From positions 159,488 to 223,487 of the forward strand of contig DAOMOX010000003.1 in NCBI GenBank assembly GCA_035444565.1: DNA of 64,000 nucleotides, read 5' to 3'. Each line of letters opens with the position of its first letter. Position 1 is the stretch's first letter. The notes under the pieces were generated by a model. The model saw only the letters and a program-made list of their open reading frames with translations, was not told the origin of the DNA and searched no databases. A program made the position numbers and the translations under genes. The stretch comes from Candidatus Dojkabacteria bacterium (GTDB lineage: Bacteria > Patescibacteriota > Dojkabacteria > B142 > OLB20). This document shows positions 1 to 64,000 of the stretch, in pieces.

Positions 1-684
1 CTCTATCATTTGTTCCTCAAAGAATCTGGTGAGGTTTTGTTGAAGTATTATTCCGTCTTTTAGCCATATTGGAGATGAAACATCTTTGTCGTTTTCAATG
101 ATTAGATACTTTAATTTCTGAGCAATCAATATGCTATTTATCTCACTAAGTTTCTTTAAGTTTTCAAGATAGTCGTTTAATTTCTTTTTTGTTTCGAAAG
201 CCACACCGTGGATTCTCTGTAAAAGAGGTCTGGAAGAATCGTTCATCCAGTAATTTTTTGTAATTTTAGTTAATTTGAAGTGATCCAACTCACCAGTACT
301 TTTAACATGAGGACCTCTACAGAGATCAATGAAATCATCTCCAGTTTTATAGAAACTTACCTCTGCATCGGGAATTTTATTCAAGAGTTCAGTTTTGTAT
401 GTTTCTCCTAATTGAAGAAGTGTCTGTAACGCTTGATCTTTAGGTATTACAATGTTTGTGAAAGGGATGTTTTCCTCAATGATTTCATTCATCTCGGCCT
501 CAATATTTGCTAAATCTTCGTGAGTGAATTTGTGGTCAATATCAAATTCATAATAAAAACCTGTATCCGTAACCGGTCCGATTCCAATCTTTACATCAGG
601 GAATAGTCTTTTCACAGCGTAAGCTAAAACATGCGCTAAACTGTGACGTTGCTTCTCTAGGTTTTGTAGTTGAGCAGTATTCAT
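1..684 (-). CDS. thrS: Threonyl-tRNA synthetase, 5' part only; the gene runs off the left edge of the window. It begins with the N2 editing domain and has no TGS domain.
   Basis: Minus-strand translation from the ATG complement at 682-684 gives MNTAQLQNLEKQRHSLAHVLAYAVKRLFPDVKIGIGPVTDTGFYYEFDID...FYKTGDDFIDLCRGPHVKSTGELDHFKLTKITKNYW...LQRIHGVAF. This matches the ThrRS second additional/editing domain motifs (RHSxAHLL, IGPVIDNGFYYD, CRGPHV, LQRIYG). The ORF is open to position 1. It is absent from the ORF track because it is truncated. Confidence 0.85.
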   Translation of the reverse strand, partial: MNTAQLQNLEKQRHSLAHVLAYAVKRLFPDVKIGIGPVTDTGFYYEFDIDHKFTHEDLANIEAEMNEIIEENIPFTNIVIPKDQALQTLLQLGETYKTELLNKIPDAEVSFYKTGDDFIDLCRGPHVKSTGELDHFKLTKITKNYWMNDSSRPLLQRIHGVAFETKKKLNDYLENLKKLSEINSILIAQKLKYLIIENDKDVSSPIWLKDGIILQQNLTRFFEEQMIE

Positions 685-943
685 ATGAGGTTCTGTTGGT
701 AATATTTAAATTTTCAATTTTTCTGATAAATCTCTACTTATAATAAATAAGTTGTTTAGTTGTCATTCAATTTATTTTTTCTTCAACAATATGGGTAGTA
801 CAGGATTCACACTTTATGTATTGTTCAGGTAAGTTCATACTACGCTTCGCTTGTATTCACTAACCCTTCACTTACGAACCTGTCACCTACTTATCTACCG
901 AAGCCTTGGCGAAGGCAGATCGCATGTCATACAACTACTAGTG

Positions 944-1016
944 TGGGTGGTACAAGATTCGAACTTGTGACCTTTCGCACGTCAAGCGAATGCTCTACCA
1001 GCTGAGCTAACCACCC
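944..1016 (-). tRNA. tRNA-Val, anticodon GAC. The 73-nt gene has no encoded CCA.
   Basis: The reverse complement reads GGGTGGT-TA-GCTC-AGCTGGTA-GAGC-A-TTCGC-TTGACGT-GCGAA-AGGTC-ACAAG-TTCGAAT-CTTGT-ACCACCC-A. It has a 7-bp acceptor stem, a D-arm, a 5-bp anticodon stem with U33 and anticodon GAC, a TTCGAAT T-loop and discriminator A. Confidence 0.85.
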
Positions 1017-1038
1017 ACACTAGTAACTGTATTACCAG

Positions 1039-1110
1039 CCCCTCTTTTATCAAAATCTTTGATTTTGTTTAAAAGAGAGGGTCCTCGCCCACTTCATTAA
1101 AAAGTGGCGG
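1039..1110 (-). other. Two imperfect hairpins between the clpP stop and tRNA-Val. They could be intergenic structure, a processing site or a weak terminator. Neither has a canonical U-tract.
   Basis: The first hairpin pairs cccctctttta with aaaagagaggg, one arm having a 2-nt bulge, around a palindromic loop caaaatctttgattttg. The second pairs ccactt with aagtgg around the loop cattaa. Neither is followed by a T-run on either strand. Confidence 0.3.
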
Positions 1111-1177
1111 GACTGAGCTAACTACCTATAATCGATCGACTGTAGTGATTATCAATCATTCAGTCTCAAATTGTAAA

Positions 1178-1774
1178 CTAATTTGGTCGGTTTTTGATTA
1201 TTTTATCAATCAACCCATATGTTTTTGCTGTCTCTGCAGTCATATGCTTATCTCTATCACTATCTTTTACGATTTGTTCGTAACTCTGTCCAGTATTATC
1301 AGCAAGAATTTTTGTAAGCAAATCTTTTAATCTAAGGATTTCTTTTGCTTCAATCTCTATATCGCTGGCCTGACCCGAGATACCTCCACTAACAAGTGGT
1401 TGGTGCATATGTATCATGGTATTTGGTAGTGCAAATCTCTTGCCTTTTGTACCTGCTGATAAGATAACAGTTCCAAATGATGCTGCTGTCCCAAAAGCAA
1501 ACGTAACTATGTCTGGCTTTATGTAGTTCATGGTGTCCAGTATCGCAAGACCAGAATATATCACTCCACCAGGGCAATTTATGTACATGGTGATATCTTT
1601 CTCTTTATCTTCCTTTTCTAGAAATAATAATTGTGCAATTACAGCATTTGCGACTTGATCATCTATGCCTGTACCTAGGAAAATTATTCTTTCTTTAAGT
1701 AGTCTTGAATAGATGTCGTATGCTCTCTCTCCATCTCTGGATTTTTCAATAATAGTTGGGACAAGGTAGCTCAT
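1178..1774 (-). CDS. clpP: ATP-dependent Clp protease proteolytic subunit
   Basis: The 198-aa product has a ClpP fold signature: [47 protein letters not shown]. The length is typical. Confidence 0.92.
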
Positions 1775-2131
1775 GGATAAAATTGATTAATTAAGGAACA
1801 AATCATTATATGATATTTTCTGAAGTTAATAAAACTTTATAATATTTTGTGAAAAGTTGAATAGAAACAAAAATGCCTCCTTGCGGAGACATTTTTGCTT
1901 GCACTTTTAACTATTTTTACTGCCTTTTGCTTATATTTAATTGTAGTAACAATTTACCAGACAAAACACACCTTTGTCAAGAATATTTGTACAGCAATTA
2001 TTGTGGTGTTGTAGGAATTTGTACACCGTTGATACGCTCTGGTGGTCGAACATATCTGGCGGGCTTCTTCTCTTGTATAAAGAGTCAAATATTAAGGATG
2101 ATTTTTTTAGAGTAAATATTTTCCTTGGAAA

Positions 2132-2713
2132 TCAGTCAAGAATTTTAAAGGAAGATTCGCTATTCAAATTCATGTCGTTTGCTTTACCAGCATTGAGTTC
2201 TAGTACGTATTTTGATGGTCTATCAGATGTGTATCGTATGGATTCGTCCAATGGTTTAGTGTTTCCGTGGTAGTTTATAAATTTTTTGTTTGAATCAAAG
2301 AAAATAATATCCAATGGTATAAATGTGTTTTTCATCCAGAACGATTGGTTCTGACTTTCTTGGAATACAAAAAGCATACCCTCGTTATCTGGCATAGTTT
2401 TAATATTCATAAGACCTGTTGCCCTACTCTGATTGTTATCAGCTATGTATACTTCATAAATATGCGTTTCGTTATTGGATGAAATTTCTATACGTTTTTT
2501 TGCTAGTTGGTTAGCGTTTGGAAGTGGATCAACTTTTATTTGTTGCGAATTCTCAATAGTTTTGAATATTGACATTATAAGAAAAAACCCTCCTAATACT
2601 GCTGATGCAAATATGATTGCGATTGTTTTCCAATTAGCCTCAATACTATTGTTTTCGTTTAAAGTTTTTTTCAAGATCTGATTTATTAATAATCCAAATA
2701 ATTGGCCTGCCAT
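2132..2713 (-). CDS. DUF192-family protein with an N-terminal membrane anchor. The annotated start overlaps the 3' end of mutL by 68 nt, so the true start may be internal.
   Basis: There is a TM segment WKTIAIIFASAVLGGFFLIMSIF. The DUF192-like core reads GLMNIKTMPDNEGMLFVF...FWMKNTFIPLDIIFFD. Confidence 0.6.
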   Translation of the reverse strand: MAGQLFGLLINQILKKTLNENNSIEANWKTIAIIFASAVLGGFFLIMSIFKTIENSQQIKVDPLPNANQLAKKRIEISSNNETHIYEVYIADNNQSRATGLMNIKTMPDNEGMLFVFQESQNQSFWMKNTFIPLDIIFFDSNKKFINYHGNTKPLDESIRYTSDRPSKYVLELNAGKANDMNLNSESSFKILD

Positions 2714-4427
2714 GTGGGCAAGAATAAGGTTGTGAACATTTTAATAGTTCTCTAAATATTTGTCTTGCTTGGTAATTGTCTAATTTTTGTCCCGCTCGAA
2801 TGCTGCTATGACATGCGATTGTCGCTATTAATTTCTTTAAAACAGAATTCTCTTCTTTATCTACTGTGTCACTAGATTCGTCAAGCGAGGCAAGAATCTC
2901 CGAGAAAATTTTATCATTATTGTTTGAATACACACCTTCTGGAATCGATGTAAGTTCTGTCTTGTTGCCCTTTATTTTGAACTCAAAGCCCAATTTATAG
3001 AGCAGGTCTTTGTTCTCCAGTAACATTAGTTGCTCGGATTTTGAGATGTTGAGAATTTCTGGTAATAGTAGTTTTTGTGAAGGTAAGGTGCTCTCTTCTT
3101 TAAATCGTTTTTCGATTTTTTCAAAATTAATCCTTTCGTCTGCAGCGTGTTGGTCAATAAATTGAACACTATCACCGTTCTGGATTACTAGATAAGTATT
3201 GAATATCTGTAAAATTTCTGATTCAATCTCGAATAGTTCTGGTTCTTGTGAAATATTATTACTCGCTAAGAGTATATTACGCGTAAAACTTATGCTGGTT
3301 TGTGTATTTTGACTTGAGATTACTGTCTTGAAATTCTGAGCACTATGAGCTTCTCGCGATTTTTCAGATTGGTTAAACTGATTGGTATCGATATTTGTAT
3401 CTGTTTTTTCTGTGTGAAATCTGCTAAATGTTTCTTCTTTTAAATATTTTTCTAAAGCATTTCTAACTGAGTTATGAACTACTCTGAAAATCTCTTTAGT
3501 ATTATCAAATCTGATTTCATTCTTCCTAGGGTGGACATTTACATCTACTTTCTCTTCGTCGATTTTAATATTAATAAAATAAATTGGATATTGATTATGC
3601 ATAAGGTTTGTACCAAAGCCAGATTTTACTGCCTTTGCTATGACTGGATCCATAACACTTCTATTATTGACAAATATATACTGAATTGAACTATCTCTCC
3701 TATTAAATACAGGATGCCCTACAAAACCTGAAATCCGTAGACCTTTATCATCAAATGACAAAGGAATTAGTTTTTCTATGAGGTTCGGATGTATCTGCAG
3801 GATACGCTTTTCTAGTGTATCGACTTTTGGTAATGAGTGTACGAGTTTAGAATTATTATAGAATTCAAATCCAATCTGGTAGTGAGGTAATACGATCTTT
3901 GTAAATGTATTTAAAATATTTTTATATTCGGTGAGCTCAGATTTCAAGAATTTTCTTCTTGCAGGAATTTGGTCAAAAATATTTTCAACGATAACAGTAG
4001 TCCCCTGATTCCTCGCATCTCCAGGTGCAACTATTATACGTTCACCGTTAGTAGAGGCAATTATTGGCTTTTCTTTAGACGATTTAGTATGTATTTTGAG
4101 TTTTGAAACACTGGAAATGCTTGCAAGTGCTTCTCCACGAAAGCCCAGTGTATAAATATTCTTAAGGTCATCAACAGAGTGAATTTTTGAAGTTGCATGT
4201 TGAACAAGGGCTAACTTAGCGTCTTCTTCACTCATTCCAGTTCCATTGTCAACGACCTCTATGTAGTTAATACCACCATTTTCAATCTTTAAGATAATTT
4301 TATCTGCTCCTGCATCAATCGAATTTTCAATTAATTCCTTGACAATTGATGCCGGTCTTTCTACTACCTCACCTGCAGCAATTTTGTTAATTAAGTCGGG
4401 AGATAGAAGTTTTATTGTGTTAGTCAT
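2646..4427 (-). CDS. mutL: DNA mismatch repair protein MutL
   Basis: The N-terminal GHKL ATPase domain reads KLLSPDLINKIAAGEVVERPASIVKELIENSIDAGA...YTLGFRGEALASI. The C-terminal dimerisation region reads ACHSSIRAGQKL...CPHGRP. The product is 593 aa. Confidence 0.92.
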   Translation of the reverse strand: MTNTIKLLSPDLINKIAAGEVVERPASIVKELIENSIDAGADKIILKIENGGINYIEVVDNGTGMSEEDAKLALVQHATSKIHSVDDLKNIYTLGFRGEALASISSVSKLKIHTKSSKEKPIIASTNGERIIVAPGDARNQGTTVIVENIFDQIPARRKFLKSELTEYKNILNTFTKIVLPHYQIGFEFYNNSKLVHSLPKVDTLEKRILQIHPNLIEKLIPLSFDDKGLRISGFVGHPVFNRRDSSIQYIFVNNRSVMDPVIAKAVKSGFGTNLMHNQYPIYFINIKIDEEKVDVNVHPRKNEIRFDNTKEIFRVVHNSVRNALEKYLKEETFSRFHTEKTDTNIDTNQFNQSEKSREAHSAQNFKTVISSQNTQTSISFTRNILLASNNISQEPELFEIESEILQIFNTYLVIQNGDSVQFIDQHAADERINFEKIEKRFKEESTLPSQKLLLPEILNISKSEQLMLLENKDLLYKLGFEFKIKGNKTELTSIPEGVYSNNNDKIFSEILASLDESSDTVDKEENSVLKKLIATIACHSSIRAGQKLDNYQARQIFRELLKCSQPYSCPHGRPIIWIINKSDLEKNFKRKQ

Positions 4428-5373
4428 TTATTTCGATTGTAAGTTCGATCGGTATGTAAGCTAATTCCATTGGGATGCTTTGCTGTTCAGTAGAATTTTG
4501 AGGAATTGTCGTAGATAAAATACTTAAAAAAATATCGTCTCCAGTTAAATCAATACCATCTAAATCTGGTTCTAAGCTAATAATAACTTGATAATCACCG
4601 TTCGCGAGATTCAATGGAGCATCCAATGGCTCTGGCAGATTCCTTAATAAATCTTCACCAGGATACATAAATCCTTCGTTACTTAATGAATAAATCTTGG
4701 AATTGTCTTCTTCTCTGACATTGTCGAATCTCCCGAGATTAAGTGTTTTTTCTTCAACGGTATTGCTAATTCGGGTTTCGTATTTAAAAGATTGTGGAGC
4801 ATTAGGTAAGGTTAATCCAGGTTGGTCTTCTTCTGCCTTTTTAAACCATATCCCACTGAGTTCGTTAATAGTAGAATTTCCATCTGTAGGGGTTGCTAAA
4901 ATGAAGAAATTGTCCCCTTCGGGAATATCTATACTAAATTTTAATTGCGCAATGTTCTCAGTAATTTCAGCTTCCATCAAGGTGAAATTATTAGGTATCT
5001 CATCTCTATCACCTTCGTTTTCAATGGTCACAAATATTTTATTAATTTCTCTTAACCCATCTAGAGAAAGTTCTTTTAGATCGGTTCCGTCTAGATTCTT
5101 GAGTTGATTGTCAATAGAATTGAATCTCTTGATAAATAGTACACTTTCGTCTTCTCTTCTACCCCACATAGCGTAATGCCCTAACTGAATAGTTGGAAAA
5201 TTATCAGATTGAATGTTTATTGAAGGTGTTGTTGGGATTGGTTCGGAAGTTCTATCAAGGTATACCTTAGATATGATTAGTATGACTGCGGATATGATGA
5301 CTGATAAAAAAATTATTACCCAAATTAGGGATTGTCTTTCATTAAGTTCACTTAGCTGAGATCTTCTTCTCAT
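4420..5373 (-). CDS. Hypothetical extracytoplasmic protein with an N-terminal TM anchor. It overlaps the mutL start by 8 nt and is probably co-transcribed.
   Basis: The 317-aa ORF begins with a charged N-terminus followed by the TM segment LIWVIIFLSVIISAVILIISKVY. I recognise no catalytic motif. Confidence 0.6.
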   Translation of the reverse strand: MRRRSQLSELNERQSLIWVIIFLSVIISAVILIISKVYLDRTSEPIPTTPSINIQSDNFPTIQLGHYAMWGRREDESVLFIKRFNSIDNQLKNLDGTDLKELSLDGLREINKIFVTIENEGDRDEIPNNFTLMEAEITENIAQLKFSIDIPEGDNFFILATPTDGNSTINELSGIWFKKAEEDQPGLTLPNAPQSFKYETRISNTVEEKTLNLGRFDNVREEDNSKIYSLSNEGFMYPGEDLLRNLPEPLDAPLNLANGDYQVIISLEPDLDGIDLTGDDIFLSILSTTIPQNSTEQQSIPMELAYIPIELTIEIND

Positions 5374-5409
5374 GTAAGTTTGTTGGATTATTAATTAATG
5401 ATACAGTTT

Positions 5410-5685
5410 TTAGTCTGCCTGGACAAATTTTACGCCAGATGGTTTCAGTTTCTGTTGTCTGAAGACCGATAGGATGTTGAGTAATTTTCCATTTGCTTCA
5501 CCAACAATTACGTGTTTCTCTAATGTGGTTTTGACTAGTTCGCTACCATGAAGTTTTTTGAGGGGAATCCTTCGTGAATATTTCGCTTCACTGATTGCGC
5601 CCAATTCATTGATAATCTTGGTCCTAATGCGCCAATCGATTCGAGCTAAATCGTCTTTAGCTTTGTTGGAGTACACTATATTCAT
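5410..5685 (-). CDS. Putative type II toxin of the RelE/ParE superfamily
   Basis: The 91-aa product is basic. Its start overlaps the stop of the upstream RHH antitoxin gene by 4 nt. The overall size and pattern (N-terminal helix, C-terminal beta segment KHVIVGEANGKLLNILSVF) fit RelE/ParE-type toxins. Confidence 0.5.
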   Translation of the reverse strand: MNIVYSNKAKDDLARIDWRIRTKIINELGAISEAKYSRRIPLKKLHGSELVKTTLEKHVIVGEANGKLLNILSVFRQQKLKPSGVKFVQAD

Positions 5686-5975
5686 GATTGTTTTATCTCA
5701 AATAATTTCTCTATGTCCTCTTGTGAATATGTGGGGCCTTTGTAGGACTCCAAAGAGGTGAGTTGTAAATAGTATTTATCGGTAAGCTTTTCCTCCATTT
5801 CCTTTAATAACACCTTGATTTGATTGCGTATTAATGCAGACGGAGAAACACCCAATTTACTGGCAAAATAAAAAAGGAGATCTTTCTCCTCGGGCTCAAG
5901 CCTTACGGCTAATTTAGTTGTCATATTATTCTTCATGACATAATCATTATACCAATCAGAAAAGTATTTGTCCAC
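5682..5975 (-). CDS. Putative RelB/DinJ-like ribbon-helix-helix antitoxin
   Basis: The RHH-like segment is TTKLAVRLEPEEKDLLFYFASKLGVSPSALIRNQIKVLL. The C-terminal tail PTYSQEDIEKLFE resembles the DinJ/RelB toxin-binding tail. The gene sits immediately upstream of, and overlaps, the toxin gene. Confidence 0.55.
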   Translation of the reverse strand: MDKYFSDWYNDYVMKNNMTTKLAVRLEPEEKDLLFYFASKLGVSPSALIRNQIKVLLKEMEEKLTDKYYLQLTSLESYKGPTYSQEDIEKLFEIKQS

Positions 5976-6061
5976 TCTTCGGATGTTTGAAAAGTAGCCA
6001 GGAGTAGTGTGTTTCGAAATAATAAAACTATGGGATATGCAGGTCTGTCGGGTGTGAAAAA

Positions 6062-7159
6062 CTATAGGTTGGTAGATTCGTGTTTTGTACTAGAATACTT
6101 ATTTACTTCAGATTCTTCAAAACCGAGAAAGAAAACTTCAGTTCTAGGTGTGATTCCAAGCTTCTTTTTTGATTCTTCGTATATTATCTCAAAAAGACCC
6201 AAAACATCGTCTGATGATGCTCCTGGTTGAGTTTCTATGAATGCTGCATGTTTCTCTGAGATTTTTGCATTACCGATTTGTTTACCTTTTAATCCTAAGA
6301 TTTTGTCGATTATGTATCCCCAACTATTACTTTCAAGTTTCAATTCGCTCTGAACTGTCTTCTCAATATTTTGAAAGCAACATCCTGCACTATTTGCGGG
6401 TTGTAGTCTTTTCCTAGTGGCCCATGCTATTGAGGTTTCTCTTGCACGATTTTTATCACCTTCTCTAAGAATTAGATTAACAGACAAAATAACGTCGTTA
6501 TTATTGTGGAAAATAGAATAATCGTAATCAAATTTCAGTTCATTTTTATTAAGAGTTTTAAAATTACCCTCTTCGGTTAAAACATATACGGATTTTACGA
6601 CTTCTGAAAAAAACCTTGTTCCTCCATGAATGTTATTATAGACAGCTCCACCAACTGTCCCCGGAATTCCTGCAAACCATTGAAGACCAGTGATACCCTT
6701 GTCGATTGTGATATTAATCAAATAAGGAAGATAAACTCCTGAAGCTACGTTCACCTCAATTGTTGGGGAATTTGATTCATCATAATCCAAGTCATCGAAA
6801 TTGTAGTATTTGTCCTTATCGACAACATTTAAACGAGCTTCGATTTCTCTAACTGAAGGGAAATGAGTTTCGGAATTACCTTTTATTTCGATTTCTTTTG
6901 ATGCATTTTTGATTACTAAACCGCGTATACCTTTATCCGAGATTAAAACATTACTACCCCACCCTAGTATTGTATAAGGTATATTTAGTTCATTTGCAGT
7001 TTTAACAGCAGAAGACAACTCGTTAATTGTGTTTGCCTGGAAAAATATATCTGCAGGTCCTCCAATTCTCCAAGTTGTGTATTTAGCAAGTGGTTCATCA
7101 AGCTTGACCGTCGAGTTTATCTTTTCTAATTCAGATTTTAATTTGTTTAGATTATTCAT
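6062..7159 (-). CDS. murB: UDP-N-acetylenolpyruvoylglucosamine reductase
   Basis: The FAD-binding PCMH domain reads YTTWRIGGPA, LGWGSNVL, GIPGTVGGAVYNNIHGG. The product is 365 aa. Its presence implies peptidoglycan synthesis. Confidence 0.88.
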   Translation of the reverse strand: MNNLNKLKSELEKINSTVKLDEPLAKYTTWRIGGPADIFFQANTINELSSAVKTANELNIPYTILGWGSNVLISDKGIRGLVIKNASKEIEIKGNSETHFPSVREIEARLNVVDKDKYYNFDDLDYDESNSPTIEVNVASGVYLPYLINITIDKGITGLQWFAGIPGTVGGAVYNNIHGGTRFFSEVVKSVYVLTEEGNFKTLNKNELKFDYDYSIFHNNNDVILSVNLILREGDKNRARETSIAWATRKRLQPANSAGCCFQNIEKTVQSELKLESNSWGYIIDKILGLKGKQIGNAKISEKHAAFIETQPGASSDDVLGLFEIIYEESKKKLGITPRTEVFFLGFEESEVNKYSSTKHESTNL

Positions 7160-9077
7160 TTGATAATGTAGCTTTTATTCTTCTAATTCCTGCTCCGCTA
7201 CTCTCTTCTTTTAATATCTTGAATGAACCTTGTTCTCTAATTTGTTCAATCTTCTCAACGTGTGGTCCACCACAGAATTCTTTTGAAATTTCTTCTTCTG
7301 CTTGTTGATCTTTTATAAAGTAAACGGTTACCAAATCACCATAGTTTTTACCAAATTCCATCTCGGCACCTATTTTTTCAGCTTCTGATTTGGGCATTGT
7401 GACTTTTTCAATAATGAGGTCCTTAGCAATATATTCATTAACTAAGTTCTCAACCTCGTGAAGAATTTCCGGTGTTAATTTTTCATTATGAAGGAAGTCT
7501 ATTCGCAATCTTTCAGAGGTAATATTGCTTCCTCTTTGTTTAACGTGCTTACCCAAAGTGTTTTGTAATGCTGCAAGCAACAAGTGATGTGTTGTATGTA
7601 ATGCTGTAGTTCGTTCTGATTGGTCAGCTAATCCTCCCTTAAACTTTCTCTCTGCTCCGGCTCTGCTTTGTGCTTTATGATTTTCAAGTTCCGTATTAAA
7701 TCCATTTAGAATTTCTTCGATTTCTTTCTCATTGTAGTCTCCTGGATCGTTTGCGGAATTTGCAGCCAATTCTTCGATTATCATTTCGATAGGGAAACCG
7801 TATGTTTCATAAATATAAAATGCATCTTTCCCAGAAATCCTCAAACCCATACCTGTATATTTCTGCAGCTCTTTCAATCCTTTGTCTAACGTTTTTGCAA
7901 ATTTTAATTCTTCTTTCTCAAGTTCATTTAATATTGAACTTTCATTTTGTTTTAATTGCGGATAATGTGAGTGCATTCTTTCTATCACTGCCACGGCAAG
8001 TTCCCTTGTGAAATTACCATCCATTTCAAGTTTCCTTGACGTTCTAATCATCCTGCGGATTAAACTACGTAGAATATAACCTTGGTCTTTATTTGCAGGG
8101 ACAATACCGTCAGCGATGATGAAGCTTGAAGCTCTCGCATGATCTGCGAGTATTCTCATACTTGATGTGAATTCATTCTCATTACCTTTATTTTTGTAAG
8201 ATTTTCCGCTTAGTTTTTCTATTTTTTCAATAATTGGGACATATAAATCGGTCTCGAAAATGTCAGTTTTCCCTTGGGAACACATTACTACTCTTTCGAA
8301 ACCTCCACCAAAGTCTACATTTCTCTGGGACAGTTTTTGCCAAGACATATTTTCGTCGAGTTTGTATTCCATGAAGACGGAGTTTCCTATCTCAATAAAT
8401 CTCCCCGAATCATCGTTTATGTGGTATTCGTCTTGTTCAACTGCAATTTGTCCTAAATCGTAGAAAATTTCTGAGCTAGGACCACCGAGCTCCCCAGGCG
8501 CTTCTCCTCGTTGCCACCAATTGTCTGATTTTCCATATGGAAATATACGATATTTGTGTGTCTTGGCCGACTCAAGGTCTGCAGGAATGTTTGTTATATC
8601 CTCAGTGAACTCTGCATCTATACCGTGTGCTTTGAAAACCTCTTTCCATAAATCAATAGAAACATCATCCCTTCCTACTACATCATCTCCACCCCAAACT
8701 GAAACGTACAATCTTTCAAAGTCGAGACCAAAGTGTTTGGTGTAGAGTTCAAATACCCATGGGATTTGCTTTTCTTTAAAATAATCACCTAGAGACCAGT
8801 TTCCCATCATTTCGAACATTGATGTGTGTCGATTGTCTCCTATTTCGGCAATATCCTTAGCTGCTGAACGAAAGGACCTTTGAAAATTACACAATCTTTT
8901 GCCTTTTGGATGAGGTTCACCTGATAAATAAGGTACCAAAGGAAACATTCCGGAATTTGTGAAAAGAATTGTTGGATCGTTAACAGGTATTAATGAGATG
9001 TTGGGAATCTCAGCATGGTTTCTAACAGGGTCTGTCATAAACTCAAAAAAAGCTTTTCTGATGTCTTCTGATTTCAT
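7152..9077 (-). CDS. alaS: Alanyl-tRNA synthetase, short form of 641 aa. It has the catalytic and editing domains but no C-Ala domain.
   Basis: Class II core motifs are LFTNSGM and FEMMGNWSLGDYFK. Editing-domain motifs are HTTHHLL and CGGPHV. The protein ends shortly after the editing domain. Confidence 0.88.
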   Translation of the reverse strand: MKSEDIRKAFFEFMTDPVRNHAEIPNISLIPVNDPTILFTNSGMFPLVPYLSGEPHPKGKRLCNFQRSFRSAAKDIAEIGDNRHTSMFEMMGNWSLGDYFKEKQIPWVFELYTKHFGLDFERLYVSVWGGDDVVGRDDVSIDLWKEVFKAHGIDAEFTEDITNIPADLESAKTHKYRIFPYGKSDNWWQRGEAPGELGGPSSEIFYDLGQIAVEQDEYHINDDSGRFIEIGNSVFMEYKLDENMSWQKLSQRNVDFGGGFERVVMCSQGKTDIFETDLYVPIIEKIEKLSGKSYKNKGNENEFTSSMRILADHARASSFIIADGIVPANKDQGYILRSLIRRMIRTSRKLEMDGNFTRELAVAVIERMHSHYPQLKQNESSILNELEKEELKFAKTLDKGLKELQKYTGMGLRISGKDAFYIYETYGFPIEMIIEELAANSANDPGDYNEKEIEEILNGFNTELENHKAQSRAGAERKFKGGLADQSERTTALHTTHHLLLAALQNTLGKHVKQRGSNITSERLRIDFLHNEKLTPEILHEVENLVNEYIAKDLIIEKVTMPKSEAEKIGAEMEFGKNYGDLVTVYFIKDQQAEEEISKEFCGGPHVEKIEQIREQGSFKILKEESSGAGIRRIKATLSNE

Positions 9078-9522
9078 TGTAGTTGTTTTAACTGGTATTT
9101 GATTAAACCATAAATTTGTATAATTTTCATCTAGTAAAATTAAACCAATTAAAGACTTATAGTAATCCGGGATGCATCGAAGTGTTTTTGAATGGTAGGA
9201 AAGTTGGTAAAATTCCGACCCTTGGTATTCGAATTTTGTGTAACATTAGTGTGGATTTAAATGATTGATGGTTGGGTCCTTTCGAAAAGTTAAAAGAGTA
9301 AATATTTTACACATATGTTATCATAATGACTATCTGGGGGGATTAGGGACTAGTGTTTAATAATTGCACAGTTGTTAGACATTTCCTGAGGGAAGGTGTT
9401 GTGACTAACTATTTTGTGGTACGAAATGTAATACATCTCTCTTTGGAGCGACTTCGTTAAATTTCTTGCAAGAATTTTGAAAAAATCAGGTTTAAATACT
9501 GATCGCCCTCTTGGTCCTGTAG

Positions 9523-11184
9523 TTATTTACTTGCTTCAGATAAAAATTCAATAAAAACAGGGTGTGGTTCCTGTGGAGATGATTTGTATTCAGGGTGTCC
9601 TTGAGTTGCGATAAAGAAAGGGTGCGTTTCCTTAGGTAATTCAATAAATTCTACGAAGAAATTATCAGGAGATGTCCCACTAAATATAAATCCATTCTTC
9701 TCAAATTGTTCTCTATATTTATTATTAAATTCAAACCTGTGTCTGTGTCTCTCTGCAATGACAGATTTTGATTTATTCTCGAAACCATTGTGTTTAGAAT
9801 ATATCTCATGTGTGAGAGTATTCTTTTTTACTATACAATCGAAAGTTCCAAGTCTCATTGATGTTCCCTCCCCTTTTATGACTTGATATTTCTCATTGAA
9901 AGGAATGCTGTGAATTATTGGATTTTTTGTTTTTGGATCAATTTCTTCGGAATTAGCGTCTTCAATTTTTAAAACATTTCTGGCGTACTCAACGCAAGCG
10001 AGTTGCATTCCGTAACAAAGTCCAAGATAAGGGATTTTGTTTTCCCTAGCATATTTTATTGCTTTTATTTTTCCCTTTGTTCCTCTCTCACCCCACCCTA
10101 TAGGTACAATTATTCCGTCAACTCCTTGTAATTGATCTAAGAGATTATTTTCTTCTTTATCAGAATTTATGAATTTTAGTTGTACATTCATTTCATTGAA
10201 AACACGTGCGTGGTTAATCGCTTCAAGCAGGGCATAATAAGAATCAACCAATGATGAGTCTCCAGTAGCAAAATACTTCCCAACAATTGCAATAGTTGCA
10301 CTTTTATCAAACTTCTTGAGTAACTTATTTGAGTAATCTTCCCAGAAACTTAAGTCTAGGGATTTCTTCTTTGGTGTTATTCCGAAATAACCAAGCAGTC
10401 TCTTGTCTAATTCTTGATTATATAAATGAACTGGTACTTGGTAAACATTTTTTAAATTTTCACACGAAAAGATATCTTTGTGATCCACATAAAATTTTAG
10501 TCCGAATTTATATTTTCTTTGCTTATCAACTGGTCTTTCACTTCTAATTACGATGAAGTTAGGGTTAATTCCCATCGACATGAGGGCTTTTAGGCCAAAC
10601 TGGGCCGGTTTTGTTTTTGGCTCGTCAATATGTGGTGGTACTGGGACATATGTGACATGTACATTTGCTACTTGTTCCGTAAATGACAAGATTCTTGCTG
10701 CTTCGTAATATAGTCCGTTATTATTTTCATATTCTCCAACAGTTCCTCCTAATTCAATAACTACGAAATCCGCTTGGGATTCTTCAGCTGCAAATCTGAT
10801 TCTCGAAATTATTTCATTTACGACATGTGGAATTGGTTCTACATCCTCTCCGTCGTATTTCATTTTTCTTTCATTGCTGATAACAGTCGAATAAAGTTGT
10901 CCCATTGTCATAAAGTTTTTGTGACCGACTTCCTGATTTAAAAAACGCTCATAGTTTCCCAAGTCTATGTCTGCTTCTAATCCGTCATAACATAAAAAAG
11001 GATCTCCATGCTCGATTGGATTGATTGTTCCAAAATCTACATTTAAATTATTTTCACACTTTATTGGACATACGGTATATCCATGCGCTTTTAATAATAA
11101 TGATATAGATGCAGAAGTTACGCCTTTTCCTACGGCACTCATGACACCACCACTCACAAAAATATATTTAGTCTTTTTAGACAT
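9523..11184 (-). CDS. pyrG: CTP synthase
   Basis: The N-terminal synthetase domain reads KYIFVSGGVMSAVGKGVTSASI. The C-terminal glutamine amidotransferase reads GLCYGMQL...HPEY. The product is 553 aa. Confidence 0.92.
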   Translation of the reverse strand: MSKKTKYIFVSGGVMSAVGKGVTSASISLLLKAHGYTVCPIKCENNLNVDFGTINPIEHGDPFLCYDGLEADIDLGNYERFLNQEVGHKNFMTMGQLYSTVISNERKMKYDGEDVEPIPHVVNEIISRIRFAAEESQADFVVIELGGTVGEYENNNGLYYEAARILSFTEQVANVHVTYVPVPPHIDEPKTKPAQFGLKALMSMGINPNFIVIRSERPVDKQRKYKFGLKFYVDHKDIFSCENLKNVYQVPVHLYNQELDKRLLGYFGITPKKKSLDLSFWEDYSNKLLKKFDKSATIAIVGKYFATGDSSLVDSYYALLEAINHARVFNEMNVQLKFINSDKEENNLLDQLQGVDGIIVPIGWGERGTKGKIKAIKYARENKIPYLGLCYGMQLACVEYARNVLKIEDANSEEIDPKTKNPIIHSIPFNEKYQVIKGEGTSMRLGTFDCIVKKNTLTHEIYSKHNGFENKSKSVIAERHRHRFEFNNKYREQFEKNGFIFSGTSPDNFFVEFIELPKETHPFFIATQGHPEYKSSPQEPHPVFIEFLSEASK

Positions 11185-11263
11185 TAGAAAAATGATAAAA
11201 AAATAAATTTGGGCAGATACAAAAAATCAGTTTATATATAAGTGTGTAGAAGAGCAAGTAAAT

Positions 11264-12490
11264 TTACTGTAAATATTCATCGTCAGTTAACGCGGGTAAT
11301 ATAATTGCAAAGTCCGCTTCTCTTCCGTCCTCTAAAATAGCAATACCTTCAAATAAATAGTATGGTTGAAGGTAATTTGTCCAAGGTTCGGACTCTACCC
11401 ATTCGTATGGTTCAATATAAATCACTTGCGTCTTCGAGGCATCTATTTCAAATTCCAATACAGCGAGAGGTTCATAATCAGAAAATGGATCAGTATTTAT
11501 TAATTTTAACCAATATAGTATGCCTTCACCTGCTTGAATCCTCACATAAGCATCTGTAACAGAAAGCATCTTATAGATACCGCTATCACCAATATTTAAT
11601 TGTGTGTAATCAAAGTTCACCAAATAAGGGACCAAATTTGTAACTTCTCCTCTAACTATCATAGTAGCAGAACCGTTAAGATAATCTGGTTTTCTAATTG
11701 TAGCTAACATGTCGGTTTTTGCGACTTCGCCTTCCTCTGGACGATATTTTTCAGAAGTTTTTGATGCCAGAATATTTTGATGTTGTGCAATTCTTACAAA
11801 TTGAGACGTGGAAGGACTTGGGGCTGATTTAATTTCTGAATTTACTATATTAACATAGTCTATTCTTGATTCTCCTCTGTTAAAGTTATGGTCTCTAAGA
11901 CCTAATTTGGCTATCACATCTATTCCTGTTTCATCATAGTAGTCATTCGCGCGAACGGTCCCTATAGTTTTTCTGATATCGTCTGGAATTGTCTCTCTTG
12001 TTAAATCTGTTTCGTATGACCAAATATCTTTTAACTTATCATAGGTTAAAGTTCTAGAAAGATCATCTGATTGCCAAAGCAGTTCTGTATCCGATACTAA
12101 TCGCTCTATTGAAGTAAAATTCAATCGATTTGCTACAGATCTACCTTTCGCTGTGTTACCTAGTTTTTCTCTTGGTTTATTGTAGTAATATACATAAACA
12201 GTCTCTGGTTTTTCGGGGAGTACTTGTTGGTCAATAATTGAAGTGGTTGGTGATGAATTTGGACTAAGTTGTAGTCGCTTTATATTTGGTCTTGGAATTT
12301 TTCCTAGATTTCCATCACGAGCTAAATATGGACCCGTGCTTGTGTTGGTAGTTGCACCAGGTTTCTGAGAATCATCTTCTCCAGTCAGCTCAAAGATGAA
12401 ACGAAATACGAATGTGGCAATTGCGAATATTAGAAAGATTATCAAACCTTTTCGAGCATGTTTTGTAGCTTTGCTTAATCTTGATGCCAT
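11264..12490 (-). CDS. Hypothetical extracytoplasmic protein with an N-terminal TM anchor
   Basis: The 408-aa ORF has the TM segment LIIFLIFAIATFVFRFIF and then a Ser/Thr/Pro-rich linker. I recognise no motif. Confidence 0.6.
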   Translation of the reverse strand: MASRLSKATKHARKGLIIFLIFAIATFVFRFIFELTGEDDSQKPGATTNTSTGPYLARDGNLGKIPRPNIKRLQLSPNSSPTTSIIDQQVLPEKPETVYVYYYNKPREKLGNTAKGRSVANRLNFTSIERLVSDTELLWQSDDLSRTLTYDKLKDIWSYETDLTRETIPDDIRKTIGTVRANDYYDETGIDVIAKLGLRDHNFNRGESRIDYVNIVNSEIKSAPSPSTSQFVRIAQHQNILASKTSEKYRPEEGEVAKTDMLATIRKPDYLNGSATMIVRGEVTNLVPYLVNFDYTQLNIGDSGIYKMLSVTDAYVRIQAGEGILYWLKLINTDPFSDYEPLAVLEFEIDASKTQVIYIEPYEWVESEPWTNYLQPYYLFEGIAILEDGREADFAIILPALTDDEYLQ

Positions 12491-12570
12491 GAAGTAATAA
12501 ATTTATTAATTCAAATATTATTACATTTATTATATATTAAGATAAACATTAAATCTTCAACAAATAAATT

Positions 12571-13785
12571 GTGAAAAATTCATCAAAATACTCCCTAAAA
12601 AATATCAAGAAGACATGGACAAATATAAAATTACCATACAAAATAATTTTTATTCTATTAATTACGCTTTGTATTGGTTTGTTGGGCTACGTAGGTACTA
12701 ATATTTATTTCCAAAATGATATGGAGATATTCAAAGCACCAAAAGCAAATTTTAGAAATTCTGTCACTCTCGTCCCCCCTACTCCGTTGCCACCTAAATA
12801 TAGTGTAATGAACGGTATTCAAGTTGATTATGAAGAATATGATGCGCTTACGCAAAGAAAGCCACTTGCTGTTGTAGTCAATAATCACAAAGATGCGAGA
12901 CCTCAAAGTGGCTTGTCTTCAGCTGATACGGTAATGGAGGTGCTTGCAGAAGGAGGTATAACTAGATATGTGGCAATGTATCATAACAATTATGATGTGG
13001 AAAAAATCGGTCCAATCAGGAGTTTACGATACTATATGATTGATTTTGCAAGTGGTTATGATGATGCAATGATATTGCACCACGGATGGGCAGGATTCGA
13101 TAATGCTGATTTTGAGGTTTACAATGCAGAAACCGATGCAAGGGGTGCTGTTTCAAAATTTAATATAAAGAATATCCAAACCGAAGCCAGTACATATAGA
13201 GATCCCCAGAAAGCCAAAACTTCAGGGTACGTACATTCTTTATATACAGATTTCACGAGAATAAATTCTGAAATATCCCGATTAGCAAAATCATACAACT
13301 GGAATTTAAGTTCTGAAAATTTGAAAGAAATTGCATTCAAGGATGATGCTCCCGAAACTGAGAGAGGACTTTTCTCCTCTGTGGATATTAAATTTATGAG
13401 TTTGGGTGGAAGTGATTATGCATCAAAATTTACCTATGATAAGGTTGGCAACGTATACCCAAGATTCGTTGGTGGGCAAGCAGATATCGATCAATTAACT
13501 AACAAGCAAATTTCTCCAAAAAATGTTATCATTGAATGGCATGAATACGCCGATGCACGTGATGGACACAGCAGAATTGTCATAAAAATGATTGGCGAGA
13601 ATAAAGTGACTATTTTAAGGGATGGTCAGATTATAGAAGGTACATGGCGAAAACAGTCTCGATTGGATAGGACACAATATTTCGATTCTGCAGGAAATGA
13701 AATACCTTTAAATCGGGGTCAAATATGGATTGTTAATGCAGTAAAAGTACAAGACAGGCTAATAAGTACAGTAACTATTCAATAA
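12571..13785 (+). CDS. DUF3048-domain (YerB-like) membrane-anchored protein
   Basis: There is an N-terminal TM segment. The segment PLAVVVNNHKDARPQSGLSSADTVMEVLAEGGITRYVAMYH matches the conserved DUF3048 N-domain. Confidence 0.7.
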   Translation: MKNSSKYSLKNIKKTWTNIKLPYKIIFILLITLCIGLLGYVGTNIYFQNDMEIFKAPKANFRNSVTLVPPTPLPPKYSVMNGIQVDYEEYDALTQRKPLAVVVNNHKDARPQSGLSSADTVMEVLAEGGITRYVAMYHNNYDVEKIGPIRSLRYYMIDFASGYDDAMILHHGWAGFDNADFEVYNAETDARGAVSKFNIKNIQTEASTYRDPQKAKTSGYVHSLYTDFTRINSEISRLAKSYNWNLSSENLKEIAFKDDAPETERGLFSSVDIKFMSLGGSDYASKFTYDKVGNVYPRFVGGQADIDQLTNKQISPKNVIIEWHEYADARDGHSRIVIKMIGENKVTILRDGQIIEGTWRKQSRLDRTQYFDSAGNEIPLNRGQIWIVNAVKVQDRLISTVTIQ

Positions 13786-13810
13786 TATTAACTTAATAAG
13801 TCGTATAAAA

Positions 13811-15106
13811 ATGAATAATAAATATGTGAGGATTTTCTTCTTGTTAGCAATTTCCCTTGTACTGCTTACGGGTTGTAAAAAAGACGATTCATCATCTCAA
13901 AATGGTGATGGTAATAATAATCAAGATCAGGTTACTTTGATTTGGTGGAACATGTTTGATAGTGAACAAAGTGTAAAGCCATTAATTGATGCATACACAT
14001 CAGAGAATCCAAACGTGGTTATTCAATATCGTCAACAAGGAGTTACAGGTGGGGTAACTAGTTATCTTAACCTACTGGATAATGCACTAACCGATACCGA
14101 AGAAATTAACGACCCTGATATTTACACAATAGAAAATACCTGGGTAGGAAAATACAAGGAATATATTTCACCTGCTCCTGCTGATGTTATAGGGCAAGAT
14201 TACTATGATGACTTCTACCCTATTGTGAAGGATGATTTCTATGATGAGAATGCACTAGGTATTCCAATGTATGTGGATGCACTTGCGGTGATTTATAATA
14301 AAGATAAACTTATCGAAGGTGGATACACTGTTCCAGATAATGATTGGAGTGAATTCAAGAATCAAGCAATAAATCTTACTCAAAGAGATCCCAATAGTAA
14401 GATTGTATCTGCAGGTTTTGCAGCTTCTACTGGAACAAATGTACAATTTAATTTCGATATTCTGAGTTTATTAATGTTGCAAAATGGTGCGGATTTGAAT
14501 TCTGCTTCGGTAATTGAATCTTTTTCTACTAACTCAGACGTTATAGGTACATTCGATTTTTATGAAGATTTCTCTGGACCTAATGGATCTTGGGATGATG
14601 AACAGAAATTAGATATCGCTTCATTTCTTGAAGGAAGATTAGCCATGTTCATAGCTCCAAGTTGGAGATTGAATGACATTCTTATTTATAATGAAAAATA
14701 CAACTTAGGATTAGATATTGGTATTGCTGCTGTTCCACAATTAACAGGAACTGACAATATCTCTTGGGGTACATACTGGGGCCAAACTGTCTCAAAAGCT
14801 TCTCCAAATTCTAATGAAGCATGGAAGTTCTTAAGATACATTACACAAGCAGACCAATTAAGACTACTCGATGATACTGTCAAACAAAATGGTCGTAAAG
14901 TTGGAGTATTTTACCCAAGGCTAAGTATGTCTTCTGAAATTTCAGATGATCCGAATCTAAGAGTATATTCACAGGCTATGCCTTTTGCTAAATCATGGTA
15001 TATGAATGATGGATATCTCATAGAGAACGATTTTAATAACTATTTTAAAGAACAAGGTGGTGATTTAGGAAGTTTGGAAAGCACAATTAATTCTACTATT
15101 AATTAA
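13811..15106 (+). CDS. ABC-transporter-type extracellular solute-binding lipoprotein (family 1, sugar/oligosaccharide type). It is an orphan, with no permease or ATPase gene adjacent.
   Basis: The lipoprotein signal is LLAISLVLLTGC. The SBP_bac_1-like composition includes motifs such as LIWWNMFD and AMFIAPSW. The product is 431 aa. Confidence 0.7.
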   Translation: MNNKYVRIFFLLAISLVLLTGCKKDDSSSQNGDGNNNQDQVTLIWWNMFDSEQSVKPLIDAYTSENPNVVIQYRQQGVTGGVTSYLNLLDNALTDTEEINDPDIYTIENTWVGKYKEYISPAPADVIGQDYYDDFYPIVKDDFYDENALGIPMYVDALAVIYNKDKLIEGGYTVPDNDWSEFKNQAINLTQRDPNSKIVSAGFAASTGTNVQFNFDILSLLMLQNGADLNSASVIESFSTNSDVIGTFDFYEDFSGPNGSWDDEQKLDIASFLEGRLAMFIAPSWRLNDILIYNEKYNLGLDIGIAAVPQLTGTDNISWGTYWGQTVSKASPNSNEAWKFLRYITQADQLRLLDDTVKQNGRKVGVFYPRLSMSSEISDDPNLRVYSQAMPFAKSWYMNDGYLIENDFNNYFKEQGGDLGSLESTINSTIN

Positions 15107-15111
15107 ATTTA

Positions 15112-17343
15112 ATGAGCAGACAAATTAAAAGCATACTTATAACTATTATAGTCGTTTTGTTCAGTTCACAAATTGTAACTGCACAATCGACTGATGAAGT
15201 AGTATTACAAAAGCCTTCCGAAGGTTCAACAATAAGCAATACTTATGAAATTGAGTGGAAGATTGTCGATGCTGATATTCAGGATCCTGCTTATTTTATA
15301 GATGTATTTAATCTTGCTTGCTCACAAAATGGTGGAAACCTAGGGAGAATTACCAATTCTGGAGCTGAAGTCGAAAATAATATTTACACTTATTCTTGGG
15401 ATACGTCTTCCGGGGATCTAGGAAATTCACTACAAAACGGAGGAAATTATTGTATGAGAGTATGTGGTATTCTGGCTGATGGAGGTAGTGTATACAGTAA
15501 ATGTGATAAAAAATCTTTTACATTTAGTTCAGAAACTACTGGGACGAACAAACCACCGCAGATTACACCTTCCAAAGATGGATTTAACGTAACGCTTAAT
15601 GAAATCTTTAGTTATAAAGTACAGGCTAGCGATCCAGATGGTGATGAGCTTAAGTATTCATTCCTAAATGCACCTGACTTTTTGACGATTGATTCAAAAA
15701 CAGGACAAATTTCCGGTAAACCAACGGAAGTTGGAGATATACGATTTATTGTAAAAGTAGATGATTCCAAAGGAGGAATTAGCACAGAAGAATTTATATT
15801 AAATATCCAATTAACAAGCGCCGAAAAAGAAGTCGTTTTTGAATTTCCAAAGTCCGGTTCAACAGTTACCCCAGAAAATAATACAATCAAATGGAAGGTA
15901 AAATCAGGTTTAACTGTTAAGTCGATAACACTTAGTTATTCGTCTGATAAGGAAGAATGGACGGAGATTACAAAACAGGATAGAGATTTAGGACAATATA
16001 CATGGAATATTAGTGACATTGAAGATGGAGAGTATTTCATTCAATTTTTACTTGTTGATTCGAATAATAAGCTATATGAAATTTTCAGTGATGGGTTTTT
16101 TGTTTCTGCGCAAGGTACAGTATCGGAAACAGAAATAACTAACCTAACACCAGAAGAGGGATCTACTGTAAATATCAATCGTCCTGTTATTAGTGCAGAA
16201 TTCAAGACACCAGATGGAGTTACTATAGATACTGAAAATGTTAATTTCACATTGAATGAAAGAATTGATCTTACACTTTGTGAAATTACTGCTAATTCAA
16301 TTAATTGTGAAATTGTTAGTGAGTTAAGTAATGATACGTACACTGCATTTATTGAAATTACTGATTCAGAAGGTGCTACCCTAGTCAAGGAATGGAAGTT
16401 TAGTGTTGACACCAATGGTGAGACTTCAGAGGAATCAGAAGATTCTGGAGGCCTTTCTGGAGATTCAATGCAGTTGATTCTCATTATCTTCGCTGTTGGT
16501 TTTCTTCTGATTGCTATACCTTGGAGTATATATTTGATAGTTAAGAAACGAAGAAATAAAGCAACAGAAACCACTAAATTGCCAGATAATACAGTTATCC
16601 ATCCAATTACCCCGATTACTCCTGAACCAGCACAACCGACAATTGGATCACAAGGACTAGACCTCGGTGTCCCAACAAATCCCCCTGTTGTCGATTATCA
16701 ACCTCAGAATTATTCTCTGGGTAGTACTCCAGTGAGCAACAATATGCAACCAGCGGCAGGAGATGTGTATTCCCCGACTGAGAATCTAAATGCATCGAAT
16801 ATACCTCCTGTTCAGGGAACTTATAATCAGCAACTACCTACAGATACATATAACTCTTTAGGTACAAATCCTAGCTATTCAAATCAAAATATAAACCAGA
16901 CTGGTACTCTCGCCGATGCAGTTTTCACAGAGCCAGAAATTGTTCCTGCACAAAATAACCTTGGAAATAATTTAAATCCAACTAATACTCAACCAATAGA
17001 CAACTCCGGTTTAGGCATGAACACTGAAGTATTACCAACGCAGGGAACACCAAATCCAGCTCAGGTTATTGAACCTTCCACCACAACTGATTACGGTTTT
17101 GATAAGCCAATTGTTACTGAACAACCTGCCATGTATCAAAAAGACGAAATTCCAGAATGGCTTGCAACAGATATCCCTGATACTACTGCATCAAACGAAC
17201 AAAATACAGGTGCGTCGACTATGGAGGATGTTTTAACAAAGACTCAGATACAAGAAGGTTCAAAAGTGTACGATCCCTATGGATTGGCTCTTAAAACAGA
17301 CGAAACGGAAGATCCTGATGTACCACCTCAGTTGAATAATTAG
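15112..17343 (+). CDS. Type I membrane surface protein. It has Ig/cadherin-like (He_PIG-like) extracellular domains, one TM helix and a long low-complexity P/Q/N/T-rich cytoplasmic tail.
   Basis: There is a signal peptide. The motif SYKVQASDPDGDELKYSFLNAPDFLTIDSKTGQISGKP is typical of putative-Ig cadherin-like domains. The TM helix is LILIIFAVGFLLIAIPWSIYLIV, followed by KKRRNK. The roughly 270-aa tail is proline- and glutamine-rich. Confidence 0.7.
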   Translation: MSRQIKSILITIIVVLFSSQIVTAQSTDEVVLQKPSEGSTISNTYEIEWKIVDADIQDPAYFIDVFNLACSQNGGNLGRITNSGAEVENNIYTYSWDTSSGDLGNSLQNGGNYCMRVCGILADGGSVYSKCDKKSFTFSSETTGTNKPPQITPSKDGFNVTLNEIFSYKVQASDPDGDELKYSFLNAPDFLTIDSKTGQISGKPTEVGDIRFIVKVDDSKGGISTEEFILNIQLTSAEKEVVFEFPKSGSTVTPENNTIKWKVKSGLTVKSITLSYSSDKEEWTEITKQDRDLGQYTWNISDIEDGEYFIQFLLVDSNNKLYEIFSDGFFVSAQGTVSETEITNLTPEEGSTVNINRPVISAEFKTPDGVTIDTENVNFTLNERIDLTLCEITANSINCEIVSELSNDTYTAFIEITDSEGATLVKEWKFSVDTNGETSEESEDSGGLSGDSMQLILIIFAVGFLLIAIPWSIYLIVKKRRNKATETTKLPDNTVIHPITPITPEPAQPTIGSQGLDLGVPTNPPVVDYQPQNYSLGSTPVSNNMQPAAGDVYSPTENLNASNIPPVQGTYNQQLPTDTYNSLGTNPSYSNQNINQTGTLADAVFTEPEIVPAQNNLGNNLNPTNTQPIDNSGLGMNTEVLPTQGTPNPAQVIEPSTTTDYGFDKPIVTEQPAMYQKDEIPEWLATDIPDTTASNEQNTGASTMEDVLTKTQIQEGSKVYDPYGLALKTDETEDPDVPPQLNN

Positions 17344-20300
17344 TTTAAACTTATCTTTTCAGGAGATTTAATATCGATTGAAGAGATTAATTCTTCGACT
17401 CTCGCTATTGGCTCTAGTTCACTAACGGAAATTGAGACAATTAGTAAATCATCCTCAATTTTAACTTCAGAGCTATCTCTATTGGTGAGGACTAAGTATT
17501 TGTTTTTATAATTTGAATCTTTGGTGATGTGATGGAACCCTGTTAATAAATCTTCTACTTCTACATTGTTTAATTCGAAGCCAGAATTGTTAATAACTCG
17601 AATATCTGGATATTTGTTATAGGAAACTACAACGGTAGGTGTTGGAATTGTTGAGTTTGACTCAACTTGTCCTTGTGATGAGTAATCAAGGAGTGCTGTA
17701 AGTGCTGGTAAGGCTAGAGCAAGACTGATTGACATAGATGCAATTTTCCTAGTACTAATGCCATTTAATGCTAAGTCTATCAAACTGAAAAGTGCATTTA
17801 TACCACCTACAATTGCCATTACACTATTTATTGTAGCCCCAGCAACCTTGTCAAATAAACTTCCAATCCAACCACCAAGTGCAGTAAACGCAGCGCTACT
17901 TACTGTGACAATTATTGCAGATAGAGGCGCTCCAGCTCCCAATGATGCTACTGTTGCACTTCCTGCAATTAATGCCCCTACACCAAATCCAACTGTTGTT
18001 CCAATCGTTGCACCAATCGCTGCTCCAATTCCAGTAATCGGAACACCAAGTGCTGCTAATATTGCTAAACCTGCTACCGAACCTATGGCAGAAAAAATCC
18101 CAGGTAACGCAGCACCTCTGATTGCTAATAGTACTTTGGGAAGAAAAGTGAGATTTGCTGATGCTGCAGCTGGTAATATCCCAGCTAAACTTCTTCCAAC
18201 AAATACCTTAGACATTATCCCCAATAGACTCCTATTTATAGCGCTCATACCTGAGACATAACCCATCATACTTAGATAGTTATTTAACGTTGTGAATTTC
18301 AAAAGAATTGTTTCGAGTAAACTACCTCCACTTTTAAACACGAAGTTATCTTTAAAGAAATCTTTCAGAGCTAGTCCTGGAGATCCACGATGAACATTTG
18401 TAAAATTGTCATACAAATCTTGGATTAGATTTGCCATGACTCTAGTGTTCCCAATTTGAAAGACAAGACGATTAAATGGAAGACCAGATAGTTTGGAGAG
18501 ATAACTACCGTATTTACCTGAAAGCAAGCGTCCTGCGATTGCTTGACCCCGACTTGTTCTAAGGATGTATTTAGCTGATGTAACTAATCCAAAAGTACCA
18601 GCAGTTGCGAGAATAGGATTTATCCCTAGGAAACCAGCTAGTGCTCCAGCTACTAATGCTGTCATAAGTCCAGTCTTAGCAGAGGAAAATAGTCGCGCAC
18701 CAGTACCTCCATATGCATTTCCTCCAGCTTTAGCCAGTTTCGCTGCTGCTTCTGGATTATTCTTTACAATATCGTTGGAAAATACTTTTGTGGTTGGATC
18801 TTTATAAATTGCTGAGCCTTGTTTTTGTAACCATGCAATAGGTCTGATTGGTGTTCGCGGTAATGGTGTATGCATTAAGCTGTCTATGGTTTCTAGTCCT
18901 GCTCCTGCTATTGTGGCACCTGCAAATATCGGCATTAACATACTTGCTGGCACACCTAATGCAGATGCCAAGAACATCGCTCCTCCTCCATACACAGCTC
19001 CTATAGGTGCTTTCTTTAGAAATGTTTTTCCAACGTGTCCAACATCTAATGCAGCGTGATAGGCAGGTTTAATGACTGGAACGAATTTGTTATCTACAAT
19101 TTTGTATACTTTGTCATACTGTGCAAATAGACCATTCTTCATTTCTCCGGGTAGTTTGACAACATTTTTAGCGAGCTTCAAGGTTGAACTCGCGGCTGAT
19201 TGCATTCTTTGTCCTACCGAATTCGTGGAGAAGAAATTCCCCATCCTGGATGCTAATGATGTAGTTTTGAGGACCTTGATACCAGATTTGATAAAGTTGA
19301 CTCCTGAGTCAACAATTTTTTTAACAAGGAATTTAAACACAAGACGCATTATTCCATCAGATTTCTTTGATTTGCGTTTCTGTTCTTTTAAGAAGGTAGA
19401 TTTGTTTGTAACAAATGTCGAAATCTGGTTCCTCTTCATTTTAATACCTTTTCCGAATCGAGACTCCTCTAATTTCTCAGAAAATTTAGAACCAATCCCT
19501 TCATATGCTCTTACAACTTCCTCTTTCAGAGCAATTTTTACGACACCAGGTATATCTTGTCTAAATTGATCTGTGCTTTGTAGACGTGTAAGGTCAATTA
19601 TTCCAGCTTTGAATTGGCCTGATTCAATTTTATTGAAGGCTGTTTCAACTTGCTTTGCGCGAATTAGGTCATTACCTCTAGATAAATAAGGGTCAGTGGC
19701 TATGGCAAGATTGACTTTGGTACTCGCCAAACTTGCTGCAATTCCGCTTTTTGACTCATTTCGTTGAGTGATGTTTTCTTTTACTTTTCCAGACAATCTT
19801 ATGTTTACTTTTGGATCTTCATCAATTTCTCTATCGAGATGTGTAACTTCTTTCTCATCGAGTGAACCTAGGTACTTTGTTTCCAATAGGTCTTCAAGCT
19901 TATCAATCTCTGCTGGATTATATTCACTGAGATTAATTTCACTTACATTTACTCCTGTTAATCCTGTGATGAATTCTTGATATTTGTCAGCTCGGATTCT
20001 CTGGTGTGTATCGTCATACAGATGTTCGAGTGAAGCAAAAAAAGGAACTTCTATGTATTCTGCTGTTTTGGAAGCTTGTAGATTTGTTTTGAAATTACTT
20101 ATAACCTTAACCCTGTCAATATTTTCACGACTATTGGCAAGCTTGTGTTCTTCAATATCGGTATTTTCCACTGCTTCTTCAACAGTCGTTTTTGCCACAT
20201 TAACTTCTTTTTTCTTCAATTCAATGAACGCAGCTCGAGTTGGCTTATACGTGGTGATAACTTTGTATAAAGAGTTGAATGTTTCAGTTAATCCAAGAAT

Positions 20301-20783
20301 TTCTGATTCTTTGCCTGTCAGTTCTTTCTTAATATTTTCATTCCTTCGAGCGTTTTTCTCTTTTATTACGTCGGTTGCAAGTGTGAGATATTCATCATAA
20401 CGAGAGGTGATTTTGCCGTGTAGTTCAGATAATTGTGAGAAATTGTTATATACCACTTCCAGGTCTTTGGGGTCCACATCTGAATCATGAAGTGAATCGA
20501 CAAACTTCTGTGCTCTGTTTAATTTAGTATTTGTACCCTTTACAGTTTTGGCTAAGTCTTCGTTTCTGAATTCACCTGCTTTAGCGTCACCTAAAGCTTT
20601 CATTCGGGCCTCAATTTTTTTAATAGTTTCAATTACATACTTTAAATCCTCTTTATCCTTTTCAGAATAAGCGAAAGCCCTCTGTATTTGTGACAATACA
20701 TAACGTTCTTGTTCTTGAAGTTGTTCTAGCAACTTCTTAAGATCTTCCGGTAAAATATTGTTTTCTGGTATTGCTCCTACCAT
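17340..20783 (-). CDS. Hypothetical 1147-aa bipartite protein. Its N-terminal ~470 aa is a charged coiled coil. Its C-terminal half is Gly/Ala-rich with multiple glycine-zipper-like TM segments. It is the last gene of the six-gene operon.
   Basis: The ORF is long. The N-terminus has K/E-rich heptad-like sequence. The C-terminal segments include AIGSVAGLAILAALGVPITGIGAAIGATIGTTVGFGVGALIAGSATVASLGAGAP. The reverse-strand ORFs 17758..18261, 18565..18807, 19072..19569 and 19984..20400 are antisense artefacts. Confidence 0.7.
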   Translation of the reverse strand: MVGAIPENNILPEDLKKLLEQLQEQERYVLSQIQRAFAYSEKDKEDLKYVIETIKKIEARMKALGDAKAGEFRNEDLAKTVKGTNTKLNRAQKFVDSLHDSDVDPKDLEVVYNNFSQLSELHGKITSRYDEYLTLATDVIKEKNARRNENIKKELTGKESEILGLTETFNSLYKVITTYKPTRAAFIELKKKEVNVAKTTVEEAVENTDIEEHKLANSRENIDRVKVISNFKTNLQASKTAEYIEVPFFASLEHLYDDTHQRIRADKYQEFITGLTGVNVSEINLSEYNPAEIDKLEDLLETKYLGSLDEKEVTHLDREIDEDPKVNIRLSGKVKENITQRNESKSGIAASLASTKVNLAIATDPYLSRGNDLIRAKQVETAFNKIESGQFKAGIIDLTRLQSTDQFRQDIPGVVKIALKEEVVRAYEGIGSKFSEKLEESRFGKGIKMKRNQISTFVTNKSTFLKEQKRKSKKSDGIMRLVFKFLVKKIVDSGVNFIKSGIKVLKTTSLASRMGNFFSTNSVGQRMQSAASSTLKLAKNVVKLPGEMKNGLFAQYDKVYKIVDNKFVPVIKPAYHAALDVGHVGKTFLKKAPIGAVYGGGAMFLASALGVPASMLMPIFAGATIAGAGLETIDSLMHTPLPRTPIRPIAWLQKQGSAIYKDPTTKVFSNDIVKNNPEAAAKLAKAGGNAYGGTGARLFSSAKTGLMTALVAGALAGFLGINPILATAGTFGLVTSAKYILRTSRGQAIAGRLLSGKYGSYLSKLSGLPFNRLVFQIGNTRVMANLIQDLYDNFTNVHRGSPGLALKDFFKDNFVFKSGGSLLETILLKFTTLNNYLSMMGYVSGMSAINRSLLGIMSKVFVGRSLAGILPAAASANLTFLPKVLLAIRGAALPGIFSAIGSVAGLAILAALGVPITGIGAAIGATIGTTVGFGVGALIAGSATVASLGAGAPLSAIIVTVSSAAFTALGGWIGSLFDKVAGATINSVMAIVGGINALFSLIDLALNGISTRKIASMSISLALALPALTALLDYSSQGQVESNSTIPTPTVVVSYNKYPDIRVINNSGFELNNVEVEDLLTGFHHITKDSNYKNKYLVLTNRDSSEVKIEDDLLIVSISVSELEPIARVEELISSIDIKSPEKISLN

Positions 20784-20790
20784 ATGTTTT

Positions 20791-21756
20791 TTATAATCTA
20801 CTATTAATTACTTCAATTTGCTCCCTAATTTGTGCAAGTCGTTCATTCAATTCTTTGGCGTCTCCATCACGATTTAAAATCTGTTCTCTTACGATTCGTT
20901 CTTGTTCTCGATGTTCTTGTAATAATTCGAGACCCTGTTCTTTTGTTTCGAATTCTAAATCCAAGTTTTTTCTAATCTTCTGTTCTTGCTGAGTAATTTT
21001 GTATTGCCTATATAAATTTTGCATTTGCATCTTTACTCCCTTTGGAGTCTGATCAAGTGCAGTATTTAGATTCGATACGTAATTAATCAAACGATATGCA
21101 TCCTGTTCGTCTTTATTCCTGAAAACAACCATTTGATTGTCGTCGTTATACCTTGCAATTATATTATTTAGAATTGTTTCTGCCTGTGCAACAGAGATTT
21201 TTGTTTCTTTTATGTATCCTCTTGCCAGAGGTTCTAGCCCTCGTACTTTTGCAATTGGTTTATTGTACATATCAGATTTATAAAACTTGTAAATCTCTTT
21301 CTTCTTTTCATCTACTCTTAACTCTGGCTTAACGGAAACCCTTTCCATTCCGATTCTGGCTCTATCGATCCGTATCCATTTATCCATTAGTTCTTTTAAT
21401 GTTCGAACAGTAGGTCTTTGTTTCTCATAGCTTTCTACAGTAGTAATTCTTTTCCAAGAGGCTGCTTTGATATAGTCTTCTATGACTCTTGAATCTTTCG
21501 AAAGTTGACCCAGACCAACCAGCCTGGTTTCCTGATCGAAAAGCCCTAAATTGATGTATTCATAATATTTATCTCTTAATTGTGTGATTGATTTCACCAA
21601 TTGCTGTCGTAATTGACCAGTACTCATACCTTGGGGCAGAAAGTCAACTGTGATTAGCTTTGTAAAAGGTTCATCACTTTCTAGGAATTTGATCATCTTT
21701 TTAAGTGATACCCCATTTACAGGATACATTTTGTATTTTTCTATCGATTCTGCCAT
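20791..21756 (-). CDS. Hypothetical 321-aa protein with a C-terminal coiled coil. Operon member.
   Basis: It lies 7 nt upstream of the 1147-aa gene and shares a boundary nucleotide with the upstream gene. I recognise no motif. Confidence 0.6.
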   Translation of the reverse strand: MAESIEKYKMYPVNGVSLKKMIKFLESDEPFTKLITVDFLPQGMSTGQLRQQLVKSITQLRDKYYEYINLGLFDQETRLVGLGQLSKDSRVIEDYIKAASWKRITTVESYEKQRPTVRTLKELMDKWIRIDRARIGMERVSVKPELRVDEKKKEIYKFYKSDMYNKPIAKVRGLEPLARGYIKETKISVAQAETILNNIIARYNDDNQMVVFRNKDEQDAYRLINYVSNLNTALDQTPKGVKMQMQNLYRQYKITQQEQKIRKNLDLEFETKEQGLELLQEHREQERIVREQILNRDGDAKELNERLAQIREQIEVINSRL

Positions 21757-22919
21757 TAGTCAGTTAATAGATATTCGTCTAATGTTAAATATGGATTTTC
21801 AATCCCACTCGTAACGATGTTAAATATTAATTTTTTAAAGTCTGTACTAAATCTAATATCGTATAGTTCAGTCGGAATCCTCAAAGTGTCTCCAACATCA
21901 TCATATAGATATAGTTCCACGAGATGATGATATTTTTCGTATAATGTTGATGCGTCTTTGTGATCTATAAATTTAATTTTATAATAATTCTCAGAGACTG
22001 TATAACCTTCTTTGTGGTATAGGATTAATAAATCCACAATATCTTTGACTAAATTGGTTACGATTTTCTTGTCTAATTTGTTCTTTTTAATCATTAGCTC
22101 AACAAATTCGTTTAGCAATGGATCAATGTGATCAAACTTCTTGTAATAACCCTGAGGGTCATTATCAGCTTCTTTCGAGTTGAGTGACTTCACGTTTGTA
22201 ATCGCTTCTACTGGTTTAAATCCTCTATCAATATAATTGTAAACATCTTTGTCGGTACGAATTACTATGGGTTGTAACAATTCTTTAAAAAGTTCTATTA
22301 GCTCGGATTGATTAAAGGAAACTAAGAATACATAATCAGTGATATCAAAAACATGTTTAAGCATTCTGTGAGCCAAATCTAAATAATTACTGTAACTAGA
22401 CATTGTTGCAGCTATTTGGTTAGTCTTTTTTTCAAGTTCTATAGTCGAATCCAAGTCAACGGATCCATTTTCTAATAATTTGATTGCATCGGGTACATAT
22501 ATTTCTAAAAATACCGGAATATCACTAGGTTCCTTCATAAGCTTTGCTAGTTCAGCCTCCTCTTGTGTTAGTATTCTGACTAAAGAGTACTTTGCAAAAT
22601 ATTTCTTTGCTTGAATAAATCGAAGTGTATAGATGTCTTTCTGAATAATTTTAAATTTCTCGAAAGTATCATCCATCTTCAAGTCGATATCTACTCCATT
22701 TTCTTTTAGTAGCGTCGTAGCGGATGAGTTGTATTTTTGAATAAGTGTCAGCTGATCTTTTGTAAGTGGATTTTTAAGTTGGACTTGATAGTTCTGCGTT
22801 GGATCAAGTAAGAAAATGTAATTAAACACCATAGGTGAAATTGATTTGGCGATGTCTCTCTCTATAGCTATGAGAGTATTGTCCTCAACCTTATGATTTA
22901 CGGCATTTGGATTGGTCAT
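21756..22919 (-). CDS. Hypothetical 387-aa soluble protein. Operon member.
   Basis: The ORF is tightly packed in the operon. It has no TM segments and no motif I recognise. Confidence 0.6.
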   Translation of the reverse strand: MTNPNAVNHKVEDNTLIAIERDIAKSISPMVFNYIFLLDPTQNYQVQLKNPLTKDQLTLIQKYNSSATTLLKENGVDIDLKMDDTFEKFKIIQKDIYTLRFIQAKKYFAKYSLVRILTQEEAELAKLMKEPSDIPVFLEIYVPDAIKLLENGSVDLDSTIELEKKTNQIAATMSSYSNYLDLAHRMLKHVFDITDYVFLVSFNQSELIELFKELLQPIVIRTDKDVYNYIDRGFKPVEAITNVKSLNSKEADNDPQGYYKKFDHIDPLLNEFVELMIKKNKLDKKIVTNLVKDIVDLLILYHKEGYTVSENYYKIKFIDHKDASTLYEKYHHLVELYLYDDVGDTLRIPTELYDIRFSTDFKKLIFNIVTSGIENPYLTLDEYLLTD

Positions 22920-22935
22920 GCTGTTTTATTTCAAT

Positions 22936-24540
22936 TTATTTCTTCTTGCCTTTAAAAATAGCGCCCAGTCCACCAAACACCTGTCCAGCAGCTTTGGATG
23001 TAGTTTGTCCAACTTGTCCCATTGTCTGGCTACTGCTTTGTACATTCAAGAAATTATTCACCATATCAGGAATAGTTGGAGTGGCAAGAAAGATAATATA
23101 TATCACTAATGCTTTTGTGATACTTGCTGATGTCGAAATCTGATCTGATGAATATCCCAATAAAGGTGGTGTGAATCTGAATTCTCCAGCATTGGAAATT
23201 CCAAGTGCCTCACTTCTACCTATGATTATCATTAATAGAAAGACAGCATAAACGACAATGAATGTAATACTTGCCGCCGCTAATGGTTTGATCGCATTTA
23301 TTATTGAGCTTTTTGTTTTGGAAGGAATTGCAGCTATAAAGAATAACCATGGTAGAAATATCGGTGATATGGCAAGAGTAACATAGTTTTTCAATAATGC
23401 TAGGAACAATCTAAACGCAGCCATAAATGCAGCAAGTCCTAACACTAAATCCAGCAAAGTATTCCCTACTTCTTGGAAACCTGCATTATTTGCTGCCTCT
23501 TCTCCTAATGGGACAACAGAACCGACAAATTTCAACAAACCTAAATTTCCAACATCAATACCATCTGGAACAATATTGTTAACACATTCCTCGTCTTCAC
23601 CAGTTCCCTCGCATCTAAAAATCTCTGCATTCGAAGTTCCCCATATAGCCCATACACTTACAAATGGGTCATCTGGTTGTAAATAGTAAAGGTCGGGTTT
23701 GTCGGGATCGTCTTTTGAAATATCAAGATTTGTAGTACTGGTCACAAATTCATAACCGGGTGCTGTAGGAGATGTGAGAAGTGTACTTTGCACAACATTA
23801 CTACCTATAAATATGAAGTCTACAAAGAATCCCGCTATAGGATAACTCAGACTTACCAGAACTAATGAAACGATTAAAGAAGGTATCGAATTTATAATAC
23901 TTACAGCAGTTTGACCTCCCAGTGACTGTCTGAAAAGTATTAAAAATGCTAACACAATAACAATCACAACGTAAAACGCGTAAACCATATTCCTAGACCA
24001 TTGCCATAAATCCAGCATCGGAAGTAATAGATTATATCCTAGTCCTGGGAAGTAGAAATTATTGTTCACAGAATTAAAATTATCATCATCAGGATCCTGA
24101 GCGTAAACACTTAGTAATTCTCTATCTTGAGTTCTTTGGTAGAGGTCATATGCCCAGACAATGGAACTACTAGGTGGTGAAACATACAGTGTGTCGATTA
24201 ATGCTCCTGCACCGTCTATAGCGGAAATACTATTAGGTCCTGGCTGGAATAGATAAACTTCTTGTGCCGATTCTGGTTCACAAGGCGCGGAACCGATTAG
24301 ACAATTCGCTGTATCGATTAGCGCTGGTGCGAAACCTAAATCTTTAGCATAAGTGCTGACTCCTGACCCTGCAATAAACAAAACTACAGCGAAGACAAAG
24401 CCAAATGTAAGTAAAACTTTCTTTTTCATATTAGAAAATTTGGGTAGAAACATTTTAATGTATTTAAATCTAAATTTAATACAGTATATGAATTGGGGGA
24501 TAAGATTGCAAACTCTTAGGAGAAGAAATTTAAGTTTCAA
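22936..24540 (-). CDS. Polytopic membrane protein. It has a signal peptide, an N-terminal extracytoplasmic domain, TM clusters flanking a large acidic Cys-containing loop, and a G/Q/T-rich C-terminal tail. Operon member. The true start is probably the internal MKKKVLLTFGF.
   Basis: The signal-like segment is MKKKVLLTFGFVFAVVLFIAGSGVSTYA. Hydrophobic helices include MVYAFYVVIVIVLAFLILF, LIVSLVLVSLSYPIAGFFVDFIFIG, LDLVLGLAAFMAAFRLFLALL, LAISPIFLPWLFFIAAI, ITFIVVYAVFLLMIIIG and ALVIYIIFLATP. Confidence 0.65.
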   Translation of the reverse strand: MKLKFLLLRVCNLIPQFIYCIKFRFKYIKMFLPKFSNMKKKVLLTFGFVFAVVLFIAGSGVSTYAKDLGFAPALIDTANCLIGSAPCEPESAQEVYLFQPGPNSISAIDGAGALIDTLYVSPPSSSIVWAYDLYQRTQDRELLSVYAQDPDDDNFNSVNNNFYFPGLGYNLLLPMLDLWQWSRNMVYAFYVVIVIVLAFLILFRQSLGGQTAVSIINSIPSLIVSLVLVSLSYPIAGFFVDFIFIGSNVVQSTLLTSPTAPGYEFVTSTTNLDISKDDPDKPDLYYLQPDDPFVSVWAIWGTSNAEIFRCEGTGEDEECVNNIVPDGIDVGNLGLLKFVGSVVPLGEEAANNAGFQEVGNTLLDLVLGLAAFMAAFRLFLALLKNYVTLAISPIFLPWLFFIAAIPSKTKSSIINAIKPLAAASITFIVVYAVFLLMIIIGRSEALGISNAGEFRFTPPLLGYSSDQISTSASITKALVIYIIFLATPTIPDMVNNFLNVQSSSQTMGQVGQTTSKAAGQVFGGLGAIFKGKKK

Positions 24541-24943
24541 TATCTAGTTCGGACAATCTTTTTCTATAATTTGTAGTTTTCTCGAGTTCGTCGTTAATTA
24601 ATTTTATTAATTCCTCTCGATTTTTTTTACTCAGAATCATTAACAAAGACTTAATCATGCCTTCAAAGTACTTTTTCATGTGTTCGTTAACTTTCTCCTG
24701 AACCTCAGGGAATTCAGAATATAATTTGATAAATTCATTTATAAGTTCTTGATTGTCATCTATATCGGCAAGAGATTCTATCTTGTCGTCTAGTCCTTTT
24801 CTTTCAAGTTCCAGATTCACTTCTACTTCAAGATATGTAAGAAAAATCTCTATGTACTCTTCTTGCATTTGAGCCCACATACTGTTCGTATAGCCTAGTT
24901 TAGATTTTACAAATTCTGATACTTTTGGGCTTATGAAGAACAT
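24530..24943 (-). CDS. Small acidic hypothetical protein of 137 aa. Operon member. It overlaps the downstream gene by 11 nt.
   Basis: The ORF is E/D/K-rich and predicted helical. It lies 15 nt downstream of the 1822-aa gene. Confidence 0.55.
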   Translation of the reverse strand: MFFISPKVSEFVKSKLGYTNSMWAQMQEEYIEIFLTYLEVEVNLELERKGLDDKIESLADIDDNQELINEFIKLYSEFPEVQEKVNEHMKKYFEGMIKSLLMILSKKNREELIKLINDELEKTTNYRKRLSELDIET

Positions 24944-24958
24944 AGGTTTTATTTAAAA

Positions 24959-27900
24959 TTATGAAGTAACACTTTTGGCAGTATCTCCTATTACACTTGA
25001 GACGTTCTGAAGTCTATTGTCTGGAACATCAACGTTATCTAGGGCAAGTGCAGACTGTTTGAGTACGTCTTCCGCTCCTTTAACTGCAGCGGCTAATCTG
25101 AGTCGACCTCTTGTGCTATTGAATCTCGGGTTGCTCAATGCTTGTTCAAACGCACTCTCTTGGTTATATAACTCTGCTTCTGATTTAATTGCATTAACTT
25201 TCCTTTTTGACCACAAATCTGCAATTTGAGTAACCTTGTTTGAGATGAAGAAATAGTCAGCGAGTAGTAGTCCGATAGCTGTGGGATTGAGGAATGCTTT
25301 TGACATGATTTGTGCAATTTCAGGATTTACATATCCTCCAAAAATTGAGGCAAGAACACCTGCTGTGACAGTCCATCTTGCGATTTGATCAAATCTAGCG
25401 AAGCCGACCCATTTTTCTTTTTGTTTGCTTGCTTCTGACTTGTATTGAGCTGCGGCTTTTATCATTGTTTGATGGTAGAAGTACAATTCAAGAACCTTTG
25501 TCCTCTCTACTACTACATCTTGGATTGCATTGGTCATTAATCCACTACTATCTGGTAAAGACCTATCATTTTTATTTCCAGGTGTGTGTTGTTTAATTTC
25601 ACCGTAGTTTTGTACTTGTGTTGATTTATTAATACCTTCGAAACTTTTGATTTTCCTCGCTCCAACCCCAGCAGAACTTCTAAGAATTATTGCAGTATCT
25701 ATGTCTTTGAATGTCCGTATGTCTGTGACGTCATTCACTAAATACTGTTTTGTGTGGGGATCTTTTAAATACTTCCCACTTCCATCGGGTCGAAATGTTT
25801 CATTTCTTAATGTTACTGGCAAATCTTCTGGAGATAGCTCTAATAAAGATATACTTTGTTGCGGAGTTAAATGTCTCATTAACGTTACAGGGTCACTATG
25901 GGCCTGTAATTGACTTATTTTTTCTCTCAAATTATCCCTATTAATAATCATCCTTGAGTAGTATTCTCTGATGGCTATTTCTTCCGTTGCTGGAGTAGTT
26001 GCTGTTATAGTAGCTAATTTAGCTTGTGCATTATCTACTTCAAGTTGTGCTGCTTCTATTTCAGTTTTTAAGTTGTCAAATCTCATTTGTAATTGTGCTG
26101 GATCTGTGCGTTGTTTAATCTCTTCTAGGATTTTCCGTTTTGTAAGTTCATCTGTGTCATAGTAACCAGGAATTATCTCAAAAGCCTTTCCTCCAATAGT
26201 CACTATTTCTCGTTCACCACATACACCAGTGGCTGTAGCCTCATACGTCCTAGCAAGTAGATACGCCTGAATATAATCCTTCACATCTTGTAATGGGAGG
26301 TTTTTGCCGTTAATTTTCACAAACCTTCTCTGTTTTTTCCAATCTTCAAGACTTCCTCCAGGTTTGATTGCTTCTACGGCATCTACAGCATCGATTACGT
26401 CTCTTATCGTAAATGTTTTATCATCTTCATGTGCCTTAAGTTGTGCGTCCATAATCGCACTTGAAATTTTATCGAAAGTCCTTCCTTGTTGGATAAAGTC
26501 TTCATCGGTTCCCATCTCCAGTTCTGTTGTATAAACTGATTTGATTCTGAATTGTTTTGTTAAACCTGCCCAGTAGTCAGTCACAGTACCAAGTCGAAGT
26601 TGCATGTCTTTCGGTAGACTTTTTCCGTTTAATGTTTGATTGGGATTGAATGCACCCTTAAGGATATTGTCTATTTCAGCATCTCCATATCCTCTTGCCT
26701 TCAGGCTGGTTCTCATTTTTCCTTTTGAGTTATCTATTTCGGCGAAGAGATTAGCATCGTAATACTTATCAATATCCTCTAATTTAGAATAAACCCCCGG
26801 CTGTCCACCCTCTCCATCAAAATATAAAAGTCCAATTCTATCAGCCGCTAATAAATATGCATGATTCTGTTGTATTTGTGCATGGGAAGTCATTGCTTCA
26901 AGAGTTTCTCTCCAGATAACCTCATATAAGCTTTTCATTTCAAGACCATAGAGATTGTCAATTCCCAATCTTTCTCTCCGGGCTTTATCACTTTCTTTAT
27001 AGAATAACCTAGAACTTTGTAACCTCTTACCAATTTCGGTATATTCCAATCCGAAAGGTAAAAGTCGGTTTCGATTTATCTGTCTAACATCTTTGGTCAG
27101 TCCTAGTTCCGCTAAATCTCTAGGTTTTAATCCTGATTCAGAGAAAAACTTACTTATAATACCTCCGATAATGGGAATTGTTCCAACTACAGGGGTCTCC
27201 ACCTTCTGGAATGAATACCTGACATAATCTTCTTTCGCGAGTAATCCAACGTGTGTTCTCAAATCTACTGCTTCGGATAGATCATATTTATCAGTTGAAA
27301 CTTGTCTTTCAGTACCTATTTCTTCGGTTGTAGGTTTCAGTCCGTCCTCGTTTTGAAGTAGTGAACGATAAATTGAATAAACTCTATTGATTTTGTCATC
27401 AATTTCTTTAAGTCTGTCTTGATATTGTTCATCAGTCCATCCTTCCCTTTCGGCTTGAACTCTTAATCTTCTTACAGCATAGCTTCTGATTTTATTAGTG
27501 TAAATTTTTTCCGTCGTATCACAATACTCACGTGCTGTATGCTCCTTGTCTTCCTTTTTATCTTCTTCTTTATCTTCCTCTTTAACCTCCTCTTTAACCT
27601 CCTCTTTATCTACTTTCGGTGTATACTCTGGTAATTTGAGACCAAGATGTCCGTCCTGATAGATTAGGTCATAGATAAATTCAAGCGTGGATTGAGAACT
27701 TAGTTGATCATATCTAGTTAACCTATTGCTCCATTGAACTATAGTGCTCTTTGTAATTTTGTCTTTATTAGCTGGATTTTCTACTAAATTATTTAAAAGT
27801 CGAATGGTAGCGAGGGATTCGATAGCATTTTCATCTAAGTCTCCCCTATTATTTTTCTTGTTACCTCCTTCTTGAGATTTGTTCTCTATAGTAAATTCAT

Positions 27901-30427
27901 TTTGTTTATATCCTAAACTTGCTAGTGTTAATTTTTCCGCTTGACCTTCCTCTCCTTCTATTCCAGAGAAGTGGTTTTGCATCTGGGTAACTAATTCCTC
28001 AACTTTTTCTGACCTCTTAAATTCATTTTCAGACAATAATTTTTGTTCATTTTTAACCCTATATTCAAGTAAGGCATTTTTCTTAATATTAAAAACACTT
28101 TTTTCACTACTTTTTTCCCACTCTTCTTTACTAATTCCAGTATGTTCAGTAATTATCTCATCTAACCTTTTGTCAGTAATTCTAGCCTGATTCTTATCTT
28201 CTTCGGTTTTCGCTTCCTCAATTTTTCTAAACTCTGCTGATAAAGCATGTGCGAGAGATTTGATAGATTCAAAACGCTTATCAATTTCAGCTTGTCTTTC
28301 GGCATCATGCTTAGAATCTTCCCTTAAAGGTTGGATATGCCTATAGAAAGCGTCAGCAATTTTATATGCAGTAAACTGGTTGTTTTGTTGAATTCTAATT
28401 TTGTTGTATTCTTCTTTTTGTTTATGCTGAACCTCGTGGTTGATTGTCTCTTGTGTGCCAGTATGGTGAAATGTCATTATATAGTTCAAGTCTTTTGATG
28501 CAGCTCCATCTACATACCTTGCAGTACGTGTATGGGCTTCAGTTTTTTCTGTTGACTCTGCCCTATCGTTAAATCTCACTGTAAGTCTTTTCGGGGTTTC
28601 TTCTTCGATTCTCACTTCTTCCCCTAAACTCTCATCGGTTACAACCTTGGATGTTTCCTTTGGAATTACTTCCTCTACAATGGTAAGTTCATAGGTTTTT
28701 AATTGTAACGAGTATAAAAGTAATTCTTCAGAGGCAAATTTCAAACAATAATAGCCTTGTTCAGTACTGAGTTCGACCCTTGTTCGGTCCACTTGCCTGT
28801 CAGAATCACCTTCTTTCCCAAGCAGTAATAAATTATTTATATTTCTAGTAAAGGTGGTGAGTGCTTCTCCTTCCAATGAAGTCCCTGATGTTATGTCAGC
28901 AATAATATCTTTAATTATCGCGTCTTCTTTTTCTCTTGTTAGTATCTCCTGTTCTTCATCAGAAAGTTTTTCGGATACCTCTAAATACTGATCATACATC
29001 CTGGCTTGCTCTTCAATTGTAAGTGATGGTCGCTTTTCTTTAAAGTCCTCTTCTTGACCAGAATCTTCTTTTTTGGGCTCGATTTTTACATAATCTATTC
29101 CCAATTCTGTTTGATTGGTTGCTTTTCTTTGTTGATTAATTTTCTCTATGCCCTTTTTAAAGCCTTCATACTCAGTGATTATAAATCTAGAGGTGTTTTC
29201 ATTCCTTCTCCTAAAGTAATCTTTATATGCTTCCATTTGGTAACGGGCTTCCTGAAGATTTCTTTCAGTAGCACGATCGGCTTTCTCTGGAACAGTCAAT
29301 CTGTATTGCTTAAATAAATCCTCGATTTCTTCTTCGGTTACGATGTCGGTCGGATTAAGAGAAAATGTAAGACCCTCAATAGTTTCGTCTAATAGCTCTT
29401 GTCTAGCTTTTACTGCGGTCATATTGTATGAAAATATTATTTCCTCCAATATGTCTAATTTTTCTTTTGAATCTCTTTGAATATCTTCGTCACTTGGGGG
29501 TTCTTCAATTTCTGGTGCTTCCAGGAGTTCAGCTGATGTTTCTACGGTGATTTTTTCTGAAGCTACAGTCGATTCTCTTATTTCTTTGATATCTTCTTCA
29601 TGAATGTCATCTAAAGTTATCACATTTTTTTCTAGTGCTCTTCTAATATATGAGAATTCTTTTCTTTTGAAAAATTCTTCCATTTGTTTTGGGTCCTCAG
29701 TTCCAGTTAGTTTCCCAAATCTTTCTTTTAACTGATTCAAAGCGGCTGCACTTTTATCCGTATCTTCTGCTATCTCCTCCGTCTCTATCTCTTCAAGCTT
29801 TAATTCTGTTACATTTTCCTCTAATTCCTCATCAAAGCTTTTGGATTCCCCTTCTTTTAATTTCCTTTCTGCAGATCTGGCGAGTGCCCTACCAGCTAAT
29901 TGAACAGATTTAAATTCAACCTCATCTTGTTTTGACTGTGTAGTTTCCTGTGGTGCTGACTCTAATTTGGTTTTTGCTTTTCTAATTGCATCCATTTCTG
30001 TGGATGTCAGGGGTTCGTTTCTATTTAGCTTCTCTTGTGCTGATTTTGCCATTTGTTGCAAACCGCGCAGACCGAGAACGTATGATTGAAGACTTACGGG
30101 TAATTTGTTTCTGTCAGTTCCCTGGATAGTAGATGCGTTCTTTAAAACTAATTTCCCATTGTCATCAATTCGAATATTTGCACCAACTTGGAATTTCTTA
30201 CCTTTGCCATCAACTTTTGCTTTTGTGAGTTTTTCTATACTTTTCGCGACTTTCTCAGACTCCTTCGCAACTTTTTCTAACTCTTTTTTGGTTTTTTCTT
30301 TTGGTTCTTCTTCGATTTCTGGGATTTCTTTAGGTTTTGCATCATCAGGCTGAACGTCAGCATTTGGGTTGCCATACACTATGTCTTTCAATTCTTGAAT
30401 TCTATCCATGTGGGTTATCTTAATCAC
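24959..30427 (-). CDS. Giant 1822-aa hypothetical protein. It is highly charged (E/K-rich) and largely coiled-coil, with a C-terminal pair of hydrophobic helices forming a membrane anchor. It is the first gene of the operon.
   Basis: The ORF runs 5.4 kb uninterrupted. It contains acidic-lysine runs such as EEVKEEVKEEDKEEDKKEDKE. The C-terminal helices are WTVTAGVLASIFGGYV and AIGLLLADYFFIS. It has no nucleotide-binding motif. The reverse-strand ORFs inside it are artefacts. Confidence 0.7.
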   Translation of the reverse strand: MIKITHMDRIQELKDIVYGNPNADVQPDDAKPKEIPEIEEEPKEKTKKELEKVAKESEKVAKSIEKLTKAKVDGKGKKFQVGANIRIDDNGKLVLKNASTIQGTDRNKLPVSLQSYVLGLRGLQQMAKSAQEKLNRNEPLTSTEMDAIRKAKTKLESAPQETTQSKQDEVEFKSVQLAGRALARSAERKLKEGESKSFDEELEENVTELKLEEIETEEIAEDTDKSAAALNQLKERFGKLTGTEDPKQMEEFFKRKEFSYIRRALEKNVITLDDIHEEDIKEIRESTVASEKITVETSAELLEAPEIEEPPSDEDIQRDSKEKLDILEEIIFSYNMTAVKARQELLDETIEGLTFSLNPTDIVTEEEIEDLFKQYRLTVPEKADRATERNLQEARYQMEAYKDYFRRRNENTSRFIITEYEGFKKGIEKINQQRKATNQTELGIDYVKIEPKKEDSGQEEDFKEKRPSLTIEEQARMYDQYLEVSEKLSDEEQEILTREKEDAIIKDIIADITSGTSLEGEALTTFTRNINNLLLLGKEGDSDRQVDRTRVELSTEQGYYCLKFASEELLLYSLQLKTYELTIVEEVIPKETSKVVTDESLGEEVRIEEETPKRLTVRFNDRAESTEKTEAHTRTARYVDGAASKDLNYIMTFHHTGTQETINHEVQHKQKEEYNKIRIQQNNQFTAYKIADAFYRHIQPLREDSKHDAERQAEIDKRFESIKSLAHALSAEFRKIEEAKTEEDKNQARITDKRLDEIITEHTGISKEEWEKSSEKSVFNIKKNALLEYRVKNEQKLLSENEFKRSEKVEELVTQMQNHFSGIEGEEGQAEKLTLASLGYKQNEFTIENKSQEGGNKKNNRGDLDENAIESLATIRLLNNLVENPANKDKITKSTIVQWSNRLTRYDQLSSQSTLEFIYDLIYQDGHLGLKLPEYTPKVDKEEVKEEVKEEDKEEDKKEDKEHTAREYCDTTEKIYTNKIRSYAVRRLRVQAEREGWTDEQYQDRLKEIDDKINRVYSIYRSLLQNEDGLKPTTEEIGTERQVSTDKYDLSEAVDLRTHVGLLAKEDYVRYSFQKVETPVVGTIPIIGGIISKFFSESGLKPRDLAELGLTKDVRQINRNRLLPFGLEYTEIGKRLQSSRLFYKESDKARRERLGIDNLYGLEMKSLYEVIWRETLEAMTSHAQIQQNHAYLLAADRIGLLYFDGEGGQPGVYSKLEDIDKYYDANLFAEIDNSKGKMRTSLKARGYGDAEIDNILKGAFNPNQTLNGKSLPKDMQLRLGTVTDYWAGLTKQFRIKSVYTTELEMGTDEDFIQQGRTFDKISSAIMDAQLKAHEDDKTFTIRDVIDAVDAVEAIKPGGSLEDWKKQRRFVKINGKNLPLQDVKDYIQAYLLARTYEATATGVCGEREIVTIGGKAFEIIPGYYDTDELTKRKILEEIKQRTDPAQLQMRFDNLKTEIEAAQLEVDNAQAKLATITATTPATEEIAIREYYSRMIINRDNLREKISQLQAHSDPVTLMRHLTPQQSISLLELSPEDLPVTLRNETFRPDGSGKYLKDPHTKQYLVNDVTDIRTFKDIDTAIILRSSAGVGARKIKSFEGINKSTQVQNYGEIKQHTPGNKNDRSLPDSSGLMTNAIQDVVVERTKVLELYFYHQTMIKAAAQYKSEASKQKEKWVGFARFDQIARWTVTAGVLASIFGGYVNPEIAQIMSKAFLNPTAIGLLLADYFFISNKVTQIADLWSKRKVNAIKSEAELYNQESAFEQALSNPRFNSTRGRLRLAAAVKGAEDVLKQSALALDNVDVPDNRLQNVSSVIGDTAKSVTS

Positions 30428-30608
30428 CTAATTCTACCACAGAAGTGGTTTTTGGTGTTCTAAAACTAAAAATACACATTTATATCTTAAACTTTATTTA
30501 TATGTATAACAACATTTACGAATTTCGAATTTAACTAATGAACATTCTTGTTTTTTCTTATCAATTTTGCCACACTATAGATGTTACTTTAATTAGTGGT
30601 GAATTTTT

Positions 30609-32276
30609 ATGAATAATCCTGCGAATATTTATAATTCCAGTAATCAACCTAGTGCTGCGAACAATTCACAGGCTATGAATTCTAATTTGCAACAATTAAG
30701 TTCGACACAGGCTGACTACATTAATCAGTTCGTAGGAACCACACCACAATCTAGTTACCCACAAGCTCCAAATATGACGACACAGCCACAGCAACAAATG
30801 AACCCTGTAGCTCAACAACCACAAGTAAATCTTTCAATGAATCAACCTGTAGCTCAAGTCCAACAACAAGTGGCACCAGTACAAAGTTATGGAGGTCAAA
30901 ATTCACCTAATTTATATACAGATCAACTTCAAAATAATCCAAACCCAATTTCGAGTGAACCCATCAGTTCACCGCAACTATCTAATGATTATTTAAATCA
31001 GGAACCTGTTGATAATAGTTTGCTGAATACACCACAGATTCCTCCATACGAAGAATTCTCTGTACCAACCTTAAATGATTCATTACAAAATCAGCCATCT
31101 TCACCTATTGAACCTCAGATAAACTCAACTGAACAATCATTCAACTCTACAAATGTGCCAACTTCACAATTGAACCAATCGTATGGAAACCCTGCAACTC
31201 AGACAAATGTTATGCAACAGCAATACAATCCTGCGATTCCGCAAGATTATACAGCTCCAGCTCAACAAGTAAGTCCATCTACACTTAACACTTTGCCTCA
31301 GAATCCACAAAGTCCCGTCAATGTGGAGCCACAACTTATGGGCGCACAGCAAGTCAATGTAAATCAAGATTATGCAGAAAGATATTCAAACAGCCAATGG
31401 TTACCTACTCCACTTAGTCCTGCGAACCAGATGCAAGCTATGCCTCAAATGAACCAACAACAATACAATCCTGTTTACCAAAACCCTACTACAAACTTAA
31501 CAGTCGATAACGATTTCTCAGATGGAGCGAGTCTCGGAGATGATTCATCACTTTCAACAGGTTTCCTTCCTGCATTTGATGATAATTCAGATGATTCTAT
31601 GCTTCCTGCAACTAACGATGACGATGATGATGTCTTTGGTAATCTTGACGAACCTGATGATGTAATACCTTTTGGTTTTAGTGATTATGATCCTAATGAA
31701 CAAGTAACTGGAAGTCTTGATTCTTTAAGTGGTTTCGAATCGCAAAGTCTAGAGGAGGAAGCAAATCGTATTGATGTCGATTTCTCAGAATCAATGCCAA
31801 CTAATTCACAGAATGTTGGAGTTCTAACACAAGAACCCCAGAGAGCATCCGTGGCACAAATGCCACAAACTATGGTGCCAAATCAAACTGTGTCTGCAGT
31901 TAGTTATGCTGCTCCAGCTCCAACTTCTCAAAATCAAATGGAACCACAGGTTCAACAAGTAGCGATGCCAGTTGATTCTGAATTGTCTCCTACTGCGAGA
32001 TTAAACCAACTACTTGAAGAAGAGGAAAAAGCTGAAAAAGTGATTATGCAAAAACAGAAACAATCTGTAATGAAAGTTGCAAAATCACCTAAAATGGTTG
32101 AGCCAAAATCAAACATCTTCAAACAAACCAATGATGATGTTGCATTCCAAGGTGATATCCGAAATGAACTATCTGCCAAGAAACCCGCAAGTAGATACTT
32201 TATGATTATCAGTTTGATTATAATCATTAGCGTAATTGGCTTCTTGTTAGTACTCTTGGGTTTAACCCTGTTATAA
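30609..32276 (+). CDS. Q/N/P/S/T-rich low-complexity protein of 555 aa with a single C-terminal TM anchor (tail-anchored)
   Basis: The composition is extremely biased, for example QPQQQMNPVAQQPQVNLSMNQPVAQVQQQVAP. There is an acidic stretch DDDDDV. The terminal helix is YFMIISLIIIISVIGFLLVLLGLTLL. Confidence 0.65.
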   Translation: MNNPANIYNSSNQPSAANNSQAMNSNLQQLSSTQADYINQFVGTTPQSSYPQAPNMTTQPQQQMNPVAQQPQVNLSMNQPVAQVQQQVAPVQSYGGQNSPNLYTDQLQNNPNPISSEPISSPQLSNDYLNQEPVDNSLLNTPQIPPYEEFSVPTLNDSLQNQPSSPIEPQINSTEQSFNSTNVPTSQLNQSYGNPATQTNVMQQQYNPAIPQDYTAPAQQVSPSTLNTLPQNPQSPVNVEPQLMGAQQVNVNQDYAERYSNSQWLPTPLSPANQMQAMPQMNQQQYNPVYQNPTTNLTVDNDFSDGASLGDDSSLSTGFLPAFDDNSDDSMLPATNDDDDDVFGNLDEPDDVIPFGFSDYDPNEQVTGSLDSLSGFESQSLEEEANRIDVDFSESMPTNSQNVGVLTQEPQRASVAQMPQTMVPNQTVSAVSYAAPAPTSQNQMEPQVQQVAMPVDSELSPTARLNQLLEEEEKAEKVIMQKQKQSVMKVAKSPKMVEPKSNIFKQTNDDVAFQGDIRNELSAKKPASRYFMIISLIIIISVIGFLLVLLGLTLL

Positions 32277-32325
32277 TCTCAATAGGTAAATAACTTTTTA
32301 AGGCTTTATTGGCCTATATTTCGTA

Positions 32326-33282
32326 ATGTTAATAGATAAAGTAAGAGTAAATTTTGTATCTGGAGCTGGAGGAAGTGGTTCTGTTAATTTCCATAAGAGT
32401 GGGAAACCTGATGGCGGTGATGGTGGACATGGAGGAGATGTTTTTCTCGAAGGTGATTCAAATATTCACGATTTACGAGCGTTTAATGCCAAGAAGCAAT
32501 TCGAAGCAGGTGATGCGAATAGAGGTGCATTGAATAGGAGAACTGGAGCAAATGGAGAGGACTTGATAGTGAAAGTACCACTAGTTACTAGAATCTTCGA
32601 TTTGGAGGGAAATTATGTCACATCCATAGAAAATCATGGACAGAGAGAATTATTGCTAAAAGGTGGAGCTGGAGGAAAAGGAAATTACTATTTCCGTAAA
32701 GGACAGGTTCAAACACTCAAGAAATTTACACCCGGAAAACCAGGAAAAAAACTACAAGCTTTTCTAGAACTAGAACTAAAAGCAGAGGTAATTTTTATAG
32801 GATTACCTAATGCAGGAAAATCCAGTATGTTAAATGTTCTTACAAACTCAAAATCAAAAGTTGCCGCATATCCATTCACAACTTTAGAACCTTATCTCGG
32901 TGTTATGGACAATATCAAGCTGATGGACTTACCAGGATTAATAGAAGGAACTTCGAAAGGCAAAGGACTTGGGAGTAATTTTGCAAAACACGCAAAGAAC
33001 TCATTAGTTGTTGCTCATTTTCTGAGTTTGGACTCAGAAGATTTAAAGAAAGACTATGATTTAATTATAAAAGAATTGGAAGAAATTAATCCGGAATTGG
33101 TAGATAAACCCGAAATCTTAGTTTTAACCAAATCTGATAATTACAATAAAGAAGAAATTTCCGAGAAAATCAAAATAGTTAAAAAATTCCACAAGAATTA
33201 TGTAGTTGTATCGGTAATTGATGATGAATCAATTGCTAAATTACGTGATTTGTTTTTAACCGCATATGAAAATCTACACTAA
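32326..33282 (+). CDS. obg: GTPase Obg, short form without the C-terminal OCT domain
   Basis: The glycine-rich Obg fold reads GGDGGHGG...GGAGGKGN. The G1 motif is GLPNAGKSS and the G3 motif is DLPGLIEG. Confidence 0.9.
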   Translation: MLIDKVRVNFVSGAGGSGSVNFHKSGKPDGGDGGHGGDVFLEGDSNIHDLRAFNAKKQFEAGDANRGALNRRTGANGEDLIVKVPLVTRIFDLEGNYVTSIENHGQRELLLKGGAGGKGNYYFRKGQVQTLKKFTPGKPGKKLQAFLELELKAEVIFIGLPNAGKSSMLNVLTNSKSKVAAYPFTTLEPYLGVMDNIKLMDLPGLIEGTSKGKGLGSNFAKHAKNSLVVAHFLSLDSEDLKKDYDLIIKELEEINPELVDKPEILVLTKSDNYNKEEISEKIKIVKKFHKNYVVVSVIDDESIAKLRDLFLTAYENLH

Positions 33283-33823
33283 AACTGGTGATAAAGGCGA
33301 GACATCTCTTTATGGTGGAACCCGTGTTGCCAAAGATTCAGCTATAATCGATGCTATTGGAAATGTAGATGAATTAAATGCTTCAATCGGTCTTGCTATA
33401 TCGAAAATTCCATCTTTAAAAAAATACGCTGAAATTCAAAAAATTCTATTAGAAATTCAGTATCACCTATTTAAAGTTGGAGGTGATTTGGCTTCTCCTT
33501 TTGATATTAACCAAAAATTAAAACAAGTAAGAATAAGTGAAGTTGAGGTGGAATACCTCGAAGAAAATATTGATAATATTGAAAAAAAGCTTGAAACACT
33601 TCGAAACTTTATACTCCCTGGTGGAAGTGAGATTGGCGCGATTTTACACCTCTCAAGGTCGATTTGTCGTCGTGCTGAAAGAAGTGTAGTATATGCTAAC
33701 GAGGAAAATAAATTGAATCCGATACTTATTATTTATTTAAATAGACTATCTGATTTACTATTTGTACTCGCGAGATTTACAAACAAAAAACAAAATATTC
33801 CAGAAAAATCCTGGATAATATAA
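33266..33823 (+). CDS. PduO-type ATP:cob(I)alamin adenosyltransferase-family protein
   Basis: The N-terminus MKIYTKTGDKGETSL matches the conserved PduO/MMAB ATR start (YTRTGDxGxT). The length of 185 aa fits. Confidence 0.75.
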   Translation: MKIYTKTGDKGETSLYGGTRVAKDSAIIDAIGNVDELNASIGLAISKIPSLKKYAEIQKILLEIQYHLFKVGGDLASPFDINQKLKQVRISEVEVEYLEENIDNIEKKLETLRNFILPGGSEIGAILHLSRSICRRAERSVVYANEENKLNPILIIYLNRLSDLLFVLARFTNKKQNIPEKSWII

Positions 33824-33826
33824 ACA

Positions 33827-35950
33827 ATGAAAACTGCTCAAATTAATAAATTCTTTAATCCAAAGTCAATTGCCGTTATTGGCGCATCCCGTTCGAAAAA
33901 GAAAGTTGGAGGAATAATTCTCAATAATATTCTAAAAGAGAAATTTCCTGCAAAAATCTATCCAATAAACCCAAATGCTAACAGAGTTATGGGTTTAGAT
34001 GTATACAATACGATTCTAGATGTTCCCGAAATTGTTGATGTGGCAATTATTGCAGTCCCCGCAATGTTTGTGTATGAAATAATTGAAGAATGTGGAGTTA
34101 AAGGAGTCAAAAATATCATTATAATCTCTGCTGGTTTTTCAGAAACTGGTGAGGAGGGTTTGAAGCTTGAACTTAAGTTAAGACTCCTCGCGCATAAATA
34201 TCAGATGAACATTCTTGGCCCAAATTGCCTAGGAATAATAAATGCTCGTAAAAACCTCAACCTATCATTTGCTAACACACCTAAAAGTTATAGTAATGGG
34301 AAAATTTCGTTTCTCTCACAATCTGGAGCAATAGGAACTGCATTTATGGATTGGGCACAATCCAATAATATCGAGTTAAGTAAATTTGTTTCACTTGGAA
34401 ATAAATCCGATCTTAGTGAAATAGATTTCCTAAAATATCTCGAACAGGACAATGATACAGACATAATTCTTCTTTATCTCGAGAGTTTTGCAGATGGACG
34501 GAAATTTTATGAACTCGCCAAGTCAATTAGTCACAAAAAACCGATAGTTGTTCTAAAGCCAGGTAAAACTGAGGCAACTCAAAAAGCAATGGAAGCGCAT
34601 ACGGGATCAATTGCAACAAGTGACAAAATCATTGAACAGGCACTTGAAGCAAGCGGTTGTATCAGAGTGAGTTCGATTGAAGAATTATTCAACATAACTA
34701 AACTTCTCGCTTGGCAACCCATTCTGAAGGGAAATAACGTAACTATTATAACGAATGCAGGTGGTGTTGCGATTGAGACAATTGACCAACTTCAAGCCAA
34801 TGGGCTTGAAGTGTCACCATTACCAAAAAGCCTACAAGAAAGTCTATCGAAAATATTGAAAGAATCCGCAAGTACTCACAATCCTATTGATCTTCTCGGT
34901 GATGCACTTGCAAGTGATTACAAAAATGCAATTGAACAAGTTGTGAAAAGTAATTCTACTGATGCCATTTTGATTTTATTGACACCACAATTGATGACAG
35001 AGTCTCTAAAAACGGCAAAATTTGTGAATGAAATCGCTGATAAACACCATAAGGTTGTTTTAGCATCATTTCTTGGTGGTGAAAAAGTAAATGTTGCTCA
35101 AGCATTTCTAACAAAGGAAAAACTTCCTCATTTTGACTTTGCGAACGACGCAGCAAGTGTTTTAGGAAAAGTGTGGGGATGGAGAAAAAATATTCAATCA
35201 GAGTCAAATTCTCGTTTGTACTACCCTACAATCATTAACACTTCTCTTAAAGTTGAAAATAAAGGAGAAATGTTACCTGACGATGAGGCGAAGAAATTAT
35301 TAAATAAATATGATATTAAATATTTAAAAAGCGATATTTATAATGGACTTAAAGATCTCAGACGTAATGAATCGAAGATTAAATTCCCACTCGTATTGAA
35401 ATTATCACATCCCCAGCTTATCCATAAAACCGATATAAAAGCTGTTCGACTGCCCATATACCACAAGAGCGAATTGTCAAAGTCAGCTCTAGAGCTAGAT
35501 GATATCGCACGGAAAAATTCATTTGATGGCTATAAGTTAGAAGTCCAACCTTTTATTTTTCAAAAGCTGGAATTAATATTAGGAATTAATAGAGATAAGA
35601 ATCAAGTCATAAATTTCGAAGGAAAAGAATTTCTCATTTCAAAAGGATTTGGTCACACAATGATTGTAGGAGCCGGGGGAATTTATACAGAAGTATTGGA
35701 TGATTCATCACTTAGATTATTACCTGTAAACAGAAAGAATGCGATGGAGATGTTGAAAGAGATAAAATACGGTCAGATATTGTTTGGAGCCAGACGTCAG
35801 CATTACGCTTATCAAGCACTTCTCAAGATGATGGTGAATCTTTCCAAGATGATTGAAAAAAATTACAACATCAGGTCACTGGATATAAATCCTGTCTTTG
35901 TGACTCAGAATGATGCTTATGCAGTCGATATAAAAATATTTGTCGACTAA
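33827..35950 (+). CDS. Acetyl-CoA synthetase, ADP-forming (NDP-forming acyl-CoA synthetase with fused alpha/beta domains)
   Basis: The CoA-binding N-terminus reads FFNPKSIAVIGASRSKKKVGG. Succinyl-CoA-synthetase-like ligase motifs and a C-terminal ATP-grasp region are present. The product is 707 aa. Confidence 0.85.
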   Translation: MKTAQINKFFNPKSIAVIGASRSKKKVGGIILNNILKEKFPAKIYPINPNANRVMGLDVYNTILDVPEIVDVAIIAVPAMFVYEIIEECGVKGVKNIIIISAGFSETGEEGLKLELKLRLLAHKYQMNILGPNCLGIINARKNLNLSFANTPKSYSNGKISFLSQSGAIGTAFMDWAQSNNIELSKFVSLGNKSDLSEIDFLKYLEQDNDTDIILLYLESFADGRKFYELAKSISHKKPIVVLKPGKTEATQKAMEAHTGSIATSDKIIEQALEASGCIRVSSIEELFNITKLLAWQPILKGNNVTIITNAGGVAIETIDQLQANGLEVSPLPKSLQESLSKILKESASTHNPIDLLGDALASDYKNAIEQVVKSNSTDAILILLTPQLMTESLKTAKFVNEIADKHHKVVLASFLGGEKVNVAQAFLTKEKLPHFDFANDAASVLGKVWGWRKNIQSESNSRLYYPTIINTSLKVENKGEMLPDDEAKKLLNKYDIKYLKSDIYNGLKDLRRNESKIKFPLVLKLSHPQLIHKTDIKAVRLPIYHKSELSKSALELDDIARKNSFDGYKLEVQPFIFQKLELILGINRDKNQVINFEGKEFLISKGFGHTMIVGAGGIYTEVLDDSSLRLLPVNRKNAMEMLKEIKYGQILFGARRQHYAYQALLKMMVNLSKMIEKNYNIRSLDINPVFVTQNDAYAVDIKIFVD

Positions 35951-38371
35951 CTACCTCTTGAAGACTTTGTGAAGAATATATTTCGCAATCTCAATAAAAC
36001 AAATACTTATTCCCGAAAGAGATACAACTGCGACAATAAAATTAATTCCAAGTGGCTTTGTACCTAAAACCTGATTAAATATTGGCAAGTATATAGCTGC
36101 TATCAACATTAATACTCCAGAAAAAAATGCCAAATTAACGACTTTGTTATTAAATAGTTTGTCTTTCCATAGTTGTGTTTCAAGAGTTTTGACCGAGAAT
36201 AAGAATAATAATGAGCTAAATGAAATACTAGCAAAAGTCATGGTTCTAGCAATATCTAAATCCACCCCTGTTTCTACCAACCAGTAGTAGACTGCGAAAA
36301 ACAACAAATCTTTGATGAGACTAGTCGCAATAACCAGGGATAAAACCTTTTTATCTAAGATATTGCTTTGGGCTTTAGTATGTTTTTTCAATAAGATTCT
36401 TTTTGGGGATTTTTCAAAGGCAAGAGCTAAGCTAGGAATTCCATCCTCGATAATATTTATCCATAAGAGTAAAACTGGGGTCAGAGGTAAAGGTAATAAA
36501 AATATTAGGGATAGTAAAATTAACACTGTTTCAGTAAGACTGTCTGAAATAAGGAAAACGATAATTTTCCTAAGATTATGAATAATGTTTCTGCCCTCCT
36601 CTACTGCTGCTTCTATTGTTTGGAAATTCGAGTCAAGTAATATAATGTCAGCAACTTCTTTCGATACATCTGTTGCGTTATCAACAACAAGTCCAATTTC
36701 TGCCGCTTTTAATGCTGGGGAGTCATTTACTCCATCTCCCATCATGCCGACGACTTTCCCTCTCTTTTGTAATGCTTTTACAATCGCTAATTTCTGATCA
36801 GGTGTAGTTCTATAGAATAATTTAGTTTTCAAAACAATATCGGGCAAAGTTCCATTTTCAATATGAGATGCCAGTTCATTGCCAGATAACATTTCTTTGT
36901 CAGTTACATCGATATTTAGTGTTTTCAAAACATTCACTGCTGTCTCTTTCAAGTCTCCTGTGATAACTTTCACTTCGATACCGGCATTATTTATAGCTAA
37001 GATTGACTCAGCAACTGATTCTCTCACTGGGTCTTTGATAAATACTAAACCTTCGAAGTCCATACTTTTGAAGTCACTTCTATCAACGGATTCTTTCTCA
37101 ATTTCTTTTGAACAGAGTGCTAATGTACGGTTACCTTCTCTAGCTTTCCGTATCGCCTCCTGCGACCATTTCTTATTGTCTCCTTTACAAAACGATAAAA
37201 TTACCTCGGGTGCACCAACAGCATAAAGTGTTTTCCCATCATAGGCTCCTGTATATTTCTTCTCAGATGAGAAAGGAAATAAATGTTTACGCTTCGCTTG
37301 TGTCTGATTAATAAAATCAACATCCTTTACATTTTCAATATATTTATGAATTGCTTTGTCAATGAAATTAGATTCATTGTTGCTTATTGCTAAAGTAGTC
37401 AAAGCTTTTTCTTTATCTATGAAATCATTGTCTGCTACTTGCATATTCCCGTATGTAAGTGTGCCTGTTTTGTCCACACATAGAACTTCCACATCTCCAA
37501 GAGTTTCTGCTGCAGGTAAATTCTTGACTAAAGCTCGTTTTGCCAACAGACGATTCATACCAAGTGCGAGCGTGACGGTGAGGGAAATTATCAGACCTTC
37601 AGGAATTGTACTTACACCCAGTGCGACTGCAGTGAGAAAGATTTCTTTGAATTCCAGTCCATTTATAATGCCAAGTAGAAAAATTATCACAATTAAGATT
37701 AGTACAAAAACTGTAATGATTTTGCTCAATCTTAGCAACTCAAGCTTTATCGGGGTTGCGGGTGTTTCTTCCTCATTTAAACTCTTAGCGATTTGCCCGA
37801 ACTTTGTATTTGCTCCTGTTCCTGTAATCTTTGCTTTACCAAGTCCTTCGATTACCAAAGTTCCCATAAATATGTTGCGAGATTCAGTTTGTGAAGTGTT
37901 TTTCTCAACTGGTTCGGATTCACCAGTAAGCACAGCTTCATTTACTAATAATTCATTTGCTTCGACTAAGCTACCGTCAGCTGGTATTCGGAGTCCAGGC
38001 TCAATCATTATTAAGTCTCCAGGAACTAGTAGTGAAGTGTCAATATTTTTAATCTTTCCATCCCGAATGACATTTACATGTTTCGAAACGCTTTTTTTGA
38101 GTTTTTCTAATGTATTCTCTGCTTTGTATTCTTGATAAAAGCCTAGTAATGAATTAATAAATACAACAATTAATATGAAAATTGCGTCTGTGAATTCTTT
38201 TAGGATTATTGAGAATGTTGAAGCGAATATTAGAATAAAAATCAGAGGGCTTGTTAACTGTGCTAGGAATATCTTGATAGGACTAACTGCTTTTGCTTCT
38301 TCGATGACATTCGGACCATGTGTTTCAAGCAGTGTTGTCGCTTGTGTTTCCGTTAATCCGTGATCGACCAT
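35951..38371 (-). CDS. P-type cation-transporting ATPase (P2, Ca2+-ATPase-like)
   Basis: The TM4 motif is PEGL. The phosphorylation site is CVDKTGTLT. The hinge motif is GDGVNDSPALK. The product is 806 aa. The forward-strand ORFs inside it are antisense artefacts. Confidence 0.9.
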   Translation of the reverse strand: MVDHGLTETQATTLLETHGPNVIEEAKAVSPIKIFLAQLTSPLIFILIFASTFSIILKEFTDAIFILIVVFINSLLGFYQEYKAENTLEKLKKSVSKHVNVIRDGKIKNIDTSLLVPGDLIMIEPGLRIPADGSLVEANELLVNEAVLTGESEPVEKNTSQTESRNIFMGTLVIEGLGKAKITGTGANTKFGQIAKSLNEEETPATPIKLELLRLSKIITVFVLILIVIIFLLGIINGLEFKEIFLTAVALGVSTIPEGLIISLTVTLALGMNRLLAKRALVKNLPAAETLGDVEVLCVDKTGTLTYGNMQVADNDFIDKEKALTTLAISNNESNFIDKAIHKYIENVKDVDFINQTQAKRKHLFPFSSEKKYTGAYDGKTLYAVGAPEVILSFCKGDNKKWSQEAIRKAREGNRTLALCSKEIEKESVDRSDFKSMDFEGLVFIKDPVRESVAESILAINNAGIEVKVITGDLKETAVNVLKTLNIDVTDKEMLSGNELASHIENGTLPDIVLKTKLFYRTTPDQKLAIVKALQKRGKVVGMMGDGVNDSPALKAAEIGLVVDNATDVSKEVADIILLDSNFQTIEAAVEEGRNIIHNLRKIIVFLISDSLTETVLILLSLIFLLPLPLTPVLLLWINIIEDGIPSLALAFEKSPKRILLKKHTKAQSNILDKKVLSLVIATSLIKDLLFFAVYYWLVETGVDLDIARTMTFASISFSSLLFLFSVKTLETQLWKDKLFNNKVVNLAFFSGVLMLIAAIYLPIFNQVLGTKPLGINFIVAVVSLSGISICFIEIAKYILHKVFKR

Positions 38372-38621
38372 AACTATTTTAATAAAAATAAATCTAGAAG
38401 ACCTGGAATCTCACGCATTAGGTACACAAATGAGATTAATTGTATTAAACCCCAAAACAGAGATATAAAAACAAATATTCCAAAAACAATCATTGGTCCT
38501 TTAAATTTATTCTTTTCTTTTTTCTTCATTACGGAAATTGTTTAGTGATAACTTAATTATAAACGAAAATGTAAATAACTTAAATTTTAAGTGACCAAAA
38601 TCCTCGAAATCGTTTTAGATT

Positions 38622-39023
38622 TTGTATCTAATTTTTAATTATTTAGAAATGCCCTATACAAGAAAGATTGTGCAAGAAATTAATACTCTTATTAAATCAG
38701 AAACAAAATCACTAATAATTATTGAGAAAAAACTGAAAATCGAAAAACGCTCACTTCAAAATTCAAAGTACTTATTACTTTTAGTTAAAGCCTCAAAGAA
38801 AAAACAAAACATCACATTCCTTAAAGTCCAAAAACAACTTCTAAATAGAAATCTGCACAAACAGATGATTGTTAGTATTGGTTCACGTGTTCAACTTCTC
38901 TCAACTAAAGTGGGCGAGGTGTTCTTTGTCGATGCTAAAAACTATATAGAACTCATAGGGAAAACTATTGGTGACGCAGTTATGATGAATAACGCCAAGT
39001 TTCTCATTGCTGGTGTTTATTAA
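38622..39023 (+). CDS. Hypothetical small basic protein. The start is probably the internal MPYTRK.
   Basis: The 133-aa ORF has no motif I recognise. Its 3' end overlaps the 3' end of folC on the opposite strand by 20 nt. Confidence 0.4.
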   Translation: MYLIFNYLEMPYTRKIVQEINTLIKSETKSLIIIEKKLKIEKRSLQNSKYLLLLVKASKKKQNITFLKVQKQLLNRNLHKQMIVSIGSRVQLLSTKVGEVFFVDAKNYIELIGKTIGDAVMMNNAKFLIAGVY

Positions 39024-40344
39024 GTAAGTGTTTCTTAAATTCACTTACTAGATAAAGTGAGCCTGTCACTACAATCGGTATATTTGGGTTGGAATATATT
39101 AATTTCAGTTCTTTTATTATATTGTTGATTCCTGGTTCGAATTTCACATTTCCGCTAAAGTTTCGAGATTGAAGCAGGAGCTTGATATCATTTGCAGGGA
39201 AAGATTTGTGGGAAATATCTTGATTGTCTGTGTTAAAACTTGTGATATAGATATTTTGAGCATAAGGTAATAATATCTCCAACATTGAAGCCACATCTTT
39301 ATCGGCTTTAAAAGCGATAATCATAGTAAATTTTGTGGCAGGGTATTTTTTACTTAAACTAGAAACGAATGCTTCCATCTTCTGTTTATTGTGAGCACCA
39401 TCTAAAATATATTTCACCCCTTCTGACTCGATAAGCTCAAATCTACCCGAGAAATTAAAGTCTTCAAATGTTTTTCTCAATATATCTTCTCTGGTCTTCC
39501 AATTATCCCTATAAGATAAATAGAGAATGGTTTTAACTGCGAGTACGAAATTCTCGATTTGATACTCCGGAGTATTTTTAATTGAAATTCCAGATATATC
39601 AAAATCTTTTGAGTGGAAATCAAATTTTTCTTCGTATATTTTAATCAACTCATCGATTTTTATCTCTTCTCCGCTGGAATGCATTTCTTCAATTTTGTTT
39701 TTGATTACTTTATTTGTATGAAGTTGTGAAAGATAAATGACGTGTTGTTTCTCTCCTATAATCCCGGCTTTATTCCGAGCTATTTCATAAAGAGTATTCC
39801 CTAATATTTTCATATGATCAAATCCGATTTTAGTAATAACAGAAACTTTCCCTGGATTGGAAATGCAATTAGTAGCATCATATGTGCCACCTAGCCCAGT
39901 TTCAATAACAGCATAATCAACGTTCTCTTTCCAAAATGTGTAATAAGCGAGACATATAATCATCTCGAAATAGCTTAAAGATCCATATTTTGATTTTTCA
40001 ACTTCATTAAATGTTTTTTGTAACAAAGTGAAATTGTCCGCAAATAATTCACTATCGATAAGTTCATTATTTATCTGTAATCTTTCTCTAATATCTTGTA
40101 TATGTGGAGATAGTGTGAGGCCTGTTTTGAATCCGTGGCTTGTGAGTAGTTTGCTAATAAAACTTGCAGTTGAACCCTTGCCAGATGTTCCAGCAATATG
40201 GATGATTTTGATTTTCTCTTGTGGATTACCTAATAATTCAAGTGTGTATTTGACACGTTCCAGACTAAAACCAGCACTATACCCGATATCAATTTTATCT
40301 TTGATTCTGGAATATAGATATTTTTCGACTTCGTTGAAGTTCAT
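39004..40344 (-). CDS. folC: Bifunctional folylpolyglutamate synthase / dihydrofolate synthase
   Basis: The Mur-ligase P-loop reads IHIAGTSGKGSTASF. The Mur ligase middle and C-terminal domains are present. The product is 446 aa. Confidence 0.85.
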   Translation of the reverse strand: MNFNEVEKYLYSRIKDKIDIGYSAGFSLERVKYTLELLGNPQEKIKIIHIAGTSGKGSTASFISKLLTSHGFKTGLTLSPHIQDIRERLQINNELIDSELFADNFTLLQKTFNEVEKSKYGSLSYFEMIICLAYYTFWKENVDYAVIETGLGGTYDATNCISNPGKVSVITKIGFDHMKILGNTLYEIARNKAGIIGEKQHVIYLSQLHTNKVIKNKIEEMHSSGEEIKIDELIKIYEEKFDFHSKDFDISGISIKNTPEYQIENFVLAVKTILYLSYRDNWKTREDILRKTFEDFNFSGRFELIESEGVKYILDGAHNKQKMEAFVSSLSKKYPATKFTMIIAFKADKDVASMLEILLPYAQNIYITSFNTDNQDISHKSFPANDIKLLLQSRNFSGNVKFEPGINNIIKELKLIYSNPNIPIVVTGSLYLVSEFKKHLLNKHQQ

Positions 40345-41027
40345 TTATTTCTAAGTACAAGTTTATCAAACATCATTGGGTCAGGCCTACTAAGAGCAAA
40401 GCCAATAACTTCCGCAACTTCCTCAACTGTCATCCAGTTTGACCTGTCCCTGACGACTCCTGTTTTCAAATGAAATGTAGTATCCATACTCGCTGGGTAA
40501 AACCCGAATACTTTAATATTTGTTTCTTTCAGCTCAAGTTGAAGAGATTCTGTAAAACCTTGTACAGCAAATTTACTTGCAGAATATACACTTAGATTTG
40601 CTTCTCCTTCTACCCCTTTAGTAGAGGAGATATTCAATAAATAACTTTCTTTTCTTCTCTTTAATAATGGAATACATGCTTTAGCGACATAAATTACTCC
40701 TTTGACGTTTACATTGATTACATTCGAAATTTCAGCAGGGTTACTAGACTCAATTGGTGACTCCATAAAAATTCCAGCATTATTAATAAGAATATCTAAA
40801 TTTGTAATGTTTTTAACCATCATTTGAACTTGGTTGTAGTCTGAGACATCACAAACAAAAGTGCGAAGTTTGTTAGAATTTAACTTTTTCGAAGCATCGT
40901 TTAATTTCTCACTATTGCGACCACAAATTATTACTTCAGAATTATGAGACAGTAATTCCTTGGCTAATGCAAAGCCTAGTCCTTCACTTCCTCCTGTGAT
41001 TAAGATAGTTTTGTTGGTTAAATTCAT
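40341..41027 (-). CDS. SDR-family short-chain dehydrogenase/reductase
   Basis: The NAD(P)-binding motif is TGGSEGLGFALA. The YxxxK catalytic motif is YSASKFA. The product is 228 aa and overlaps folC by 4 nt. Confidence 0.85.
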   Translation of the reverse strand: MNLTNKTILITGGSEGLGFALAKELLSHNSEVIICGRNSEKLNDASKKLNSNKLRTFVCDVSDYNQVQMMVKNITNLDILINNAGIFMESPIESSNPAEISNVINVNVKGVIYVAKACIPLLKRRKESYLLNISSTKGVEGEANLSVYSASKFAVQGFTESLQLELKETNIKVFGFYPASMDTTFHLKTGVVRDRSNWMTVEEVAEVIGFALSRPDPMMFDKLVLRNK

Positions 41028-41194
41028 TTTGTAAAATTAATATAGCTAATGATATCAAAAATATTATTAAAAGTGTTTTCTGGTGTGATTATTTGGACTT
41101 AATAGCGTTTTAATAGGAACCTAAGTGAAATAAAATTTGATAACTAATCTTTATAGAAGAAAAAAGCGACAAAATTATTATAACTATTTAATCA

Positions 41195-41216
41195 AGAGCC
41201 TACGGGTTCTTTTTTA
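41195..41216 (+). terminator. Terminator-like hairpin with a T-tract on the plus strand. There is no annotated plus-strand gene upstream of it. It may mark the end of a small RNA, or act as an attenuator upstream of the unannotated 57-codon ORF at 41233-41406.
   Basis: The stem agagcc-tacg-ggttct has 6 bp including one G-U pair. It is followed by tttttt. Confidence 0.3.
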
Positions 41217-41411
41217 TTTATTAATTTCTTCTTATGGAGTATCTGCAACAAGTCGATAGTCCGGAACACGAAACTGCGGAACAACGAAGAATGAGAGTGC
41301 AACTCATAGTAGCTACTGGTGCTGTAGTACATAACATGCCACTATTCGGATTGGGAGGAAGTGGATTGTACTTAAAGAATCCACAGGAACAGGTCATGCA
41401 AATATAAAGAA

Positions 41412-43178
41412 TTAATACAGCTCGTATTTCTTTAACAGCTTCTTATTCCCCTCGATCTGATATTGTAATAATTCTGAATAAACCCCATCTTTTCTTGCAA
41501 GTTCTCCAGGTGTTCCCATATCGGCGATTTTACCTTTGTGTAGAACTATAATTTTGTCTACATTTTGAATTGTGGAAAATCTGTGAGCGATTATTATGAC
41601 GAGCTTATCCTTCATTAAATATTCAAGTGCGTCCTGAACTGCTTCTTCCGATTTTGAGTCGAGATTACTAGTCGCTTCATCGAGAATCAAGATTGGCGCA
41701 TTCTTGAGAATTGCACGAGCTATCTGAATCCTCTGCTTCTGACCTCCTGATAATTTCACTCCTCTCTCCCCTACTTCGGCATTAAGCTTTTTCGGAAGTT
41801 TTTCAACAAAGTCCCAAGCATTTGCCTGCTTTAGAGCTTTAATAACTTCCTCATCAGTTGCTTTTATACCGTATGCAACATTTTCTTTAATTGTTGTTGA
41901 AAATAGTTCGTTCTCTTGGAAAACCAATGCTACATTGTTTCGTATAAATTGCTGGTCAAGTTCATTATAAGACTCGCCATTTAGTTTCATTTCACCGTTT
42001 TGAGGTTCATAGAAACGTAATATTAAATTTACAAGTGTCGACTTCCCTGCTCCACTATGCCCCACTAATGCGACTTTCTCGTCTGGGCCGAGTTTAGCTG
42101 AAATGGTTTTCAAAACATCTTCTGAATCTTTGTAGTGGAAACTTACATTTTCAAAAGTTAGTTGAGGGTTGGTGACATTTTTGTATGATGATTTGGATTT
42201 CAATTCTTCTCCTTGAGGTAAGTCAAGAATTTCTATAAATTCTTTCGAGCCAGCTTCGGCTGTTTGAACTTGAGTGAGGATATATGACATTGCGTAGAGT
42301 GGTCTTCTGGCTTGATCAAGTAGTTGGATAATCAAAACCATTACTCCGATGCTAAATCTACCCTCAAAAGTCATATAAAAGATTATTGAATATATAGCAA
42401 TCATCAGAAAAGTTACTCCCGAGTTTCTCGCGAAATCTATTAGATGATAATTCTTGCTCTGTTTCGCATATATTGTATTTATTTTCTTGATTTTCTCAGA
42501 AACGAAATTAGATTCGGGCAATTCATTGGTAAAACTCTTTACTACTTTTATATTTGTGATAACCTCTTGGATTCTGCCTCGTGTGATATCTTCAATTTTA
42601 TTTTTCTTCTCTTCTTCTTTACCCCATCTTCTCGCTGATATGGAAGTTAAGTAAAGATAAATTGGGAAAATACCTGCTGTAAGTAGAGCAATTGGAACAC
42701 TATAATAAGCGAGAGTGATTATTATAAAAATACTTTGTAGAATCGAGGGTATTATAAAATTTGTTGCTGTATTGAAGAAATTTTTGATGGACTTGATACC
42801 TCTTCCGAGTTGATTGATAATTTTCCCAGACAATTCAGAGTCAAAGTATGTCTGTGGCAAAGTTAATATTTGATAGTAGAATTTATTTGTTAAGAATTTT
42901 TCAAGTTCCCCGGCTAAATGATCTCCTTTTCTACTGCTATATGCGTCCAGTGCATTTTTTGTAAGTGAGAGAACAAATCCAAAAATGATTAACAATATGA
43001 TTTTATCTGTGTCTGCTACCTCTCCTTGGATTTTTAAAACAATTTCATCTATTATGAACTTCGAGACGAACGGTGTAAGTAAATCTAGAAAGACTCCAAA
43101 GACAATAAGGAACGACATACTAAGAATCACACCGTGAAGGGGTTTGGAGAGTTTAATTATTTTTAGAATGTTTGGCAT
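41412..43178 (-). CDS. ABC exporter with fused permease and ATPase (MsbA/ABCB-like)
   Basis: The N-terminus has six TM helices. The Walker A is GHSGAGKST, the signature motif is LSGGQKQR and the Walker B is ILILDEA. The product is 588 aa. It has no C39 peptidase domain. Confidence 0.88.
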   Translation of the reverse strand: MPNILKIIKLSKPLHGVILSMSFLIVFGVFLDLLTPFVSKFIIDEIVLKIQGEVADTDKIILLIIFGFVLSLTKNALDAYSSRKGDHLAGELEKFLTNKFYYQILTLPQTYFDSELSGKIINQLGRGIKSIKNFFNTATNFIIPSILQSIFIIITLAYYSVPIALLTAGIFPIYLYLTSISARRWGKEEEKKNKIEDITRGRIQEVITNIKVVKSFTNELPESNFVSEKIKKINTIYAKQSKNYHLIDFARNSGVTFLMIAIYSIIFYMTFEGRFSIGVMVLIIQLLDQARRPLYAMSYILTQVQTAEAGSKEFIEILDLPQGEELKSKSSYKNVTNPQLTFENVSFHYKDSEDVLKTISAKLGPDEKVALVGHSGAGKSTLVNLILRFYEPQNGEMKLNGESYNELDQQFIRNNVALVFQENELFSTTIKENVAYGIKATDEEVIKALKQANAWDFVEKLPKKLNAEVGERGVKLSGGQKQRIQIARAILKNAPILILDEATSNLDSKSEEAVQDALEYLMKDKLVIIIAHRFSTIQNVDKIIVLHKGKIADMGTPGELARKDGVYSELLQYQIEGNKKLLKKYELY

Positions 43179-43245
43179 TTCGCGTTAATATATGTAGTTA
43201 TGATTTTATGATAGATGTGTTTAATTAACAAATTATAAAAAAACC

Positions 43246-43276
43246 TTGACATGTGAATGATATGTTTCTAACATAT
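43246..43276 (+). promoter_or_regulatory. Putative sigma-70-like promoter for the major pilin gene. A perfect 7-3-7 palindrome overlaps its -10 element and may be an operator.
   Basis: TTGACA lies at 43246-43251, then a 17-nt spacer, then TAACAT at 43269-43274. The palindrome ATATGTT-TCT-AACATAT lies at 43260-43276. Confidence 0.35.
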
Positions 43277-43316
43277 TCTTAAGTAAGTTTTTATTTAATT
43301 TTTATTTATTATTTAA

Positions 43317-43754
43317 ATGAGAAAAGTTACAGATCTAAAAGGTTTTACATTAATTGAAATTTTGATTGTAATCGGTTTGATTGCAGTTCTTGCTGCAGTT
43401 ACGATTATTGCGTTGAATCCTACCGCTAGTTTTGAAAGACAAAGAAATTCTGAAAGACAAACAGAAATGGCTCAGATTCATACTGGTTATAACAGATGGG
43501 TCGCAGAAGGTAACAGTGCTACTCTTACTAGTGGTGGTAATCCATTACCAACATGTGCTGGTACTATTTTAACATCTCATGGAGTTGCATTCACATCAAT
43601 TAATATTTTCCCCACATTGACAGCAGGGGGTTATGTCCCAGCGGGTATTACAGATCCGGAAACTGGTGATTACAGAGTGTGTGCAGCAACAAATGCTCAA
43701 TTAACATTATTTGCTCCACAAACAGACGGTACAATTGTTACAATGACTAGATAG
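43317..43754 (+). CDS. pilA: Type IVa major pilin
   Basis: The class III signal is MRKVTDLKG|FTLIEILIVIGLIAVLAAV, with the cleavage-site Gly and Glu5. Two C-terminal Cys residues could form the disulfide that bounds the D-region. A strong terminator follows. Confidence 0.88.
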   Translation: MRKVTDLKGFTLIEILIVIGLIAVLAAVTIIALNPTASFERQRNSERQTEMAQIHTGYNRWVAEGNSATLTSGGNPLPTCAGTILTSHGVAFTSINIFPTLTAGGYVPAGITDPETGDYRVCAATNAQLTLFAPQTDGTIVTMTR

Positions 43755-43773
43755 AGATACGGTTGAATAATAG

Positions 43774-43801
43774 AAGAGGAGCTTCGGCTCCTCTTTTTTT
43801 G
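43774..43801 (+). terminator. Rho-independent terminator downstream of pilA
   Basis: A 9-bp GC-rich stem aagaggagc-ttcg-gctcctctt is followed by a T-tract of at least 6. Confidence 0.85.
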
Positions 43802-43853
43802 CTTTGTTTATTGATATCGTATAAATTTTGATATTAGTTATTATTAAACCGAT

Positions 43854-44264
43854 ATGTTCGGCCTACTAACAATCATTTTCTCTTTACTTGTTATAAGTCT
43901 AAATCCTGCTTCCAGCTTTCAGGATGCTAGGAATGCAGAAAGGGTCAGTGAAATGTCACAAATCATGACTTCTGTAAATTTATTTGAAATTGGTGAAGAT
44001 TCTCGTCTAAATTCACTTACCTATTCTGACGGGAAACCTCTTCCAGTTTGTGAAGAGGTTGATTCTAAATATACTAATGGAATTCCATTCCCATCTTTAG
44101 ACATTGCACCTACCATAATCTCTAGCGGATATATGTCGGAACATCCGACTGACCCTCAAGGTGGAGTAAATCCATATTACAACATTTGCTACAAATCAAG
44201 AGGTGGACAACTTACTATATATGCGCCGAATATTGAAGGGGAAATTACAACACTTACTAGATAA
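43854..44264 (+). CDS. Pilin paralog lacking the prepilin leader and cleavage motif
   Basis: The mature region parallels pilA (ISLNPASSFQDARNAERVSEMSQ against IALNPTASFERQRNSERQTEMAQ). The ORF starts directly in the hydrophobic helix MFGLLTIIFSLLV. An in-frame TAA lies 6 nt upstream of the ATG, so no N-terminal extension is possible. Confidence 0.6.
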   Translation: MFGLLTIIFSLLVISLNPASSFQDARNAERVSEMSQIMTSVNLFEIGEDSRLNSLTYSDGKPLPVCEEVDSKYTNGIPFPSLDIAPTIISSGYMSEHPTDPQGGVNPYYNICYKSRGGQLTIYAPNIEGEITTLTR

Positions 44265-44395
44265 AAAGAAACTGCAGTTTATTCTTCAAAAATTTAAGAG
44301 ATTTTAAATATTTTGAATTTTGGTCAAAGAATTAGGATTAACTTGATACCATCTCCAAACTTTGGTTTAATATTTGATAGTATTAGTTATTTTTA

Positions 44396-45904
44396 ATGTC
44401 CGGATCAACTGCCCAAAATTCTCAGACTGTAAACACGACTACAGGACAAGTGCCCACATCTATGGCACCTCCTACTCCGTCTCCTACATCTACAACACAA
44501 AATCAAAACAATACTGGAACTCCTGCACAAACCGCTAATACTGTTGCACAGAATTCTCAAAATCCTACAATGCATGCTACTGCTTCATCTCAAACACAAA
44601 TTGCACCAGCACAGGCGGAAAATACAATACCAGTTGAACAGAAGAAAGAAAATGAGCCTGGTGCTGAAAACCAACCGCCTACAAAAAAGATTCAGACAAT
44701 AGAGAAACCCAAAGATGGAAGCGAACTAAATATTGTTGAACTTATAAATTATATTGTTAAGCAAGCAATAAAAGCTAAAACTTCTGATATTCATATCGAA
44801 CCTCACGAAGAAGTTGTAGTGGTGAGATTCAGAATAGATGGAATATTAAAAGATGTTCTACAAGTAGGAAAGGATATTCAGGAGTCGTTGTTGTTCAGAA
44901 TCAAAGTCGCGGCGAAAATGCGTACTGATGAGCATTTTGCTCCTCAAGACGGTAGGATTAGGTTTATAATCGAAAACAAGAAAATTGACACACGTATTTC
45001 AATACTCCCAACAAGTTCAGGTGAGAAAGTTGTCATGAGATTGTTGATAAAAGAAGGAAAGTCATTCACTTTTAGTTCATTAGGTATGTCGGATCCTGAT
45101 CAATTGGTAGTTGAGAAAAGTTACAAGCGTCCCTACGGAATGATTTTAGCTGTTGGTCCAACTGGCTCAGGTAAAACCACTAGTCTATATGCCATCCTTC
45201 AGAAATTAAATTCGAGAGATGTAAATATCACCACCGTAGAAGATCCTGTAGAGTACAGTATTGATGGGGTAAACCATATCCAAGTCAACAATAAAGCAAA
45301 TTTAACATTTGCCTCTGGTCTTCGTTCAATTTTAAGACAGGATCCAGACATAATAATGATAGGAGAGATTCGTGATGCGGAAACTGCAAATATTGCTACA
45401 AATGCTGCTCTTACAGGTCATTTAGTATTATCTTCTCTGCACACCAACGATGCAATTTCCACCATACCGAGGTTGATAGATATGGACGTTGAGCCATTCC
45501 TTGTTGCCTCAACCTTAAACATTGTTATTGCTCAGAGGTTGGCGAGGAAATTGTGTGAAAAATGTAAAAAACAATACACCATCGATCAAGAAGAATTAAC
45601 AAGAATTAACAAAATTAGACAAGATATTGCTATGCATTTCAAAGTCGGAGATGTTGTTTACCAAGAGGCTGGTTGTGAAACTTGTGGAGATAGTGGATTC
45701 CAGGGAAGATTTGGTCTTTTTGAAATACTTGAGATAACTGAAAAAATTAGAAGAATGATTTCTGAAAGGGAAAATATTGATGACGTCTTCAAGATAGCAA
45801 GAGAAAATGGAATGAAACTGATAGTTGAAGATGGTGTGAATGCAGTTAAAACAGGAGTTACAAGTTTAGAAGAAATTATGAGGGTTACGGCTTTAAAACA
45901 ATAA
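44396..45904 (+). CDS. pilB: Type IV pilus assembly ATPase (PilB/GspE family). It carries a ~100-aa T/Q/P-rich disordered N-terminal extension.
   Basis: The Walker A is AVGPTGSGKTT. The tetracysteine motif CEKCKK...CETCGD is specific to GspE/PilB. Asp and His boxes are present. Confidence 0.88.
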   Translation: MSGSTAQNSQTVNTTTGQVPTSMAPPTPSPTSTTQNQNNTGTPAQTANTVAQNSQNPTMHATASSQTQIAPAQAENTIPVEQKKENEPGAENQPPTKKIQTIEKPKDGSELNIVELINYIVKQAIKAKTSDIHIEPHEEVVVVRFRIDGILKDVLQVGKDIQESLLFRIKVAAKMRTDEHFAPQDGRIRFIIENKKIDTRISILPTSSGEKVVMRLLIKEGKSFTFSSLGMSDPDQLVVEKSYKRPYGMILAVGPTGSGKTTSLYAILQKLNSRDVNITTVEDPVEYSIDGVNHIQVNNKANLTFASGLRSILRQDPDIIMIGEIRDAETANIATNAALTGHLVLSSLHTNDAISTIPRLIDMDVEPFLVASTLNIVIAQRLARKLCEKCKKQYTIDQEELTRINKIRQDIAMHFKVGDVVYQEAGCETCGDSGFQGRFGLFEILEITEKIRRMISERENIDDVFKIARENGMKLIVEDGVNAVKTGVTSLEEIMRVTALKQ

Positions 45905-45931
45905 ATTTGTAATTTAAATTATCAATTTTAA

Positions 45932-47017
45932 ATGGAAATAAAATTATCACAGGACAAGACTATATATTTATTCCATAAAGTTTCTCAGGTTGATTTGGCA
46001 TTATCCATTAGGCATCTAGCAGTTATGTTGGAATCTGGTCTCTCTCTTGAAGATACTCTTGAGGTAATCAGTCAGCAATCTCCAGATCCAAAACTTCGTG
46101 AAGCTTATAATGAAATCTTGAAAGATGTCCGCACTGGTAAGAATACATCTTCAGCTATGAGGAAATATCCAAATATATTTTCTGAGGTAATTATTTCAAT
46201 TATTGAAGTTGGGGAACAAGGAGGAACACTTGAGAAAAATCTAAACTTCCTAGCGGTTTTCTTAAAGAAAAATTATGAACTCTTGAGAAAAGTAAAAGGA
46301 GCCATGGTCTATCCATTAATCATCTTGCTCCTAACAACTTTTGAAATGCTAGGAGTGATTTATTTCATCTTACCTAAAATGGAGGGCTTGTTCAATGCGT
46401 TTGAAAACCCCCCAGCCCTTACTATGTTCGTTTTAAATGCCTCAAACTTTATTAGGACAAATATTTTATATCTCGCGATTGCATTAGTTGTAATTATTCT
46501 TGTATCAAGAAGATTCTTTAAAACCAAGACAGGGACAGACTTCAAGGATAAATTAATGTTAAAGATTCCGATAATTAAAGAATTAGTGATAAAAAATATA
46601 TTAGCTACATTCTCAAGAACATTGGGAATTTTGCTCGAGAGTGGAATTCCTTTGGCTGACGCCTTGAAGATTACAGCTACAACCACTAGTAATGTAGTAT
46701 ACGGTCAGATTTTTGAAACATTAAGGCAAGAGGTTCAGAGAGGAAAAAACGTTGCTGATGTATTAGGACGATATCCAAAACAGTTTCCTCCGCTCTATGT
46801 GAAAATGATTAGTGTCGGTGAAAAAACAGCTACTTTGGAAGACAACCTGTTATATTTATATGATTTCTATGCCGAAGAAGTCGAAGAAATGACAAATAAT
46901 ATGAGTACTATCATAGAGCCATTATTGTTGATTTTCATAGGTCTTATGGTGGCGGTATTAGCTATTGCCATTGTTGGTCCAATCTATCAATTAACAGGAA
47001 ATATTAACCAACTTTAA
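45932..47017 (+). CDS. pilC: Type IV pilus inner-membrane platform protein (PilC/GspF family)
   Basis: It has the duplicated T2SSF-domain architecture with three TM helices. The product is 361 aa and the gene follows pilB directly. Confidence 0.85.
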   Translation: MEIKLSQDKTIYLFHKVSQVDLALSIRHLAVMLESGLSLEDTLEVISQQSPDPKLREAYNEILKDVRTGKNTSSAMRKYPNIFSEVIISIIEVGEQGGTLEKNLNFLAVFLKKNYELLRKVKGAMVYPLIILLLTTFEMLGVIYFILPKMEGLFNAFENPPALTMFVLNASNFIRTNILYLAIALVVIILVSRRFFKTKTGTDFKDKLMLKIPIIKELVIKNILATFSRTLGILLESGIPLADALKITATTTSNVVYGQIFETLRQEVQRGKNVADVLGRYPKQFPPLYVKMISVGEKTATLEDNLLYLYDFYAEEVEEMTNNMSTIIEPLLLIFIGLMVAVLAIAIVGPIYQLTGNINQL

Positions 47018-48162
47018 TGCCATCAATGAAGGGTTTTACATTACTAGAGATGTTAATAGTTATAGCCATCACAGGCTTTATGTCGGTTTTAGCGGTCCCC
47101 TATAGCATCAAGCAAATTACTAATAATAGAGCTTATGATACTGCAGCAGAAGTTAGCAGTGCGATTTTCAATGCCCAACAGAACGCAAATTCGTTTAAGA
47201 ATGGGAAGGCTTATGGTGTAGAGGTGAGAGAAACAGGTTACTCCCTCATTACTTCGGTTGACGAAAATCTTGCTACAGATGGATTAGTAGGTTATTGGAA
47301 GTTTAACGAGAACATATGGAATGGAGTAAATGACGAAACATATGACTCTTCAGGAAATGGTAACCATGGTACTCCTAAATTAGACACCACACTTTCTAGT
47401 GAAGGATTCGGTAAAAGTGCAAAATTTGATGGAACAGGAGATTTTATAGCATTTCAAGATAACAATGGTGTTGAGGTTGATACTGTACCTCTAAGTAATT
47501 TAGATAATGAGAACAGTATGGCTGTATCTGTATGGTTTCGCACAAACACTCTTGTTGGTGGTGAGGACAGCTTAAGGTATATAGTGGCCAAAGAGTCCGC
47601 AAATTCCTCTGGGACAAGCTTCATCTTGAGATTTAACACTAGCACAGACCGTTTGGAATACTATTTAGGAGGAGCAAGTTATGTAGGTGTAACATCGGGG
47701 GTACTAGCCATTAATACATGGTACCATGCAGTTGCCACTTGGGATGGTTCGATGATGTATCTTTATTTAAATGGAGCCCAAGTAGGCTCAGCATCAAAAG
47801 GGGGTTTAACAGGCGACTCTTCCTTACCCGTTAGAATTGGGTCCTTGAATTTTGGTGGTGCACAAACTAATATCAGAAATTGGTCTGGTGAAATCGATGA
47901 GCTCAGAATCTATAACCTAAACTTATCATCAACTGATGTCACTAACTTATATAATTATAATCAACGTAAGTTTTCAAAGACGGATATACCTTTTTCAAAC
48001 GGTGTAAAATCAAATGTGATTTCGCCAGCAAAAAAAATTATTAATTTTGATGAAGGTAGTTTCAAACCAAATTCTACGACTTCTTTTAATATTGTTAATG
48101 GAAGTTCAGTAGTTTTTGTAGAAATAAACACAGAAGGCTTAATAAATTATTATATTAATTGA
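47017..48162 (+). CDS. Pilin-like protein with a prepilin N-terminus fused to a LamG (concanavalin-A-like lectin) domain
   Basis: The prepilin segment is MPSMKG|FTLLEMLIVIAITG. The LamG_3 hallmarks are LVGYWKFNEN...GNHGT...KFDGTGDFI and IDELRIYN. Confidence 0.75.
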   Translation: MPSMKGFTLLEMLIVIAITGFMSVLAVPYSIKQITNNRAYDTAAEVSSAIFNAQQNANSFKNGKAYGVEVRETGYSLITSVDENLATDGLVGYWKFNENIWNGVNDETYDSSGNGNHGTPKLDTTLSSEGFGKSAKFDGTGDFIAFQDNNGVEVDTVPLSNLDNENSMAVSVWFRTNTLVGGEDSLRYIVAKESANSSGTSFILRFNTSTDRLEYYLGGASYVGVTSGVLAINTWYHAVATWDGSMMYLYLNGAQVGSASKGGLTGDSSLPVRIGSLNFGGAQTNIRNWSGEIDELRIYNLNLSSTDVTNLYNYNQRKFSKTDIPFSNGVKSNVISPAKKIINFDEGSFKPNSTTSFNIVNGSSVVFVEINTEGLINYYIN

Positions 48163-48665
48163 TGATTTTCGACAAAAAGAAACTAAAAGGTATGACACTG
48201 ATTGAAGTTCTTTTGTATCTAGCCATTTTCGGAATGTTTTTTGTCGTTATTATTAATTACTTCTTTTTTGTTCAAGATAATAATCAACTTTCAGGAGAAG
48301 CGTTAAAAATTGATAGAGGAGTAATACTATTATCACAACATTTTGAAGATAGTTTTGAAAGAACAACGTCTATTGGGGGATCAACTATTTTTAATAATAA
48401 TAATGGAGCCTTATATTTAACAGGTCCTTCTAATATTAACTATACTGTATCTGATTTTGCCACAAGTGACGCAAGGCTACAGTTTTTCGATGGTGCTATA
48501 ACCAAACAAATCACAAGGAACGATGTTGAAGTTACCAAATTTTTACTTGAAGAAATTCTAGATAATAGCGATACTAATATAGGTGTGGAGATTACTGTGG
48601 GTATCAGATCTAAATCTGATACATCAATCAGTACTGAATTCACCAATTCATATATTTTTGATTGA
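48159..48665 (+). CDS. Minor pilin / pseudopilin
   Basis: The prepilin segment is KKLKG|MTLIEVLLYLAIFGMFFVV. The product is 168 aa and the gene overlaps its neighbours by 4 nt. Confidence 0.7.
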   Translation: MMIFDKKKLKGMTLIEVLLYLAIFGMFFVVIINYFFFVQDNNQLSGEALKIDRGVILLSQHFEDSFERTTSIGGSTIFNNNNGALYLTGPSNINYTVSDFATSDARLQFFDGAITKQITRNDVEVTKFLLEEILDNSDTNIGVEITVGIRSKSDTSISTEFTNSYIFD

Positions 48666-49054
48666 TGGAAAACCTTAGAGGGAACGTTGCATTAACCACT
48701 GTTTTGGTATTTTCGGCATTATTTGTCTTTACTGCAATTGTTTTAATTTTCCAGGCATTTGATTTCGCAAATTCTACCACAAGCTATACTAATCAAATTT
48801 ATGCTCAAAATACCGCATTTACATGTTTGGAAGAAGCATATTATAAAATTAGTAGAGATAATCCTGCCTATGCGAACACTGCTATGGAAAGTTTCTCCGT
48901 TGTGATAGACGCAGACAGAGAATGTTCTGCAACAGTCGTAAAAACAAGTGGCAACAATCGGGTTATTAATGTTGAAAGCCAATATCGTTCATCAAGTTAC
49001 AATACTCAAAAAATAATAGCAGATATAACAGCAACTGAATGGGTAATCAATTAA
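48662..49054 (+). CDS. PilX-N-like minor pilin
   Basis: The N-terminus MMENLRGNVALTTVLVFSALFVFTAIVLIF fits the PilX N-terminal pattern (RG-aLvtvL). The product is 130 aa. Confidence 0.55.
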   Translation: MMENLRGNVALTTVLVFSALFVFTAIVLIFQAFDFANSTTSYTNQIYAQNTAFTCLEEAYYKISRDNPAYANTAMESFSVVIDADRECSATVVKTSGNNRVINVESQYRSSSYNTQKIIADITATEWVIN

Positions 49055-51798
49055 AAATTAAAATAAACAAAAAAATATATAAAGGTTTCTCTTTAGTAGA
49101 ATTACTACTTGCTTTGGCTATTTTCGGTATTGTTGTTTCTGCAAATTTTGGCTTGGCTATAGATGCATATCGTTCTCGACAGAATGACAGAACTAGACTT
49201 GAAGCAGGCTTGGTAATCAAAGACACCATAAATAGCTTATATTCTATTAAAAGTTCCTCATGGTCAGAAATGATAAGATACTTCGATCAAGATCCTGATG
49301 GTTCAGATTCGAGAGTTGTTGATGTCATCAATAATAAAATTCAAATAAATTTTGGTACCAAGGTTCATAACGGTGTGACATATCAAGTTTATTTCAAAAA
49401 GGCAGATCGAAATTCAGGGGAGCTTGTTCCCGCAAGTGATGGAAACGACCCTGATACAATCAAAGTTATCGTTGTTGCATCTTGGACAGATATTTTCAAT
49501 AACAACCAACAACTCACAGAAAACTATTTTTTGACGAATTGGTCAAGTACCAGTTGGACAGAATATGATGATTACACTTTCTCTAATCCTCCTCCAGTAC
49601 TCACAAATACAAAGGTAGAAAATGATAGTGTACAGATTACTTCCTCCTCTAGTATGGCGAACGCAGATTGGTGTGTAATAACTGATAATATTACTACAAA
49701 ATCCTACGATTTATTTCCGGTAGGTTCCGGAAGCACACAAGCTATTGCAACAAATAGTGCTTCAAGTGGTGCAATTGATTATGAAATGTATGAACCATCG
49801 CTGACTGGTCCTATACCGACGAACGCTCCTGCACCTTTATCACCAGTGATGCCAGGAATAAACAACAGCAACCCTTCGATATGTACTGGTACAGGTACTA
49901 CTATTACACAATGTGAAAGTCTGTTAAGGCTCTTTGATAGTACAAACGGCACTTCTTGGACAACTAAGACAAATTGGAAAGTTACTTCTACTCCATGCAA
50001 CACTGTGCCAACTGGTGGATGGTCTGGAGTCACTTGTAGCGGCGGTAATGTAATTACAATTAGTCTACCCGGTAATAATCTCACAGGCACTTTACCTACG
50101 GAATTAGGTAACTTAACAAACCTAACAACACTAAATCTGTCTGGAAATTCCATATCAGGTCCAATCCCTCCACAAATTGGTCGATTAACTGGTCTAACAA
50201 CTTTGAACTTAAGTTCTAATCAGCTAGATGGGGTAATCCCAAAGACAATTGGGAACAATACAAATCTATCTGTTTTGAATCTGTCGGATAACCAACTAGA
50301 TGGACAGATTCCATCCTCAATAGGGAGACTTTCAACACTTGATCAGTTATACTTGAACGACAATACTCTTACGTGTCATGTTCCAACTACAATAGCTAAT
50401 CTTGCCGATATTGACTTAAATTATCTTAATATATCGGGAAATAATTTATTGTTGCCGACGAATATATCTCTTTTAAGTACATACTTTACTAATAAAGGAG
50501 TTACCGGAATCAGAATCGATGGTCAGGGAAGTGTTATTAACCATGAGGATTGTTTGTACCGACCTTCGTCAGACAATGTATATGTAGCGCAATACAACAC
50601 CACAGAAGGTGAACCTGCAACCTCTCTTTATCTAGAAAAATTTGCGAATGGTGCGTTTCCACCTTCTATGACAGAGTCGATAATTAACACAGTAGGCTGG
50701 GAAAACAATACATCTTCTGGTGGTCTTAGATTTGATGGTGGGGATGTCGTTGCGGTTGACTATAGTTCGAAATGGAATGTTCAGAATGATATGACTATAA
50801 TGACTTGGTTTAAGTCCAATGACACTTCTCAGGATTCATTTGATAGAATAGTTGAGTTTTCCAATGGAACTACAACGGGATGGTTTTTATCTTTCACTGT
50901 TCCAAATAAGCTAAGATTTACACATTTCGGTACCGAGAATTTGGTAATTGAGACTGGAACACCAGTGACAGACAATGTATGGACACATGCAGCAATAGTG
51001 ATTTCAGGAGGTACAGGAACCATGTATATTAATGGTGCCAACCCCTTAACAGATACTTATACTAGTCTCTCACCAGTAACGGGGACAACTCAGCAATTGC
51101 GGTTTGGAAATAACACAGCTTTAACTAATGGTTCGCAGATGGACATGGATGATGTTCGTATATACAACCGTGCATTATCTCAAAATGAGATAGTTAAATC
51201 ATATCAAACAGAAATAAATCGAAATGATGCTGGCTTGATTGGTTATTGGAGGATGAATGTTGTGAATTCTGTCGATCAAACAGTTTATGATTTGAGTTAT
51301 CAGGGGAAACACGGATGGAGAGGTAGCACATTAGCAGGTGGTGAAGCCTCTGATCCAGCTTTAATCGCGGGTAATGCAAAATACAGAGTGAACGATATAT
51401 ACAAATATAATAATCTATTATTTATGTCAACCTCTAATCCAACTAAAGATATAGTTGTTTTCAATCTGGATACAAATACACACAATATTATCAATTTCGG
51501 TTTGGCCTCAAATGATGATACTCAGGGGGTAGTCATTGCAAACGATACACGAGGTTTCGCTATTCAAGACAGTTATGTAATACAGTTCAATCCTGCAACC
51601 AATACATACGTTAGTGCTAAGAACCTATCAACAATCGGTGGACTAAAATTGAGAAATATTATTGATATGAAACTAAATTCAAATCAGCTTTATCTATTGG
51701 GACTAGGAGAAGATGGTAACTTCGGTGTGATGGATGTTACAAACGGTATAACCCCGACACCAAGGGTGAATAATTTACTATTAGAAGCATTCTTGTAA
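49039..51798 (+). CDS. Giant pilin-like adhesin of 919 aa. It has a prepilin N-terminus, plant-type LRR repeats with an LRRNT-like cap, and a C-terminal LamG domain.
   Basis: The prepilin segment is KIYKG|FSLVELLLALAIFG. The cap plus LRRs read CESLLRLFDSTNGTSWTTKTNW...CNTVPTGGWSGVTCSGGNVITISLPGNNLTGTLPTELGNLTNLTTLNLSGNSISGPIPPQIGRLTGLTTLNLSSNQLDGVIP. The LamG segment reads LRFDGGDVVAVDYS...MDDVRIYNRALSQNEI and LIGYWRMN. Confidence 0.8.
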   Translation: MGNQLKIKINKKIYKGFSLVELLLALAIFGIVVSANFGLAIDAYRSRQNDRTRLEAGLVIKDTINSLYSIKSSSWSEMIRYFDQDPDGSDSRVVDVINNKIQINFGTKVHNGVTYQVYFKKADRNSGELVPASDGNDPDTIKVIVVASWTDIFNNNQQLTENYFLTNWSSTSWTEYDDYTFSNPPPVLTNTKVENDSVQITSSSSMANADWCVITDNITTKSYDLFPVGSGSTQAIATNSASSGAIDYEMYEPSLTGPIPTNAPAPLSPVMPGINNSNPSICTGTGTTITQCESLLRLFDSTNGTSWTTKTNWKVTSTPCNTVPTGGWSGVTCSGGNVITISLPGNNLTGTLPTELGNLTNLTTLNLSGNSISGPIPPQIGRLTGLTTLNLSSNQLDGVIPKTIGNNTNLSVLNLSDNQLDGQIPSSIGRLSTLDQLYLNDNTLTCHVPTTIANLADIDLNYLNISGNNLLLPTNISLLSTYFTNKGVTGIRIDGQGSVINHEDCLYRPSSDNVYVAQYNTTEGEPATSLYLEKFANGAFPPSMTESIINTVGWENNTSSGGLRFDGGDVVAVDYSSKWNVQNDMTIMTWFKSNDTSQDSFDRIVEFSNGTTTGWFLSFTVPNKLRFTHFGTENLVIETGTPVTDNVWTHAAIVISGGTGTMYINGANPLTDTYTSLSPVTGTTQQLRFGNNTALTNGSQMDMDDVRIYNRALSQNEIVKSYQTEINRNDAGLIGYWRMNVVNSVDQTVYDLSYQGKHGWRGSTLAGGEASDPALIAGNAKYRVNDIYKYNNLLFMSTSNPTKDIVVFNLDTNTHNIINFGLASNDDTQGVVIANDTRGFAIQDSYVIQFNPATNTYVSAKNLSTIGGLKLRNIIDMKLNSNQLYLLGLGEDGNFGVMDVTNGITPTPRVNNLLLEAFL

Positions 51799-54700
51799 AT
51801 GGAAAAGAACATAGTATTAATAGACAATAATTTTGCAATTCGAGAAACACTAAAAATAGTTTTAGACAATCTTGCAAAGAATAACGACTTAAAATTCAAT
51901 TTATACACTTCACAGAATGGTATTGAAGGATTAGGTTTTGTTTATGTAACACATCCAGAAATAATTATAGTAGATACTACCCTTCCCAAATATAGCGGAA
52001 ATGAACTACTTTACTTCCTTTTGACTAATAAAAAATTTCATACAAGTAAGGTTAAAGTTTTTGTACTAGTTGAAAAATCGCAAAAAATTAGGGTACCCGA
52101 TAATTTTTCAGTATTAAATAAGTCCTCCAAGAATTTTGTTAAGAGCTTAGTCAAAGAATTATCAGATGTTTTGAAAATTGATAATAAGGTTAATTATAAA
52201 TACCCAAAACTAACAACTTGGATAATTAAAACAGCAAATGATCTTGATGTCGTAAAACAAAGATTTGAGAAGAATGACCTCCTCTCGAAACTGATAAATT
52301 TGTTTGTTATTGGATTTAAAGAACTATTACTCTCTTTTTTACTATTAATAAACTATGTTTTTAATAAACGTGTTGTAGATTCAAATGTAAAACAGGAAAG
52401 GAGAAATCTATCTTTACTTAGGAGAAAACACTATCCTACTGCTATCGCAGGCTCTATAGGTATAGTTATGACAACTATACTTACTTTAAGTGTTCTCTTT
52501 AGTCAGAACATCTTCTTCAATCAAGTAAATGAAGAAACTGAAGCATTCGGTTTTGGAGCAGTCGGTTGGTATTCGACTATGGACAATGCTTCTGATATCA
52601 GTAATCCTGTAGTAGGTTCGGCTGGTGAGGCATTGAATGGAGTTGATTATGTTACACAAAACATAGTAGTAGATGAAGATTATTCTTACGATATAATTTC
52701 CGCTCGCTTTAATGCTGATAATGAAGTGGTTAGGATTGCTAATCCCGTTGTGGGGGAAGACGTTAAATTAGATAAAGGTACTATAGAATTTATGTATTCA
52801 CCACTGGAGGCGCATACGACAAATAAGGAAATGACTTTTTTTAGTATATTTGGTGATGCAAACAACAAAATTGAATTCAAAAAGCTCAATGATGCCAATG
52901 ATAGTTTATCTTTACTATATAAATGTGCATATTGTGGTGATGCAGAGGTTTTAATTTCAGGAGCTAATTACGCATTTGCGGCTGATGACTGGGTCTATTT
53001 TACTGTCCATTGGAATGCTTATGCTCCTATAAATGAGCAGTTATTAATTTATGTTAACGAGGAAGAATTACCTATGACGCGAAATTCTTCATCGATTAAT
53101 CCTGCATCAATCACAGATCCAGCATATATTTATATTGGTAATTCATCTCCTACAGGAACAAATGAGGCGAACGGAAGAATTGACGATTTTACAATCTACC
53201 ATGATGTGGCACAACCTGAAGCGACACCTGTGGGCACACCCGCTCCTACACCAGTTTTTTGGCAGAATTCAGGACAAGCTAGTTGGTATTCAACTTTTGA
53301 TAGCATGGAAGCAGTTACTACCCCTGCTATTGGGGATGTTCCTGGGGTATTCTCGGGAGCTTCATTTATAGATGGTCCTGCAGAATATGAAAGTGCTCTC
53401 TATTTTGATGGGGCAGGTAAAAGTCTTTACATCGAAGGAACGCAAGGTATTCACTATTCATTAAATGAAGGTGCGGTTGAATTCTATTATAGACCGATAT
53501 ATGAGGCAAACCATAATGCAGAAATAAATCTATTCAGCATTAGACAAAACGATAATGAAGAAATTCGTCTATATAAACGAGATAATGCCAATGGCAATGC
53601 TCTAGCTTTTTCTTACCACTGTCAAACATCCTGCGGTGGAGAAGAAACGATAGCACTTGCTAATTATGATTCTTATTGGAATGATGGTGAGTGGATGTTT
53701 TTCCGAATAACTTGGAATGACAACCCTACTCTTAGTCTTTCAGAGCAATTGAAAATATTTATAGATGGTGACCAGCCAACCCATACAGACCAGGAATTTA
53801 AAATCCTGGGTGATAATATAACTTCAGAACCGAATCCACTTAGGGTATATGTGGGGAATAGAACTGAAAATGGTGATTACAGTGCGCTGGGAAGTATTGA
53901 TGAATATCGAATGTTCACGACAACAGTGATACCTACTCCTACAATTACCCCAACACCCTCTCTAACTTTGACACCAACAATAACGCCATCTCCGAGTGTG
54001 GCTCCTACAGCAACTCCTACACCACTATGGTATTCTACTATAGACAGTGTTTCTGCAATACAAACACCGGTTAGAGGTTCTTCAGCAACAATATCAGGGA
54101 ACTATGTATTTCTATCTGGTTCTCCATATTCACCAGGTGGCGCTAGCAATAAAGCAGTAAAATTCGGCTGGAAAAGTACAGGAAGTCGAATTATTTCAAA
54201 TGTTCCCGATGCAGAAGTAAATGAAACTAGTGGAAGAATTAGCTTCCACTTCAGCCCTGAGTTTGCATCAACTGATGCAGATAATGGAAATTATTTCCAA
54301 TTATATTCGAACTCAACAAATAGAATTACATTCAAAAAGAAAGGCCTAAATCTGGAATTGCATTATTATGCCACAGCACATGGTGCCACTAATTATAATT
54401 TAATGACAATTCCTAATTCATCGTTCTCCTGGAATGGAGGAGAATGGATATTCTTCGATATTTATTATAATACCGCACTAGATCAGAACAATGAGTTGAG
54501 GTTGTTTATGAGTACAAACGGAGGACCACTAATAGAACCTGAACACACACATTTAAATACAGTAACTACTCCTATCACAGATGTGTCAACCTTATACATA
54601 GCTGGAGACCCCACATATATTAATTCATATCCAAGAGGTCGTATTGATGATTTTAGAGTTTATGGATACACAGTAAATATGCCAACCCCAACAGTGCCTG

Positions 54701-57700
54701 CAGTTAGCCCTACCCCATCTCCAGTACCCGCGATGAGTATACTTTGGTATTCCACGATGGCAAACCCAACAGCTATCTGGCAACCTATTATTGGTACTAC
54801 TCCAACTGCGGTTAATAATCTTAGTTATGCAACAGATGGTCTGCCCGAAGCCAGATCGGGTGCAGTATTTAACAGCAATGGGTCATCTGTAACAATTGAT
54901 ATTCAAGGACAAGATTATGATAAATTCCAAGGTAAAGTTGAATTTTGGTACAAACCAAATGTCGCATACACACAACCAAATGACCTGACGTTCTTTTATT
55001 TGAGAACAAGGGCAACAGATACGATTACTTTGGTAAAAGATGCTAGTGCAGATTATCTGGAATTCCAATATGATTCAAGCTGCGTAGGTACAGGAGGTAC
55101 TTGTAATAATGCAGGAACTGGACTAATTGACAACCGAAGAACTAGGTATGATGATACTGGTACCGGAAATTATACAAATTACTGGGTAATAGGTAAATGG
55201 ATGAAGTTCTCGGCTCAGTGGGATTACTACGCACCTACAGAAGAAGAAAAACTAAAACTATTAATAACATACCATAATGGTACGGCATGGGAGACGGTTG
55301 AGCCTGGTAGTAAATCTGTCTTACAGGTTATGAATCCATACAATTTTGAAAATGCAGTAGGTTTTTCCTTTGGTAGCAACTATCAATTCGGAGCTACTTA
55401 TATTCGTGGAAATTTAAGTGACTTCCAGATTTGGGGAATAGGTGCAGGGTTAACTCCTACTCCATCTCCTACACCTGTATCTCTAACCTCAGCCGATCCA
55501 ATTTGGTATTCAACTATGAATGATGTGGCGGCATTGACAACACCTGTTATTGGTAAAGGTGCTACGGCACAAAATTTAACTTTTGTATCAGGGGTTACGT
55601 CTAATAGCGCAAAGATTGATGCTAATTCAGAGTATGCTGCGGTTGGAGCTATTCCGTATTCGACGCCTCCCGTTAGTTTCAAGAAAAACATGGGAGCTAT
55701 AGAATTCTATTACAAACCCGATTTGTCAGCATCTGCTGCCCAAAATATTACACTTTTTAATGTAAGAGTAGATGCCTCTAATCAATTAAGGTTATATAAG
55801 CAATCAGGATCAAGTCCATTGTGGCTCCAATACACACATGGAGGCTCAACAAAGAGTATACAGGTGCCTTATGCTAGTTTTTCTCCTTATTGGAACATAG
55901 GTAATTGGACAAAGATTAGAGCTGAATGGGATAGAACAAAAAGTACTCCTGATGACTTGAAATTATTTTTGGACAACGAAAGACCCACACCAACAAAAAC
56001 AGGAGCAGTATTTAGTGATATGGTTGGCAACCCTACTCTTTATATTGGAAATCTACATAATACTGGTACGGAGCCTGCGATGGGTGCGATTGATGATTTT
56101 ACAATTTTTGGGGACCCTGACGCAAGAAGATATGTAGTAAATTCAACACTAGATGAAAGTGATGCTGATATCGGAGATTTAGATTGTTATACGGCTTCAG
56201 GTAAATGTACTTTGAGGGCAGCGATACAAGAAGCAAATTCTACTACCAATGCTGACAAGATTATCTTTAATATTCCTGGGACCGGACCACATACCATAAG
56301 TCTATCGAGTGCACTTCCTACGATAACAAACTCACTCCAGATTGATGGAACAACTCAAACTGGTTCAGACTGTACAACAAAAGATCTTAGAATTGTTTTG
56401 TCAGGTAATAATCTAAGTAGTCCAGGACTAGCTTTCTCCAGTACTACAGGAGGCATCGTAAAAGGTCTAGTGATTCATGGATTCTCTAGGGGGATTAACT
56501 ACACTTCAAGTACAGGAGGAACTGTTCAATGTAATATAATCGGACTTGCTCAAGATGGTGTTACCATCGTGGGGAATAGTGAAAGCGGTATTACTTTAGA
56601 ATCAAATTCGACGGGAAATACTATCGGAGGTTCTGTCGCAGGTCAAGGGAATATCTTAAGTGGAAATTATATTGGACTAGATATCAATTCTTCAAACACC
56701 AACGTCGTCCAAGGAAACTACATCGGTACAAACAAAGGAGGAGAGTACTCACGAGGAAACACAACAGCAGGGATTGAAATTGATAATTCGTCGAGCATAG
56801 AAATTGGAGATGCAGATTTAAATAGTCTGCCTGCTAGTTGTACAGGTGTATGTAATGTAATATCAGGTAATGGTGCAAGTGGAATAAACTACATCGCAGG
56901 TACATCTGGAAGTAATGACAATGTTATAGAAGGTAATTATATAGGAGCTGATAAAACTGGCGCAAATCAAGTTACTAATTACGATGGAATTAAGGTTACT
57001 AAGGTTTCCAATCTCAACATATCTTATAATCAGATTGTTGCTGTGAATTCTGGAATTTATGCGTTAAGTACTACGACGGGTGCAATTTCAGGAATTACAG
57101 TCGATAATAACTACATCGGTATCAACAGAGCTGGAAATGCAAAGTTAATGGATTCTACGTATGGAGTAGTATTATTCTCAAGTAATGGGTCCACCTTCTC
57201 AACTGCAACTGTAACGAACAACATAATCATAGGAGCAGTTAGAGGTGCTGGAATTTATGGATATGGTTCACCAATCTCTGGAATCTCTATAAAATCTAAC
57301 TACATCGGTACGACTTCAACTGATGCCAATTTAGGTAATAAATATGGTATACAATTTATCTCCCCAGTTGCTACGAACAATGTTATAGGTGGAACAAACC
57401 CTGCAGACGGTAACACAATAGCCAGGAATTCCAGCTATGGAATTTATCTTTCTGGAACTAAAAATTCACTTATTCGTGAAAATACTATTAGGAATAATGC
57501 TAGTGATGGAATTTCGATTGTCGGTAATAGTAGTTCGGAAAATAATACGATTATAGAGAACAGTATTTATGATAATACAGGTATGGGAATTAACCTCAGA
57601 ACATCAACAGTAGACAAAGTAAGCTTCAATGATAAAGGTGATACTGATTCGACATTAGCAGGAGACGGTCCAAATAATTTACAGAATTTCCCTGTATTGA

Positions 57701-58758
57701 CGAAAGCGTCTTATGTTGGGACAACATTGTCAGTTTATGGAGGTTTCCAGAGTGAAAGCGGGAAATATTATCGCTTAGATTTCTACTCGAGCGCCTCTAG
57801 TGATGATACTGGTTTTGGAGAAGGTGCAAATCATATCCATACAGAAATTAGTAGAGCGGGAAGTCCAACATACGATTTCAGTATCACACCTAAAGTAATT
57901 ACTAGTTTAACGCTTCCACCCGGGCATAAATATATTAGTGCAACGGCAACTGAATGTGGTCAACTTGCATGTACTACTCTTCTTAGTACTTCAGAATTCG
58001 GATTAACTGGATTTGATGGAGTAGTAAGTGGAAAAGGATTAGATTTAGATACAACAACTAGTATACTTCCAAAGTTTTATGTCGCAGCTGATGGAACAGA
58101 ATATATCCCAGACATCTATTCATTTGATATTTTAATAGATAATTCACTTGATCTCGTTACAGGTCTTAATTCTGTGAATATGTCACCATTAGGAATAGTC
58201 GGATTAGATAATAATAACTTCGCTACTGCCGGATATTCTGCGACTAATCAATATCACGTGTACAATAATATCGAGGGACTTCAGTGCTCATACAGTATTG
58301 GATCTAATATTAAGGCAACGGATATTAAGATTGCTAAGAACGGTGTAGGTTCTGAGTATGTCTACATCACTTCCGATTCCACAAATGAAGAACTTACCTT
58401 GATGCAAGGGGAAGCATTACCTAGTGGTTATGCTAAATATGGAGAATATTTATCAGAAGTAAAAGATATGGGAACTCCTATAAAATATTATCATTCAATT
58501 GTATGGGATGAAGCTAAAAATGGTGGTGAAATAAAGATTCAGATTAGATCGGGTAGTTCTAGTAACCTCTCAAACGAAGAATGGTATGGTCCAGATGGCA
58601 CCAGAGGAACATTCTTTACTCTTAGCGGTACAAACGAAGGTTACGTTTTACCTAAAGTAATTCAAGGGAAACAATTTATCCAATACAGGTTGTTGATAGA
58701 ATCAGATCAATTACAATCGCCTGCGCTCAATTCTATTACTATCAGATATGGTACATGA
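51799..58758 (+). CDS. Giant 2319-aa surface protein. It has an N-terminal receiver-like (pseudo-REC) cytoplasmic domain, a TM region, five LamG repeats separated by Pro/Thr linkers, and a parallel beta-helix (PbH1/CASH) region with a C-terminal domain.
   Basis: The REC-like segment is IVLIDNNFAIRETL...PEIIIVDTTLPKYSGNELLYFL...KVFVLVEK, with the acidic pair replaced by NN. The TM segment is YPTAIAGSIGIVMTTILTLSVLF. There are five WYSTxD...G(R/S/A)IDDF(T/R)(I/V)(Y/F) LamG units with TPTP linkers. The beta-helix repeats read NNTIIENSIYDNTGMGINL and NLQNFPVLT. The start codon abuts the stop of the preceding gene. Confidence 0.8.
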   Translation: MEKNIVLIDNNFAIRETLKIVLDNLAKNNDLKFNLYTSQNGIEGLGFVYVTHPEIIIVDTTLPKYSGNELLYFLLTNKKFHTSKVKVFVLVEKSQKIRVPDNFSVLNKSSKNFVKSLVKELSDVLKIDNKVNYKYPKLTTWIIKTANDLDVVKQRFEKNDLLSKLINLFVIGFKELLLSFLLLINYVFNKRVVDSNVKQERRNLSLLRRKHYPTAIAGSIGIVMTTILTLSVLFSQNIFFNQVNEETEAFGFGAVGWYSTMDNASDISNPVVGSAGEALNGVDYVTQNIVVDEDYSYDIISARFNADNEVVRIANPVVGEDVKLDKGTIEFMYSPLEAHTTNKEMTFFSIFGDANNKIEFKKLNDANDSLSLLYKCAYCGDAEVLISGANYAFAADDWVYFTVHWNAYAPINEQLLIYVNEEELPMTRNSSSINPASITDPAYIYIGNSSPTGTNEANGRIDDFTIYHDVAQPEATPVGTPAPTPVFWQNSGQASWYSTFDSMEAVTTPAIGDVPGVFSGASFIDGPAEYESALYFDGAGKSLYIEGTQGIHYSLNEGAVEFYYRPIYEANHNAEINLFSIRQNDNEEIRLYKRDNANGNALAFSYHCQTSCGGEETIALANYDSYWNDGEWMFFRITWNDNPTLSLSEQLKIFIDGDQPTHTDQEFKILGDNITSEPNPLRVYVGNRTENGDYSALGSIDEYRMFTTTVIPTPTITPTPSLTLTPTITPSPSVAPTATPTPLWYSTIDSVSAIQTPVRGSSATISGNYVFLSGSPYSPGGASNKAVKFGWKSTGSRIISNVPDAEVNETSGRISFHFSPEFASTDADNGNYFQLYSNSTNRITFKKKGLNLELHYYATAHGATNYNLMTIPNSSFSWNGGEWIFFDIYYNTALDQNNELRLFMSTNGGPLIEPEHTHLNTVTTPITDVSTLYIAGDPTYINSYPRGRIDDFRVYGYTVNMPTPTVPAVSPTPSPVPAMSILWYSTMANPTAIWQPIIGTTPTAVNNLSYATDGLPEARSGAVFNSNGSSVTIDIQGQDYDKFQGKVEFWYKPNVAYTQPNDLTFFYLRTRATDTITLVKDASADYLEFQYDSSCVGTGGTCNNAGTGLIDNRRTRYDDTGTGNYTNYWVIGKWMKFSAQWDYYAPTEEEKLKLLITYHNGTAWETVEPGSKSVLQVMNPYNFENAVGFSFGSNYQFGATYIRGNLSDFQIWGIGAGLTPTPSPTPVSLTSADPIWYSTMNDVAALTTPVIGKGATAQNLTFVSGVTSNSAKIDANSEYAAVGAIPYSTPPVSFKKNMGAIEFYYKPDLSASAAQNITLFNVRVDASNQLRLYKQSGSSPLWLQYTHGGSTKSIQVPYASFSPYWNIGNWTKIRAEWDRTKSTPDDLKLFLDNERPTPTKTGAVFSDMVGNPTLYIGNLHNTGTEPAMGAIDDFTIFGDPDARRYVVNSTLDESDADIGDLDCYTASGKCTLRAAIQEANSTTNADKIIFNIPGTGPHTISLSSALPTITNSLQIDGTTQTGSDCTTKDLRIVLSGNNLSSPGLAFSSTTGGIVKGLVIHGFSRGINYTSSTGGTVQCNIIGLAQDGVTIVGNSESGITLESNSTGNTIGGSVAGQGNILSGNYIGLDINSSNTNVVQGNYIGTNKGGEYSRGNTTAGIEIDNSSSIEIGDADLNSLPASCTGVCNVISGNGASGINYIAGTSGSNDNVIEGNYIGADKTGANQVTNYDGIKVTKVSNLNISYNQIVAVNSGIYALSTTTGAISGITVDNNYIGINRAGNAKLMDSTYGVVLFSSNGSTFSTATVTNNIIIGAVRGAGIYGYGSPISGISIKSNYIGTTSTDANLGNKYGIQFISPVATNNVIGGTNPADGNTIARNSSYGIYLSGTKNSLIRENTIRNNASDGISIVGNSSSENNTIIENSIYDNTGMGINLRTSTVDKVSFNDKGDTDSTLAGDGPNNLQNFPVLTKASYVGTTLSVYGGFQSESGKYYRLDFYSSASSDDTGFGEGANHIHTEISRAGSPTYDFSITPKVITSLTLPPGHKYISATATECGQLACTTLLSTSEFGLTGFDGVVSGKGLDLDTTTSILPKFYVAADGTEYIPDIYSFDILIDNSLDLVTGLNSVNMSPLGIVGLDNNNFATAGYSATNQYHVYNNIEGLQCSYSIGSNIKATDIKIAKNGVGSEYVYITSDSTNEELTLMQGEALPSGYAKYGEYLSEVKDMGTPIKYYHSIVWDEAKNGGEIKIQIRSGSSSNLSNEEWYGPDGTRGTFFTLSGTNEGYVLPKVIQGKQFIQYRLLIESDQLQSPALNSITIRYGT

Positions 58759-59356
58759 CATAGAATCAATTCTAACTAAGTTGGAGTCAAACTTTCCAGA
58801 TGCTAGGTCGGAACTGGATTTTAAAAATCCATTTGAGCTTTTAATTGCTACTATTCTATCAGCACAATGTACGGATGCTCGGGTAAATAAAGTCACTCCA
58901 ATATTATTTAACCAATACCCTACTCCACAAAAAATGAGTGTGGCAAGTCAGGATCAAGTTGCAAAAATTATTTTCTCAACTGGTTTCTTTAATCAGAAAT
59001 CGAAAAAAATTATAGCTACTTCAAAGAAAATTGTTGATGAATTTGATGGAAGAGTACCAGATGAAATGAAAGAGTTAATAAAACTTCCAGGAGTAGCAAG
59101 GAAAACTGCAAATGTAGTCCTATATAATGCTTTTGGTAAAAACGAAGGGATTGCAGTTGATACACATGTGATTAGGATATCCAAATTGTTGGGATTAACT
59201 AATAATTTTAACCCTGACAAAATCGAAAAAGACTTAATGGAATTATTCCCTAGAGATAAGTGGGGATTTCTAAGTCAAAGTCTAGTTCTTTATGGGAGAT
59301 ATTATTGCACGGCAAAGCGACATGATACATCAAAGTGCTTTCTAGGCGGCCACTAA
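58748..59356 (+). CDS. nth: Endonuclease III-family HhH-GPD DNA glycosylase. It lacks the C-terminal 4-Cys Fe-S cluster loop.
   Basis: The HhH-GPD motif is LIKLPGVARKTANVVL with catalytic Asp in VDTHVIRI. The C-terminus has only two Cys (CTAKRHDTSKC), not the Cx6Cx2Cx5C pattern. Confidence 0.8.
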   Translation: MVHDIESILTKLESNFPDARSELDFKNPFELLIATILSAQCTDARVNKVTPILFNQYPTPQKMSVASQDQVAKIIFSTGFFNQKSKKIIATSKKIVDEFDGRVPDEMKELIKLPGVARKTANVVLYNAFGKNEGIAVDTHVIRISKLLGLTNNFNPDKIEKDLMELFPRDKWGFLSQSLVLYGRYYCTAKRHDTSKCFLGGH

Positions 59357-61057
59357 TTAAATTATGACTATCATAATCAACGGTTCACGTTTAGTCTTTT
59401 TGTAGAGGAACTTTGAGATGTGTTTAGAAAGGGCTTCTTTAAATTTACTAATTTCGAGTTTATTGTTTTTTCTAGAATCTTCCAACCATCCCTTATGAAC
59501 TGAATAAATTTCATTCTCAATTTCTTTTAAAAGCTCCTCTGACTTATTCATATAAATGAACCCTCGCGAGGCGAATCTAATCCTTCCAATAATTTTTTTA
59601 GTCTTGTGGCTTAAGTTAATCACCATGCAAATCATTCCATATTCTGCTAAAACTTCCCTGTCTCTTAGAACCACCTCACCTAAATCACTAATACCCATTG
59701 CATCTATCATTACTGGTTTGGATTGTATGGCTTTTCCTCGTCTTATGAGATTTCTACTCACTTCCCAAACTTGTCCATCATCTGTTAAGTGAATCGAATC
59801 ACTTTTCATACCCCAACCAATAAAGTTGCGTTTATTGAAGTAACGCATGGTCAAGGTACCATGAATTGGCATGATATTTTTGGGTTTAATCATCTCGTAC
59901 ATAGTTTTTACATCTTCTTGAAGACCATGACCTGTAGCATGAACGGTGTCTAATTTGTTCGTAATTAATTCGACCCCTAGTTTAACGAGTCTATCGGTCA
60001 TTCGACCAATTTTATATTCATTCCCAGGGATCTCAGAGGACGATAAGATGACTCTATCACCTGCTTTAATTTTCACAAATCTATTCTCCCCTTTCGACAA
60101 TAAACTTAGTGCACCAAATTGTTCACCTTGGCTTCCTGTGCATAAAATTACAATCTTGTTATCTGGATATTTGCTCAAGTCGTTGTGGGTGATAAATAAT
60201 GATTCGGGTAAATCTATGTATTTTAGCTCTTTCGCTATTCTGAAGGCTTCTTTCAAACTTCTGCCCAAGAGCAATACTTTCTTATCGAGTTTAGAGGCTG
60301 TTTTGCTAACGACATATAACCTAGAGACTTGAGATGCAAATGATGCAACAATTACTCTCCCAGATGCACTACGCAGTAATTCTTCGATGGTTTCTGATAC
60401 CTCTGTCTCTGACGTGGATTTGCCAGCCGAACTAGAATTTGTACTTTCTATTAGAGCTAGGTCTACCCTGCCTTGTAGACTTCTAAGTTTTTGATAATCT
60501 GTTTGTTGCTCATTAGCTGGGGTTTCGTCAATCTTAAAGTCTCCTGAGAAAAAAATATTTCCTGCTAATGTTTCGACGAAAATCGAGAATGCGTGAGGAA
60601 TACTATGGGTAACACCGATGAAGGTCACCTTCATCCTTCCAATTTGAATTTCGGTATTTCTTTGGACTACTATAAGTCTCGTTTTATCAAGTATTTTGTA
60701 TTCCTTAAGTTTTTGTTTGATTAATTCACTTGCAAAACTTCCAGCATAGACCTTTGGAAAACCTAATAGTGGCAATATGAATGGTAATGCTCCTATATGA
60801 TCTAAATGTCCATGAGTGATAAAAATCGCGCGAACTTTGTGTTTGTTTTTACTCAAATATTCGAGATTTGGGATTAGGTAATCAATTCCAAAAAGCTCTT
60901 GTTCGGGGAATGACAATCCCGCATCAATCATAATTATATTTTGTCGATCTTCGATGAAAGAACAATTTCTACCTACTTCGCTATTTCCTGAGAGTGTGCA
61001 TAATTTAACATGTGGGGGGGTGTTTTCTTTCCTCACTTCTTCGTAATTTGTCTTCAC
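59357..61057 (-). CDS. rnj: Ribonuclease J (metallo-beta-lactamase / beta-CASP)
   Basis: The motif FITHGHLDHIG matches the HxHxDH motif of the RNase J MBL fold. The 566-aa product has beta-CASP and C-terminal domains. Confidence 0.88.
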   Translation of the reverse strand: MKTNYEEVRKENTPPHVKLCTLSGNSEVGRNCSFIEDRQNIIMIDAGLSFPEQELFGIDYLIPNLEYLSKNKHKVRAIFITHGHLDHIGALPFILPLLGFPKVYAGSFASELIKQKLKEYKILDKTRLIVVQRNTEIQIGRMKVTFIGVTHSIPHAFSIFVETLAGNIFFSGDFKIDETPANEQQTDYQKLRSLQGRVDLALIESTNSSSAGKSTSETEVSETIEELLRSASGRVIVASFASQVSRLYVVSKTASKLDKKVLLLGRSLKEAFRIAKELKYIDLPESLFITHNDLSKYPDNKIVILCTGSQGEQFGALSLLSKGENRFVKIKAGDRVILSSSEIPGNEYKIGRMTDRLVKLGVELITNKLDTVHATGHGLQEDVKTMYEMIKPKNIMPIHGTLTMRYFNKRNFIGWGMKSDSIHLTDDGQVWEVSRNLIRRGKAIQSKPVMIDAMGISDLGEVVLRDREVLAEYGMICMVINLSHKTKKIIGRIRFASRGFIYMNKSEELLKEIENEIYSVHKGWLEDSRKNNKLEISKFKEALSKHISKFLYKKTKREPLIMIVII

Positions 61058-61107
61058 TATAATATCTAAAACAGTTAAAATACTCTATTGGATTATTTTA
61101 TCACGTA

Positions 61108-62607
61108 TTGGAAAAGAAACAAAAAGCTATTGTCGTCGGTGCGGGCATTTCAGGCATGTCCATTGCTTGTTTGCTAGCAAAAAAAAACTACCAAGTAACC
61201 GTTGTTGAGAAAAACTCAATATATGGAGGAAGAGGAAGAGTCTTAAAAGCGAATGACTTCATCTTTGATATGGGACCATCTTGGTATTTATTGCCTGAGG
61301 TTTTTGACGATTTCTTTAAACTCTTCGATGCAGATATCAATGATTATCTAGAACTTGTGAAGTTGGACCCATCATACAGAGTTTTTTTACCAAAAGGTAA
61401 AGTTGTAGATATAAGTACAGATATCGAAGAAAATATAAAAATATTTGAGGATATAGAACCTGGTTCTGGAGAGAATTTTAGAAAGTATCTAGAAAAATCA
61501 GAGAAATTATATAAAGTACTTGTCGGAAAACTTTTCTATAAAGACTTGACCTCACGCAAAGTTCTGATGGACAGATCACTTTTAAAAGAATTTAAAGGGA
61601 TTTCAGCAAGTGATTTGTTCTCTAACTATGAGAAGCTCTGTTCAAAATATTTCAAAACAGAAGAACTGAAAAGAATTATTCAATATGGCGTGGCTTTACT
61701 TGGCTCTCATCCTGAAGATGCTCCCGGATTATACGCAATGATGTCATATGCTGATTACAAAAAAGGAGTGTATTACCCCAAAGGTGGTATAGGAAAGCTC
61801 TTCACTTCTATTTATAAATTGAGCAAGAAATTAGGAGTTGAGTATAAATTTAATTTTGATGTATCTGGGTTCGATTATTCGGACAAAAATATTACTTCGG
61901 TTATAAGTAGTGACGGACAAAAGGAATCTACAGATTTAGTTGTTATGAATGGAGACTATGCTCACACAGAACTTGAAATTTTGGATAAAAAATATCAAAC
62001 ATACGATGAAAAATACTGGTCAAGCAAGAAAATTGGTGCTTCAGCTTTTATAGTTTATTTAGGTGTTAATAAAAAACTGAAAAATCTTCAACACCACAAT
62101 TTGTTTTTAGATAGAGATTGGAAGGAGCATTTCAAGGGACTGAGTGATAGTACTGTTTGGCCGCAAAGACCTGCGTATTATGTTTGTGCTCCAAGTAAAA
62201 CTGATTCCACAGTAGCTCCATCAAATTGTGAGAACTTATTCTTTACAGTTCCTATCCCCGCTGGTGTAGAGGATAATGACAATCTGAGAATTACATATTT
62301 CGATAAAATTATTAAGCACTTTGAAGGTGTAATCGGAGAAGAAATTAAATATGACATAATCTACAAAAAGATTTTTACTGTTAACGATTTTAAACAGGAT
62401 TTCCATGCTTATAAAGGTACAGCTCTTGGTTTAGCAAACAATCTCAAACAAACAGGATTCTTAAGAGTGGGTTATAAAAGCAAGAAATTGGATAATTTAT
62501 ACTATACAGGTCAATATGTTCATCCAGGCTCTGGTTTATCCGCTTGTGTTGCTTCAGCGCGAATTATATCCGATAAAATTTCCGACGATTTCAATGAAAA
62601 AAAATAA
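61108..62607 (+). CDS. CrtI-family FAD-dependent desaturase (phytoene desaturase / carotenoid 3,4-desaturase CrtD-like)
   Basis: The N-terminal FAD fold reads KAIVVGAGISGMSIACLLAKKNYQVTVVEKNSIYGGRGR...FDMGPSW. The product is 499 aa with a C-terminal crtI-type motif. Confidence 0.8.
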   Translation: MEKKQKAIVVGAGISGMSIACLLAKKNYQVTVVEKNSIYGGRGRVLKANDFIFDMGPSWYLLPEVFDDFFKLFDADINDYLELVKLDPSYRVFLPKGKVVDISTDIEENIKIFEDIEPGSGENFRKYLEKSEKLYKVLVGKLFYKDLTSRKVLMDRSLLKEFKGISASDLFSNYEKLCSKYFKTEELKRIIQYGVALLGSHPEDAPGLYAMMSYADYKKGVYYPKGGIGKLFTSIYKLSKKLGVEYKFNFDVSGFDYSDKNITSVISSDGQKESTDLVVMNGDYAHTELEILDKKYQTYDEKYWSSKKIGASAFIVYLGVNKKLKNLQHHNLFLDRDWKEHFKGLSDSTVWPQRPAYYVCAPSKTDSTVAPSNCENLFFTVPIPAGVEDNDNLRITYFDKIIKHFEGVIGEEIKYDIIYKKIFTVNDFKQDFHAYKGTALGLANNLKQTGFLRVGYKSKKLDNLYYTGQYVHPGSGLSACVASARIISDKISDDFNEKK

Positions 62608-63451
62608 TTTAATACGCTTTTTTTATAAAACATCTAGACCGAAATTTTGGTCGTACTTATTTGGGACATATTTATTCGGATTCTTTGCAGGACTTCAAGA
62701 ACCTGATCCAACAGCGCTCCTTGACTGGAGATTTATTGTTCTATTATTGTTCTTCATTTTTCCTGCCAACCTTTTCGTATATGGAGTAAATGACTTAGCT
62801 GATGAAGATACTGATAAATTTAATCCCAAAAAAGGCAAACAAGAGAATTTATTAGAAGTATCACATAAGAACTATCTCTTATACGGAGTAGTTGTAGTTG
62901 TCATTCTTTCCATAATTATCTCTTATCTTATTCCACAAATCGCTCTATGGTTAATTCTATTTATAATATTGGGTGGCTCATATAGTTTACCACCTGCAAG
63001 ATTCAAGAAAAGGCCATTTATTGATTCGCTGAGTAATATTTTCTATGCATTCCCAGGAATTATTGGATTTTTGATTAATACCCCTACCCTTCCTAATTTA
63101 CAAATTTTACCAGTATTGTTTATCTTTCCAGTCGCAATGCACTTATATTCTGCGATTCCAGATATAGAAGCAGACAAAAAAGCAGGACTTAAAACGACTG
63201 CGGTACTTCTAGGTCAAAACACTTCACTCGTAATATGTAATATTCTATGGTTAGTCGCATTTCTATGGATTTTAAATACTGGGTATTTATTTCCTTTCAC
63301 ACTGATTTTGCTTGTTTATCCTGCACTCCCCTTGTTAAATTTGAATCTTAAGAAATTTGACATTAACAAAACATATTGGTTTTTTCCTTACATTAATTTT
63401 ATTGTAGGCTTCATTTTCTCGATTATATTTATAATCAACCTTTATCAATGA
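62516..63451 (+). CDS. UbiA-family prenyltransferase (lycopene elongase LyeJ/CrtEb-like). The start is probably the internal MKKNNLIRFF, near 62597.
   Basis: The product is polytopic. The UbiA Asp-rich motif is YGVNDLADEDTDKFNPKK. A second motif region lies near DIEADKKAGLKT. Confidence 0.75.
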   Translation: MFIQALVYPLVLLQRELYPIKFPTISMKKNNLIRFFYKTSRPKFWSYLFGTYLFGFFAGLQEPDPTALLDWRFIVLLLFFIFPANLFVYGVNDLADEDTDKFNPKKGKQENLLEVSHKNYLLYGVVVVVILSIIISYLIPQIALWLILFIILGGSYSLPPARFKKRPFIDSLSNIFYAFPGIIGFLINTPTLPNLQILPVLFIFPVAMHLYSAIPDIEADKKAGLKTTAVLLGQNTSLVICNILWLVAFLWILNTGYLFPFTLILLVYPALPLLNLNLKKFDINKTYWFFPYINFIVGFIFSIIFIINLYQ

Positions 63452-63453
63452 AG

Positions 63454-64000
63454 ATTCCTCTTAAAGAATTTGTTGCTGTAATCATTGTAAACATGATTAG
63501 TGCTTTCGTTATTTTTCTGACGAGAGATTCTTCAATATTTCCGATTATGTTACAGATAGTACTTTTGATTTTAGGGTTTGTAGGGTTCTATCTCCTTTAT
63601 AGGTCTACAAATATTAAAGTATCGTTAGCAATTTTTATACTATTAGGTATTTACGGTTTAATTATTGAAACGACAAGTATAAAAACCGGATTCCCTTATT
63701 CTAGATTTCAATATTCGGACATGATGGGATATAAATTATATTCAATTGTCCCATATACTGTATTTCTAATTTGGCCAACATTAGTTATAAGCGCATACTC
63801 TTTGAGTGAGTTTATTGCTAAAAAGAGATTTTATAGAATAATTGTTACAACAATTCTATTGTTATCATTAGATTTAGTTTTCGATCCAGTAGCAACAGGC
63901 TTGGGTTTCTGGAAATGGGAACAAACAGGTTTGTATTACGGAGTCCCTTTTCTAAATTTCTTGGGATGGATATTTTCCTCATTGATATCTTCTATCATAG
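63454..64000 (+). CDS. Carotenoid-biosynthesis membrane protein (PF04240/CruF-like hydratase family), N-terminal part. The gene runs off the right edge of the window.
   Basis: The ATG is at 63454 and the ORF is open to the window end. The polytopic sequence GFPYSRFQYSDMMGYKLYSIVPYTVFLIWP resembles the conserved core of the Caroten_synth family. The gene follows the UbiA gene by 2 nt. Confidence 0.5.
   Translation, partial: MPLKEFVAVIIVNMISAFVIFLTRDSSIFPIMLQIVLLILGFVGFYLLYRSTNIKVSLAIFILLGIYGLIIETTSIKTGFPYSRFQYSDMMGYKLYSIVPYTVFLIWPTLVISAYSLSEFIAKKRFYRIIVTTILLLSLDLVFDPVATGLGFWKWEQTGLYYGVPFLNFLGWIFSSLISSII

Follow-up and report, generated by a model that had tools for sequence, protein, structure and literature searches.

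The closest described counterpart of the locus reported here is the T4SS of Patescibacteria (CPR), known from the gene cluster of Southlakia epibionticum (SEML1_0006-0019; Wang et al. 2023) and from a survey of the whole group (Quinonero-Coronel et al. 2025). In a cultivated patescibacterium, the T4SS is among the few machines essential for epibiotic life (Wang et al. 2023). The CPR systems are phylogenetically nested in MPF-FATA. VirB4 is the sole universal T4SS component, and recognisable VirB6 is rare among Microgenomatia and missing from Gracilibacteria, 'suggesting extreme sequence divergence' (Quinonero-Coronel et al. 2025); given that attribution, a diverged VirB6 is to be expected in CPR T4SS clusters.

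The window analysed is a stretch of 64,000 nt on contig DAOMOX010000003.1 of Candidatus Dojkabacteria bacterium, an ultrasmall organism that likewise belongs to the CPR. It contains an operon of six genes, g1 to g6, that shares several traits with the patescibacterial T4SS: a VirB6-type protein of the g3 family is common to the operon and to the clusters of other CPR classes, a giant membrane protein is possibly held in common (g6 here, the c4 family there), and most CPR systems, like the operon, lack a relaxase and a coupling protein in cis. In contrast, VirB4, VirB3/PrgI, TrsD and a VirB2-like pilin array are absent at the operon locus, and for four or five of its six genes the patescibacterial clusters offer no equivalent. 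The setting also differs, the operon genes being co-directional, tightly arranged and placed at a housekeeping locus, whereas the patescibacterial T4SS genes lie beside pilin arrays and an ECF sigma factor.

Other systems resemble single components. TrwI of R388 (PDB 7o3v) and DotA of the Legionella Dot/Icm system (PDB 9ngy) are, like g3, polytopic helical proteins with a large extracytoplasmic loop, and in other CPR the g3-family gene directly follows pilin genes, the position that a pilus-assembly platform would be expected to have. However, g3 has no Pfam TrbL match and only 7–10 % identity to either protein; its organism is monoderm, its pentamer is putative, and no VirB5/IcmX-like secreted partner is encoded near it, g2 having no signal peptide. 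The rvh T4SS of Rickettsiales combines scattered gene islands and several enlarged VirB6 paralogues with a reduced genome and obligate host dependence. The dispersal of T4SS islands in Rickettsia is also noted by Quinonero-Coronel et al. (2025). The 'extended' VirB6-type proteins of rvh bear very large hydrophilic extensions, and the operon has giant neighbours; yet the Rickettsiales giants are VirB6 paralogues, whereas g1 and g6 have no detectable similarity to g3, and Rickettsiales are diderm, unlike the monoderm operon organism. PrgH (pCF10), ConG (ICEBs1) and TcpH (pCW3) are polytopic, VirB6-like MPF-FATA-type subunits of monoderms, as g3 would be. The Gram-positive conjugation systems to which they belong transfer DNA and always have genes for VirB4 and a coupling protein close by, whereas the operon locus lacks these genes.

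The six-gene operon and its conservation

A sequence-only reading of the window had proposed six minus-strand ORFs, and all six are present at their coordinates (Table 1), together taking up, as estimated, about a fifth of the window. Two starts differ from the mechanical calls. For g1, the ATG at 30409 (the NCBI call) is the most likely start rather than the GTG at 30427, and for g3 it is the ATG at 24429, as in NCBI records; an alternative g3 start at 24453 would give 505 aa, and the TTG at 24540 is unlikely. The tight packing originally proposed stands at four junctions (15 nt, 16 nt, a 1-nt overlap and 7 nt) and fails between g2 and g3, where the corrected start replaces the supposed overlap with a gap of about 100 nt containing a promoter-like site. 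Upstream of g1, the promoter scan placed another promoter-like site (minus strand, 30603-30574), which is a candidate only because the promoter and terminator scans returned no more sites than expected by chance. GC content is unremarkable, and the 10 kb beyond the left end of the window contain housekeeping genes only. No Walker A motif occurs in any of the six proteins, and the operon has no ATPase, as first read.

Table 1. Features of the operon and its upstream region (positions in the 64,000-nt window).
Feature	Position	Strand	Description
Upstream region	30410..30608		Likely operon promoter region; divergent intergenic region between g1 and a Q/N-rich gene
g1	24959..30409	-	E/K-rich giant, 1816 aa (1822 aa from GTG at 30427)
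g2	24530..24943	-	Acidic protein, 137 aa, no TM segment or signal peptide
g3	22936..24429	-	Polytopic membrane protein, 497 aa, VirB6/DotA-like, T4SS channel-type
g4	21756..22919	-	Soluble orphan, 387 aa
g5	20791..21756	-	Soluble basic orphan, 321 aa; start overlaps g4 stop by 1 nt
g6	17340..20783	-	Gly/Ala-rich giant, 1147 aa

In every Dojkabacteria-type relative examined, the same six-gene order was found at the same chromosomal site, and this synteny, including the flanks, is kept down to 26–58 % protein identity. Between strains, dN/dS is 0.05–0.18 across the operon genes. Since gene order persists at such identities and dN/dS lies in this range, the six are not chance ORFs, and the comparison indicates that the operon is functional and vertically inherited. 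Judged by protein identity, it is evolving much faster than the neighbouring genes: in the related locus L014, operon proteins are 28–58 % identical to those of the window, against 66–92 % for the flanking genes. The lineage-specific character proposed for the operon was borne out, five of the six proteins being orphans restricted to the Dojkabacteria-type lineage. Word-indexed homologue searches with g6 and g4 retrieved just two to three close relatives, and a degenerate DNA pattern for the g6 motif G..WIGS.FDK matched 40 metagenomic loci, two of them real and both with the same gene order.

At the level of sequence, none of the six proteins matches a known family, in agreement with the first reading: Pfam, NCBIfam, PHROGs and PADLOC matches all fell below threshold and no PDB sequence was matched. 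No PHROGs match of the six proteins had an E-value under 0.02, and PADLOC gave only weak, unrelated matches (E 4e-4 to 0.03). Three of the products are membrane-anchored, consistent with the membrane location suggested earlier, and a role at the host interface is plausible. Because a signal peptide is missing from all but one of the proteins, most of the protein mass of the operon is predicted to face the cytoplasm.

A VirB6/DotA-like protein and the T4SS context of its family

The first description of g3 proved accurate: it has a signal/anchor, several TM helices, six Cys and an acidic loop. Hydropathy and an AlphaFold model (mean pLDDT only 66) point to an N-terminal anchor followed by about six long TM helices, with a Cys-containing acidic loop of about 100 residues and conserved Cys pairs in the extracytoplasmic parts. 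This architecture is that of VirB6/TrbL proteins, which have at least five TM helices and a large extracytoplasmic loop, and the predicted fold is similar to the solved VirB6-family subunits TrwI and DotA at the very low identities given above. A Foldseek search of the model against the PDB gave no significant match, the g3-family profiles A1 and A2 found no VirB6 chain among PDB sequences, and Pfam PF04610 (TrbL/VirB6) matched neither g3 nor the other Dojkabacteria members, reaching a single one of 72 family members (E 0.005, below threshold). We assign g3 computationally as a very diverged VirB6/DotA-type polytopic membrane protein.

The family of g3 is distributed across Patescibacteria, where it normally lies within T4SS clusters that include VirB2-like pilin arrays, PrgI/VirB3 and VirB4. 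The earlier labels 'no recognisable family' and 'undescribed system' are therefore not supported. Elsewhere in the CPR, the gene sits between the pilin arrays and the PrgI/VirB3-like and VirB4-like genes. Pilin-family ORFs were found within 10 kb of the g3 homologue at 62 of 76 non-Dojkabacteria loci (34 of 36 when only fully flanked loci are counted), a PrgI-like gene at 21 of the 76 and a VirB4-like ATPase at 14, and the gene order is recurrent. Of 50 small upstream ORFs that were sampled, 49 matched PF18895 (T4SS_pilin), and at two loci (L008 and L009) precomputed Pfam labels concur. No relative of the family was found in 2.9 million IMG/VR contigs.

At the Dojkabacteria loci this context is missing. 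The T4SS-cluster families c1-c9, c25 and c26 (including pilin, PrgI, VirB4, c2, c4, c6 and c8) occur at none of 13 such loci, the operon locus and 12 orthologous ones, and HMMs for pilin, PrgI, VirB4 and the other cluster proteins had no match in the window translated in six frames, in eight related loci or in the 10 kb beyond the left end of the window. VirB4 is nevertheless recorded as present in two genomes of the class Dojkabacteria, neither of them the present genome (Quinonero-Coronel et al. 2025, Table S1).

Giant and soluble proteins encoded with g3

The two giants, g1 and g6, had been read as coiled-coil proteins. Their E/K-rich composition stands, but in a crude test heptad periodicity reached significance in just 3 of 51 windows for g1 and 3 of 31 for g6. 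In g1, the claimed composition (E 11.7 %, K 9.2 %) and C-terminal hydrophobic hairpin were both recovered. The first ~1000 residues are E/K-rich and preceded by no signal peptide; the hairpin (about residues 1682-1729) is kept in all orthologues and followed by a tail of ~90 aa. Relatives can be aligned only over the C-terminal ~230–500 aa (26–40 % identity), and between strains g1 varies more than any other operon gene (93.5 % identity, dN/dS 0.18, mosaic dS). A g1 profile (A7) returned nothing beyond coiled-coil noise from PDB sequences. Equivalence with the ~1000-aa giants found behind pilin arrays was considered and rejected, as those begin with signal sequences and lack a C-terminal hairpin.

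The composition reported for g6 was likewise found, with 19–24 % E+K in the N-terminal half and up to 40 % G+A in the C-terminal half, which has multiple hydrophobic segments. Its N-terminal ~600 aa are E/K-rich and lack a signal peptide, residues ~600-1030 form several Gly/Ala-rich hydrophobic helices with an invariant G..G.WIGS.FDK region, and the protein ends in a β-rich domain of ~110 aa. Among 1.84 billion representative sequences, g6 has 28 relatives, and all those whose context was checked lie in Dojkabacteria-type synteny. Aligned by hhalign with c4, the giant membrane proteins of CPR T4SS clusters, g6 scored 89 % (E 2e-6), or 82 % (E 1e-5) with a deeper profile; this alignment is short, stays below 90 % and spans only the Gly-rich TM region and the post-TM domain. 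HMM-to-sequence searches for the same relationship were negative, and hhalign found no link of g6 or c4 with the g3 family. These profile comparisons suggest, weakly, that g6 is related to c4; g3 is the only operon member confidently tied to the T4SS. The g1, g2, g4 and g5 families were compared by hhalign with all recurrent protein clusters at CPR T4SS loci, and no link exceeded 10 %.

The remaining three products are small. The acidity noted for g2 is real (29 D+E against 19 K+R); its gene is always immediately upstream of the VirB6-like gene, with orthologues of 137–157 aa in the same position at L007, L011-L014, L090, L091 and L096, and family searches gave only sub-threshold matches. Neither g4 nor g5 has a TM segment, in keeping with their description as soluble. 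The best-conserved soluble member is g4 (28–39 % identity across Dojkabacteria-type relatives), for which no family, PDB (profile A3) or profile link was found; its AlphaFold model, built from a shallow alignment, is unusable (pLDDT 45). In the most distant relatives (L092-L096), a separate g5 is absent and the g6-like gene is longer; because the N-termini of these g6-like proteins have no detectable homology with g5, a fusion of the two is unproven.

A proposed T4SS-like module and its alternatives

Given a VirB6/DotA-type g3 beside five proteins confined to one lineage, the operon most likely represents a rearranged part of the known patescibacterial T4SS rather than an entirely novel machine. 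With a modest lean in its favour, we interpret it as a fast-evolving, Dojkabacteria-specific membrane module of a T4SS-like apparatus related to MPF-FATA. By analogy with TrwI and DotA, g3 would probably oligomerise in the cytoplasmic membrane to form a protochannel or platform. The multi-pass g6, with its glycine-zipper helices, and the hairpin-anchored g1 may act as giant partners tethered to the membrane, with their bulky N-terminal parts on its cytoplasmic side, and g2, g4 and g5 may serve as soluble adaptors or assembly factors. VirB4 as the energy source, VirB3 and the pilins would be encoded at other loci of the genome. The task of such a system could be the exchange of macromolecules with the host cell, and adaptation to the host interface might explain the fast divergence of all six proteins. 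The sequence-only reading had regarded a T4SS lacking only ATPases encoded elsewhere as fatal to its claim of novelty. That situation is approached and not fully reached, because one protein of six is linked confidently and a second weakly, and because the evidence for VirB4 comes from other Dojkabacteria genomes.

It is possible, if doubtful, that the operon is instead an autonomous, lineage-specific envelope apparatus that has only recruited a VirB6-like g3, with all six proteins in one self-contained membrane complex, and works without VirB4 or pilins, for example as a channel for feeding or attachment, or as a gated conduit. The absence of T4SS-cluster families from all 13 Dojkabacteria loci, set against pilins at 62 of 76 loci elsewhere, favours such autonomy, as do the five lineage-restricted orphans, the retention of the six-gene cassette as a unit at a single chromosomal site and the lack of an ATPase in cis. 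Yet a VirB6-type protein functioning without the VirB4 ATPase would be unprecedented, VirB4 is reported in Dojkabacteria genomes, g6 is weakly linked to a T4SS-cluster protein, and dispersed T4SS loci are known. The specific version in which the operon is a self-contained machine of a new type, its protochannel driven or gated by the two giants and three adaptors rather than by VirB4 and used at host contact, we consider unlikely.

There is little probability that the operon encodes a membrane-attached cytoskeleton or scaffold for shape, division or polarity, in which the likeness of g3 to VirB6 would be a helical-bundle coincidence. Both g1 and the N-terminal half of g6 are long and E/K-rich and, given the absence of signal peptides, probably cytoplasmic; the N-terminal profile of g6 touches only coiled-coil proteins in the PDB, with non-significant E-values, and enzymatic motifs are absent. 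The repeated proximity of the g3 family to pilin, PrgI and VirB4 genes, seen at dozens of independent loci, is, however, no coincidence of fold, heptad periodicity is weak, and such rapid divergence is unusual for core cytoskeletal proteins.

Glycine-zipper helices are found in pore-forming toxins. Together with the fast evolution of the genes and the weak match of one g6 relative to Gly-zipper_Omp (Pfam), this could suggest an anti-phage defence or toxin-delivery island with g6 as a pore-forming effector, a reading that we judge very improbable since PADLOC yielded sub-threshold noise only, no immunity-like small genes, nuclease or NTPase domains are present, and the cassette is fixed at one locus throughout the lineage rather than patchy. 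A prophage or mobile-element remnant, with g6 as a tape-measure-like protein (which its size and helical, hydrophobic architecture loosely resemble) and g1 as a structural giant, would accord with the fast divergence of the operon but is already effectively refuted, given the lack of PHROGs matches under E 0.02, the absence of g3-family relatives from the IMG/VR contigs, the housekeeping neighbourhood free of capsid, terminase, portal and integrase genes, the unremarkable GC content and a chromosomal position that is identical across deep divergence.

These data make the g3 family a strong candidate for the missing VirB6 channel subunit across many CPR groups. In the Dojkabacteria operon, a VirB6-like subunit appears to be uncoupled from VirB4 and the pilins and fixed instead in a conserved cassette together with fast-evolving giant proteins that are confined to this lineage. 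Should the operon prove to be a self-contained machine, it would mean that channel subunits of T4SSs can be co-opted to form a conduit that needs no ATPase. The cassette provides concrete candidates for lineage-specific, possibly host-specific, parts of the apparatus, and it represents a natural test of the modularity of T4SSs in the CPR.

Gene content and surroundings of the operon

The six minus-strand ORFs (g1 to g6 in transcription order) lie exactly where the sequence-only reading had placed them. Four of its six starts were kept, while that of g1 moved to the ATG at 30409 (1816 aa, matching the NCBI record) and that of g3 to the ATG at 24429 (497 aa). Because the g3 start was corrected, g2 and g3 are separated by ~100 nt instead of overlapping; the tight packing originally described holds for the other four junctions. 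The composition, hydrophobic segments and Cys content of the products agree with their first description, and the Walker A motif is absent from all six; the coiled-coil attributed to the giants was not demonstrated, a crude periodicity test giving only a weak signal. None of the six proteins reached threshold against Pfam, NCBIfam, PHROGs or PADLOC, as the absence of a recognisable family had led one to expect, and all are annotated by NCBI as 'hypothetical protein'. No signal peptide was found in g1, g2, g4, g5 or g6; therefore, the bulk of these five proteins is predicted to lie in the cytoplasm or within the membrane, with the g1 hairpin and the g6 helices as tethers.

Features of the operon and its surroundings (window coordinates)
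Feature	Position	Strand	Description
g1	24959-30409	-	giant with hydrophobic hairpin
g2	24530-24943	-	small orphan
g3	22936-24429	-	VirB6/DotA-like polytopic membrane protein
g4	21756-22919	-	small orphan
g5	20791-21756	-	small orphan
g6	17340-20783	-	giant with membrane helices
743-aa surface protein	15112-17343	+	signal peptide, He_PIG Ig domain, one TM helix, long low-complexity tail
555-aa protein, divergent from g1	30609-32276	+	long Q/N/P-rich region, probably disordered; single C-terminal TM anchor
Type IV pilus cluster	44396-58758	+	PilB-like ATPase, PilC, pseudopilins fused to Laminin-G and LRR domains, 2319-aa beta-helix protein
tRNA-Val (GAC)	943-1016	-	sole RNA gene detected in the window (ARAGORN, Rfam)

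The window (GC ~35 %) comes from the chromosome of a Candidatus Dojkabacteria metagenome-assembled genome, and the operon is surrounded by housekeeping genes (ClpP, MutL, MurB, AlaRS, CTP synthase, Obg, a P-type ATPase and a Mur ligase). Such genes also fill the 14 kb between it and the type IV pilus cluster, with no sign of linkage. The He_PIG protein gene converges on g6, with a 4-nt overlap at the stop codons; it is present in all relatives, yet evolves fast (26-66 % identity). In two assemblies (L002:13521-15097 and L005:13521-13961), only the final ~149 residues of it remain, joined to a truncated MutL; MurB and AlaRS come next, their order inverted with respect to the window. This reflects either a real strain inversion/deletion or a chimeric assembly. 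Regarding the Q/N-rich gene, whose co-occurrence with the operon had been proposed for checking, the same position is filled in relatives by proteins of variable length (282-633 aa), but clear homology was found only in locus L013 (40 %, C-terminal half).

The g3 family and its usual T4SS locus

A homologue search with g3 yielded 28 clusters, the remotest of which have as neighbours genes for PF18895 'T4SS_pilin' proteins, for a CHAP hydrolase and for giants that lack annotation. A profile scan with one genome per GTDB species detected 156 relatives, almost all in Patescibacteria (Curtiss-, Woese-, Shapiro-, Gottesman-, Pace-, Levy- and Chisholmbacteria, WWE3 and others). By clustering the ORFs of 89 loci and annotating representatives, we defined a recurrent CPR locus. 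It starts with an ECF sigma factor gene on the opposite strand, 3-10 VirB2-like pilin genes, a gene for a secreted ~1000-aa protein and a divergent ~300-aa gene (cluster c2). The g3-family gene follows, then a convergent gene for a giant of 850-1300 aa that has no TM segments (c8, c25 or c26), a second giant with C-terminal Gly/Ala-rich TM helices (c4), the ~340-aa c19, a PrgI/VirB3-like protein, the ~300-aa c6 and finally a VirB4-like ATPase (P-loop_TraG/AAA_10). Across the CPR loci L016-L089, L008 and L009, the g3-family gene stands just after the pilin array (e.g. L030:9734-11386 and L027:9491-11269). The g3 homologue is accompanied by pilin-family ORFs at a distance of up to 10 kb in 62 of 76 non-Dojkabacteria loci; among those with full flanks, the figure is 34 of 36. 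In addition, 49 of 50 sampled small ORFs matched PF18895, and 13 also matched TrbC/VirB2. Given that none of the recurrent neighbours c2, c4, c6, c8, c14, c19, c23, c25 and c26 has a Pfam match, a large part of the CPR T4SS cluster still lacks annotation.

DotA and TrwI, which are VirB6-family subunits, form a central pentameric protochannel or platform (review PMC12857230). Fold and family context identify g3 as VirB6/DotA-like, and we treat it as working like VirB6, although the sequence signature is lacking: just 1 of 72 family relatives matches TrbL/VirB6 (E 0.005). Thus, g3 is probably a very diverged VirB6-family member. The missing signature agrees with a 2025 survey that reported few VirB6 homologues in Microgenomatia and none in Gracilibacteria, 'suggesting extreme sequence divergence' (PMC12102498). 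The g3 family is widespread in the CPR, had not been annotated before and is a strong candidate for the diverged VirB6 expected in Microgenomatia-type T4SS clusters. Since fold and context tie it to T4SSs, the operon can no longer be regarded as an entirely unrecognisable system.

A conserved, rapidly diverging operon under selection

Gene order had been suggested as a check on the operon, and the same six-gene order recurs in every Dojkabacteria-type relative with visible context: a 1650-2070-aa giant, a protein of ~140 aa, a membrane protein of ~500 aa, proteins of ~390 and ~320 aa, and a second giant of 1020-1150 aa. The flanks are also constant: Obg and a variable tail-anchored protein lie at one end, with He_PIG, SBP and DUF3048 at the other, and this context is retained in the distant relatives L092-L096. 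In four of these (L092, L093, L094 and L096), a separate g5 is absent and the gene immediately after g4 is g6-like but longer (1215-1561 aa); lengths and position suggest a g5-g6 fusion or split, but a search for homology that would support this was negative.

Compared with a strain 97-99 % identical to the window, all six genes show dN/dS of 0.05-0.18 and are therefore under purifying selection. The most variable between strains is g1, which against the near-identical strains L010, L002 and L004 has blocks of 85-90 % identity (dS ~0.3) beside blocks with dS ~0; in L004, its C-terminal third is just 81 % identical, compared with 99-100 % for g2-g5. This mosaic suggests recombination within the gene. 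Comparison of 17340-30427 with L014, L012 and L007 showed far faster divergence of the operon than of flanking genes at the same locus: in L014, its six proteins are 28-58 % identical, versus 92 % for DUF3048, 78 % for SBP and 66 % for He_PIG.

The g6 family comprises 28 relatives among 1.84 billion representatives, and all those that could be placed sit in Dojkabacteria-type synteny. Its conserved part consists of a membrane region rich in Gly, in which the motif G..G.WIGS.FDK is invariant, and a ~110-aa C-terminal domain, and the N-terminal parts differ from one another. Before the first TM helix, one relative (P0058) carries He_PIG Ig-like repeats (residues 84-451) and another (P0045) a J domain (HPD at 616). 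As the former are usually extracellular and the latter usually cytoplasmic, the topology hints for the g6 N-terminal half are conflicting. Profile-profile comparison of the conserved part with the c4 giants (82-89 % probability, E 1e-5 to 2e-6) is suggestive, not proof, of a relationship. For g1, g2, g4 and g5, we detected no relative outside the lineage and no profile link to any T4SS-cluster protein.

A possible T4SS membrane module

On balance, we lean towards the operon encoding, in the form specific to Dojkabacteria, the membrane module of the patescibacterial T4SS-like apparatus. In such a module, g3 would oligomerise in the cytoplasmic membrane into a VirB6-type platform or protochannel, with g6 and g1 as its giant membrane-tethered partners, and g2, g4 and g5 may serve as soluble adaptors. 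VirB4, VirB3 and pilins would be supplied in trans. HMMs for pilin, PrgI, VirB4 and other recurrent-cluster proteins had no match in the 64-kb window, in 10 kb beyond its left end or in the flanks of eight related loci. VirB4 is listed as present in two genomes of the GTDB class Dojkabacteria (Quinonero-Coronel et al., Table S1; PMC12102498), and the same survey points to Rickettsia as a case of scattered T4SS genes. Assembly, partners, energy source and any role in host contact are putative. A T4SS with its ATPases encoded elsewhere, which the sequence-only reading had set against its own claim of novelty, is now the best current reading, though not proven.

The neighbourhood is completely unlike that of other g3-family loci and the partner proteins are orphans, both of which favour the main rival, an autonomous machine that only co-opted a VirB6-like channel; we consider this possible but rather unlikely. 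A cytoskeletal scaffold is improbable, and a defence or toxin island or, least of all, a prophage remnant is highly so: these readings are poorly supported, given the fixed chromosomal position, the negative PHROGs and PADLOC searches, the lack of any g3-family relative in 2.9 million IMG/VR contigs and the weak heptad periodicity.

In Dojkabacteria, g3 is no longer part of the pilin/VirB4 cluster; it is instead fixed in a cassette, conserved yet evolving rapidly, whose other members are two giants and three small orphans. That g3, as a VirB6-like protochannel, forms the basis of a conduit working independently of an ATPase is a doubtful proposition, but one that would be of high interest if true.

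Follow-up and report, generated by a model that had tools for sequence, protein, structure and literature searches.

A conserved glycine-zipper membrane protein encoded last in a six-gene operon of Candidatus Dojkabacteria, a candidate subunit of a lineage-specific cell-envelope complex

We have analyzed a stretch of 64 kb from a genome of Candidatus Dojkabacteria (the window from here on) and found that a gene coding for a 1147-aa protein (17340-20783, minus strand) is the last of a six-gene operon (30427-17340, 13 kb, coding for about 4,300 residues). Our best reading is that its product is a membrane scaffold or pore-lining subunit. We give a probability of roughly 0.5 to its being an integral membrane subunit of a cell-envelope complex that is specific to a Dojkabacteria-like lineage and encoded by this operon. 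Much of the diversity of bacteria belongs to the Patescibacteria (CPR), whose genomes are tiny and whose cells are believed to grow attached to those of others. To our knowledge, the greater part of their envelope machinery has yet to be described. Conserved operons of hypothetical genes are frequent in CPR genomes, and we found no description of this one in the literature on Dojkabacteria or on glycine zippers of Patescibacteria.

The gene is genuine and under strong purifying selection. Its ORF, already called in a sequence-only reading of this DNA, runs from ATG to stop, and an identical sequence from Candidatus Dojkabacteria is on record as a hypothetical protein (HRN86432.1). The host is an uncultured member of this group from wastewater. 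There is one orthologue at 97% and one at 71% identity, and comparison with the 97% identical strain gave a dN/dS of 0.074. A single copy was found in the 64-kb window, which holds no paralogue, and one copy per related locus. The sequence-only reading had also ascribed long antisense ORFs to a high GC content. The GC is high only in relative terms (42.5% in the Gly/Ala part and 37.7% over the whole gene, against 35.4% for the window). Three antisense ORFs do exist (167, 165 and 138 aa). Their positions are not kept in the distant relative L007 and just one remains in L001, opposite the Gly/Ala-rich part, so they are probably by-products.

AF2 modelling and hydropathy agree broadly with the proposed order of a helical head, a polytopic membrane domain and a C-terminal globular domain. 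The extent of the parts had to be revised. Residues 1-470 (19374..20783, minus), described before as a cytoplasmic coiled coil of about 470 aa, form an all-helical domain rich in acidic and basic residues and devoid of signal peptide, as indicated by AF2 (pLDDT 75-92 across aa 80-340), heptads and alignment. Heptad periodicity is partial, appearing only around aa 73-186; rather than one long coiled coil, the head is a helical domain of which a part resembles a coiled coil. The alignment (A2) revealed the conserved motifs NSRENVDRVK (218-226), TDPYL (363-367) and LDLTRL (396-401) within it. The following residues 471-590 (19014..19373, minus) are Lys-rich, with a net charge of +16. By their composition and charge, and by the helices that AF2 models there (pLDDT < 45), they are amphipathic helices that probably lie along the cytoplasmic face of the membrane.

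Membrane passes, about nine in number, are located within aa 593-1033 (all on the minus strand) as three helical hairpins and three TM helices, with two basic loops between. Hairpin 1 (aa 593-632, 18888..19007), with the turn ALGVP, was delimited by hydropathy and AF2 (H571-608 / H613-638). It is followed by a conserved basic loop (aa 633-699, 18687..18887; K+R 9, D+E 4), putatively cytoplasmic, that carries WLQxQGSALYKD and NxxGxxGARLF. Hairpin 2 (aa 700-740, 18564..18686), with the turn LGINP, is apparent from hydropathy, alignment and AF2 (H694-719 / H723-755). The next region (aa 741-889, 18117..18563; K+R 17, D+E 5), basic, partly amphipathic and with a conserved NNYL, is also predicted to be cytoplasmic. 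Finally, a Gly/Ala-rich membrane bundle (aa 890-1033, 17685..18116), delimited by hydropathy, profile searches and conservation, comprises hairpin 3 (890-941, turn LGVPIT) and TM helices at 943-975, 980-1009 and 1014-1033. The small-residue stretch quoted earlier, AIGSVAGLAILAALGVPITGIGAAIGATIGTTVGFGVGALIAGS, is indeed found here at residues 899-942. However, the small-residue polytopic domain had been put at about 650 aa, and the truly Gly/Ala-rich zone covers only about 155 (881-1035: A 20%, G 14%); around half of the 650 aa consists of amphipathic helices or of basic loops on the cytoplasmic side. The pLDDT of the bundle was 30-50, and therefore its helix packing and the number of TM helices are provisional.

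The last residues (aa 1034-1147, 17343..17684, minus; net charge -8) consist of a Thr/Pro linker (STIPTPT) and an alpha/beta domain (1055-1135), modelled by AF2 as beta-alpha-beta-beta-beta-alpha with a pLDDT of about 80. The soluble C-terminal domain of about 100 aa that had been proposed is thus well supported, and it is probably located outside the cell. This topology is suggested by the positive-inside loops, the acidic C-terminus, an HPD segment resembling a J-domain that the distant relative P0012 has in its N-terminal part, and the lack of any signal or TM segment at the N-terminus, the first hydrophobic segment appearing at about aa 593. A further indication is a CxnC pair that 16/28 relatives have at the linker, directly behind the final TM helix, these proteins having no other cysteine. 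Neither the most likely extracellular C-terminal domain nor the position of the gene at the end of a six-gene operon was part of the sequence-only reading.

The layout bears on one alternative, a member or analogue of the YhgE/Pip-EsaA class, i.e. a phage receptor or a type VIIb secretion component. Proteins of this class have an N-terminal TM helix, then a large extracellular domain and then a C-terminal TM bundle. Like YhgE/Pip and EsaA (about 900-1000 aa), the protein studied here is a large polytopic membrane protein of similar size from a monoderm-type host, with a TM cluster towards its C-terminus. Actually, the arrangement is the opposite, since the large domain is N-terminal and was placed in the cytoplasm, whereas theirs is extracellular between TM1 and TM2. 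No match was obtained to the NCBIfam pip_yhgE N- and C-terminal models or to Pfam (E <= 0.01), nor when the 28 relatives were scanned one by one at E <= 1. The partner genes of type VII secretion are also missing: neither EssC (FtsK/SpoIIIE ATPase) nor WXG100 is encoded in the operon or its flanks, and the six operon proteins lack a Walker A motif. We consider this alternative very improbable. More generally, the sequence-only reading had named YhgE/Pip, or any characterised transporter or receptor family, as memberships that would speak against it, and searches with the 1147-aa protein in Pfam, NCBIfam (E <= 0.01), PHROGs and PADLOC gave no match.

The repeats of GxxxG/AxxxA type pointed out before are not clearly more frequent than expected. 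Counts of GxxxG and of small-xxx-small did not clearly exceed those of composition-matched shuffles (z 0.1-2.1), and the case for a glycine zipper rests therefore on conservation. Among 28 relatives, at 14-37% identity, the pattern G913...G918...G924xxxG928xxxG932xxxG936 (aa 913-936, 17976..18047, minus) was found conserved. G913, G928 and G932 are present in 28/28, G936 in 25/28, G918 in 24/28 and G924 in 23/28. A second motif, GGWIGSLFDK (aa 970-979, 17847..17876, minus), would mark the outer end of a TM helix and is kept in the same relatives as GxWxGxxFD (G970 26/28, W972 22/28, G974 27/28, D978 27/28). The stretch G924-G936 has what defines the glycine-zipper motif class, a conserved (G,A,S)xxxGxxxG in a hydrophobic helix, i.e. 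a TM helix with Gly at every fourth residue that is kept family-wide. This is a motif class and not a homologous family, and we detected no sequence or fold match to VacA, MscS/MscL, KcsA or the like. Besides, the motif lies here within a multi-domain protein of 1147 aa that belongs to a six-gene operon. The class was reportedly described by Kim et al. in 2005 for VacA, MscS/MscL, KcsA and others. Known glycine-zipper TM helices pack tightly, often within homo-oligomeric channels, and glycine zippers are known in non-channel membrane proteins too. The conserved GxxxGxxxGxxxG helix fits either tight helix packing or pore lining. The earlier suggestion of a tight bundle or pore is in this respect reasonable, but pore formation itself is only a putative property.

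Such a helix could also evoke a stand-alone pore-forming toxin, a holin-like lysis protein or a bacteriocin-type glycine-zipper effector, and sub-threshold matches to Pfam Gly-zipper models appeared in one relative each (E 0.006-0.012). Holins are usually shorter than 200 aa, have 1-4 TM helices and are encoded beside an endolysin. Here we have 1147 aa with about nine membrane passes and a cytoplasmic head of 590 aa. The gene is single copy, core, syntenic and under strong purifying selection, and it is always within the same multi-gene operon. The neighbours carry no lysin domain, and no endolysin, immunity or secretion-system gene is adjacent. All this makes a toxin or holin a highly unlikely explanation. 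As the conserved six-gene operon ends with this gene, the protein probably works as one subunit among several, and not as a pore former on its own.

We searched for relatives of the 1147-aa protein exhaustively with HMMER against 1.84 billion representatives and found only 27. The exhaustive search was needed because word-index searches, with the single protein or with the alignment of 28 sequences, gave just the two close orthologues; low-complexity words presumably swamped the candidates. Searching genome contigs for the coiled-coil pattern gave a match in the same MAG only. All the distant relatives share the Gly/Ala-rich membrane module (aa 890-1033). Scanned one by one against Pfam (E <= 1), the 28 relatives of the 1147-aa protein and 30 of the 505-aa partner gave no family common to more than two members. 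Profiles against PDB sequences (A1, A2 and A4) produced only coiled-coil noise in residues 4-220 (myosin, HA2; E >= 0.006). Foldseek with the AF2 model, a check that the sequence-only reading had proposed, found no significant match in the PDB (best E 0.64) or in BFVD (best E 2.9e-3, TM-score 0.07).

The operon order is kept at eight independent loci (L001, L002, L007, L008, L009, L011, L012 and L014) and at the P0057 locus. It runs from the giant hairpin-anchored gene through a small one, the polytopic one of about 505 aa, one of about 390 aa and sometimes one of about 320 aa to the 1147-type gene in the last position. At L001, L002, L007, L008, L009, L011 and L012, hmmsearch detected the C-terminal module in the last gene (E 2e-6 to 8e-83). 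This module is composed of the Gly-zipper hairpin, the GxWxGxxFD helix, two more TM helices, a CxnC or T/P-rich linker and an alpha/beta domain of about 90 aa. The proteins form a new family, defined by the module and by being encoded last, after 505-like and 387-like genes. At one locus where the 1147-type protein was only 25% identical, the 505-aa and 387-aa partners had 36% (E 2e-80) and 27% identity (E 2e-31); the giant, 137-aa and 321-aa components are recognisable at distant loci by position only. The flanking genes (He_PIG protein, SBP_bac_1, DUF3048, CTP synthase) are syntenic across these genomes too, so the conserved neighbourhood reflects in part general genome colinearity and not functional linkage. 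The chromosomal position is kept even in genomes in which AlaRS is only 57% identical, and the operon, which lies among housekeeping genes, belongs to the core inherited vertically.

The conserved chromosomal position argues against a phage origin, as a tape measure protein or prophage remnant, which we regard as the least probable of all explanations. The gross likeness to tape measure proteins is real. Both are long and mostly helical, with an N-terminal part resembling a coiled coil and with hydrophobic segments rich in Gly/Ala, and tape measure and minor tail proteins were over-represented at the top of the Foldseek list from BFVD. However, these BFVD matches were the non-significant ones given above (TM-scores of about 0.07), and neither Pfam with this protein nor PHROGs with any operon protein gave a match. 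No relative was found in 2.9 million viral contigs, 50,697 phage genomes or 72,556 plasmids. The neighbours are housekeeping and surface-protein genes, with no capsid, terminase, portal or tail gene close by.

The partner genes, all on the minus strand, are tightly packed, the junctions of the operon being of 7 nt, a 1-nt overlap, 16 nt, 76 nt and 15 nt. Next to the 1147-aa gene, a soluble, helical 321-aa protein without TM segment (20791..21756) was detected only in close relatives, and a gene of similar size (331-355 aa) occupies its position in L007 and L014. The soluble 387-aa protein (21756..22919) is conserved at most related loci. The 505-aa protein (22936..24453; ORF to 24540) is the best conserved component. 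It is polytopic, with a signal peptide, about 6-7 TM helices and two outer regions with Cys pairs. A 137-aa protein (24530..24943), acidic and helical by its sequence features, precedes it, and the first gene (24959..30427) codes for a giant, very acidic protein of about 1820 aa. In relatives the giant protein has a single hydrophobic hairpin about 100-170 aa before the C-terminus; that of the window has a weaker hydrophobic stretch at this site, read by eye and under the hydropathy threshold. None of the six proteins gave a meaningful match in Pfam, NCBIfam, PHROGs or PADLOC, and none contains a Walker A motif.

The 505-aa partner has a generic VirB6 look (signal peptide, outer domain, 5-7 TM helices, large loop). 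VirB6, TrbL and TcpH scaffolds are, as proposed for the 1147-aa protein, polytopic subunits of multi-protein envelope machines, some with large cytoplasmic extensions. At the distant locus L013, the protein encoded next to a 505-like one is anchored by a hairpin and matches the M23 peptidase domain below threshold (E 1.4e-3), an arrangement that recalls the cell-wall hydrolases of Gram-positive conjugation systems. Even so, it is quite improbable that the 1147-aa protein scaffolds a divergent type IV secretion system or one resembling conjugation. There was no match to TrbL/VirB6, VirB4, VirD4 or VirB8 models, no VirB4-type or other ATPase is associated and no plasmid gave a match. The 836-aa M23-like protein of L013 had no homology to the family by hhalign, and Foldseek with the 505-aa model against the PDB found nothing significant (best E 0.97).

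In the membrane subunit reading, the N-terminus would be inside, with some 590 helical and basic amphipathic residues embedded in the cytoplasmic face or lying along it. Three tight hairpins (turns LGVP, LGINP and LGVPIT) would be followed by three membrane-crossing helices, with the two basic loops inside and the C-terminal domain of about 100 aa displayed outside. The zipper and GxWxGxxFD helices may pack tightly against those of other copies or against the 505-aa partner, which is conserved along with this protein, forming a membrane platform or a narrow conduit. The soluble partners (387, 321 and 137 aa) would dock on the cytoplasmic head, as would the giant protein with its hairpin anchor. 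As the operon encodes no NTPase, the complex would be structural, passive or driven by the membrane potential, and not by ATP. More tentatively, and with the odds against it, the operon could encode a previously unrecognised ATPase-less envelope machine of Patescibacteria akin to Dojkabacteria. The 1147-aa and 505-aa proteins would then form a zipper-lined conduit or anchoring platform coupling a giant cytoplasmic scaffold to a surface domain, for example at a site of host-cell contact or for taking up from the host the lipids and metabolites that these reduced bacteria are unable to make.

The same absence of NTPase motifs would suit a complex that shapes the membrane or anchors a cytoskeleton, with the giant and 1147-aa proteins acting in shape, division or polar attachment as wedges or tethers, and no transport. 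Both proteins are mostly cytoplasmic in our predictions, helical, highly charged and held by short hydrophobic hairpins in place of a classical transporter fold; the basic amphipathic helices of aa 471-590 suit in-plane membrane binding, and the operon is inherited vertically as part of the core. However, the best-kept parts are the intramembrane zipper and the polytopic 505-aa partner with its disulfide-type outer loops, which points to a trans-membrane function over a purely cytoplasmic scaffold, and the putatively extracellular C-terminal domain is conserved as well. We consider this rival unlikely, although clearly ahead of those discussed above.

Assuming a genome of about 1 Mb, the operon takes up more than 1% of it, a large investment for a reduced genome in six proteins without known family or fold match. 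Should the complex serve as a conduit or in host contact, it would represent an envelope system of a new type; should the protein be merely structural, the analysis still yields a new family of proteins with a model of its topology. The invariant glycine zipper, GxWxGxxFD and the small surface domain (for antibodies or localisation) offer experimental handles. The gliding genes gli123-gli349-gli521-p42 of Mycoplasma mobile, a wall-reduced bacterium, are a lineage-specific operon of giant membrane-anchored proteins. They are likewise very large, fast-evolving and lineage-restricted, with few TM anchors and no recognisable domains, a likeness by analogy only, as there is no homology and their bulk is mainly extracellular whereas here it would be cytoplasmic. 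One HExxH sequence occurs in the giant protein of the operon, present only in one close orthologue.

The 1147-codon ORF (window 17340-20783, minus strand), uninterrupted from ATG to stop, is a real gene. Its product is identical to two deposited entries from Candidatus Dojkabacteria MAGs, both named "hypothetical protein" (HRN86432.1 and HRP51661.1), and an activated-sludge metagenome (L004) contained a fragment with 100% identity. Two orthologues were found, with 97% and 71% identity, and dN/dS against the 97% strain was 0.074 (36 non-synonymous and 132 synonymous differences). GC content was 42.5% in the Gly/Ala-rich part, 37.7% in the gene and 35.4% in the window. Three ORFs of 167, 165 and 138 aa lie antisense to the gene. 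The sequence-only reading had called them spurious, and we agree that they are probably compositional by-products because the antisense ORFs of a distant relative (L007) are at other positions, though one opposite the Gly/Ala-rich part is kept at the related locus L001. We also compared the gene with positions 10001-13444 of L002, the locus of the DTUPAT2 MAG (the 97% identical strain). The dS values were strongly mosaic, 0.02-0.03 for codons 1-470 and 1036-1147 and 0.28-0.75 for codons 471-1035, suggesting a recombination tract over the membrane domain.

A word-index search retrieved the two orthologues only. When 1.84 billion representatives were searched exhaustively with HMMER, 27 proteins came out at E <= 1e-3, comprising eight full-length relatives (1087-1169 aa), one of 1302 aa that matches from residue 567 on, and about 18 distant proteins (288-1561 aa) sharing just the C-terminal module (residues ~880-1124), the shorter ones being probably fragments. 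Where the source supplies any name for these relatives it is "hypothetical protein".

We have delimited the domains with an AlphaFold2 model (mean pLDDT 58.6), built on an alignment of 10 family sequences, and with the hydropathy, composition and charge of the protein. Residues 1-470 form a charged, all-helical part with helices of at most 58 residues (pLDDT 75-92 for 80-340). This part had been described as a 470-aa coiled coil; the helical domain stands, with a coiled-coil-like segment at 73-186, the single place where heptad periodicity exceeded the shuffled null. Residues 471-590 are Lys-rich (net charge +16), and helix amphipathicity is highest here, with a muH of 0.65 at 487-504. Then come three hydrophobic stretches (593-632, 700-740 and 890-941), each about 40 residues long and split midway by a conserved turn (ALGVP, LGINP and LGVPIT), which we read as helical hairpins since AlphaFold2 gives helix-turn-helix for each of them. 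The loops between them (633-699 and 741-889) are conserved and basic, with K+R/D+E of 9/4 and 17/5. Hydropathy gives three more TM helices at 943-975, 980-1009 and 1014-1033, followed by a Thr/Pro linker (1034-1054) and a beta-alpha-beta-beta-beta-alpha domain (1055-1135, pLDDT ~80, net charge -8). The earlier figure of 650 aa of small-residue helices was overstated, because the truly Gly/Ala-rich zone is limited to residues 881-1035 (A 20%, G 14%).

Within this zone, the counts of GxxxG and small-xxx-small pairs gave z values of 0.1-2.1 against shuffles of the same region, not a convincing excess over composition; the conservation of the zipper is convincing. We counted it over 28 relatives with 14-37% identity to the window protein (the closest orthologue has 71%). 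G913, G928 and G932 were kept in 28/28, G936 in 25, G918 in 24 and G924 in 23. The helix after the zipper behaved similarly (G970 26/28, W972 22/28, G974 27/28, D978 27/28). Given this conservation, G924xxxG928xxxG932xxxG936 together with GxWxGxxFD is the family signature.

The protein has no signal peptide, and hydropathy gave no hydrophobic segment N-terminal of residue 593. As hairpins keep the sidedness and three single TM helices remain, the C-terminus would be opposite to the N-terminus, and we infer N-in, C-out, with which the positive-inside pattern agrees. Two independent hints, both from relatives, point the same way. In 16 of the 28 members, which have up to 1561 aa, the whole protein holds just two cysteines; they form a CxnC pair directly behind its last TM helix, which would suit an extracellular disulfide and hence an outer C-terminus. 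A distant member of 1561 aa (P0012) has in its N-terminal part, at residues 595-638, a J-domain-like segment that includes the HPD motif and would suit a position in the cytoplasm; the Pfam DnaJ match of this segment (E 9.4e-6, 26.1 bits) is slightly under the cut-off of 27.8.

This topology bears on membership in the YhgE/Pip and EsaA families, the assignment that the sequence-only reading had named as contrary to its proposal. YhgE/Pip and EsaA have an N-terminal TM helix followed by a large extracellular domain, whereas here the N-terminus is predicted inside and the first hydrophobic segment starts at 593. Membership fails on HMMs, topology and partner genes, and such an identity is very improbable. 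VirB6-type, holin and tape-measure memberships fail likewise, and we give very little credence to a T4SS-like component, a toxin or holin, or a tape-measure protein. The 1147-aa protein had no HMM match and, coiled-coil noise apart, no sequence match to solved structures; Foldseek of its model against the PDB gave no fold match (best E 0.64). Against BFVD the top rows were tape measure and minor tail proteins, with TM-scores of ~0.07 and E >= 2.9e-3. We read these rows as a likeness in gross character, both sides having long helices and hydrophobic segments rich in Gly, and not as homology. The family was not found in viral contigs, phage genomes or plasmids.

The gene closes a row of six tightly packed minus-strand genes coding for proteins of ~1820, 137, 505, 387, 321 and 1147 aa, with junctions of 15, 76, 16, -1 and 7 nt. 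The third (22936-24540, minus strand) appears mechanically as a 534-aa ORF from TTG, but its real start is probably the internal ATG at 24453, since all homologues have ~500-505 aa and the product from there is 100% identical to a database entry over 505 aa. The order of the operon is kept at eight further loci: first a giant protein of 1307-2207 aa whose one hydrophobic hairpin lies ~100-170 aa before its C-terminus, then a small one, a polytopic one of 505-578 aa, one of 374-431 aa, sometimes one of 321-355 aa, and the last gene (867-1328 aa). The C-terminal module, used as a profile, matched the last gene at every locus whose DNA was searched, namely L001, L002, L007, L008, L009, L011 and L012 (E 2e-6 to 8e-83). 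At L007 the identities were 25% for the 1147-aa protein, 36% for the 505-aa partner (E 2e-80) and 27% for the 387-aa partner (E 2e-31); at distant loci position alone identifies the giant, 137-aa and 321-aa proteins. As judged from these values the operon evolves fast, since the same genomes share 57-58% identity in AlaRS and CTP synthase. At one relative (L008, 7820-9172) the giant and the small gene are separated by an inserted DUF772 transposase gene. The giant protein (24959-30427, minus strand) carries a HExxH motif, HEVQH, at residue 664, with HEVRH in the L001 orthologue (63% identical, a pair too close to count as conservation); it matched no peptidase model.

Pfam, NCBIfam, PHROG and PADLOC gave no assignment for any of the six proteins, and the 505-aa partner, modelled with AlphaFold2 on an alignment of 30 sequences (pTM 0.59), matched nothing in the PDB. 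With no component matching a known family, the operon is new by distance from known systems. The best-supported reading, at a probability of about one half, is that the operon encodes a lineage-specific envelope complex with the 1147-aa protein as a membrane subunit. Tight packing would come from the zipper and GxWxGxxFD helices, between copies of the protein or against the 505-aa partner; the soluble partners and the giant protein would dock on the cytoplasmic head, and the C-terminal domain would be exposed at the surface. Walker A motifs are absent from all six proteins, and this lack of an NTPase in the operon points to a role that is structural, passive or driven by the membrane potential. 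That the operon is a new envelope conduit or host-contact machine is a tentative proposal. The main rival of the envelope-complex reading, a membrane-shaping or cytoskeleton-anchoring complex with no role in transport, seems to us unlikely. CPR genomes are rich in conserved hypothetical operons, and with no phenotype or mechanism linked to it, this one should interest a specialist rather than astonish.

The flanks are also syntenic (a convergent He_PIG Ig-like protein, SBP_bac_1, DUF3048, a 408-aa membrane protein and CTP synthase). The locus is therefore a vertically inherited core region and not a mobile element, and conserved neighbourhood outside the operon cannot be read as functional linkage. 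The DUF3048, SBP_bac_1 solute-binding and 743-aa He_PIG Ig-domain proteins (12571-17343, plus strand) are convergent to the operon. The last combines a signal peptide and one TM helix with a long tail rich in Pro, Gln and Asn, and its gene and the 1147-aa gene overlap by 4 nt at their stops. At most related loci examined the operon is flanked by the SBP_bac_1 gene and an Ig-domain protein (L007 is devoid of the latter), and at four of them by DUF3048. Divergent to the operon (30609-32276, plus strand) is a 555-aa Gln/Asn/Pro-rich low-complexity protein with no Pfam match and a single C-terminal TM helix, giving it a tail-anchored look. L001 and L002 have a gene of 555-563 aa at this position, with a partial orthologue match only in L001.

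Among the relatives of the 505-aa protein the most distant is P0059 (locus L013), which belongs to a different gene cluster. Its neighbours (L013 8500-16066) are a secreted Cys-rich protein of 492 aa, a hairpin-anchored one of 836 aa that adjoins P0059, and a 393-aa SH3_3-domain protein. The 836-aa protein is built of a helical head in the cytoplasm, a basic amphipathic stretch, a single TM hairpin and, on the outside, a Cys-rich C-terminal domain with a sub-threshold Peptidase_M23 match (E 1.4e-3). As this protein repeats the general plan of the 1147-aa protein with no homology to that family, a cytoplasmic head, hairpin anchor and variable outer domain beside a 505-like polytopic protein may be a more general architecture, possibly cell-wall related, although this is only suggestive. 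The L013 cluster may be a cell-wall-related cousin of the operon system.

Elsewhere in the window (44396-58758, plus strand) there is a type IV pilus-like cluster that encodes, besides a T2SSE ATPase and a T2SSF platform protein, several N-methyl (pilin-type) proteins. For pilin-like proteins these are unusually large; they include a 381-aa LamG pilin and a 919-aa LRR+LamG pilin, which adjoin a 2319-aa beta-helix protein.

Follow-up and report, generated by a model that had tools for sequence, protein, structure and literature searches.

Candidate Phyla Radiation (CPR)/Patescibacteria genomes are small, typically about 1 Mb, and the presence of a very large reading frame on the minus strand of the DNA studied here raises the question of what such a protein is kept for. 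The window (the whole stretch of DNA that was analysed, 64 kb in length) comes from Candidatus Dojkabacteria, and its genome style fits the reduced genome supposed in an earlier note on this DNA. That note had read the product as a membrane-anchored coiled-coil tether or scaffold.

The giant gene and its eight-gene module

The open reading frame, positions 24959-30427, is single and uninterrupted; neither of the faults named in the earlier note as grounds for rejecting it, a frameshift or a stop, is present. Counted from a GTG at 30427 it has 1822 codons. Translation probably begins at the ATG at 30409 (M7), since this is where the homologues all start, AGGTGA is found upstream and the NCBI annotation is of 1816 aa. 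The frame described before thus stands, with a probable product of 1816 aa instead of 1822 aa. This shorter product is identical to HRP51666.1, a "hypothetical protein" of Candidatus Dojkabacteria. Residue numbers given here follow the 1822-aa frame.

Compared with two orthologues the giant gene has dN/dS values of 0.24 and 0.10, and it is a real gene under purifying selection. Related genomes were found to encode full-length orthologues of 1655-1811 aa, the similar length that the earlier note had proposed to look for. Among 1.84 billion representative proteins the family consists of only 8 clusters, and every named member of these comes from Dojkabacteria; as far as these sequence collections reach, the giant is restricted to this lineage. 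A word-indexed search returned only 5 close relatives, and the distant members surfaced in an exhaustive phmmer search with residues 623-1822. Two profile searches (alignments A4 and A5) behind a word prefilter gave nothing new and missed known members too, and scans of GTDB genomes and of metagenomes yielded one close relative each.

Searches of the giant and five operon partners against Pfam, NCBIfam, PHROGs and PADLOC gave nothing significant, and PDB sequences, searched with phmmer and hmmsearch, yielded either no match or matches at chance level. The giant has no Pfam or NCBIfam match to SMC_N or to any ATPase; homology to an SMC, myosin-like or phage tape-measure family, which in the earlier view could have explained its composition, was not found. 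No internal protein repeats were found in it. The AF2 model of residues 960-1822, built from 5 near-identical alignment rows, was unusable (pLDDT 37), and that of residues 530-1440, built from 8 diverse rows, was partly usable (pLDDT 58). Foldseek found no match in PDB or BFVD (TM below 0.12). Literature searches on DTUPAT2, Dojkabacteria and Patescibacteria with giant proteins brought up nothing on the giant or its module.

The giant belongs to a module of eight genes, which lie in the window as follows:

15112..17343, plus strand: He_PIG protein, convergent; signal peptide, Ig-like domains, one TM helix and a P/Q/N-rich cytoplasmic tail
17340..20783, minus strand: g1147, the other large protein; its N-terminal ~590 aa are charged and the region after them is hydrophobic and rich in Gly/Ala
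20791..21756, minus strand: g321, basic, C-terminus coiled-coil-like; start and g387 stop share 1 nt
21756..22919, minus strand: g387, soluble, of no known family
22936..24453, minus strand: g505; signal peptide, Cys-containing extracytoplasmic segment and about 6 TM helices
24530..24943, minus strand: g137, small and acidic (net -10), free of hydrophobic segments; separated by 15 nt from the giant gene upstream
24959..30409, minus strand: giant gene, 1816 aa from the probable ATG start (NCBI identity, dN/dS)
30428..30608, no strand: AT-rich divergent intergenic region, presumed promoter region of the giant operon and g555
30609..32276, plus strand: g555, divergent; ~530 aa rich in Q/N/P/S and one strongly hydrophobic helix at the extreme C-terminus

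The giant heads the module and is always followed by the same five genes, in the order ~140 aa, ~505-aa polytopic membrane protein, ~390, ~325 and ~1147 aa, and two single-pass membrane proteins bracket the whole. One of these, g555, has a tail-anchor architecture and adjoins the giant in all clades; the other, the He_PIG protein, is conserved at the 3' end of the module. The position of g137, whose orthologues have 137-145 aa, does not vary between clades. Orthology between relatives covers all eight genes, and the synteny persists in relatives down to about 23-27% identity. The chromosomal flanks, Obg/PduO/ACS and He_PIG/SBP, are also kept, and the position of the module does not change between genomes that share only about 60% identity in their housekeeping proteins.

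Within the module g505 shows the strongest conservation, with 91/66/57% identity across clades; it has no family or PDB match, and its mechanical open reading frame reaches back to a TTG at 24540. When two genomes were compared, identities were 59% for g505, 27% for the giant and 57-67% for housekeeping proteins, so that g505 is conserved at the housekeeping rate and the giant evolves about twice as fast. The giant, g137, g321, g387 and g1147 together fall at 26-37% against the same housekeeping values. In g1147 the region 590-1035 contains 27 small-xxx-small-xxx-small motifs.

No NTPase or ATPase is encoded in the module, and Walker A is absent from six partner proteins of the giant. A type IV pilus cluster is situated 14 kb from the module; no other secretion ATPase or recognisable secretion component was found in the module or in the 64-kb window. 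The region between the giant and g555 has one sigma-70-like match (30603-30574, minus strand), and the promoter and terminator scans gave counts not above those of shuffled sequences.

Conserved blocks, linkers and the HExxH motif

Within the giant the following features were distinguished:

29828..30295, minus strand: N-terminal conserved Lys-rich region, residues 45-200 (identity to the relative P0005, heptad scan)
28310..28792, minus strand: putative zincin-like module, residues 546-706 (family alignments A4 and A8, AF2 secondary structure, dN/dS)
28424..28438, minus strand: HEVQH, the single HExxH motif, residues 664-668, invariant in the aligned family
27549..27611, minus strand: 12-nt tandem repeat (5.2 copies, TRF) encoding an acidic-lysine run in a variable linker, residues 942-962
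26138..27310, minus strand: conserved alpha/beta core, residues 1040-1430 (conservation, dN/dS, AF2)
25748..26110, minus strand: variable coiled-coil-like linker, residues 1440-1560 (low identity, dN/dS, heptad scan)
24962..25720, minus strand: C-terminal domain, residues 1570-1822 (phmmer, dN/dS)
25223..25384, minus strand: conserved hydrophobic helical hairpin, residues 1682-1735 (alignment A5, hydrophobicity)

As read from the alignments, the giant is a series of conserved blocks (the Lys-rich region, the HExxH module, a helical region, the alpha/beta core and the C-terminal domain) set between fast-evolving, indel-prone charged linkers. Residues 51-200 are 64-80% identical to P0005, a relative of 63% identity, which exceeds the protein average, and a short heptad-like segment lies at residues 43-73. 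The alpha/beta core and the C-terminal domain are the two best-conserved blocks. The core is 66-90% identical to P0005 (dN/dS 0.05-0.14), and many of its Gly, Pro and charged residues are invariant down to 22% overall identity; AF2 modelled roughly residues 1230-1400 at a pLDDT of 70-89, with no fold match. We discarded the idea that 'TAT...ERE' in the core is ADP-ribosyltransferase-like, because the spacing is wrong and relatives do not keep the ExE. The C-terminal domain has the lowest dN/dS in the giant (0.04-0.08) and is the sole part that phmmer recognises in the most distant relatives.

The linker at 1440-1560 is 30-38% identical to P0005, has a dN/dS of 0.27-0.51 and contains a heptad-like segment at 1444-1478. 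The acidic-lysine run EEVKEEVKEEDKEEDKKEDKE, to which the earlier note had drawn attention, is present at residues 942-962. It is the product of a strain-variable 12-nt repeat in a non-conserved linker: the copy number differs between strains, the repeat is missing in P0004 and P0005, and the P0005 alignment has 17 gaps within residues 901-950 of the giant.

The earlier statement that the protein has no enzymatic motif does not hold, as HEVQH at 664-668 is invariant across the family down to 22% identity. Each of the 8 full-length members carries exactly one HExxH, at aligned columns, where 0.02-0.055 per protein (0.03 for the giant itself) would be expected by chance; H, E and H are unchanged in 9 aligned sequences of 22-91% identity. 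These residues make up three of the 95 invariant columns of the whole giant and three of the six within the module. The six are G, L, H, E, H and K, with no further invariant His, Asp or Glu; an acidic residue lies at +8 to +10 from the first His in every member, although not in one strictly aligned column. The order of elements is a G-Y-Y-C/V-L-x-F strand, G-A-A-x-K...(V/I)-Y-L-I, the HExxH helix and F-T-A-x-K. Around the motif AF2 predicted six strands and then a 41-residue helix beginning just before HExxH, at a pLDDT of only 40-50. The dN/dS of the module is 0.10.

A Pfam search with whole proteins and with the excised module found no peptidase family, a profile search of PDB with the module gave chance-level matches only (IrrE at E = 2.2), and Foldseek found no match to its low-confidence AF2 model. 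Aligned by hhalign with E. coli SprT, the motifs coincided at 5% probability, which is no evidence. With the minimal zincins of the MA clan (SprT/Wss1-like, ImmA/IrrE M78) the giant shares the invariant single HExxH opening a predicted long helix after beta-strands, a 'G-x-x-x-x...hydrophobic strand' ahead of the motif and the acidic residue 8-10 positions after the first His. It differs from them in that its module has no significant Pfam or PDB zincin similarity and lies in the middle of a protein of 1.8 kaa.

The C-terminal hairpin and a proposed place of the giant in the envelope

The two most hydrophobic segments of the giant, 1682-1700 and 1711-1729, lie inside the last ~140 aa. They form a hairpin with the layout R-W, helix 1 (small-xxx-small, with a zipper-like motif at 1689/1690), (F)LNP and helix 2 (LLA[DN]YF.I.N.LT). 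The basic flanks, KEKW..AR.....RW before and W[GS]KRK after, and the (F)LNP turn are kept in 9/9 sequences, and the two helices are always the two most hydrophobic segments in family proteins. The family comparison supports the hairpin as the only hydrophobic element of the giant that is conserved family-wide. A signal peptide is absent from the giant, and outside the hairpin there is no strong TM helix. The earlier note had placed hydrophobic helices only in the last ~150 aa; this is right for the top two, but a third, moderately hydrophobic segment lies at 1078-1096. We do not count this segment as a TM helix, because of its short length and because it lacks hydrophobicity in the distant family members.

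The hydrophobicity of the hairpin is marginal. Its helices have KD19 values of 1.24-1.38 in the giant and crude Hessa sums, on a simple position-independent scale, of +5.0/+6.5, compared with 2.3-3.3 and -1.4 to -5.6 for the genuine TM helices of neighbouring genes. In relatives KD19 reaches 2.0-2.2 and the Hessa sum lies at +0.2 to +3.8. The most hydrophobic stretch of the cytosolic CTP synthase has a Hessa sum of +5.8. The hairpin claimed before is conserved and basic-flanked; with such hydrophobicity a classical TM anchor is not established.

Our preferred reading, to which we give somewhat less than even probability, is that the giant has several domains, among them a zincin-like module, and belongs as a membrane-associated subunit to an envelope complex specific to the lineage. 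It would be a large, mostly cytoplasmic peripheral subunit of the conserved eight-gene cell-envelope module. The bulk of the protein would stay in the cytoplasm, as it has no signal peptide, and the hairpin may dock it at the inner face of the membrane with both ends inside, as both flanks are positively charged. Because the hydrophobicity is marginal, the small-xxx-small helices would probably not form an autonomous TM anchor but dock by packing against g505, the glycine-zipper region of g1147, or both. The HExxH module could be a zincin-like metal site, belonging to a metallopeptidase or a metal-dependent hydrolase whose predicted target would be a partner protein or the giant itself, and the charged helical linkers may serve as spacers. 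With such docking, metal site and spacers the giant would combine the roles of scaffold and enzyme, instead of being a passive coiled-coil tether. A proposed membrane anchor together with a cytoplasmic HExxH module is shared with FtsH, HtpX/M48 and BlaR1/M56; these have strongly hydrophobic N-terminal TM helices and Pfam domains, and FtsH has AAA+, all of which the giant is without.

We considered two alternatives that take a different view of the hairpin. First, the giant could be a soluble cytoplasmic multi-domain protein whose hairpin has no membrane contact and forms the core of a helical domain for oligomerisation or partner binding. Such a buried core is conceivable because the crude insertion energy of +5.0/+6.5 matches that of the cytosolic control; the conserved polar residues within helix 2 (D/N, N, T) and the low-confidence AF2 model, which has only ordinary helices at the hairpin, also speak for it. 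On the other side stand the values reached in relatives, ~40 consecutive apolar residues with a central Pro, the clustering of basic residues at both flanks and the co-conservation of the giant with four membrane proteins. We regard this alternative as unlikely.

Second, the giant could be an exported, membrane-targeted effector that enters the membrane of a partner cell, Dojkabacteria presumably being episymbionts. The hairpin, bilobed and moderately hydrophobic, would insert there and HExxH would act as a protease, g137 would be a chaperone masking the hairpin, and g505 and g1147 would constitute the export apparatus. Glycine-zipper-rich regions such as that of g1147 occur in pore-forming proteins. 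The giant, g137, g321, g387 and g1147 evolve fast, as conflict or host-interaction proteins often do, and g137 is small, acidic and adjacent to the giant. The hydrophobicity of the hairpin is intermediate family-wide, too low for confident insertion into the organism's own membrane, and yet the hairpin is strictly conserved; transmembrane effectors of T3SS/T4SS are reported to have TM segments just under the threshold for inner-membrane targeting and to be bound there by chaperones (PMC6110835). With chlamydial Inc proteins and T3SS/T4SS effectors such as SseF the giant shares two hydrophobic helices with a very short turn (PMC6110835), a hydrophobicity likewise intermediate and under that of the organism's own TM helices, and a small acidic protein next door. 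However, its hairpin is C-terminal and it has no sequence similarity to these effectors. Apart from the type IV pilus cluster no secretion ATPase or component, whether of T3SS, T4SS or another export system, was found in the module or the window, and the giant has no recognisable export signal. It is also present in one copy, at a fixed position and with conserved length, whereas typical effector repertoires vary between strains. We consider the effector reading unlikely as well, by a shade more than the soluble one.

The module as a whole might be an undescribed ATPase-less envelope apparatus specific to Dojkabacteria. In this conjecture the giant and g1147 would insert marginal, glycine-zipper-type helices beside a channel-like g505. 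The task of the apparatus could be to form a plaque for cell-cell contact or attachment, in which the He_PIG Ig domains face outwards and the disordered Q/N/P-rich tails inwards; alternatively, it would carry the giant into the membrane of a partner cell, where the giant would act as a metalloprotease effector anchored by its hairpin. We put this forward as a speculation that is rather unlikely to be right.

Filament, mobile element and significance

In the earlier note the giant was taken for a filamentous coiled-coil protein that serves as a tether or scaffold and has its anchor in the membrane; as a passive component with no enzymatic role it would be comparable to HMW2 or Streptomyces Scy/FilP. 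Part of this reading stands: the results support a very large, charged, mostly helical protein (56% helix predicted) with a conserved C-terminal hairpin, and low-complexity linkers and four short heptad-like segments are also present. The "extreme" K/E content proved to be raised, short of extreme. K+E amounts to 21% and DEKR to 33.5%, compared with K+E of 6-20% in most other proteins of the window and 16-19% in relatives; it is highest in the first 1000 aa (19-33% per 100-aa window) and falls to 5-18% in the C-terminal 800 aa.

A long filament was not borne out. The heptad-like pattern is confined to the four segments, of 31-48 aa each and together ~8% of the length, compared with 93% of tropomyosin and 0% of four globular controls in the same scan, a crude home-made one (not Marcoil or DeepCoil) with its threshold at the 99th percentile of shuffles. 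The longest AF2-predicted helices, from low-confidence models, have 27-44 residues. In addition, by dN/dS the stretches that might form coiled coils are under the weakest constraint in the giant. Conservation is strongest in domains that are not coiled-coil and have unchanging Gly, Pro, His and Glu, and the HExxH motif is invariant. The passive coiled-coil tether is thus largely refuted by periodicity and conservation, and we consider it improbable.

HMW2 of Mycoplasma pneumoniae is a cytoskeletal coiled-coil protein of about 1800 aa, and the giant resembles it in size, high charge, helical content and small-genome host; the neighbours of the giant have long low-complexity P/Q/N-rich regions, which recall the proline-rich proteins of the Mycoplasma terminal organelle. 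The giant differs from HMW2 in its ~8% heptad content and its conserved globular domains with HExxH, and no homology was detected.

Large proteins in which a zincin motif is embedded and hydrophobic segments are rich in Gly occur in phages and conjugative elements, and the weak, non-significant BFVD Foldseek matches were mostly long helical phage proteins. Nevertheless, a prophage or conjugative-element remnant, in which the giant and g1147 would be proteins of the polyvalent, internal-virion or tape-measure type, is highly improbable and effectively refuted by synteny, the position between housekeeping genes being identical across genomes with ~60% identity in housekeeping proteins. There was also no PHROG match for any of seven proteins, no tblastn match in 50,697 phage or 72,556 plasmid records and none in IMG/VR; BFVD TM-scores were below 0.12, and no integrase, terminase, capsid or ATPase gene is present.

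A small genome thus still keeps, under selection and at a fixed position, a 5.4-kb gene in a 13-kb operon (17 kb with the flanking genes), and none of the proteins of this operon resembles anything characterised. Its parts can now be tested: the candidate catalytic site H664/E665/H668, the candidate docking hairpin 1682-1735 and the seven co-conserved partners, the most constrained of which is g505. Should the module turn out to serve neither attachment nor delivery, it joins the lineage-specific orphan operons that are common in CPR genomes. Should it serve one of them, it would bear on the question of how these uncultured bacteria of ultra-small size deal with partner cells, and the Candidate Phyla Radiation would have a host-interaction machine of a new kind.

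The giant gene, its family and its neighbours

The open reading frame at 24959-30427 on the minus strand is unbroken and comprises 1822 codons counted from the GTG of the ORF listing; residue positions follow this numbering. In all homologues the start is a Met seven codons into the frame (MDRIQELKD...), and the corresponding ATG at 30409 has an AGGTGA 14 nt upstream. The identical 1816-aa product is deposited at NCBI as "hypothetical protein" of Candidatus Dojkabacteria bacterium (HRP51666.1); the protein is uncharacterised and lies outside any described family.

Only five close relatives (63-96% identity, 1776-1811 aa) emerged from a word-indexed search of 5.8 billion clusters; when residues 623-1822 were compared exhaustively by phmmer with 1.84 billion representative proteins, eight clusters in all were recovered. 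Two of them (42-45% identity, about 1775 aa) align over most of the length, and five at 29-33% identity are recognised chiefly through the C-terminal ~250 residues (four full-length, 1655-1694 aa, and one 913-aa fragment). All members with a source name come from Candidatus Dojkabacteria, and in GTDB the giant is present in one species genome only. Orthologues of similar length in related genomes, which the earlier note had proposed to look for, thus exist (1655-1811 aa), and the frameshift or stop that it named as a ground for doubt is absent, the length being conserved in the family. Pairwise dN/dS is 0.24 against the 89% relative and 0.10 against the 63% relative. The giant is a genuine gene under selection with a very narrow distribution.

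The giant heads a compact row of genes read in the same direction, which is bracketed by one further gene on either side.

Genes of the conserved module
24959-30409, minus strand: giant gene
24530-24943, co-directional: g137, small, acidic
22936-24453, co-directional: g505, signal peptide, conserved Cys pair, about six strong TM helices
21756-22919, co-directional: g387, soluble, without known family
20791-21756, co-directional: g321, basic, C-terminus coiled-coil-like
17340-20783, co-directional: g1147, N-terminal half charged, followed by hydrophobic, Gly/Ala-rich sequence containing 27 glycine-zipper-like motifs
30609-32276, upstream, divergent: g555, ~530 Q/N/P/S-rich residues, then one very hydrophobic C-terminal helix
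15112-17343, downstream, convergent: He_PIG protein, signal peptide, Ig-like domains, one TM helix, P/Q/N-rich cytoplasmic tail

From the ATG at 24453, g505 has 505 aa and a typical signal peptide, and its orthologues have 499-508 aa; the mechanical ORF (22936-24540, TTG start, 534 aa) overlaps g137. The hydrophobic region of g1147 (~450 residues, 590-1035), with motifs of the form small-xxx-small-xxx-small, belongs to no known family. In both g555 and the He_PIG protein a single TM helix is joined by a long low-complexity region, rich in Q/N/P and predicted to lie in the cytoplasm; g555 is tail-anchored, and the Ig-like domains of the He_PIG protein are extracellular.

The C-terminal hairpin

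In every family member the two most hydrophobic segments are neighbouring helices close to the C-terminus. Helix 1, which carries a small-xxx-small-xxx-small motif, lies between ...KEKW(V/A)G.AR.....RW and an (F)LNP turn, and helix 2 (LLA[D/N]YF.I.N.LT) is followed by ..W(G/S)KRK... Both flanks are basic, which by the positive-inside rule argues that both ends are cytoplasmic. The hydrophobicity of the hairpin is marginal.

Hydrophobicity of the hairpin helices and of reference stretches
Giant, hairpin helices: KD19 1.24-1.38; crude Hessa sum +5.0 / +6.5
Relatives, hairpin helices: KD19 up to 2.2; crude Hessa sum +0.2 to +3.8
Genuine TM helices of g505 and g555: KD19 2.3-3.3; crude Hessa sum -1.4 to -5.6
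Cytosolic CTP synthase, most hydrophobic stretch: crude Hessa sum +5.8

The C-terminal hairpin described earlier as a membrane element is real, and few parts of the protein are under stronger constraint, but such values do not establish it as a classical transmembrane anchor. It may anchor the protein at the membrane interface or by way of a partner, or it may form the core of a soluble domain. A further hydrophobic stretch in mid-protein (1078-1096) was discarded as a TM helix, since distant relatives show no such hydrophobicity there.

We considered two alternatives at this point. First, the giant could be soluble and the "hairpin" a buried core; the values in the giant do not exceed that of the cytosolic control, but the hairpin is more hydrophobic in the relatives, its flanks are basic and the partners include membrane proteins, so that we regard this as unlikely. 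Second, the giant could be an exported hairpin effector with g137 as its chaperone. Intermediate hairpin hydrophobicity and fast evolution would suit such a protein (PMC6110835), whereas no secretion machinery was found, and we hold this to be improbable as well.

Charge, domain architecture and the HExxH motif

The giant contains 11.7% E, 9.2% K, 6.6% D and 5.9% R (33.5% charged residues, net charge -58). Its K/E content, called extreme in the earlier note, is raised (K+E 21%) but not extreme, as other window proteins have 6-20% and g137 has 27%; more distant family members have 16-19%. Charge is densest in residues 1-1000 (19-33% per 100-aa window, compared with 5-18% in the final 800 residues). 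The acidic-lysine run EEVKEEVKEEDKEEDKKEDKE is indeed present (residues 942-962) and is encoded by a tandem repeat within the gene:

27549-27611: 12-nt unit TCTTCCTCTTTA, 5.2 copies, encoding the KEE(V/D)KEE run

The copy number varies among near-identical strains, and the repeat is an in-frame, slippage-prone length polymorphism. In the relatives P0001 and P0002 the run is one unit shorter and in P0004 and P0005 it is missing; it is therefore a slippage-prone linker and not conserved.

Coiled-coil propensity was assessed by an ad hoc heptad scan, in which 93% of the residues of tropomyosin and 0% of those of four globular window proteins lay above the threshold. In the giant the scan marked just four stretches (43-73, 709-742, 984-1031 and 1444-1478), which make up 8% of the protein. 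Both AF2 models (residues 960-1822 and 530-1440) are helix-rich, with 56% helix in the second, and the longest helices comprise 27-44 residues, which speaks against a long coiled-coil filament. Internal repeats were looked for in the giant and none was found. Along the protein, identity to the 63% relative rises and falls in blocks, being high in residues 51-200, 351-450, 651-700, 1040-1430 and 1570-1822 (80-92% in the last two) and low, with indels, in 701-800, 901-950 and 1451-1550. Regional dN/dS varies in parallel (C-terminal domain 0.04-0.08, core 0.05-0.14, HExxH module 0.10, 1430-1570 linker 0.27-0.51). Rather than forming a coiled-coil rod, the giant consists of multiple domains arranged like beads on a string.

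Its sole HExxH motif, HEVQH at residues 664-668, had been missed when the protein was said to have no enzymatic motif. A single HExxH occupies the corresponding position in each of the full-length family members (HEAGH, HELEH, HEIAH, HEITH, HEISH, HEIVH); 0.02-0.055 occurrences per protein are expected by chance. In a nine-sequence alignment (22-91% identity) H, E and H are invariant and account for 3 of the 95 invariant columns of the whole giant and for 3 of the 6 of the excised module. The motif is certainly functionally constrained. Upstream are a G-Y-Y-C/V-L-x-F strand, G-A-A-x-K...V-Y-L-I and a variable insert; the motif itself, ...HE(I/V)xH(L/K)xx(D/E)(D/E)..., is followed by F-T-A-x-K. 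AF2 predicted six strands and then a 41-residue helix starting just ahead of HExxH, with a pLDDT of 40-50 in this region. These are features expected of a minimal zincin, and the module is a candidate for one. Foldseek searches against PDB and BFVD and a Pfam search of the excised module gave no match, a PDB profile search listed the zincin IrrE at no better than E = 2.2, and an hhalign comparison with SprT brought the motifs into register with a probability of 5%. We infer that the motif may be a zincin catalytic site.

The earlier proposal of a passive coiled-coil tether could draw on the high charge and helical content, but the periodicity, the way in which conservation is distributed and the HExxH motif all oppose it and leave it little probability.

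The module and the remainder of the window

Orthologues of all eight module genes occur in the same order even in relatives whose giant is only 23-27% identical, and g555 and the He_PIG protein are kept with the module in all clades. The flanking housekeeping genes, too, are shared with the relatives: Obg, a PduO-type adenosyltransferase and an ADP-forming acetyl-CoA synthetase at one end of the module, a solute-binding protein at the other. Compared with the most distant genome, housekeeping proteins of the window show 57-67% identity and g505 59%, whereas the giant (27%), g321 (26%), g1147 (33%), g137 (34%) and g387 (37%) diverge fast. The constrained core of the module is therefore the membrane protein g505, its most conserved product yet one without a family match, and evolution is rapid in the soluble or peripheral components. 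The partner proteins all lack a Walker A motif and gave no significant match in Pfam, NCBIfam, PHROG, PADLOC or PDB. The module had no match in phage, plasmid or viral collections and is thus not mobile DNA; a prophage or conjugative-element remnant, suggested by weak structural matches to long helical phage proteins, is very improbable given this and the fixed chromosomal synteny.

Elsewhere, a type IV pilus-like cluster (43317-58758) contains two pilin-like genes (one Pfam N_methyl), a GspE/PulE ATPase and a GspF platform protein. Pilin-like proteins of 381 and 919 aa with N-methylation motifs are fused to Laminin_G_3 and LRR domains, and next comes another giant gene, whose 2319-aa product contains a right-handed beta-helix region. 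Two housekeeping proteins (7152-9077 and 32326-33282) are apparently shortened: alanyl-tRNA synthetase (641 aa) stops at the second additional domain and Obg (318 aa) consists of the Obg fold and the GTPase domain alone. Both fit the pattern of reduced proteins in CPR bacteria. ORFs at 4420-5373, 11264-12490 and 38622-39023 have no Pfam family; those of 317 and 408 aa have one N-terminal TM helix each, and the 124-133-aa ORF, between a P-type ATPase and a Mur-ligase-like gene, is also called in related loci. The only RNA gene detected in the 64 kb is tRNA-Val (GAC; 943-1016, minus strand), and no Rfam riboswitch or other RNA reached the gathering threshold in 1-64000.

The giant family and its module are orphans. 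CPR genomes commonly contain orphan operons, and proteins of this general kind, large, membrane-associated and multi-domain with an HExxH module inside, are not without precedent. The function of the giant is inferred, with weak structural evidence. Tentatively, we favour a large cytoplasmic, membrane-associated subunit of a Dojkabacteria-specific envelope complex, docked by its hairpin and bearing a zincin-like metal site. Charged spacers would link this site and the conserved core domain, and the hairpin would dock with g505 and/or the zipper region of g1147 as its probable partner.

Follow-up and report, generated by a model that had tools for sequence, protein, structure and literature searches.

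Organisation of the locus

The 64-kb window (the whole stretch of DNA that we analysed) carries on its forward strand a run of type IV pilus genes, encoding a pilin, a truncated pilin, PilB, PilC and four pilin-like proteins (381 aa with a LamG domain, 168 aa, 130 aa, and 919 aa with LRR and LamG domains), followed by one giant gene for a 2,319-aa pre-protein that joins a receiver module to a giant surface passenger (Table 1). From PilB onward the intergenic gaps range from -16 to +27 nt, and the ATG of the giant gene adjoins the stop codon of the 919-aa pilin-like gene, leaving an intergenic distance of zero. The order of the pilus genes and the position of the giant gene, after PilB, PilC and the four pilin-like genes, are the same in five species; the gene thus lies directly after minor-pilin genes, as PilY1-type genes do. 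Neither the whole protein nor its segments gave a Pfam match to the PilY1/PilC C-terminal beta-propeller domain.

Table 1 Features of the pilus locus and of the giant pre-protein, with positions in the 64-kb window.
Feature	Residues	Position	Strand	Basis and detail
Type IV pilus genes (pilin, truncated pilin, PilB, PilC, four pilin-like proteins)		43317..51798	+	Pfam T2SSE, T2SSF, N_methyl, Laminin_G_3, LRR
Whole gene (receiver module and giant surface passenger)	1-2319	51799..58758, stop codon included	+	Single ORF
CheY-like receiver domain	1-125	51799..52173	+	Order b1-a1-b2-a2-b3-a3-b4-loop-b5-a5, no alpha4; key residues D9, N10, D59, V91, K108
Juxtamembrane helix, conserved AN..D motif	136-158	52204..52272	+	Predicted helix, high pLDDT; N147 and D150 invariant in A4
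Hydrophobic helix 1	161-188	52279..52362	+	Kyte-Doolittle 2.1
Conserved basic loop, D.N..Q...(D/N)...R..(Y/H)YPT	189-213	52363..52437	+	8 K/R vs 2 D/E
TM helix 2, predicted signal-anchor or h-region, N-in/C-out	214-241	52438..52521	+	Kyte-Doolittle 2.1
Candidate signal-peptidase-I-like site at module/passenger boundary	T247-E248-A249, before F250	52537..52545	+	Family conservation of Ala; predicted cleavage
Five LamG/concanavalin-like repeats, Thr/Pro-rich linkers	250-487, 488-735, 736-975, 976-1228, 1229-1440	52546..56118	+	WYS and IDDF motifs, period ~240 aa
CSLREA N-terminal domain (CTLRAAIQEAN)	1445-1480	56131..56238	+	TIGR04214, E 3.9e-7, 29.8 bits vs cut-off 25
Right-handed parallel beta-helix block	about 1481-1960	56239..57678	+	PF13229 Beta_helix 48.4 bits vs 25.9; NosD 41.7 bits; TIGR03804 repeats; outer limits drawn by eye from the repeat pattern
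C-terminal region	1961-2319	57679..58755	+	Without family match

The giant open-reading frame is uninterrupted. The identical protein occurs on three contigs, and at least six full-length sequence variants of the 2,319-aa form come from independent assemblies; NCBI labels it 'right-handed parallel beta-helix repeat-containing protein' of Ca. Dojkabacteria, with no mention of the receiver. Orthologues from five GTDB species share 44–96% identity and each is one ORF, thus the fusion pointed out in a preliminary description of this DNA is found in related genomes. An internal true start would have undone that reading, and no in-frame start codon lies between the hydrophobic helices (residues 169–223).

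Two metagenome relatives nevertheless carry the receiver and passenger parts in different frames: in L001 a single inserted nucleotide splits the ORF where helix 1 ends, and in L005 the frame changes where helix 1 begins. This might be expected if misassembly or the loss of a stop codon had joined a small receiver-membrane protein to a separately started adhesin. We consider such an accidental or artefactual fusion highly improbable: intact forms of both lineages are known (P0004, 2,270 aa, and P0005, 2,288 aa), other genes in L001 are also fragmented, the protein sequence at the junction is conserved with synonymous changes, and the six full-length variants, the single ORF in five species and the lack of an in-frame start codon between the helices all argue against it. 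A programmed frameshift, prompted by the same two relatives, was ruled out, as the positions of the shift differ, L001 is otherwise broken, and P0004 and P0005 are intact. The gene is a real single-polypeptide fusion of a receiver to a surface protein with five LamG repeats and a beta-helix.

The passenger (residues 250–2319) has an extracellular-type composition, with 38% S/T/N/G, TP linkers (aa 729–743 and 962–978), LamG repeats and a beta-helix. The WYS...IDDF repeats start at residues 257, 496, 744, 983 and 1236 and share 28–35% pairwise identity over about 200–220 aa; Laminin_G_3 (PF13385) matches repeats 1, 2, 3 and 5 at 30.8, 23.0, 16.2 and 26.7 bits, of which only repeat 1 exceeds the cut-off of 27.6 bits, and does not match repeat 4. 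Five LamG repeats with TP linkers and a parallel beta-helix block had both been proposed from the sequence alone; the first is borne out by the motifs, the mutual identity and the Laminin_G_3 matches in four of the five repeats, the second by a PF13229 match above its cut-off. The C-terminal region gave no Pfam match at E<=0.1 (aa 1968–2319) and no PDB sequence match (aa 1990–2319). A C-terminal membrane anchor is absent, with no segment past residue 240 above a Kyte-Doolittle value of 1.1, unlike many paralogues, which possess their own C-terminal TM segments. On its domain content the passenger is a putative adhesin.

A CheY-like receiver at the N-terminus

Bacterial two-component signalling universally uses receiver domains as its input modules, and the first 125 residues of the pre-protein have the (beta/alpha)5 flavodoxin-like fold of PF00072. 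The Pfam Response_reg model itself matches this protein at E 8e-4 with 20.0 bits, below the gathering cut-off of 30.2, whilst a PDB search with a 29-member family profile returned 33 matches at E<=1e-3, all 33 of them receiver domains and the best of them Spo0F (5.6e-7); the single-domain receivers DivK and Spo0F are the best matches of the receiver in this module. An AlphaFold model of the module, made with a 29-sequence alignment, reached a pLDDT of 88 and a pTM of 0.83, with no alpha4 helix predicted in the receiver.

The PDB matches and the model uphold the preliminary description in placing a CheY-like receiver at the N-terminus, however its reading of the active site has to be revised. 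The acidic pair after beta1, described as NN through a register error, is D9-N10 in the alignment register, in this protein and in its orthologues; the second Asp is lost, and the pair departs from the D-D or E-D that would hold Mg2+. At the beta4 Thr/Ser position, where a Thr had been read, this protein has Val (V91). D59 occupies the phospho-acceptor position at the end of beta3, aligned to Spo0F D54, and the Lys at the end of beta5 is kept (K108); with acceptor and Lys intact, the earlier term 'pseudo-receiver' claims more than is established. Two of the five canonical receiver residues are thus altered in this clade. For its receiver, with the D-N pair, the Thr to Val change and no alpha4, a phosphorylation-independent docking or regulatory role would be more likely. 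No kinase gene is present in the 64-kb window.

Membrane region and candidate cleavage site

Where one TM region had been described, there are two hydrophobic helices with a basic loop between them. Across the family, helix 1 has a median Kyte-Doolittle value of 1.80, at least one charged residue in 113 of 153 members and net positive flanks on both sides, and is probably membrane-embedded or peripheral, not spanning; helix 2 has a median of 2.51 and is uncharged in 144 of 153. Since helix 2 is canonical family-wide, we take it, and not helix 1, as the true span. N196, R208 and P213 in the basic loop are near-invariant across the family, and the 30 residues after helix 2 contain no K/R and five D/E. 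The protein opens straight into beta1, and a signal sequence is absent ahead of the receiver. Together with the positive-inside rule, the lack of an N-terminal signal makes a moderately strong case for a cytoplasmic receiver. An extracellular receiver, or a hairpin of two spans, is unlikely given the absent N-terminal signal, the positive flanks of helix 1 and its only moderate hydrophobicity, although in this particular protein helix 1, at a Kyte-Doolittle value of 2.1, is hydrophobic enough to leave some chance of a hairpin.

Beyond helix 2, the module ends at a strongly conserved Ala. Ala occupies position -1 of the candidate site in 105 of 112 family members. Of the 118 members with a residue at position -3, 112 (~95%) have V/I/A/T/S/L; Pro occurs at position +1 in none of 104; and CSLREA, xYxWxGGG and DUF2341-type passenger domains begin 1–6 aa past the Ala. 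It is this near-invariant Ala, the -3/+1 pattern and the start of passenger domains a few residues later that make the site read as signal-peptidase-like. The surrounding sequence follows the pattern of a signal peptide, with the eight K/R of the loop as a positive n-region, TM helix 2 as h-region, small residues at -3 and -1 and no Pro at +1. The signal does not lie at the extreme N-terminus, ~190 residues including a folded domain preceding it, and the h-region of ~23–28 residues, with a c-region of 9–15, is longer than the classical h-region of about 7–20. The family member in locus L030 has a short 17-aa h-region and then KPVSA before T, and locus L029 is a natural split, in which the module stops just past TM helix 2 and the next gene has its own classical signal peptide.

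We put the chance that the conserved Ala marks a signal peptidase I site, as its sequence context suggests, at about even. Observations on the other side are that TM helix 2 is long and the Ala, 9–15 residues past it, is at the far end of the usual signal peptidase I range, that the R.ES.FA motif, which precedes the Ala in most members, shows stronger conservation than a peptidase site would require, and that the protein once cut would have no other anchor. No signal peptidase gene is present in the 64-kb window.

A family of receiver modules in Dojkabacteria

The preliminary description called the fusion unusual. We find that it is peculiar neither to this adhesin nor to pili: a module of ~250 aa (receiver, helix, hydrophobic helix, basic loop and TM helix) heads about 140–200 protein clusters, mostly from Dojkabacteria, with very different and unrelated passengers, and also exists as stand-alone forms, one of which (L027) is encoded on a complete 1.14-Mb chromosome. 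Of 153 family representatives, 75 exceed 1,000 aa and have the module at their N-terminus. Against the family profile this protein reaches 296 bits, and its paralogues P0013 and P0020 score 37.1 and 39.4 bits against Pfam Response_reg, above the cut-off. The 64-kb window holds no second copy of the module, and paralogues in the same genomes are located away from pilus genes.

Most family members retain the full D-D/D/K set of phosphorylation residues. The acceptor Asp is present in 148 of 151 members and the Lys in 145 of 151, the first acidic residue is D/E in 146 of 153 and the second position is Asp in 122 of 153, whilst the beta4 Thr/Ser is present in only 40 of 147. That the acceptor Asp, the Lys and the first acid are near-invariant among sequences of below 50% identity can hardly be accounted for unless selection acts on the phosphorylation pocket. 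In the Dojkabacteria locus L030, a bona fide histidine kinase is encoded 4.3 kb upstream of one paralogue. We looked for recurrent kinase or signal-peptidase neighbours of the module, and such neighbours occurred only in L030.

On these comparisons the module is a conserved, unannotated domain family made up of a receiver and a two-helix membrane region. A full-text search of the literature on Patescibacteria and Dojkabacteria, receiver domains, membrane-bound response regulators and pili returned no description of this architecture; CPR pili are discussed by Méheust 2019 (PMC6744442), receivers are not.

Proposed and alternative readings

The reading we put forward, to which we give an even chance, is that the gene encodes a pre-protein of two functional parts, in which the receiver-export module is probably cut from the LamG/beta-helix adhesin. 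The first part (aa 1–249) would comprise the cytoplasmic receiver, the juxtamembrane helix, helix 1 on or in the inner leaflet, the basic loop and a single TM helix, with the loop serving as n-region and TM helix 2 as h-region of an internal, Sec-type signal that places the downstream part outside. The second (aa 250–2319) would be the exported passenger, with its five LamG repeats, CSLREA domain, beta-helix and C-terminal region. Signal peptidase I would most likely cut after Ala249, so that the receiver module would stay behind as a membrane-tethered single-domain response regulator, resembling the stand-alone paralogues, whilst the freed adhesin would join the pilus or the cell surface, its gene standing at the position of a PilY1-type tip adhesin. 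The receiver might then make the export, placement or release of giant surface proteins responsive to a signal in the cytoplasm, which in most family members could be phosphorylation, given their conserved D-D, Asp and Lys. What the receiver controls is speculative. More tentative than the two-part reading, and on balance doubtful, is the fuller proposal of a new kind of export leader, with a phosphorylatable receiver built into the signal sequence, as the head of a two-product 'polyprotein' that signal peptidase would divide into a response regulator tethered in the membrane and an adhesin either secreted or borne on the pilus, with two-component-type gating of surface export.

If the polypeptide is left uncut, TM helix 2 would instead tether the adhesin permanently, and the receiver would report binding or tension to the cell interior, with PilB/PilC as possible recipients, or alter the presentation of the adhesin, as in integrins or LapD. 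The preliminary description had suggested such an inward relay of binding state or, alternatively, recruitment of the protein to the pilus machinery. We take the permanent tether seriously as a minority possibility. The length and hydrophobicity of TM helix 2 suit a stable anchor, this protein has no other, the module was modelled as one confident unit, the giant gene is translationally coupled to the pilus genes, and the conserved R.ES.FA could be structural instead of a cleavage site. However, a single TM helix followed by a disordered linker (residues 245–262, pLDDT below 50) would pass on conformational signals poorly from a passenger of 2,070 aa, the same module stands before unrelated passengers and also without a passenger, and many paralogues have C-terminal TM segments of their own. 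In about 95% of members the pattern at -3, -1 and +1 suits signal peptidase I, and a natural split version is known. A conserved site after helix 2 suggests that receiver and adhesin may part after export, which would argue against a permanent transmembrane relay.

Cleavage might also serve signalling, with binding or force triggering a site-1 cut after TM helix 2 and a subsequent intramembrane cleavage freeing a soluble CheY-like signal, as in RsgI or RseA. A cytoplasmic regulator, one TM helix and extracellular modules of carbohydrate-binding type would parallel RsgI-type anti-sigma factors by analogy, the conserved extracytoplasmic site adjoins the TM helix, and the receiver is of the single-domain type closest to DivK and Spo0F. 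We think this unlikely nonetheless: the window yielded no site-2 protease, sigma factor or partner, helix 1 would hold the released fragment at the membrane, and nothing sets such a cut apart from constitutive signal-peptidase cleavage. Slightly less probable again is a vestigial or structural head, in which the receiver fold would be a cytoplasmic plug or targeting handle that forces N-in insertion of very long pre-proteins. In this clade position 10 is Asn, beta4 carries Val and there is no alpha4, which normally contributes to the output face; few family members keep the beta4 Thr/Ser, and a kinase was not found nearby. Against this stand the acceptor Asp, Lys and first acid, near-invariant across sequences of below 50% identity.

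Comparison with known systems

The protein has features in common with several known systems. CheY, DivK and Spo0F share the PF00072 fold, whereas here the receiver is membrane-tethered and translated in front of a giant passenger for export, it lacks alpha4, most family members have another residue in place of the beta4 Thr/Ser and, in this protein, the second acid is Asn. Receivers are known from pilus systems, atypical and N-terminal in TadZ/CpaE, degenerate in FimX. As here, a receiver-like domain is tied to type IV filament genes, possibly for localisation or docking over phosphotransfer, but those proteins are cytoplasmic, with the receiver joined to ATPase or c-di-GMP domains, in place of a membrane module with a secreted passenger, and most members of the module family retain the phosphorylation residues.

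PilY1/PilC adhesins are likewise large non-pilin proteins encoded right after minor pilins, with a Sec-type signal, and candidate tip adhesins, but PilY1 has a ~25-aa signal peptide where this protein has a 249-aa receiver leader and a passenger of five LamG repeats and a beta-helix. LapA (with LapD/LapG) is also a giant repeat adhesin, and in both cases retention could hinge on an N-terminal module, a specific cut and a cytoplasmic signalling domain; LapA, however, is a type 1 secretion substrate held at an outer-membrane pore under c-di-GMP control in trans, whereas here the signalling domain is in cis, the cell apparently lacks an outer membrane and Sec is the presumed export route. The bitopic regulators RsgI and ToxR/CadC follow the same plan, with a regulatory domain in the cytoplasm, a single span and a binding domain outside the cell, but their cytoplasmic domains are anti-sigma or DNA-binding and their ectodomains are small sensors, in contrast to a receiver and a 2,000-aa passenger. 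ESPR autotransporters and accessory-Sec serine-rich adhesins are large adhesins that also carry unusually long leaders before a normal n-h-c signal, influencing export, but these extensions are unstructured and 25–90 aa long, compared with about 190 aa here, including a folded signalling domain and an extra hydrophobic helix.

Implications

The known outputs of receivers, to our knowledge, are all cytoplasmic (DNA binding, enzymes and protein partners). Here the receiver is the head of exported giant proteins, in at least ~140 clusters and several copies per genome, within one ultra-small and probably host-dependent lineage. If it controls export, placement or release, signalling and secretion would be connected in a way not recognised before, which would give a concrete handle on the control of host attachment in candidate-phyla-radiation cells, which is poorly understood. 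Should the fuller proposal hold, two-component-type chemistry could allow a cell to gate, place or count host-contact proteins as they are exported, and regulation of surface display would be lineage-wide in episymbiotic Dojkabacteria, whose genomes each carry several paralogues.

One gene at the end of a pilus array

The giant adhesin is encoded in one reading frame of 2,319 codons, named by NCBI as a "right-handed parallel beta-helix repeat-containing protein", with the receiver absent from this public name. It is the last large gene of a same-strand array running pilin, truncated pilin, PilB (T2SSE), PilC (T2SSF), four pilin-like genes (381 aa with N_methyl and Laminin_G_3; 168 aa with N_methyl; 130 aa; 919 aa with N_methyl, LRR and Laminin_G_3) and the adhesin itself. 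Intergenic distances are −16 to +27 nt from PilB onward, the adhesin ATG comes straight after the 919-aa gene's stop, and a strong terminator-like hairpin with a T-run lies after the first pilin gene alone. The second pilin gene, beginning MFGLLTIIF, lacks both a prepilin leader and the G/FTLIE motif and has stop codons just upstream of its start, and so looks like a truncated pilin paralogue.

At the other end, an endonuclease III (HhH-GPD) gene overlaps the adhesin gene by 11 nt and is kept in the orthologous loci with contigs long enough (L006, L008 and L009), so the pilus/adhesin array seems to share its transcript with a DNA-repair gene. Directly downstream is a carotenoid-type set (two amine-oxidase/phytoene-desaturase-like genes, UbiA prenyltransferase, Caroten_synth and squalene/phytoene synthase), which is surprising for a reduced genome of the candidate phyla radiation. 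Elsewhere in the window, six successive genes encode proteins of 1,822, 137, 534, 387, 321 and 1,147 aa, five without a Pfam match at E ≤ 0.001 and the 137-aa one with a sub-threshold Uso1_p115_C match alone; the two largest have charged, coiled-coil-like N-termini.

Our first homology search returned three relatives only, with receiver and adhesin in different frames in the related loci L001 and L005, which raised the possibility of two separate genes. Each has one frameshift, at the end (L001) or start (L005) of hydrophobic helix 1, ~100 nt apart or less. Intact full-length counterparts of both lineages exist (P0004, 2,270 aa; P0005, 2,288 aa), so the shifts are probably errors or strain-level pseudogenes. 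Five orthologues from GTDB species representatives (44–96% identity) are each one unbroken frame or run off a contig end, all follow pilus genes, and three, on contigs reaching that far, precede endonuclease III and RNase J. Six 2,319-aa variants, from NCBI, JGI, ENA and Logan assemblies, fall in the protein's 90% cluster, and no in-frame ATG, GTG or TTG occurs between residues 169 and 223. With the same module heading many giant proteins, the two-gene reading was rejected on this evidence: the receiver–adhesin fusion of the preliminary description is real.

Coordinates of the features discussed (window nucleotides unless a locus or residues are named)
Feature	Position	Strand
Receiver–adhesin gene	51799-58758	+
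Terminator-like hairpin and T-run	43772-43797	
Second pilin gene	43854-44264	+
Endonuclease III gene	58748-59356	+
Carotenoid-type set	61108-63451	+
Carotenoid-type set, continued	L004 19310-24733	
Six-gene block	17340-30427	-
Five repeats, WYS starts	residues 257, 496, 744, 983, 1236	
CSLREA_Nterm	residues 1445-1480	
Frameshift, helix 1 end	L001 6248-6800	
Frameshift, helix 1 start	L005 980-1340	
Tandem family gene pair	L015 9947-20242	
Tandem family gene pair	L011 5425-12259	
Natural split of module and passenger	L029 6360-8490	
Histidine kinase and weak S26/S24-like peptidase	L030 2-3228	

The receiver and its passenger

Pfam Response_reg matched the N-terminus below its cut-off (E 8e-4, 20 bits against 30.2). 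A profile of four relatives nevertheless drew receiver domains in 47 of 49 PDB matches, one of 29 relatives in all 33 at E ≤ 1e-3 (best 5.6e-7, Spo0F), and an AlphaFold model from the 29-sequence alignment reached pLDDT 88 and pTM 0.83; on profile matches and model, the CheY-like receiver noticed earlier is upheld. Its acidic pair had been read as NN, a one-residue register error, as the alignment places D9/N10 there, with only the second acidic residue lost, D59 as phospho-acceptor, V91 at the beta4 Thr/Ser and K108 as the beta5 Lys. Among family sequences <50% identical, the acceptor Asp is present in 148/151, the Lys in 145/151 and a first acidic residue (D or E) in 146/153; the second is Asp in 122/153 and Asn in 17, including this clade, and the beta4 Thr/Ser is found in 40/147. 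Given this conservation, and that several paralogues score above the Pfam cut-off for Response_reg, selection seems to act on the pocket chemistry across the family. The beta4–beta5 connection is short and alpha4 is not predicted. The output face normally formed by alpha4-beta5-alpha5 is remodelled.

The passenger has five mutually similar repeats (28–35% pairwise identity, end motif (I/L)(D/S)(D/E)(F/Y)), Laminin_G_3 in four, and a parallel beta-helix after CSLREA_Nterm (Beta_helix 48 bits, NosD 42 bits). Its last ~350 residues have no Pfam or PDB match and no membrane anchor. Many paralogues (P0008, P0013, P0020 and similar) end instead in a series of TM segments alternating with CarboxypepD_reg domains, and their passengers may therefore be anchored at the far end.

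A shared N-terminal module

Alignments of 29, then 153 members defined a ~250-aa module: receiver, variable linker, AN..D-motif helix, hydrophobic helix 1, then a basic loop (D.N(I/V).Q...D...(F/Y)R.(R/K)YYPT) and hydrophobic helix 2. The helix-loop-helix part falls outside all Pfam and NCBIfam models. An exhaustive search with the receiver-helix-loop-helix profile recovered 142 clusters (50% identity) at E ≤ 1e-30, rising to 199 with the limit relaxed to 1e-10, at the N-termini of proteins 143 to 4,258 aa long (75 of 153 sequences >1,000 aa, 36 >2,000 aa). Carriers are mainly Dojkabacteria genomes, joined by a single Doudnabacteria locus and several bins with generic labels. Genomes hold several paralogues, some in tandem; PilB/PilC adjacency is limited to the orthologous group of the adhesin, the other paralogues lying elsewhere. 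The module stands alone in L027, on a complete 1.14-Mb chromosome. In L029 a 254-aa module stops right after helix 2, and its gene overlaps by 4 nt the next one, which encodes a 437-aa protein bearing a classical signal peptide of its own and a TM segment at its C-terminus.

Helix 2 is predicted to be a canonical membrane span (median best 19-residue Kyte-Doolittle 2.51, uncharged in 144/153). Helix 1 is weaker (median 1.80, at least one charge in 113/153) and net positive on both flanks. In the adhesin, the loop leading into helix 2 carries 8 K/R vs. 2 D/E and the 30 residues beyond that helix 0 vs. 5, beta1 begins at residue 2 with no N-terminal signal sequence, and the 2,070-residue passenger is of extracellular-type make-up (38% S/T/N/G, 5.7% K+R, LamG, beta-helix, Thr/Pro linkers). 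In the simplest arrangement, receiver and loop would both be cytoplasmic, helix 1 would lie on the inner leaflet or within it, and helix 2 would cross outward, with the passenger outside.

Proposed export leader or permanent anchor

A near-invariant Ala (105/112 members; A249 here) lies 9–15 residues beyond helix 2. Unrelated passengers (among them CSLREA/beta-helix, xYxWxGGG beta-strand-repeat type, DUF2341 with LamG) begin 1–6 residues past it, marking it as the module/passenger boundary. Position −3 is V/I/A/T/S/L in ~95% of members and Pro is found at +1 in 0 of 104, which by sequence is a signal peptidase I pattern; in the L030 paralogue a 17-residue h-region followed by KPVSA|T is a textbook signal peptide. 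Against cleavage stand the long helix 2, the long c-region and a pre-Ala motif more conserved than the peptidase requires, and we regard predicted cleavage after the Ala as a roughly even call. The relay of binding state inward through a permanent anchor, as proposed previously, remains a serious rival, holding about a third of our confidence. The more radical reading, a receiver-gated signal sequence yielding two products, is given a fair chance, though one well below even.

No histidine kinase or signal peptidase gene was found in the 64-kb window. Among 33 loci searched (32 loci and the window), such neighbours occur only in the Dojkabacteria locus L030, where a 2,452-aa family member is preceded, 3–4 kb upstream, by a DUF4118-PAS-HisKA-HATPase_c kinase (4.3 kb away) together with a weak S26/S24-like peptidase, so kinases exist in the lineage. 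A phosphorylation-independent role would be more likely in this clade, going by its D-N pair and Val.

In our best reading, a receiver-bearing export leader precedes a pilus-operon adhesin: the receiver would be retained at the membrane, whilst the LamG/beta-helix protein would be exported, probably freed by signal peptidase. The gene lies where PilY1-type tip adhesins are encoded; its product lacks a PilY1 domain. Literature searches covering Patescibacteria/Dojkabacteria, receiver domains, membrane-bound response regulators and pili turned up no account of this architecture, and we rate the context of the receiver as unprecedented. Gating, localising or counting export are candidate receiver roles that would fit a module common to many passengers.
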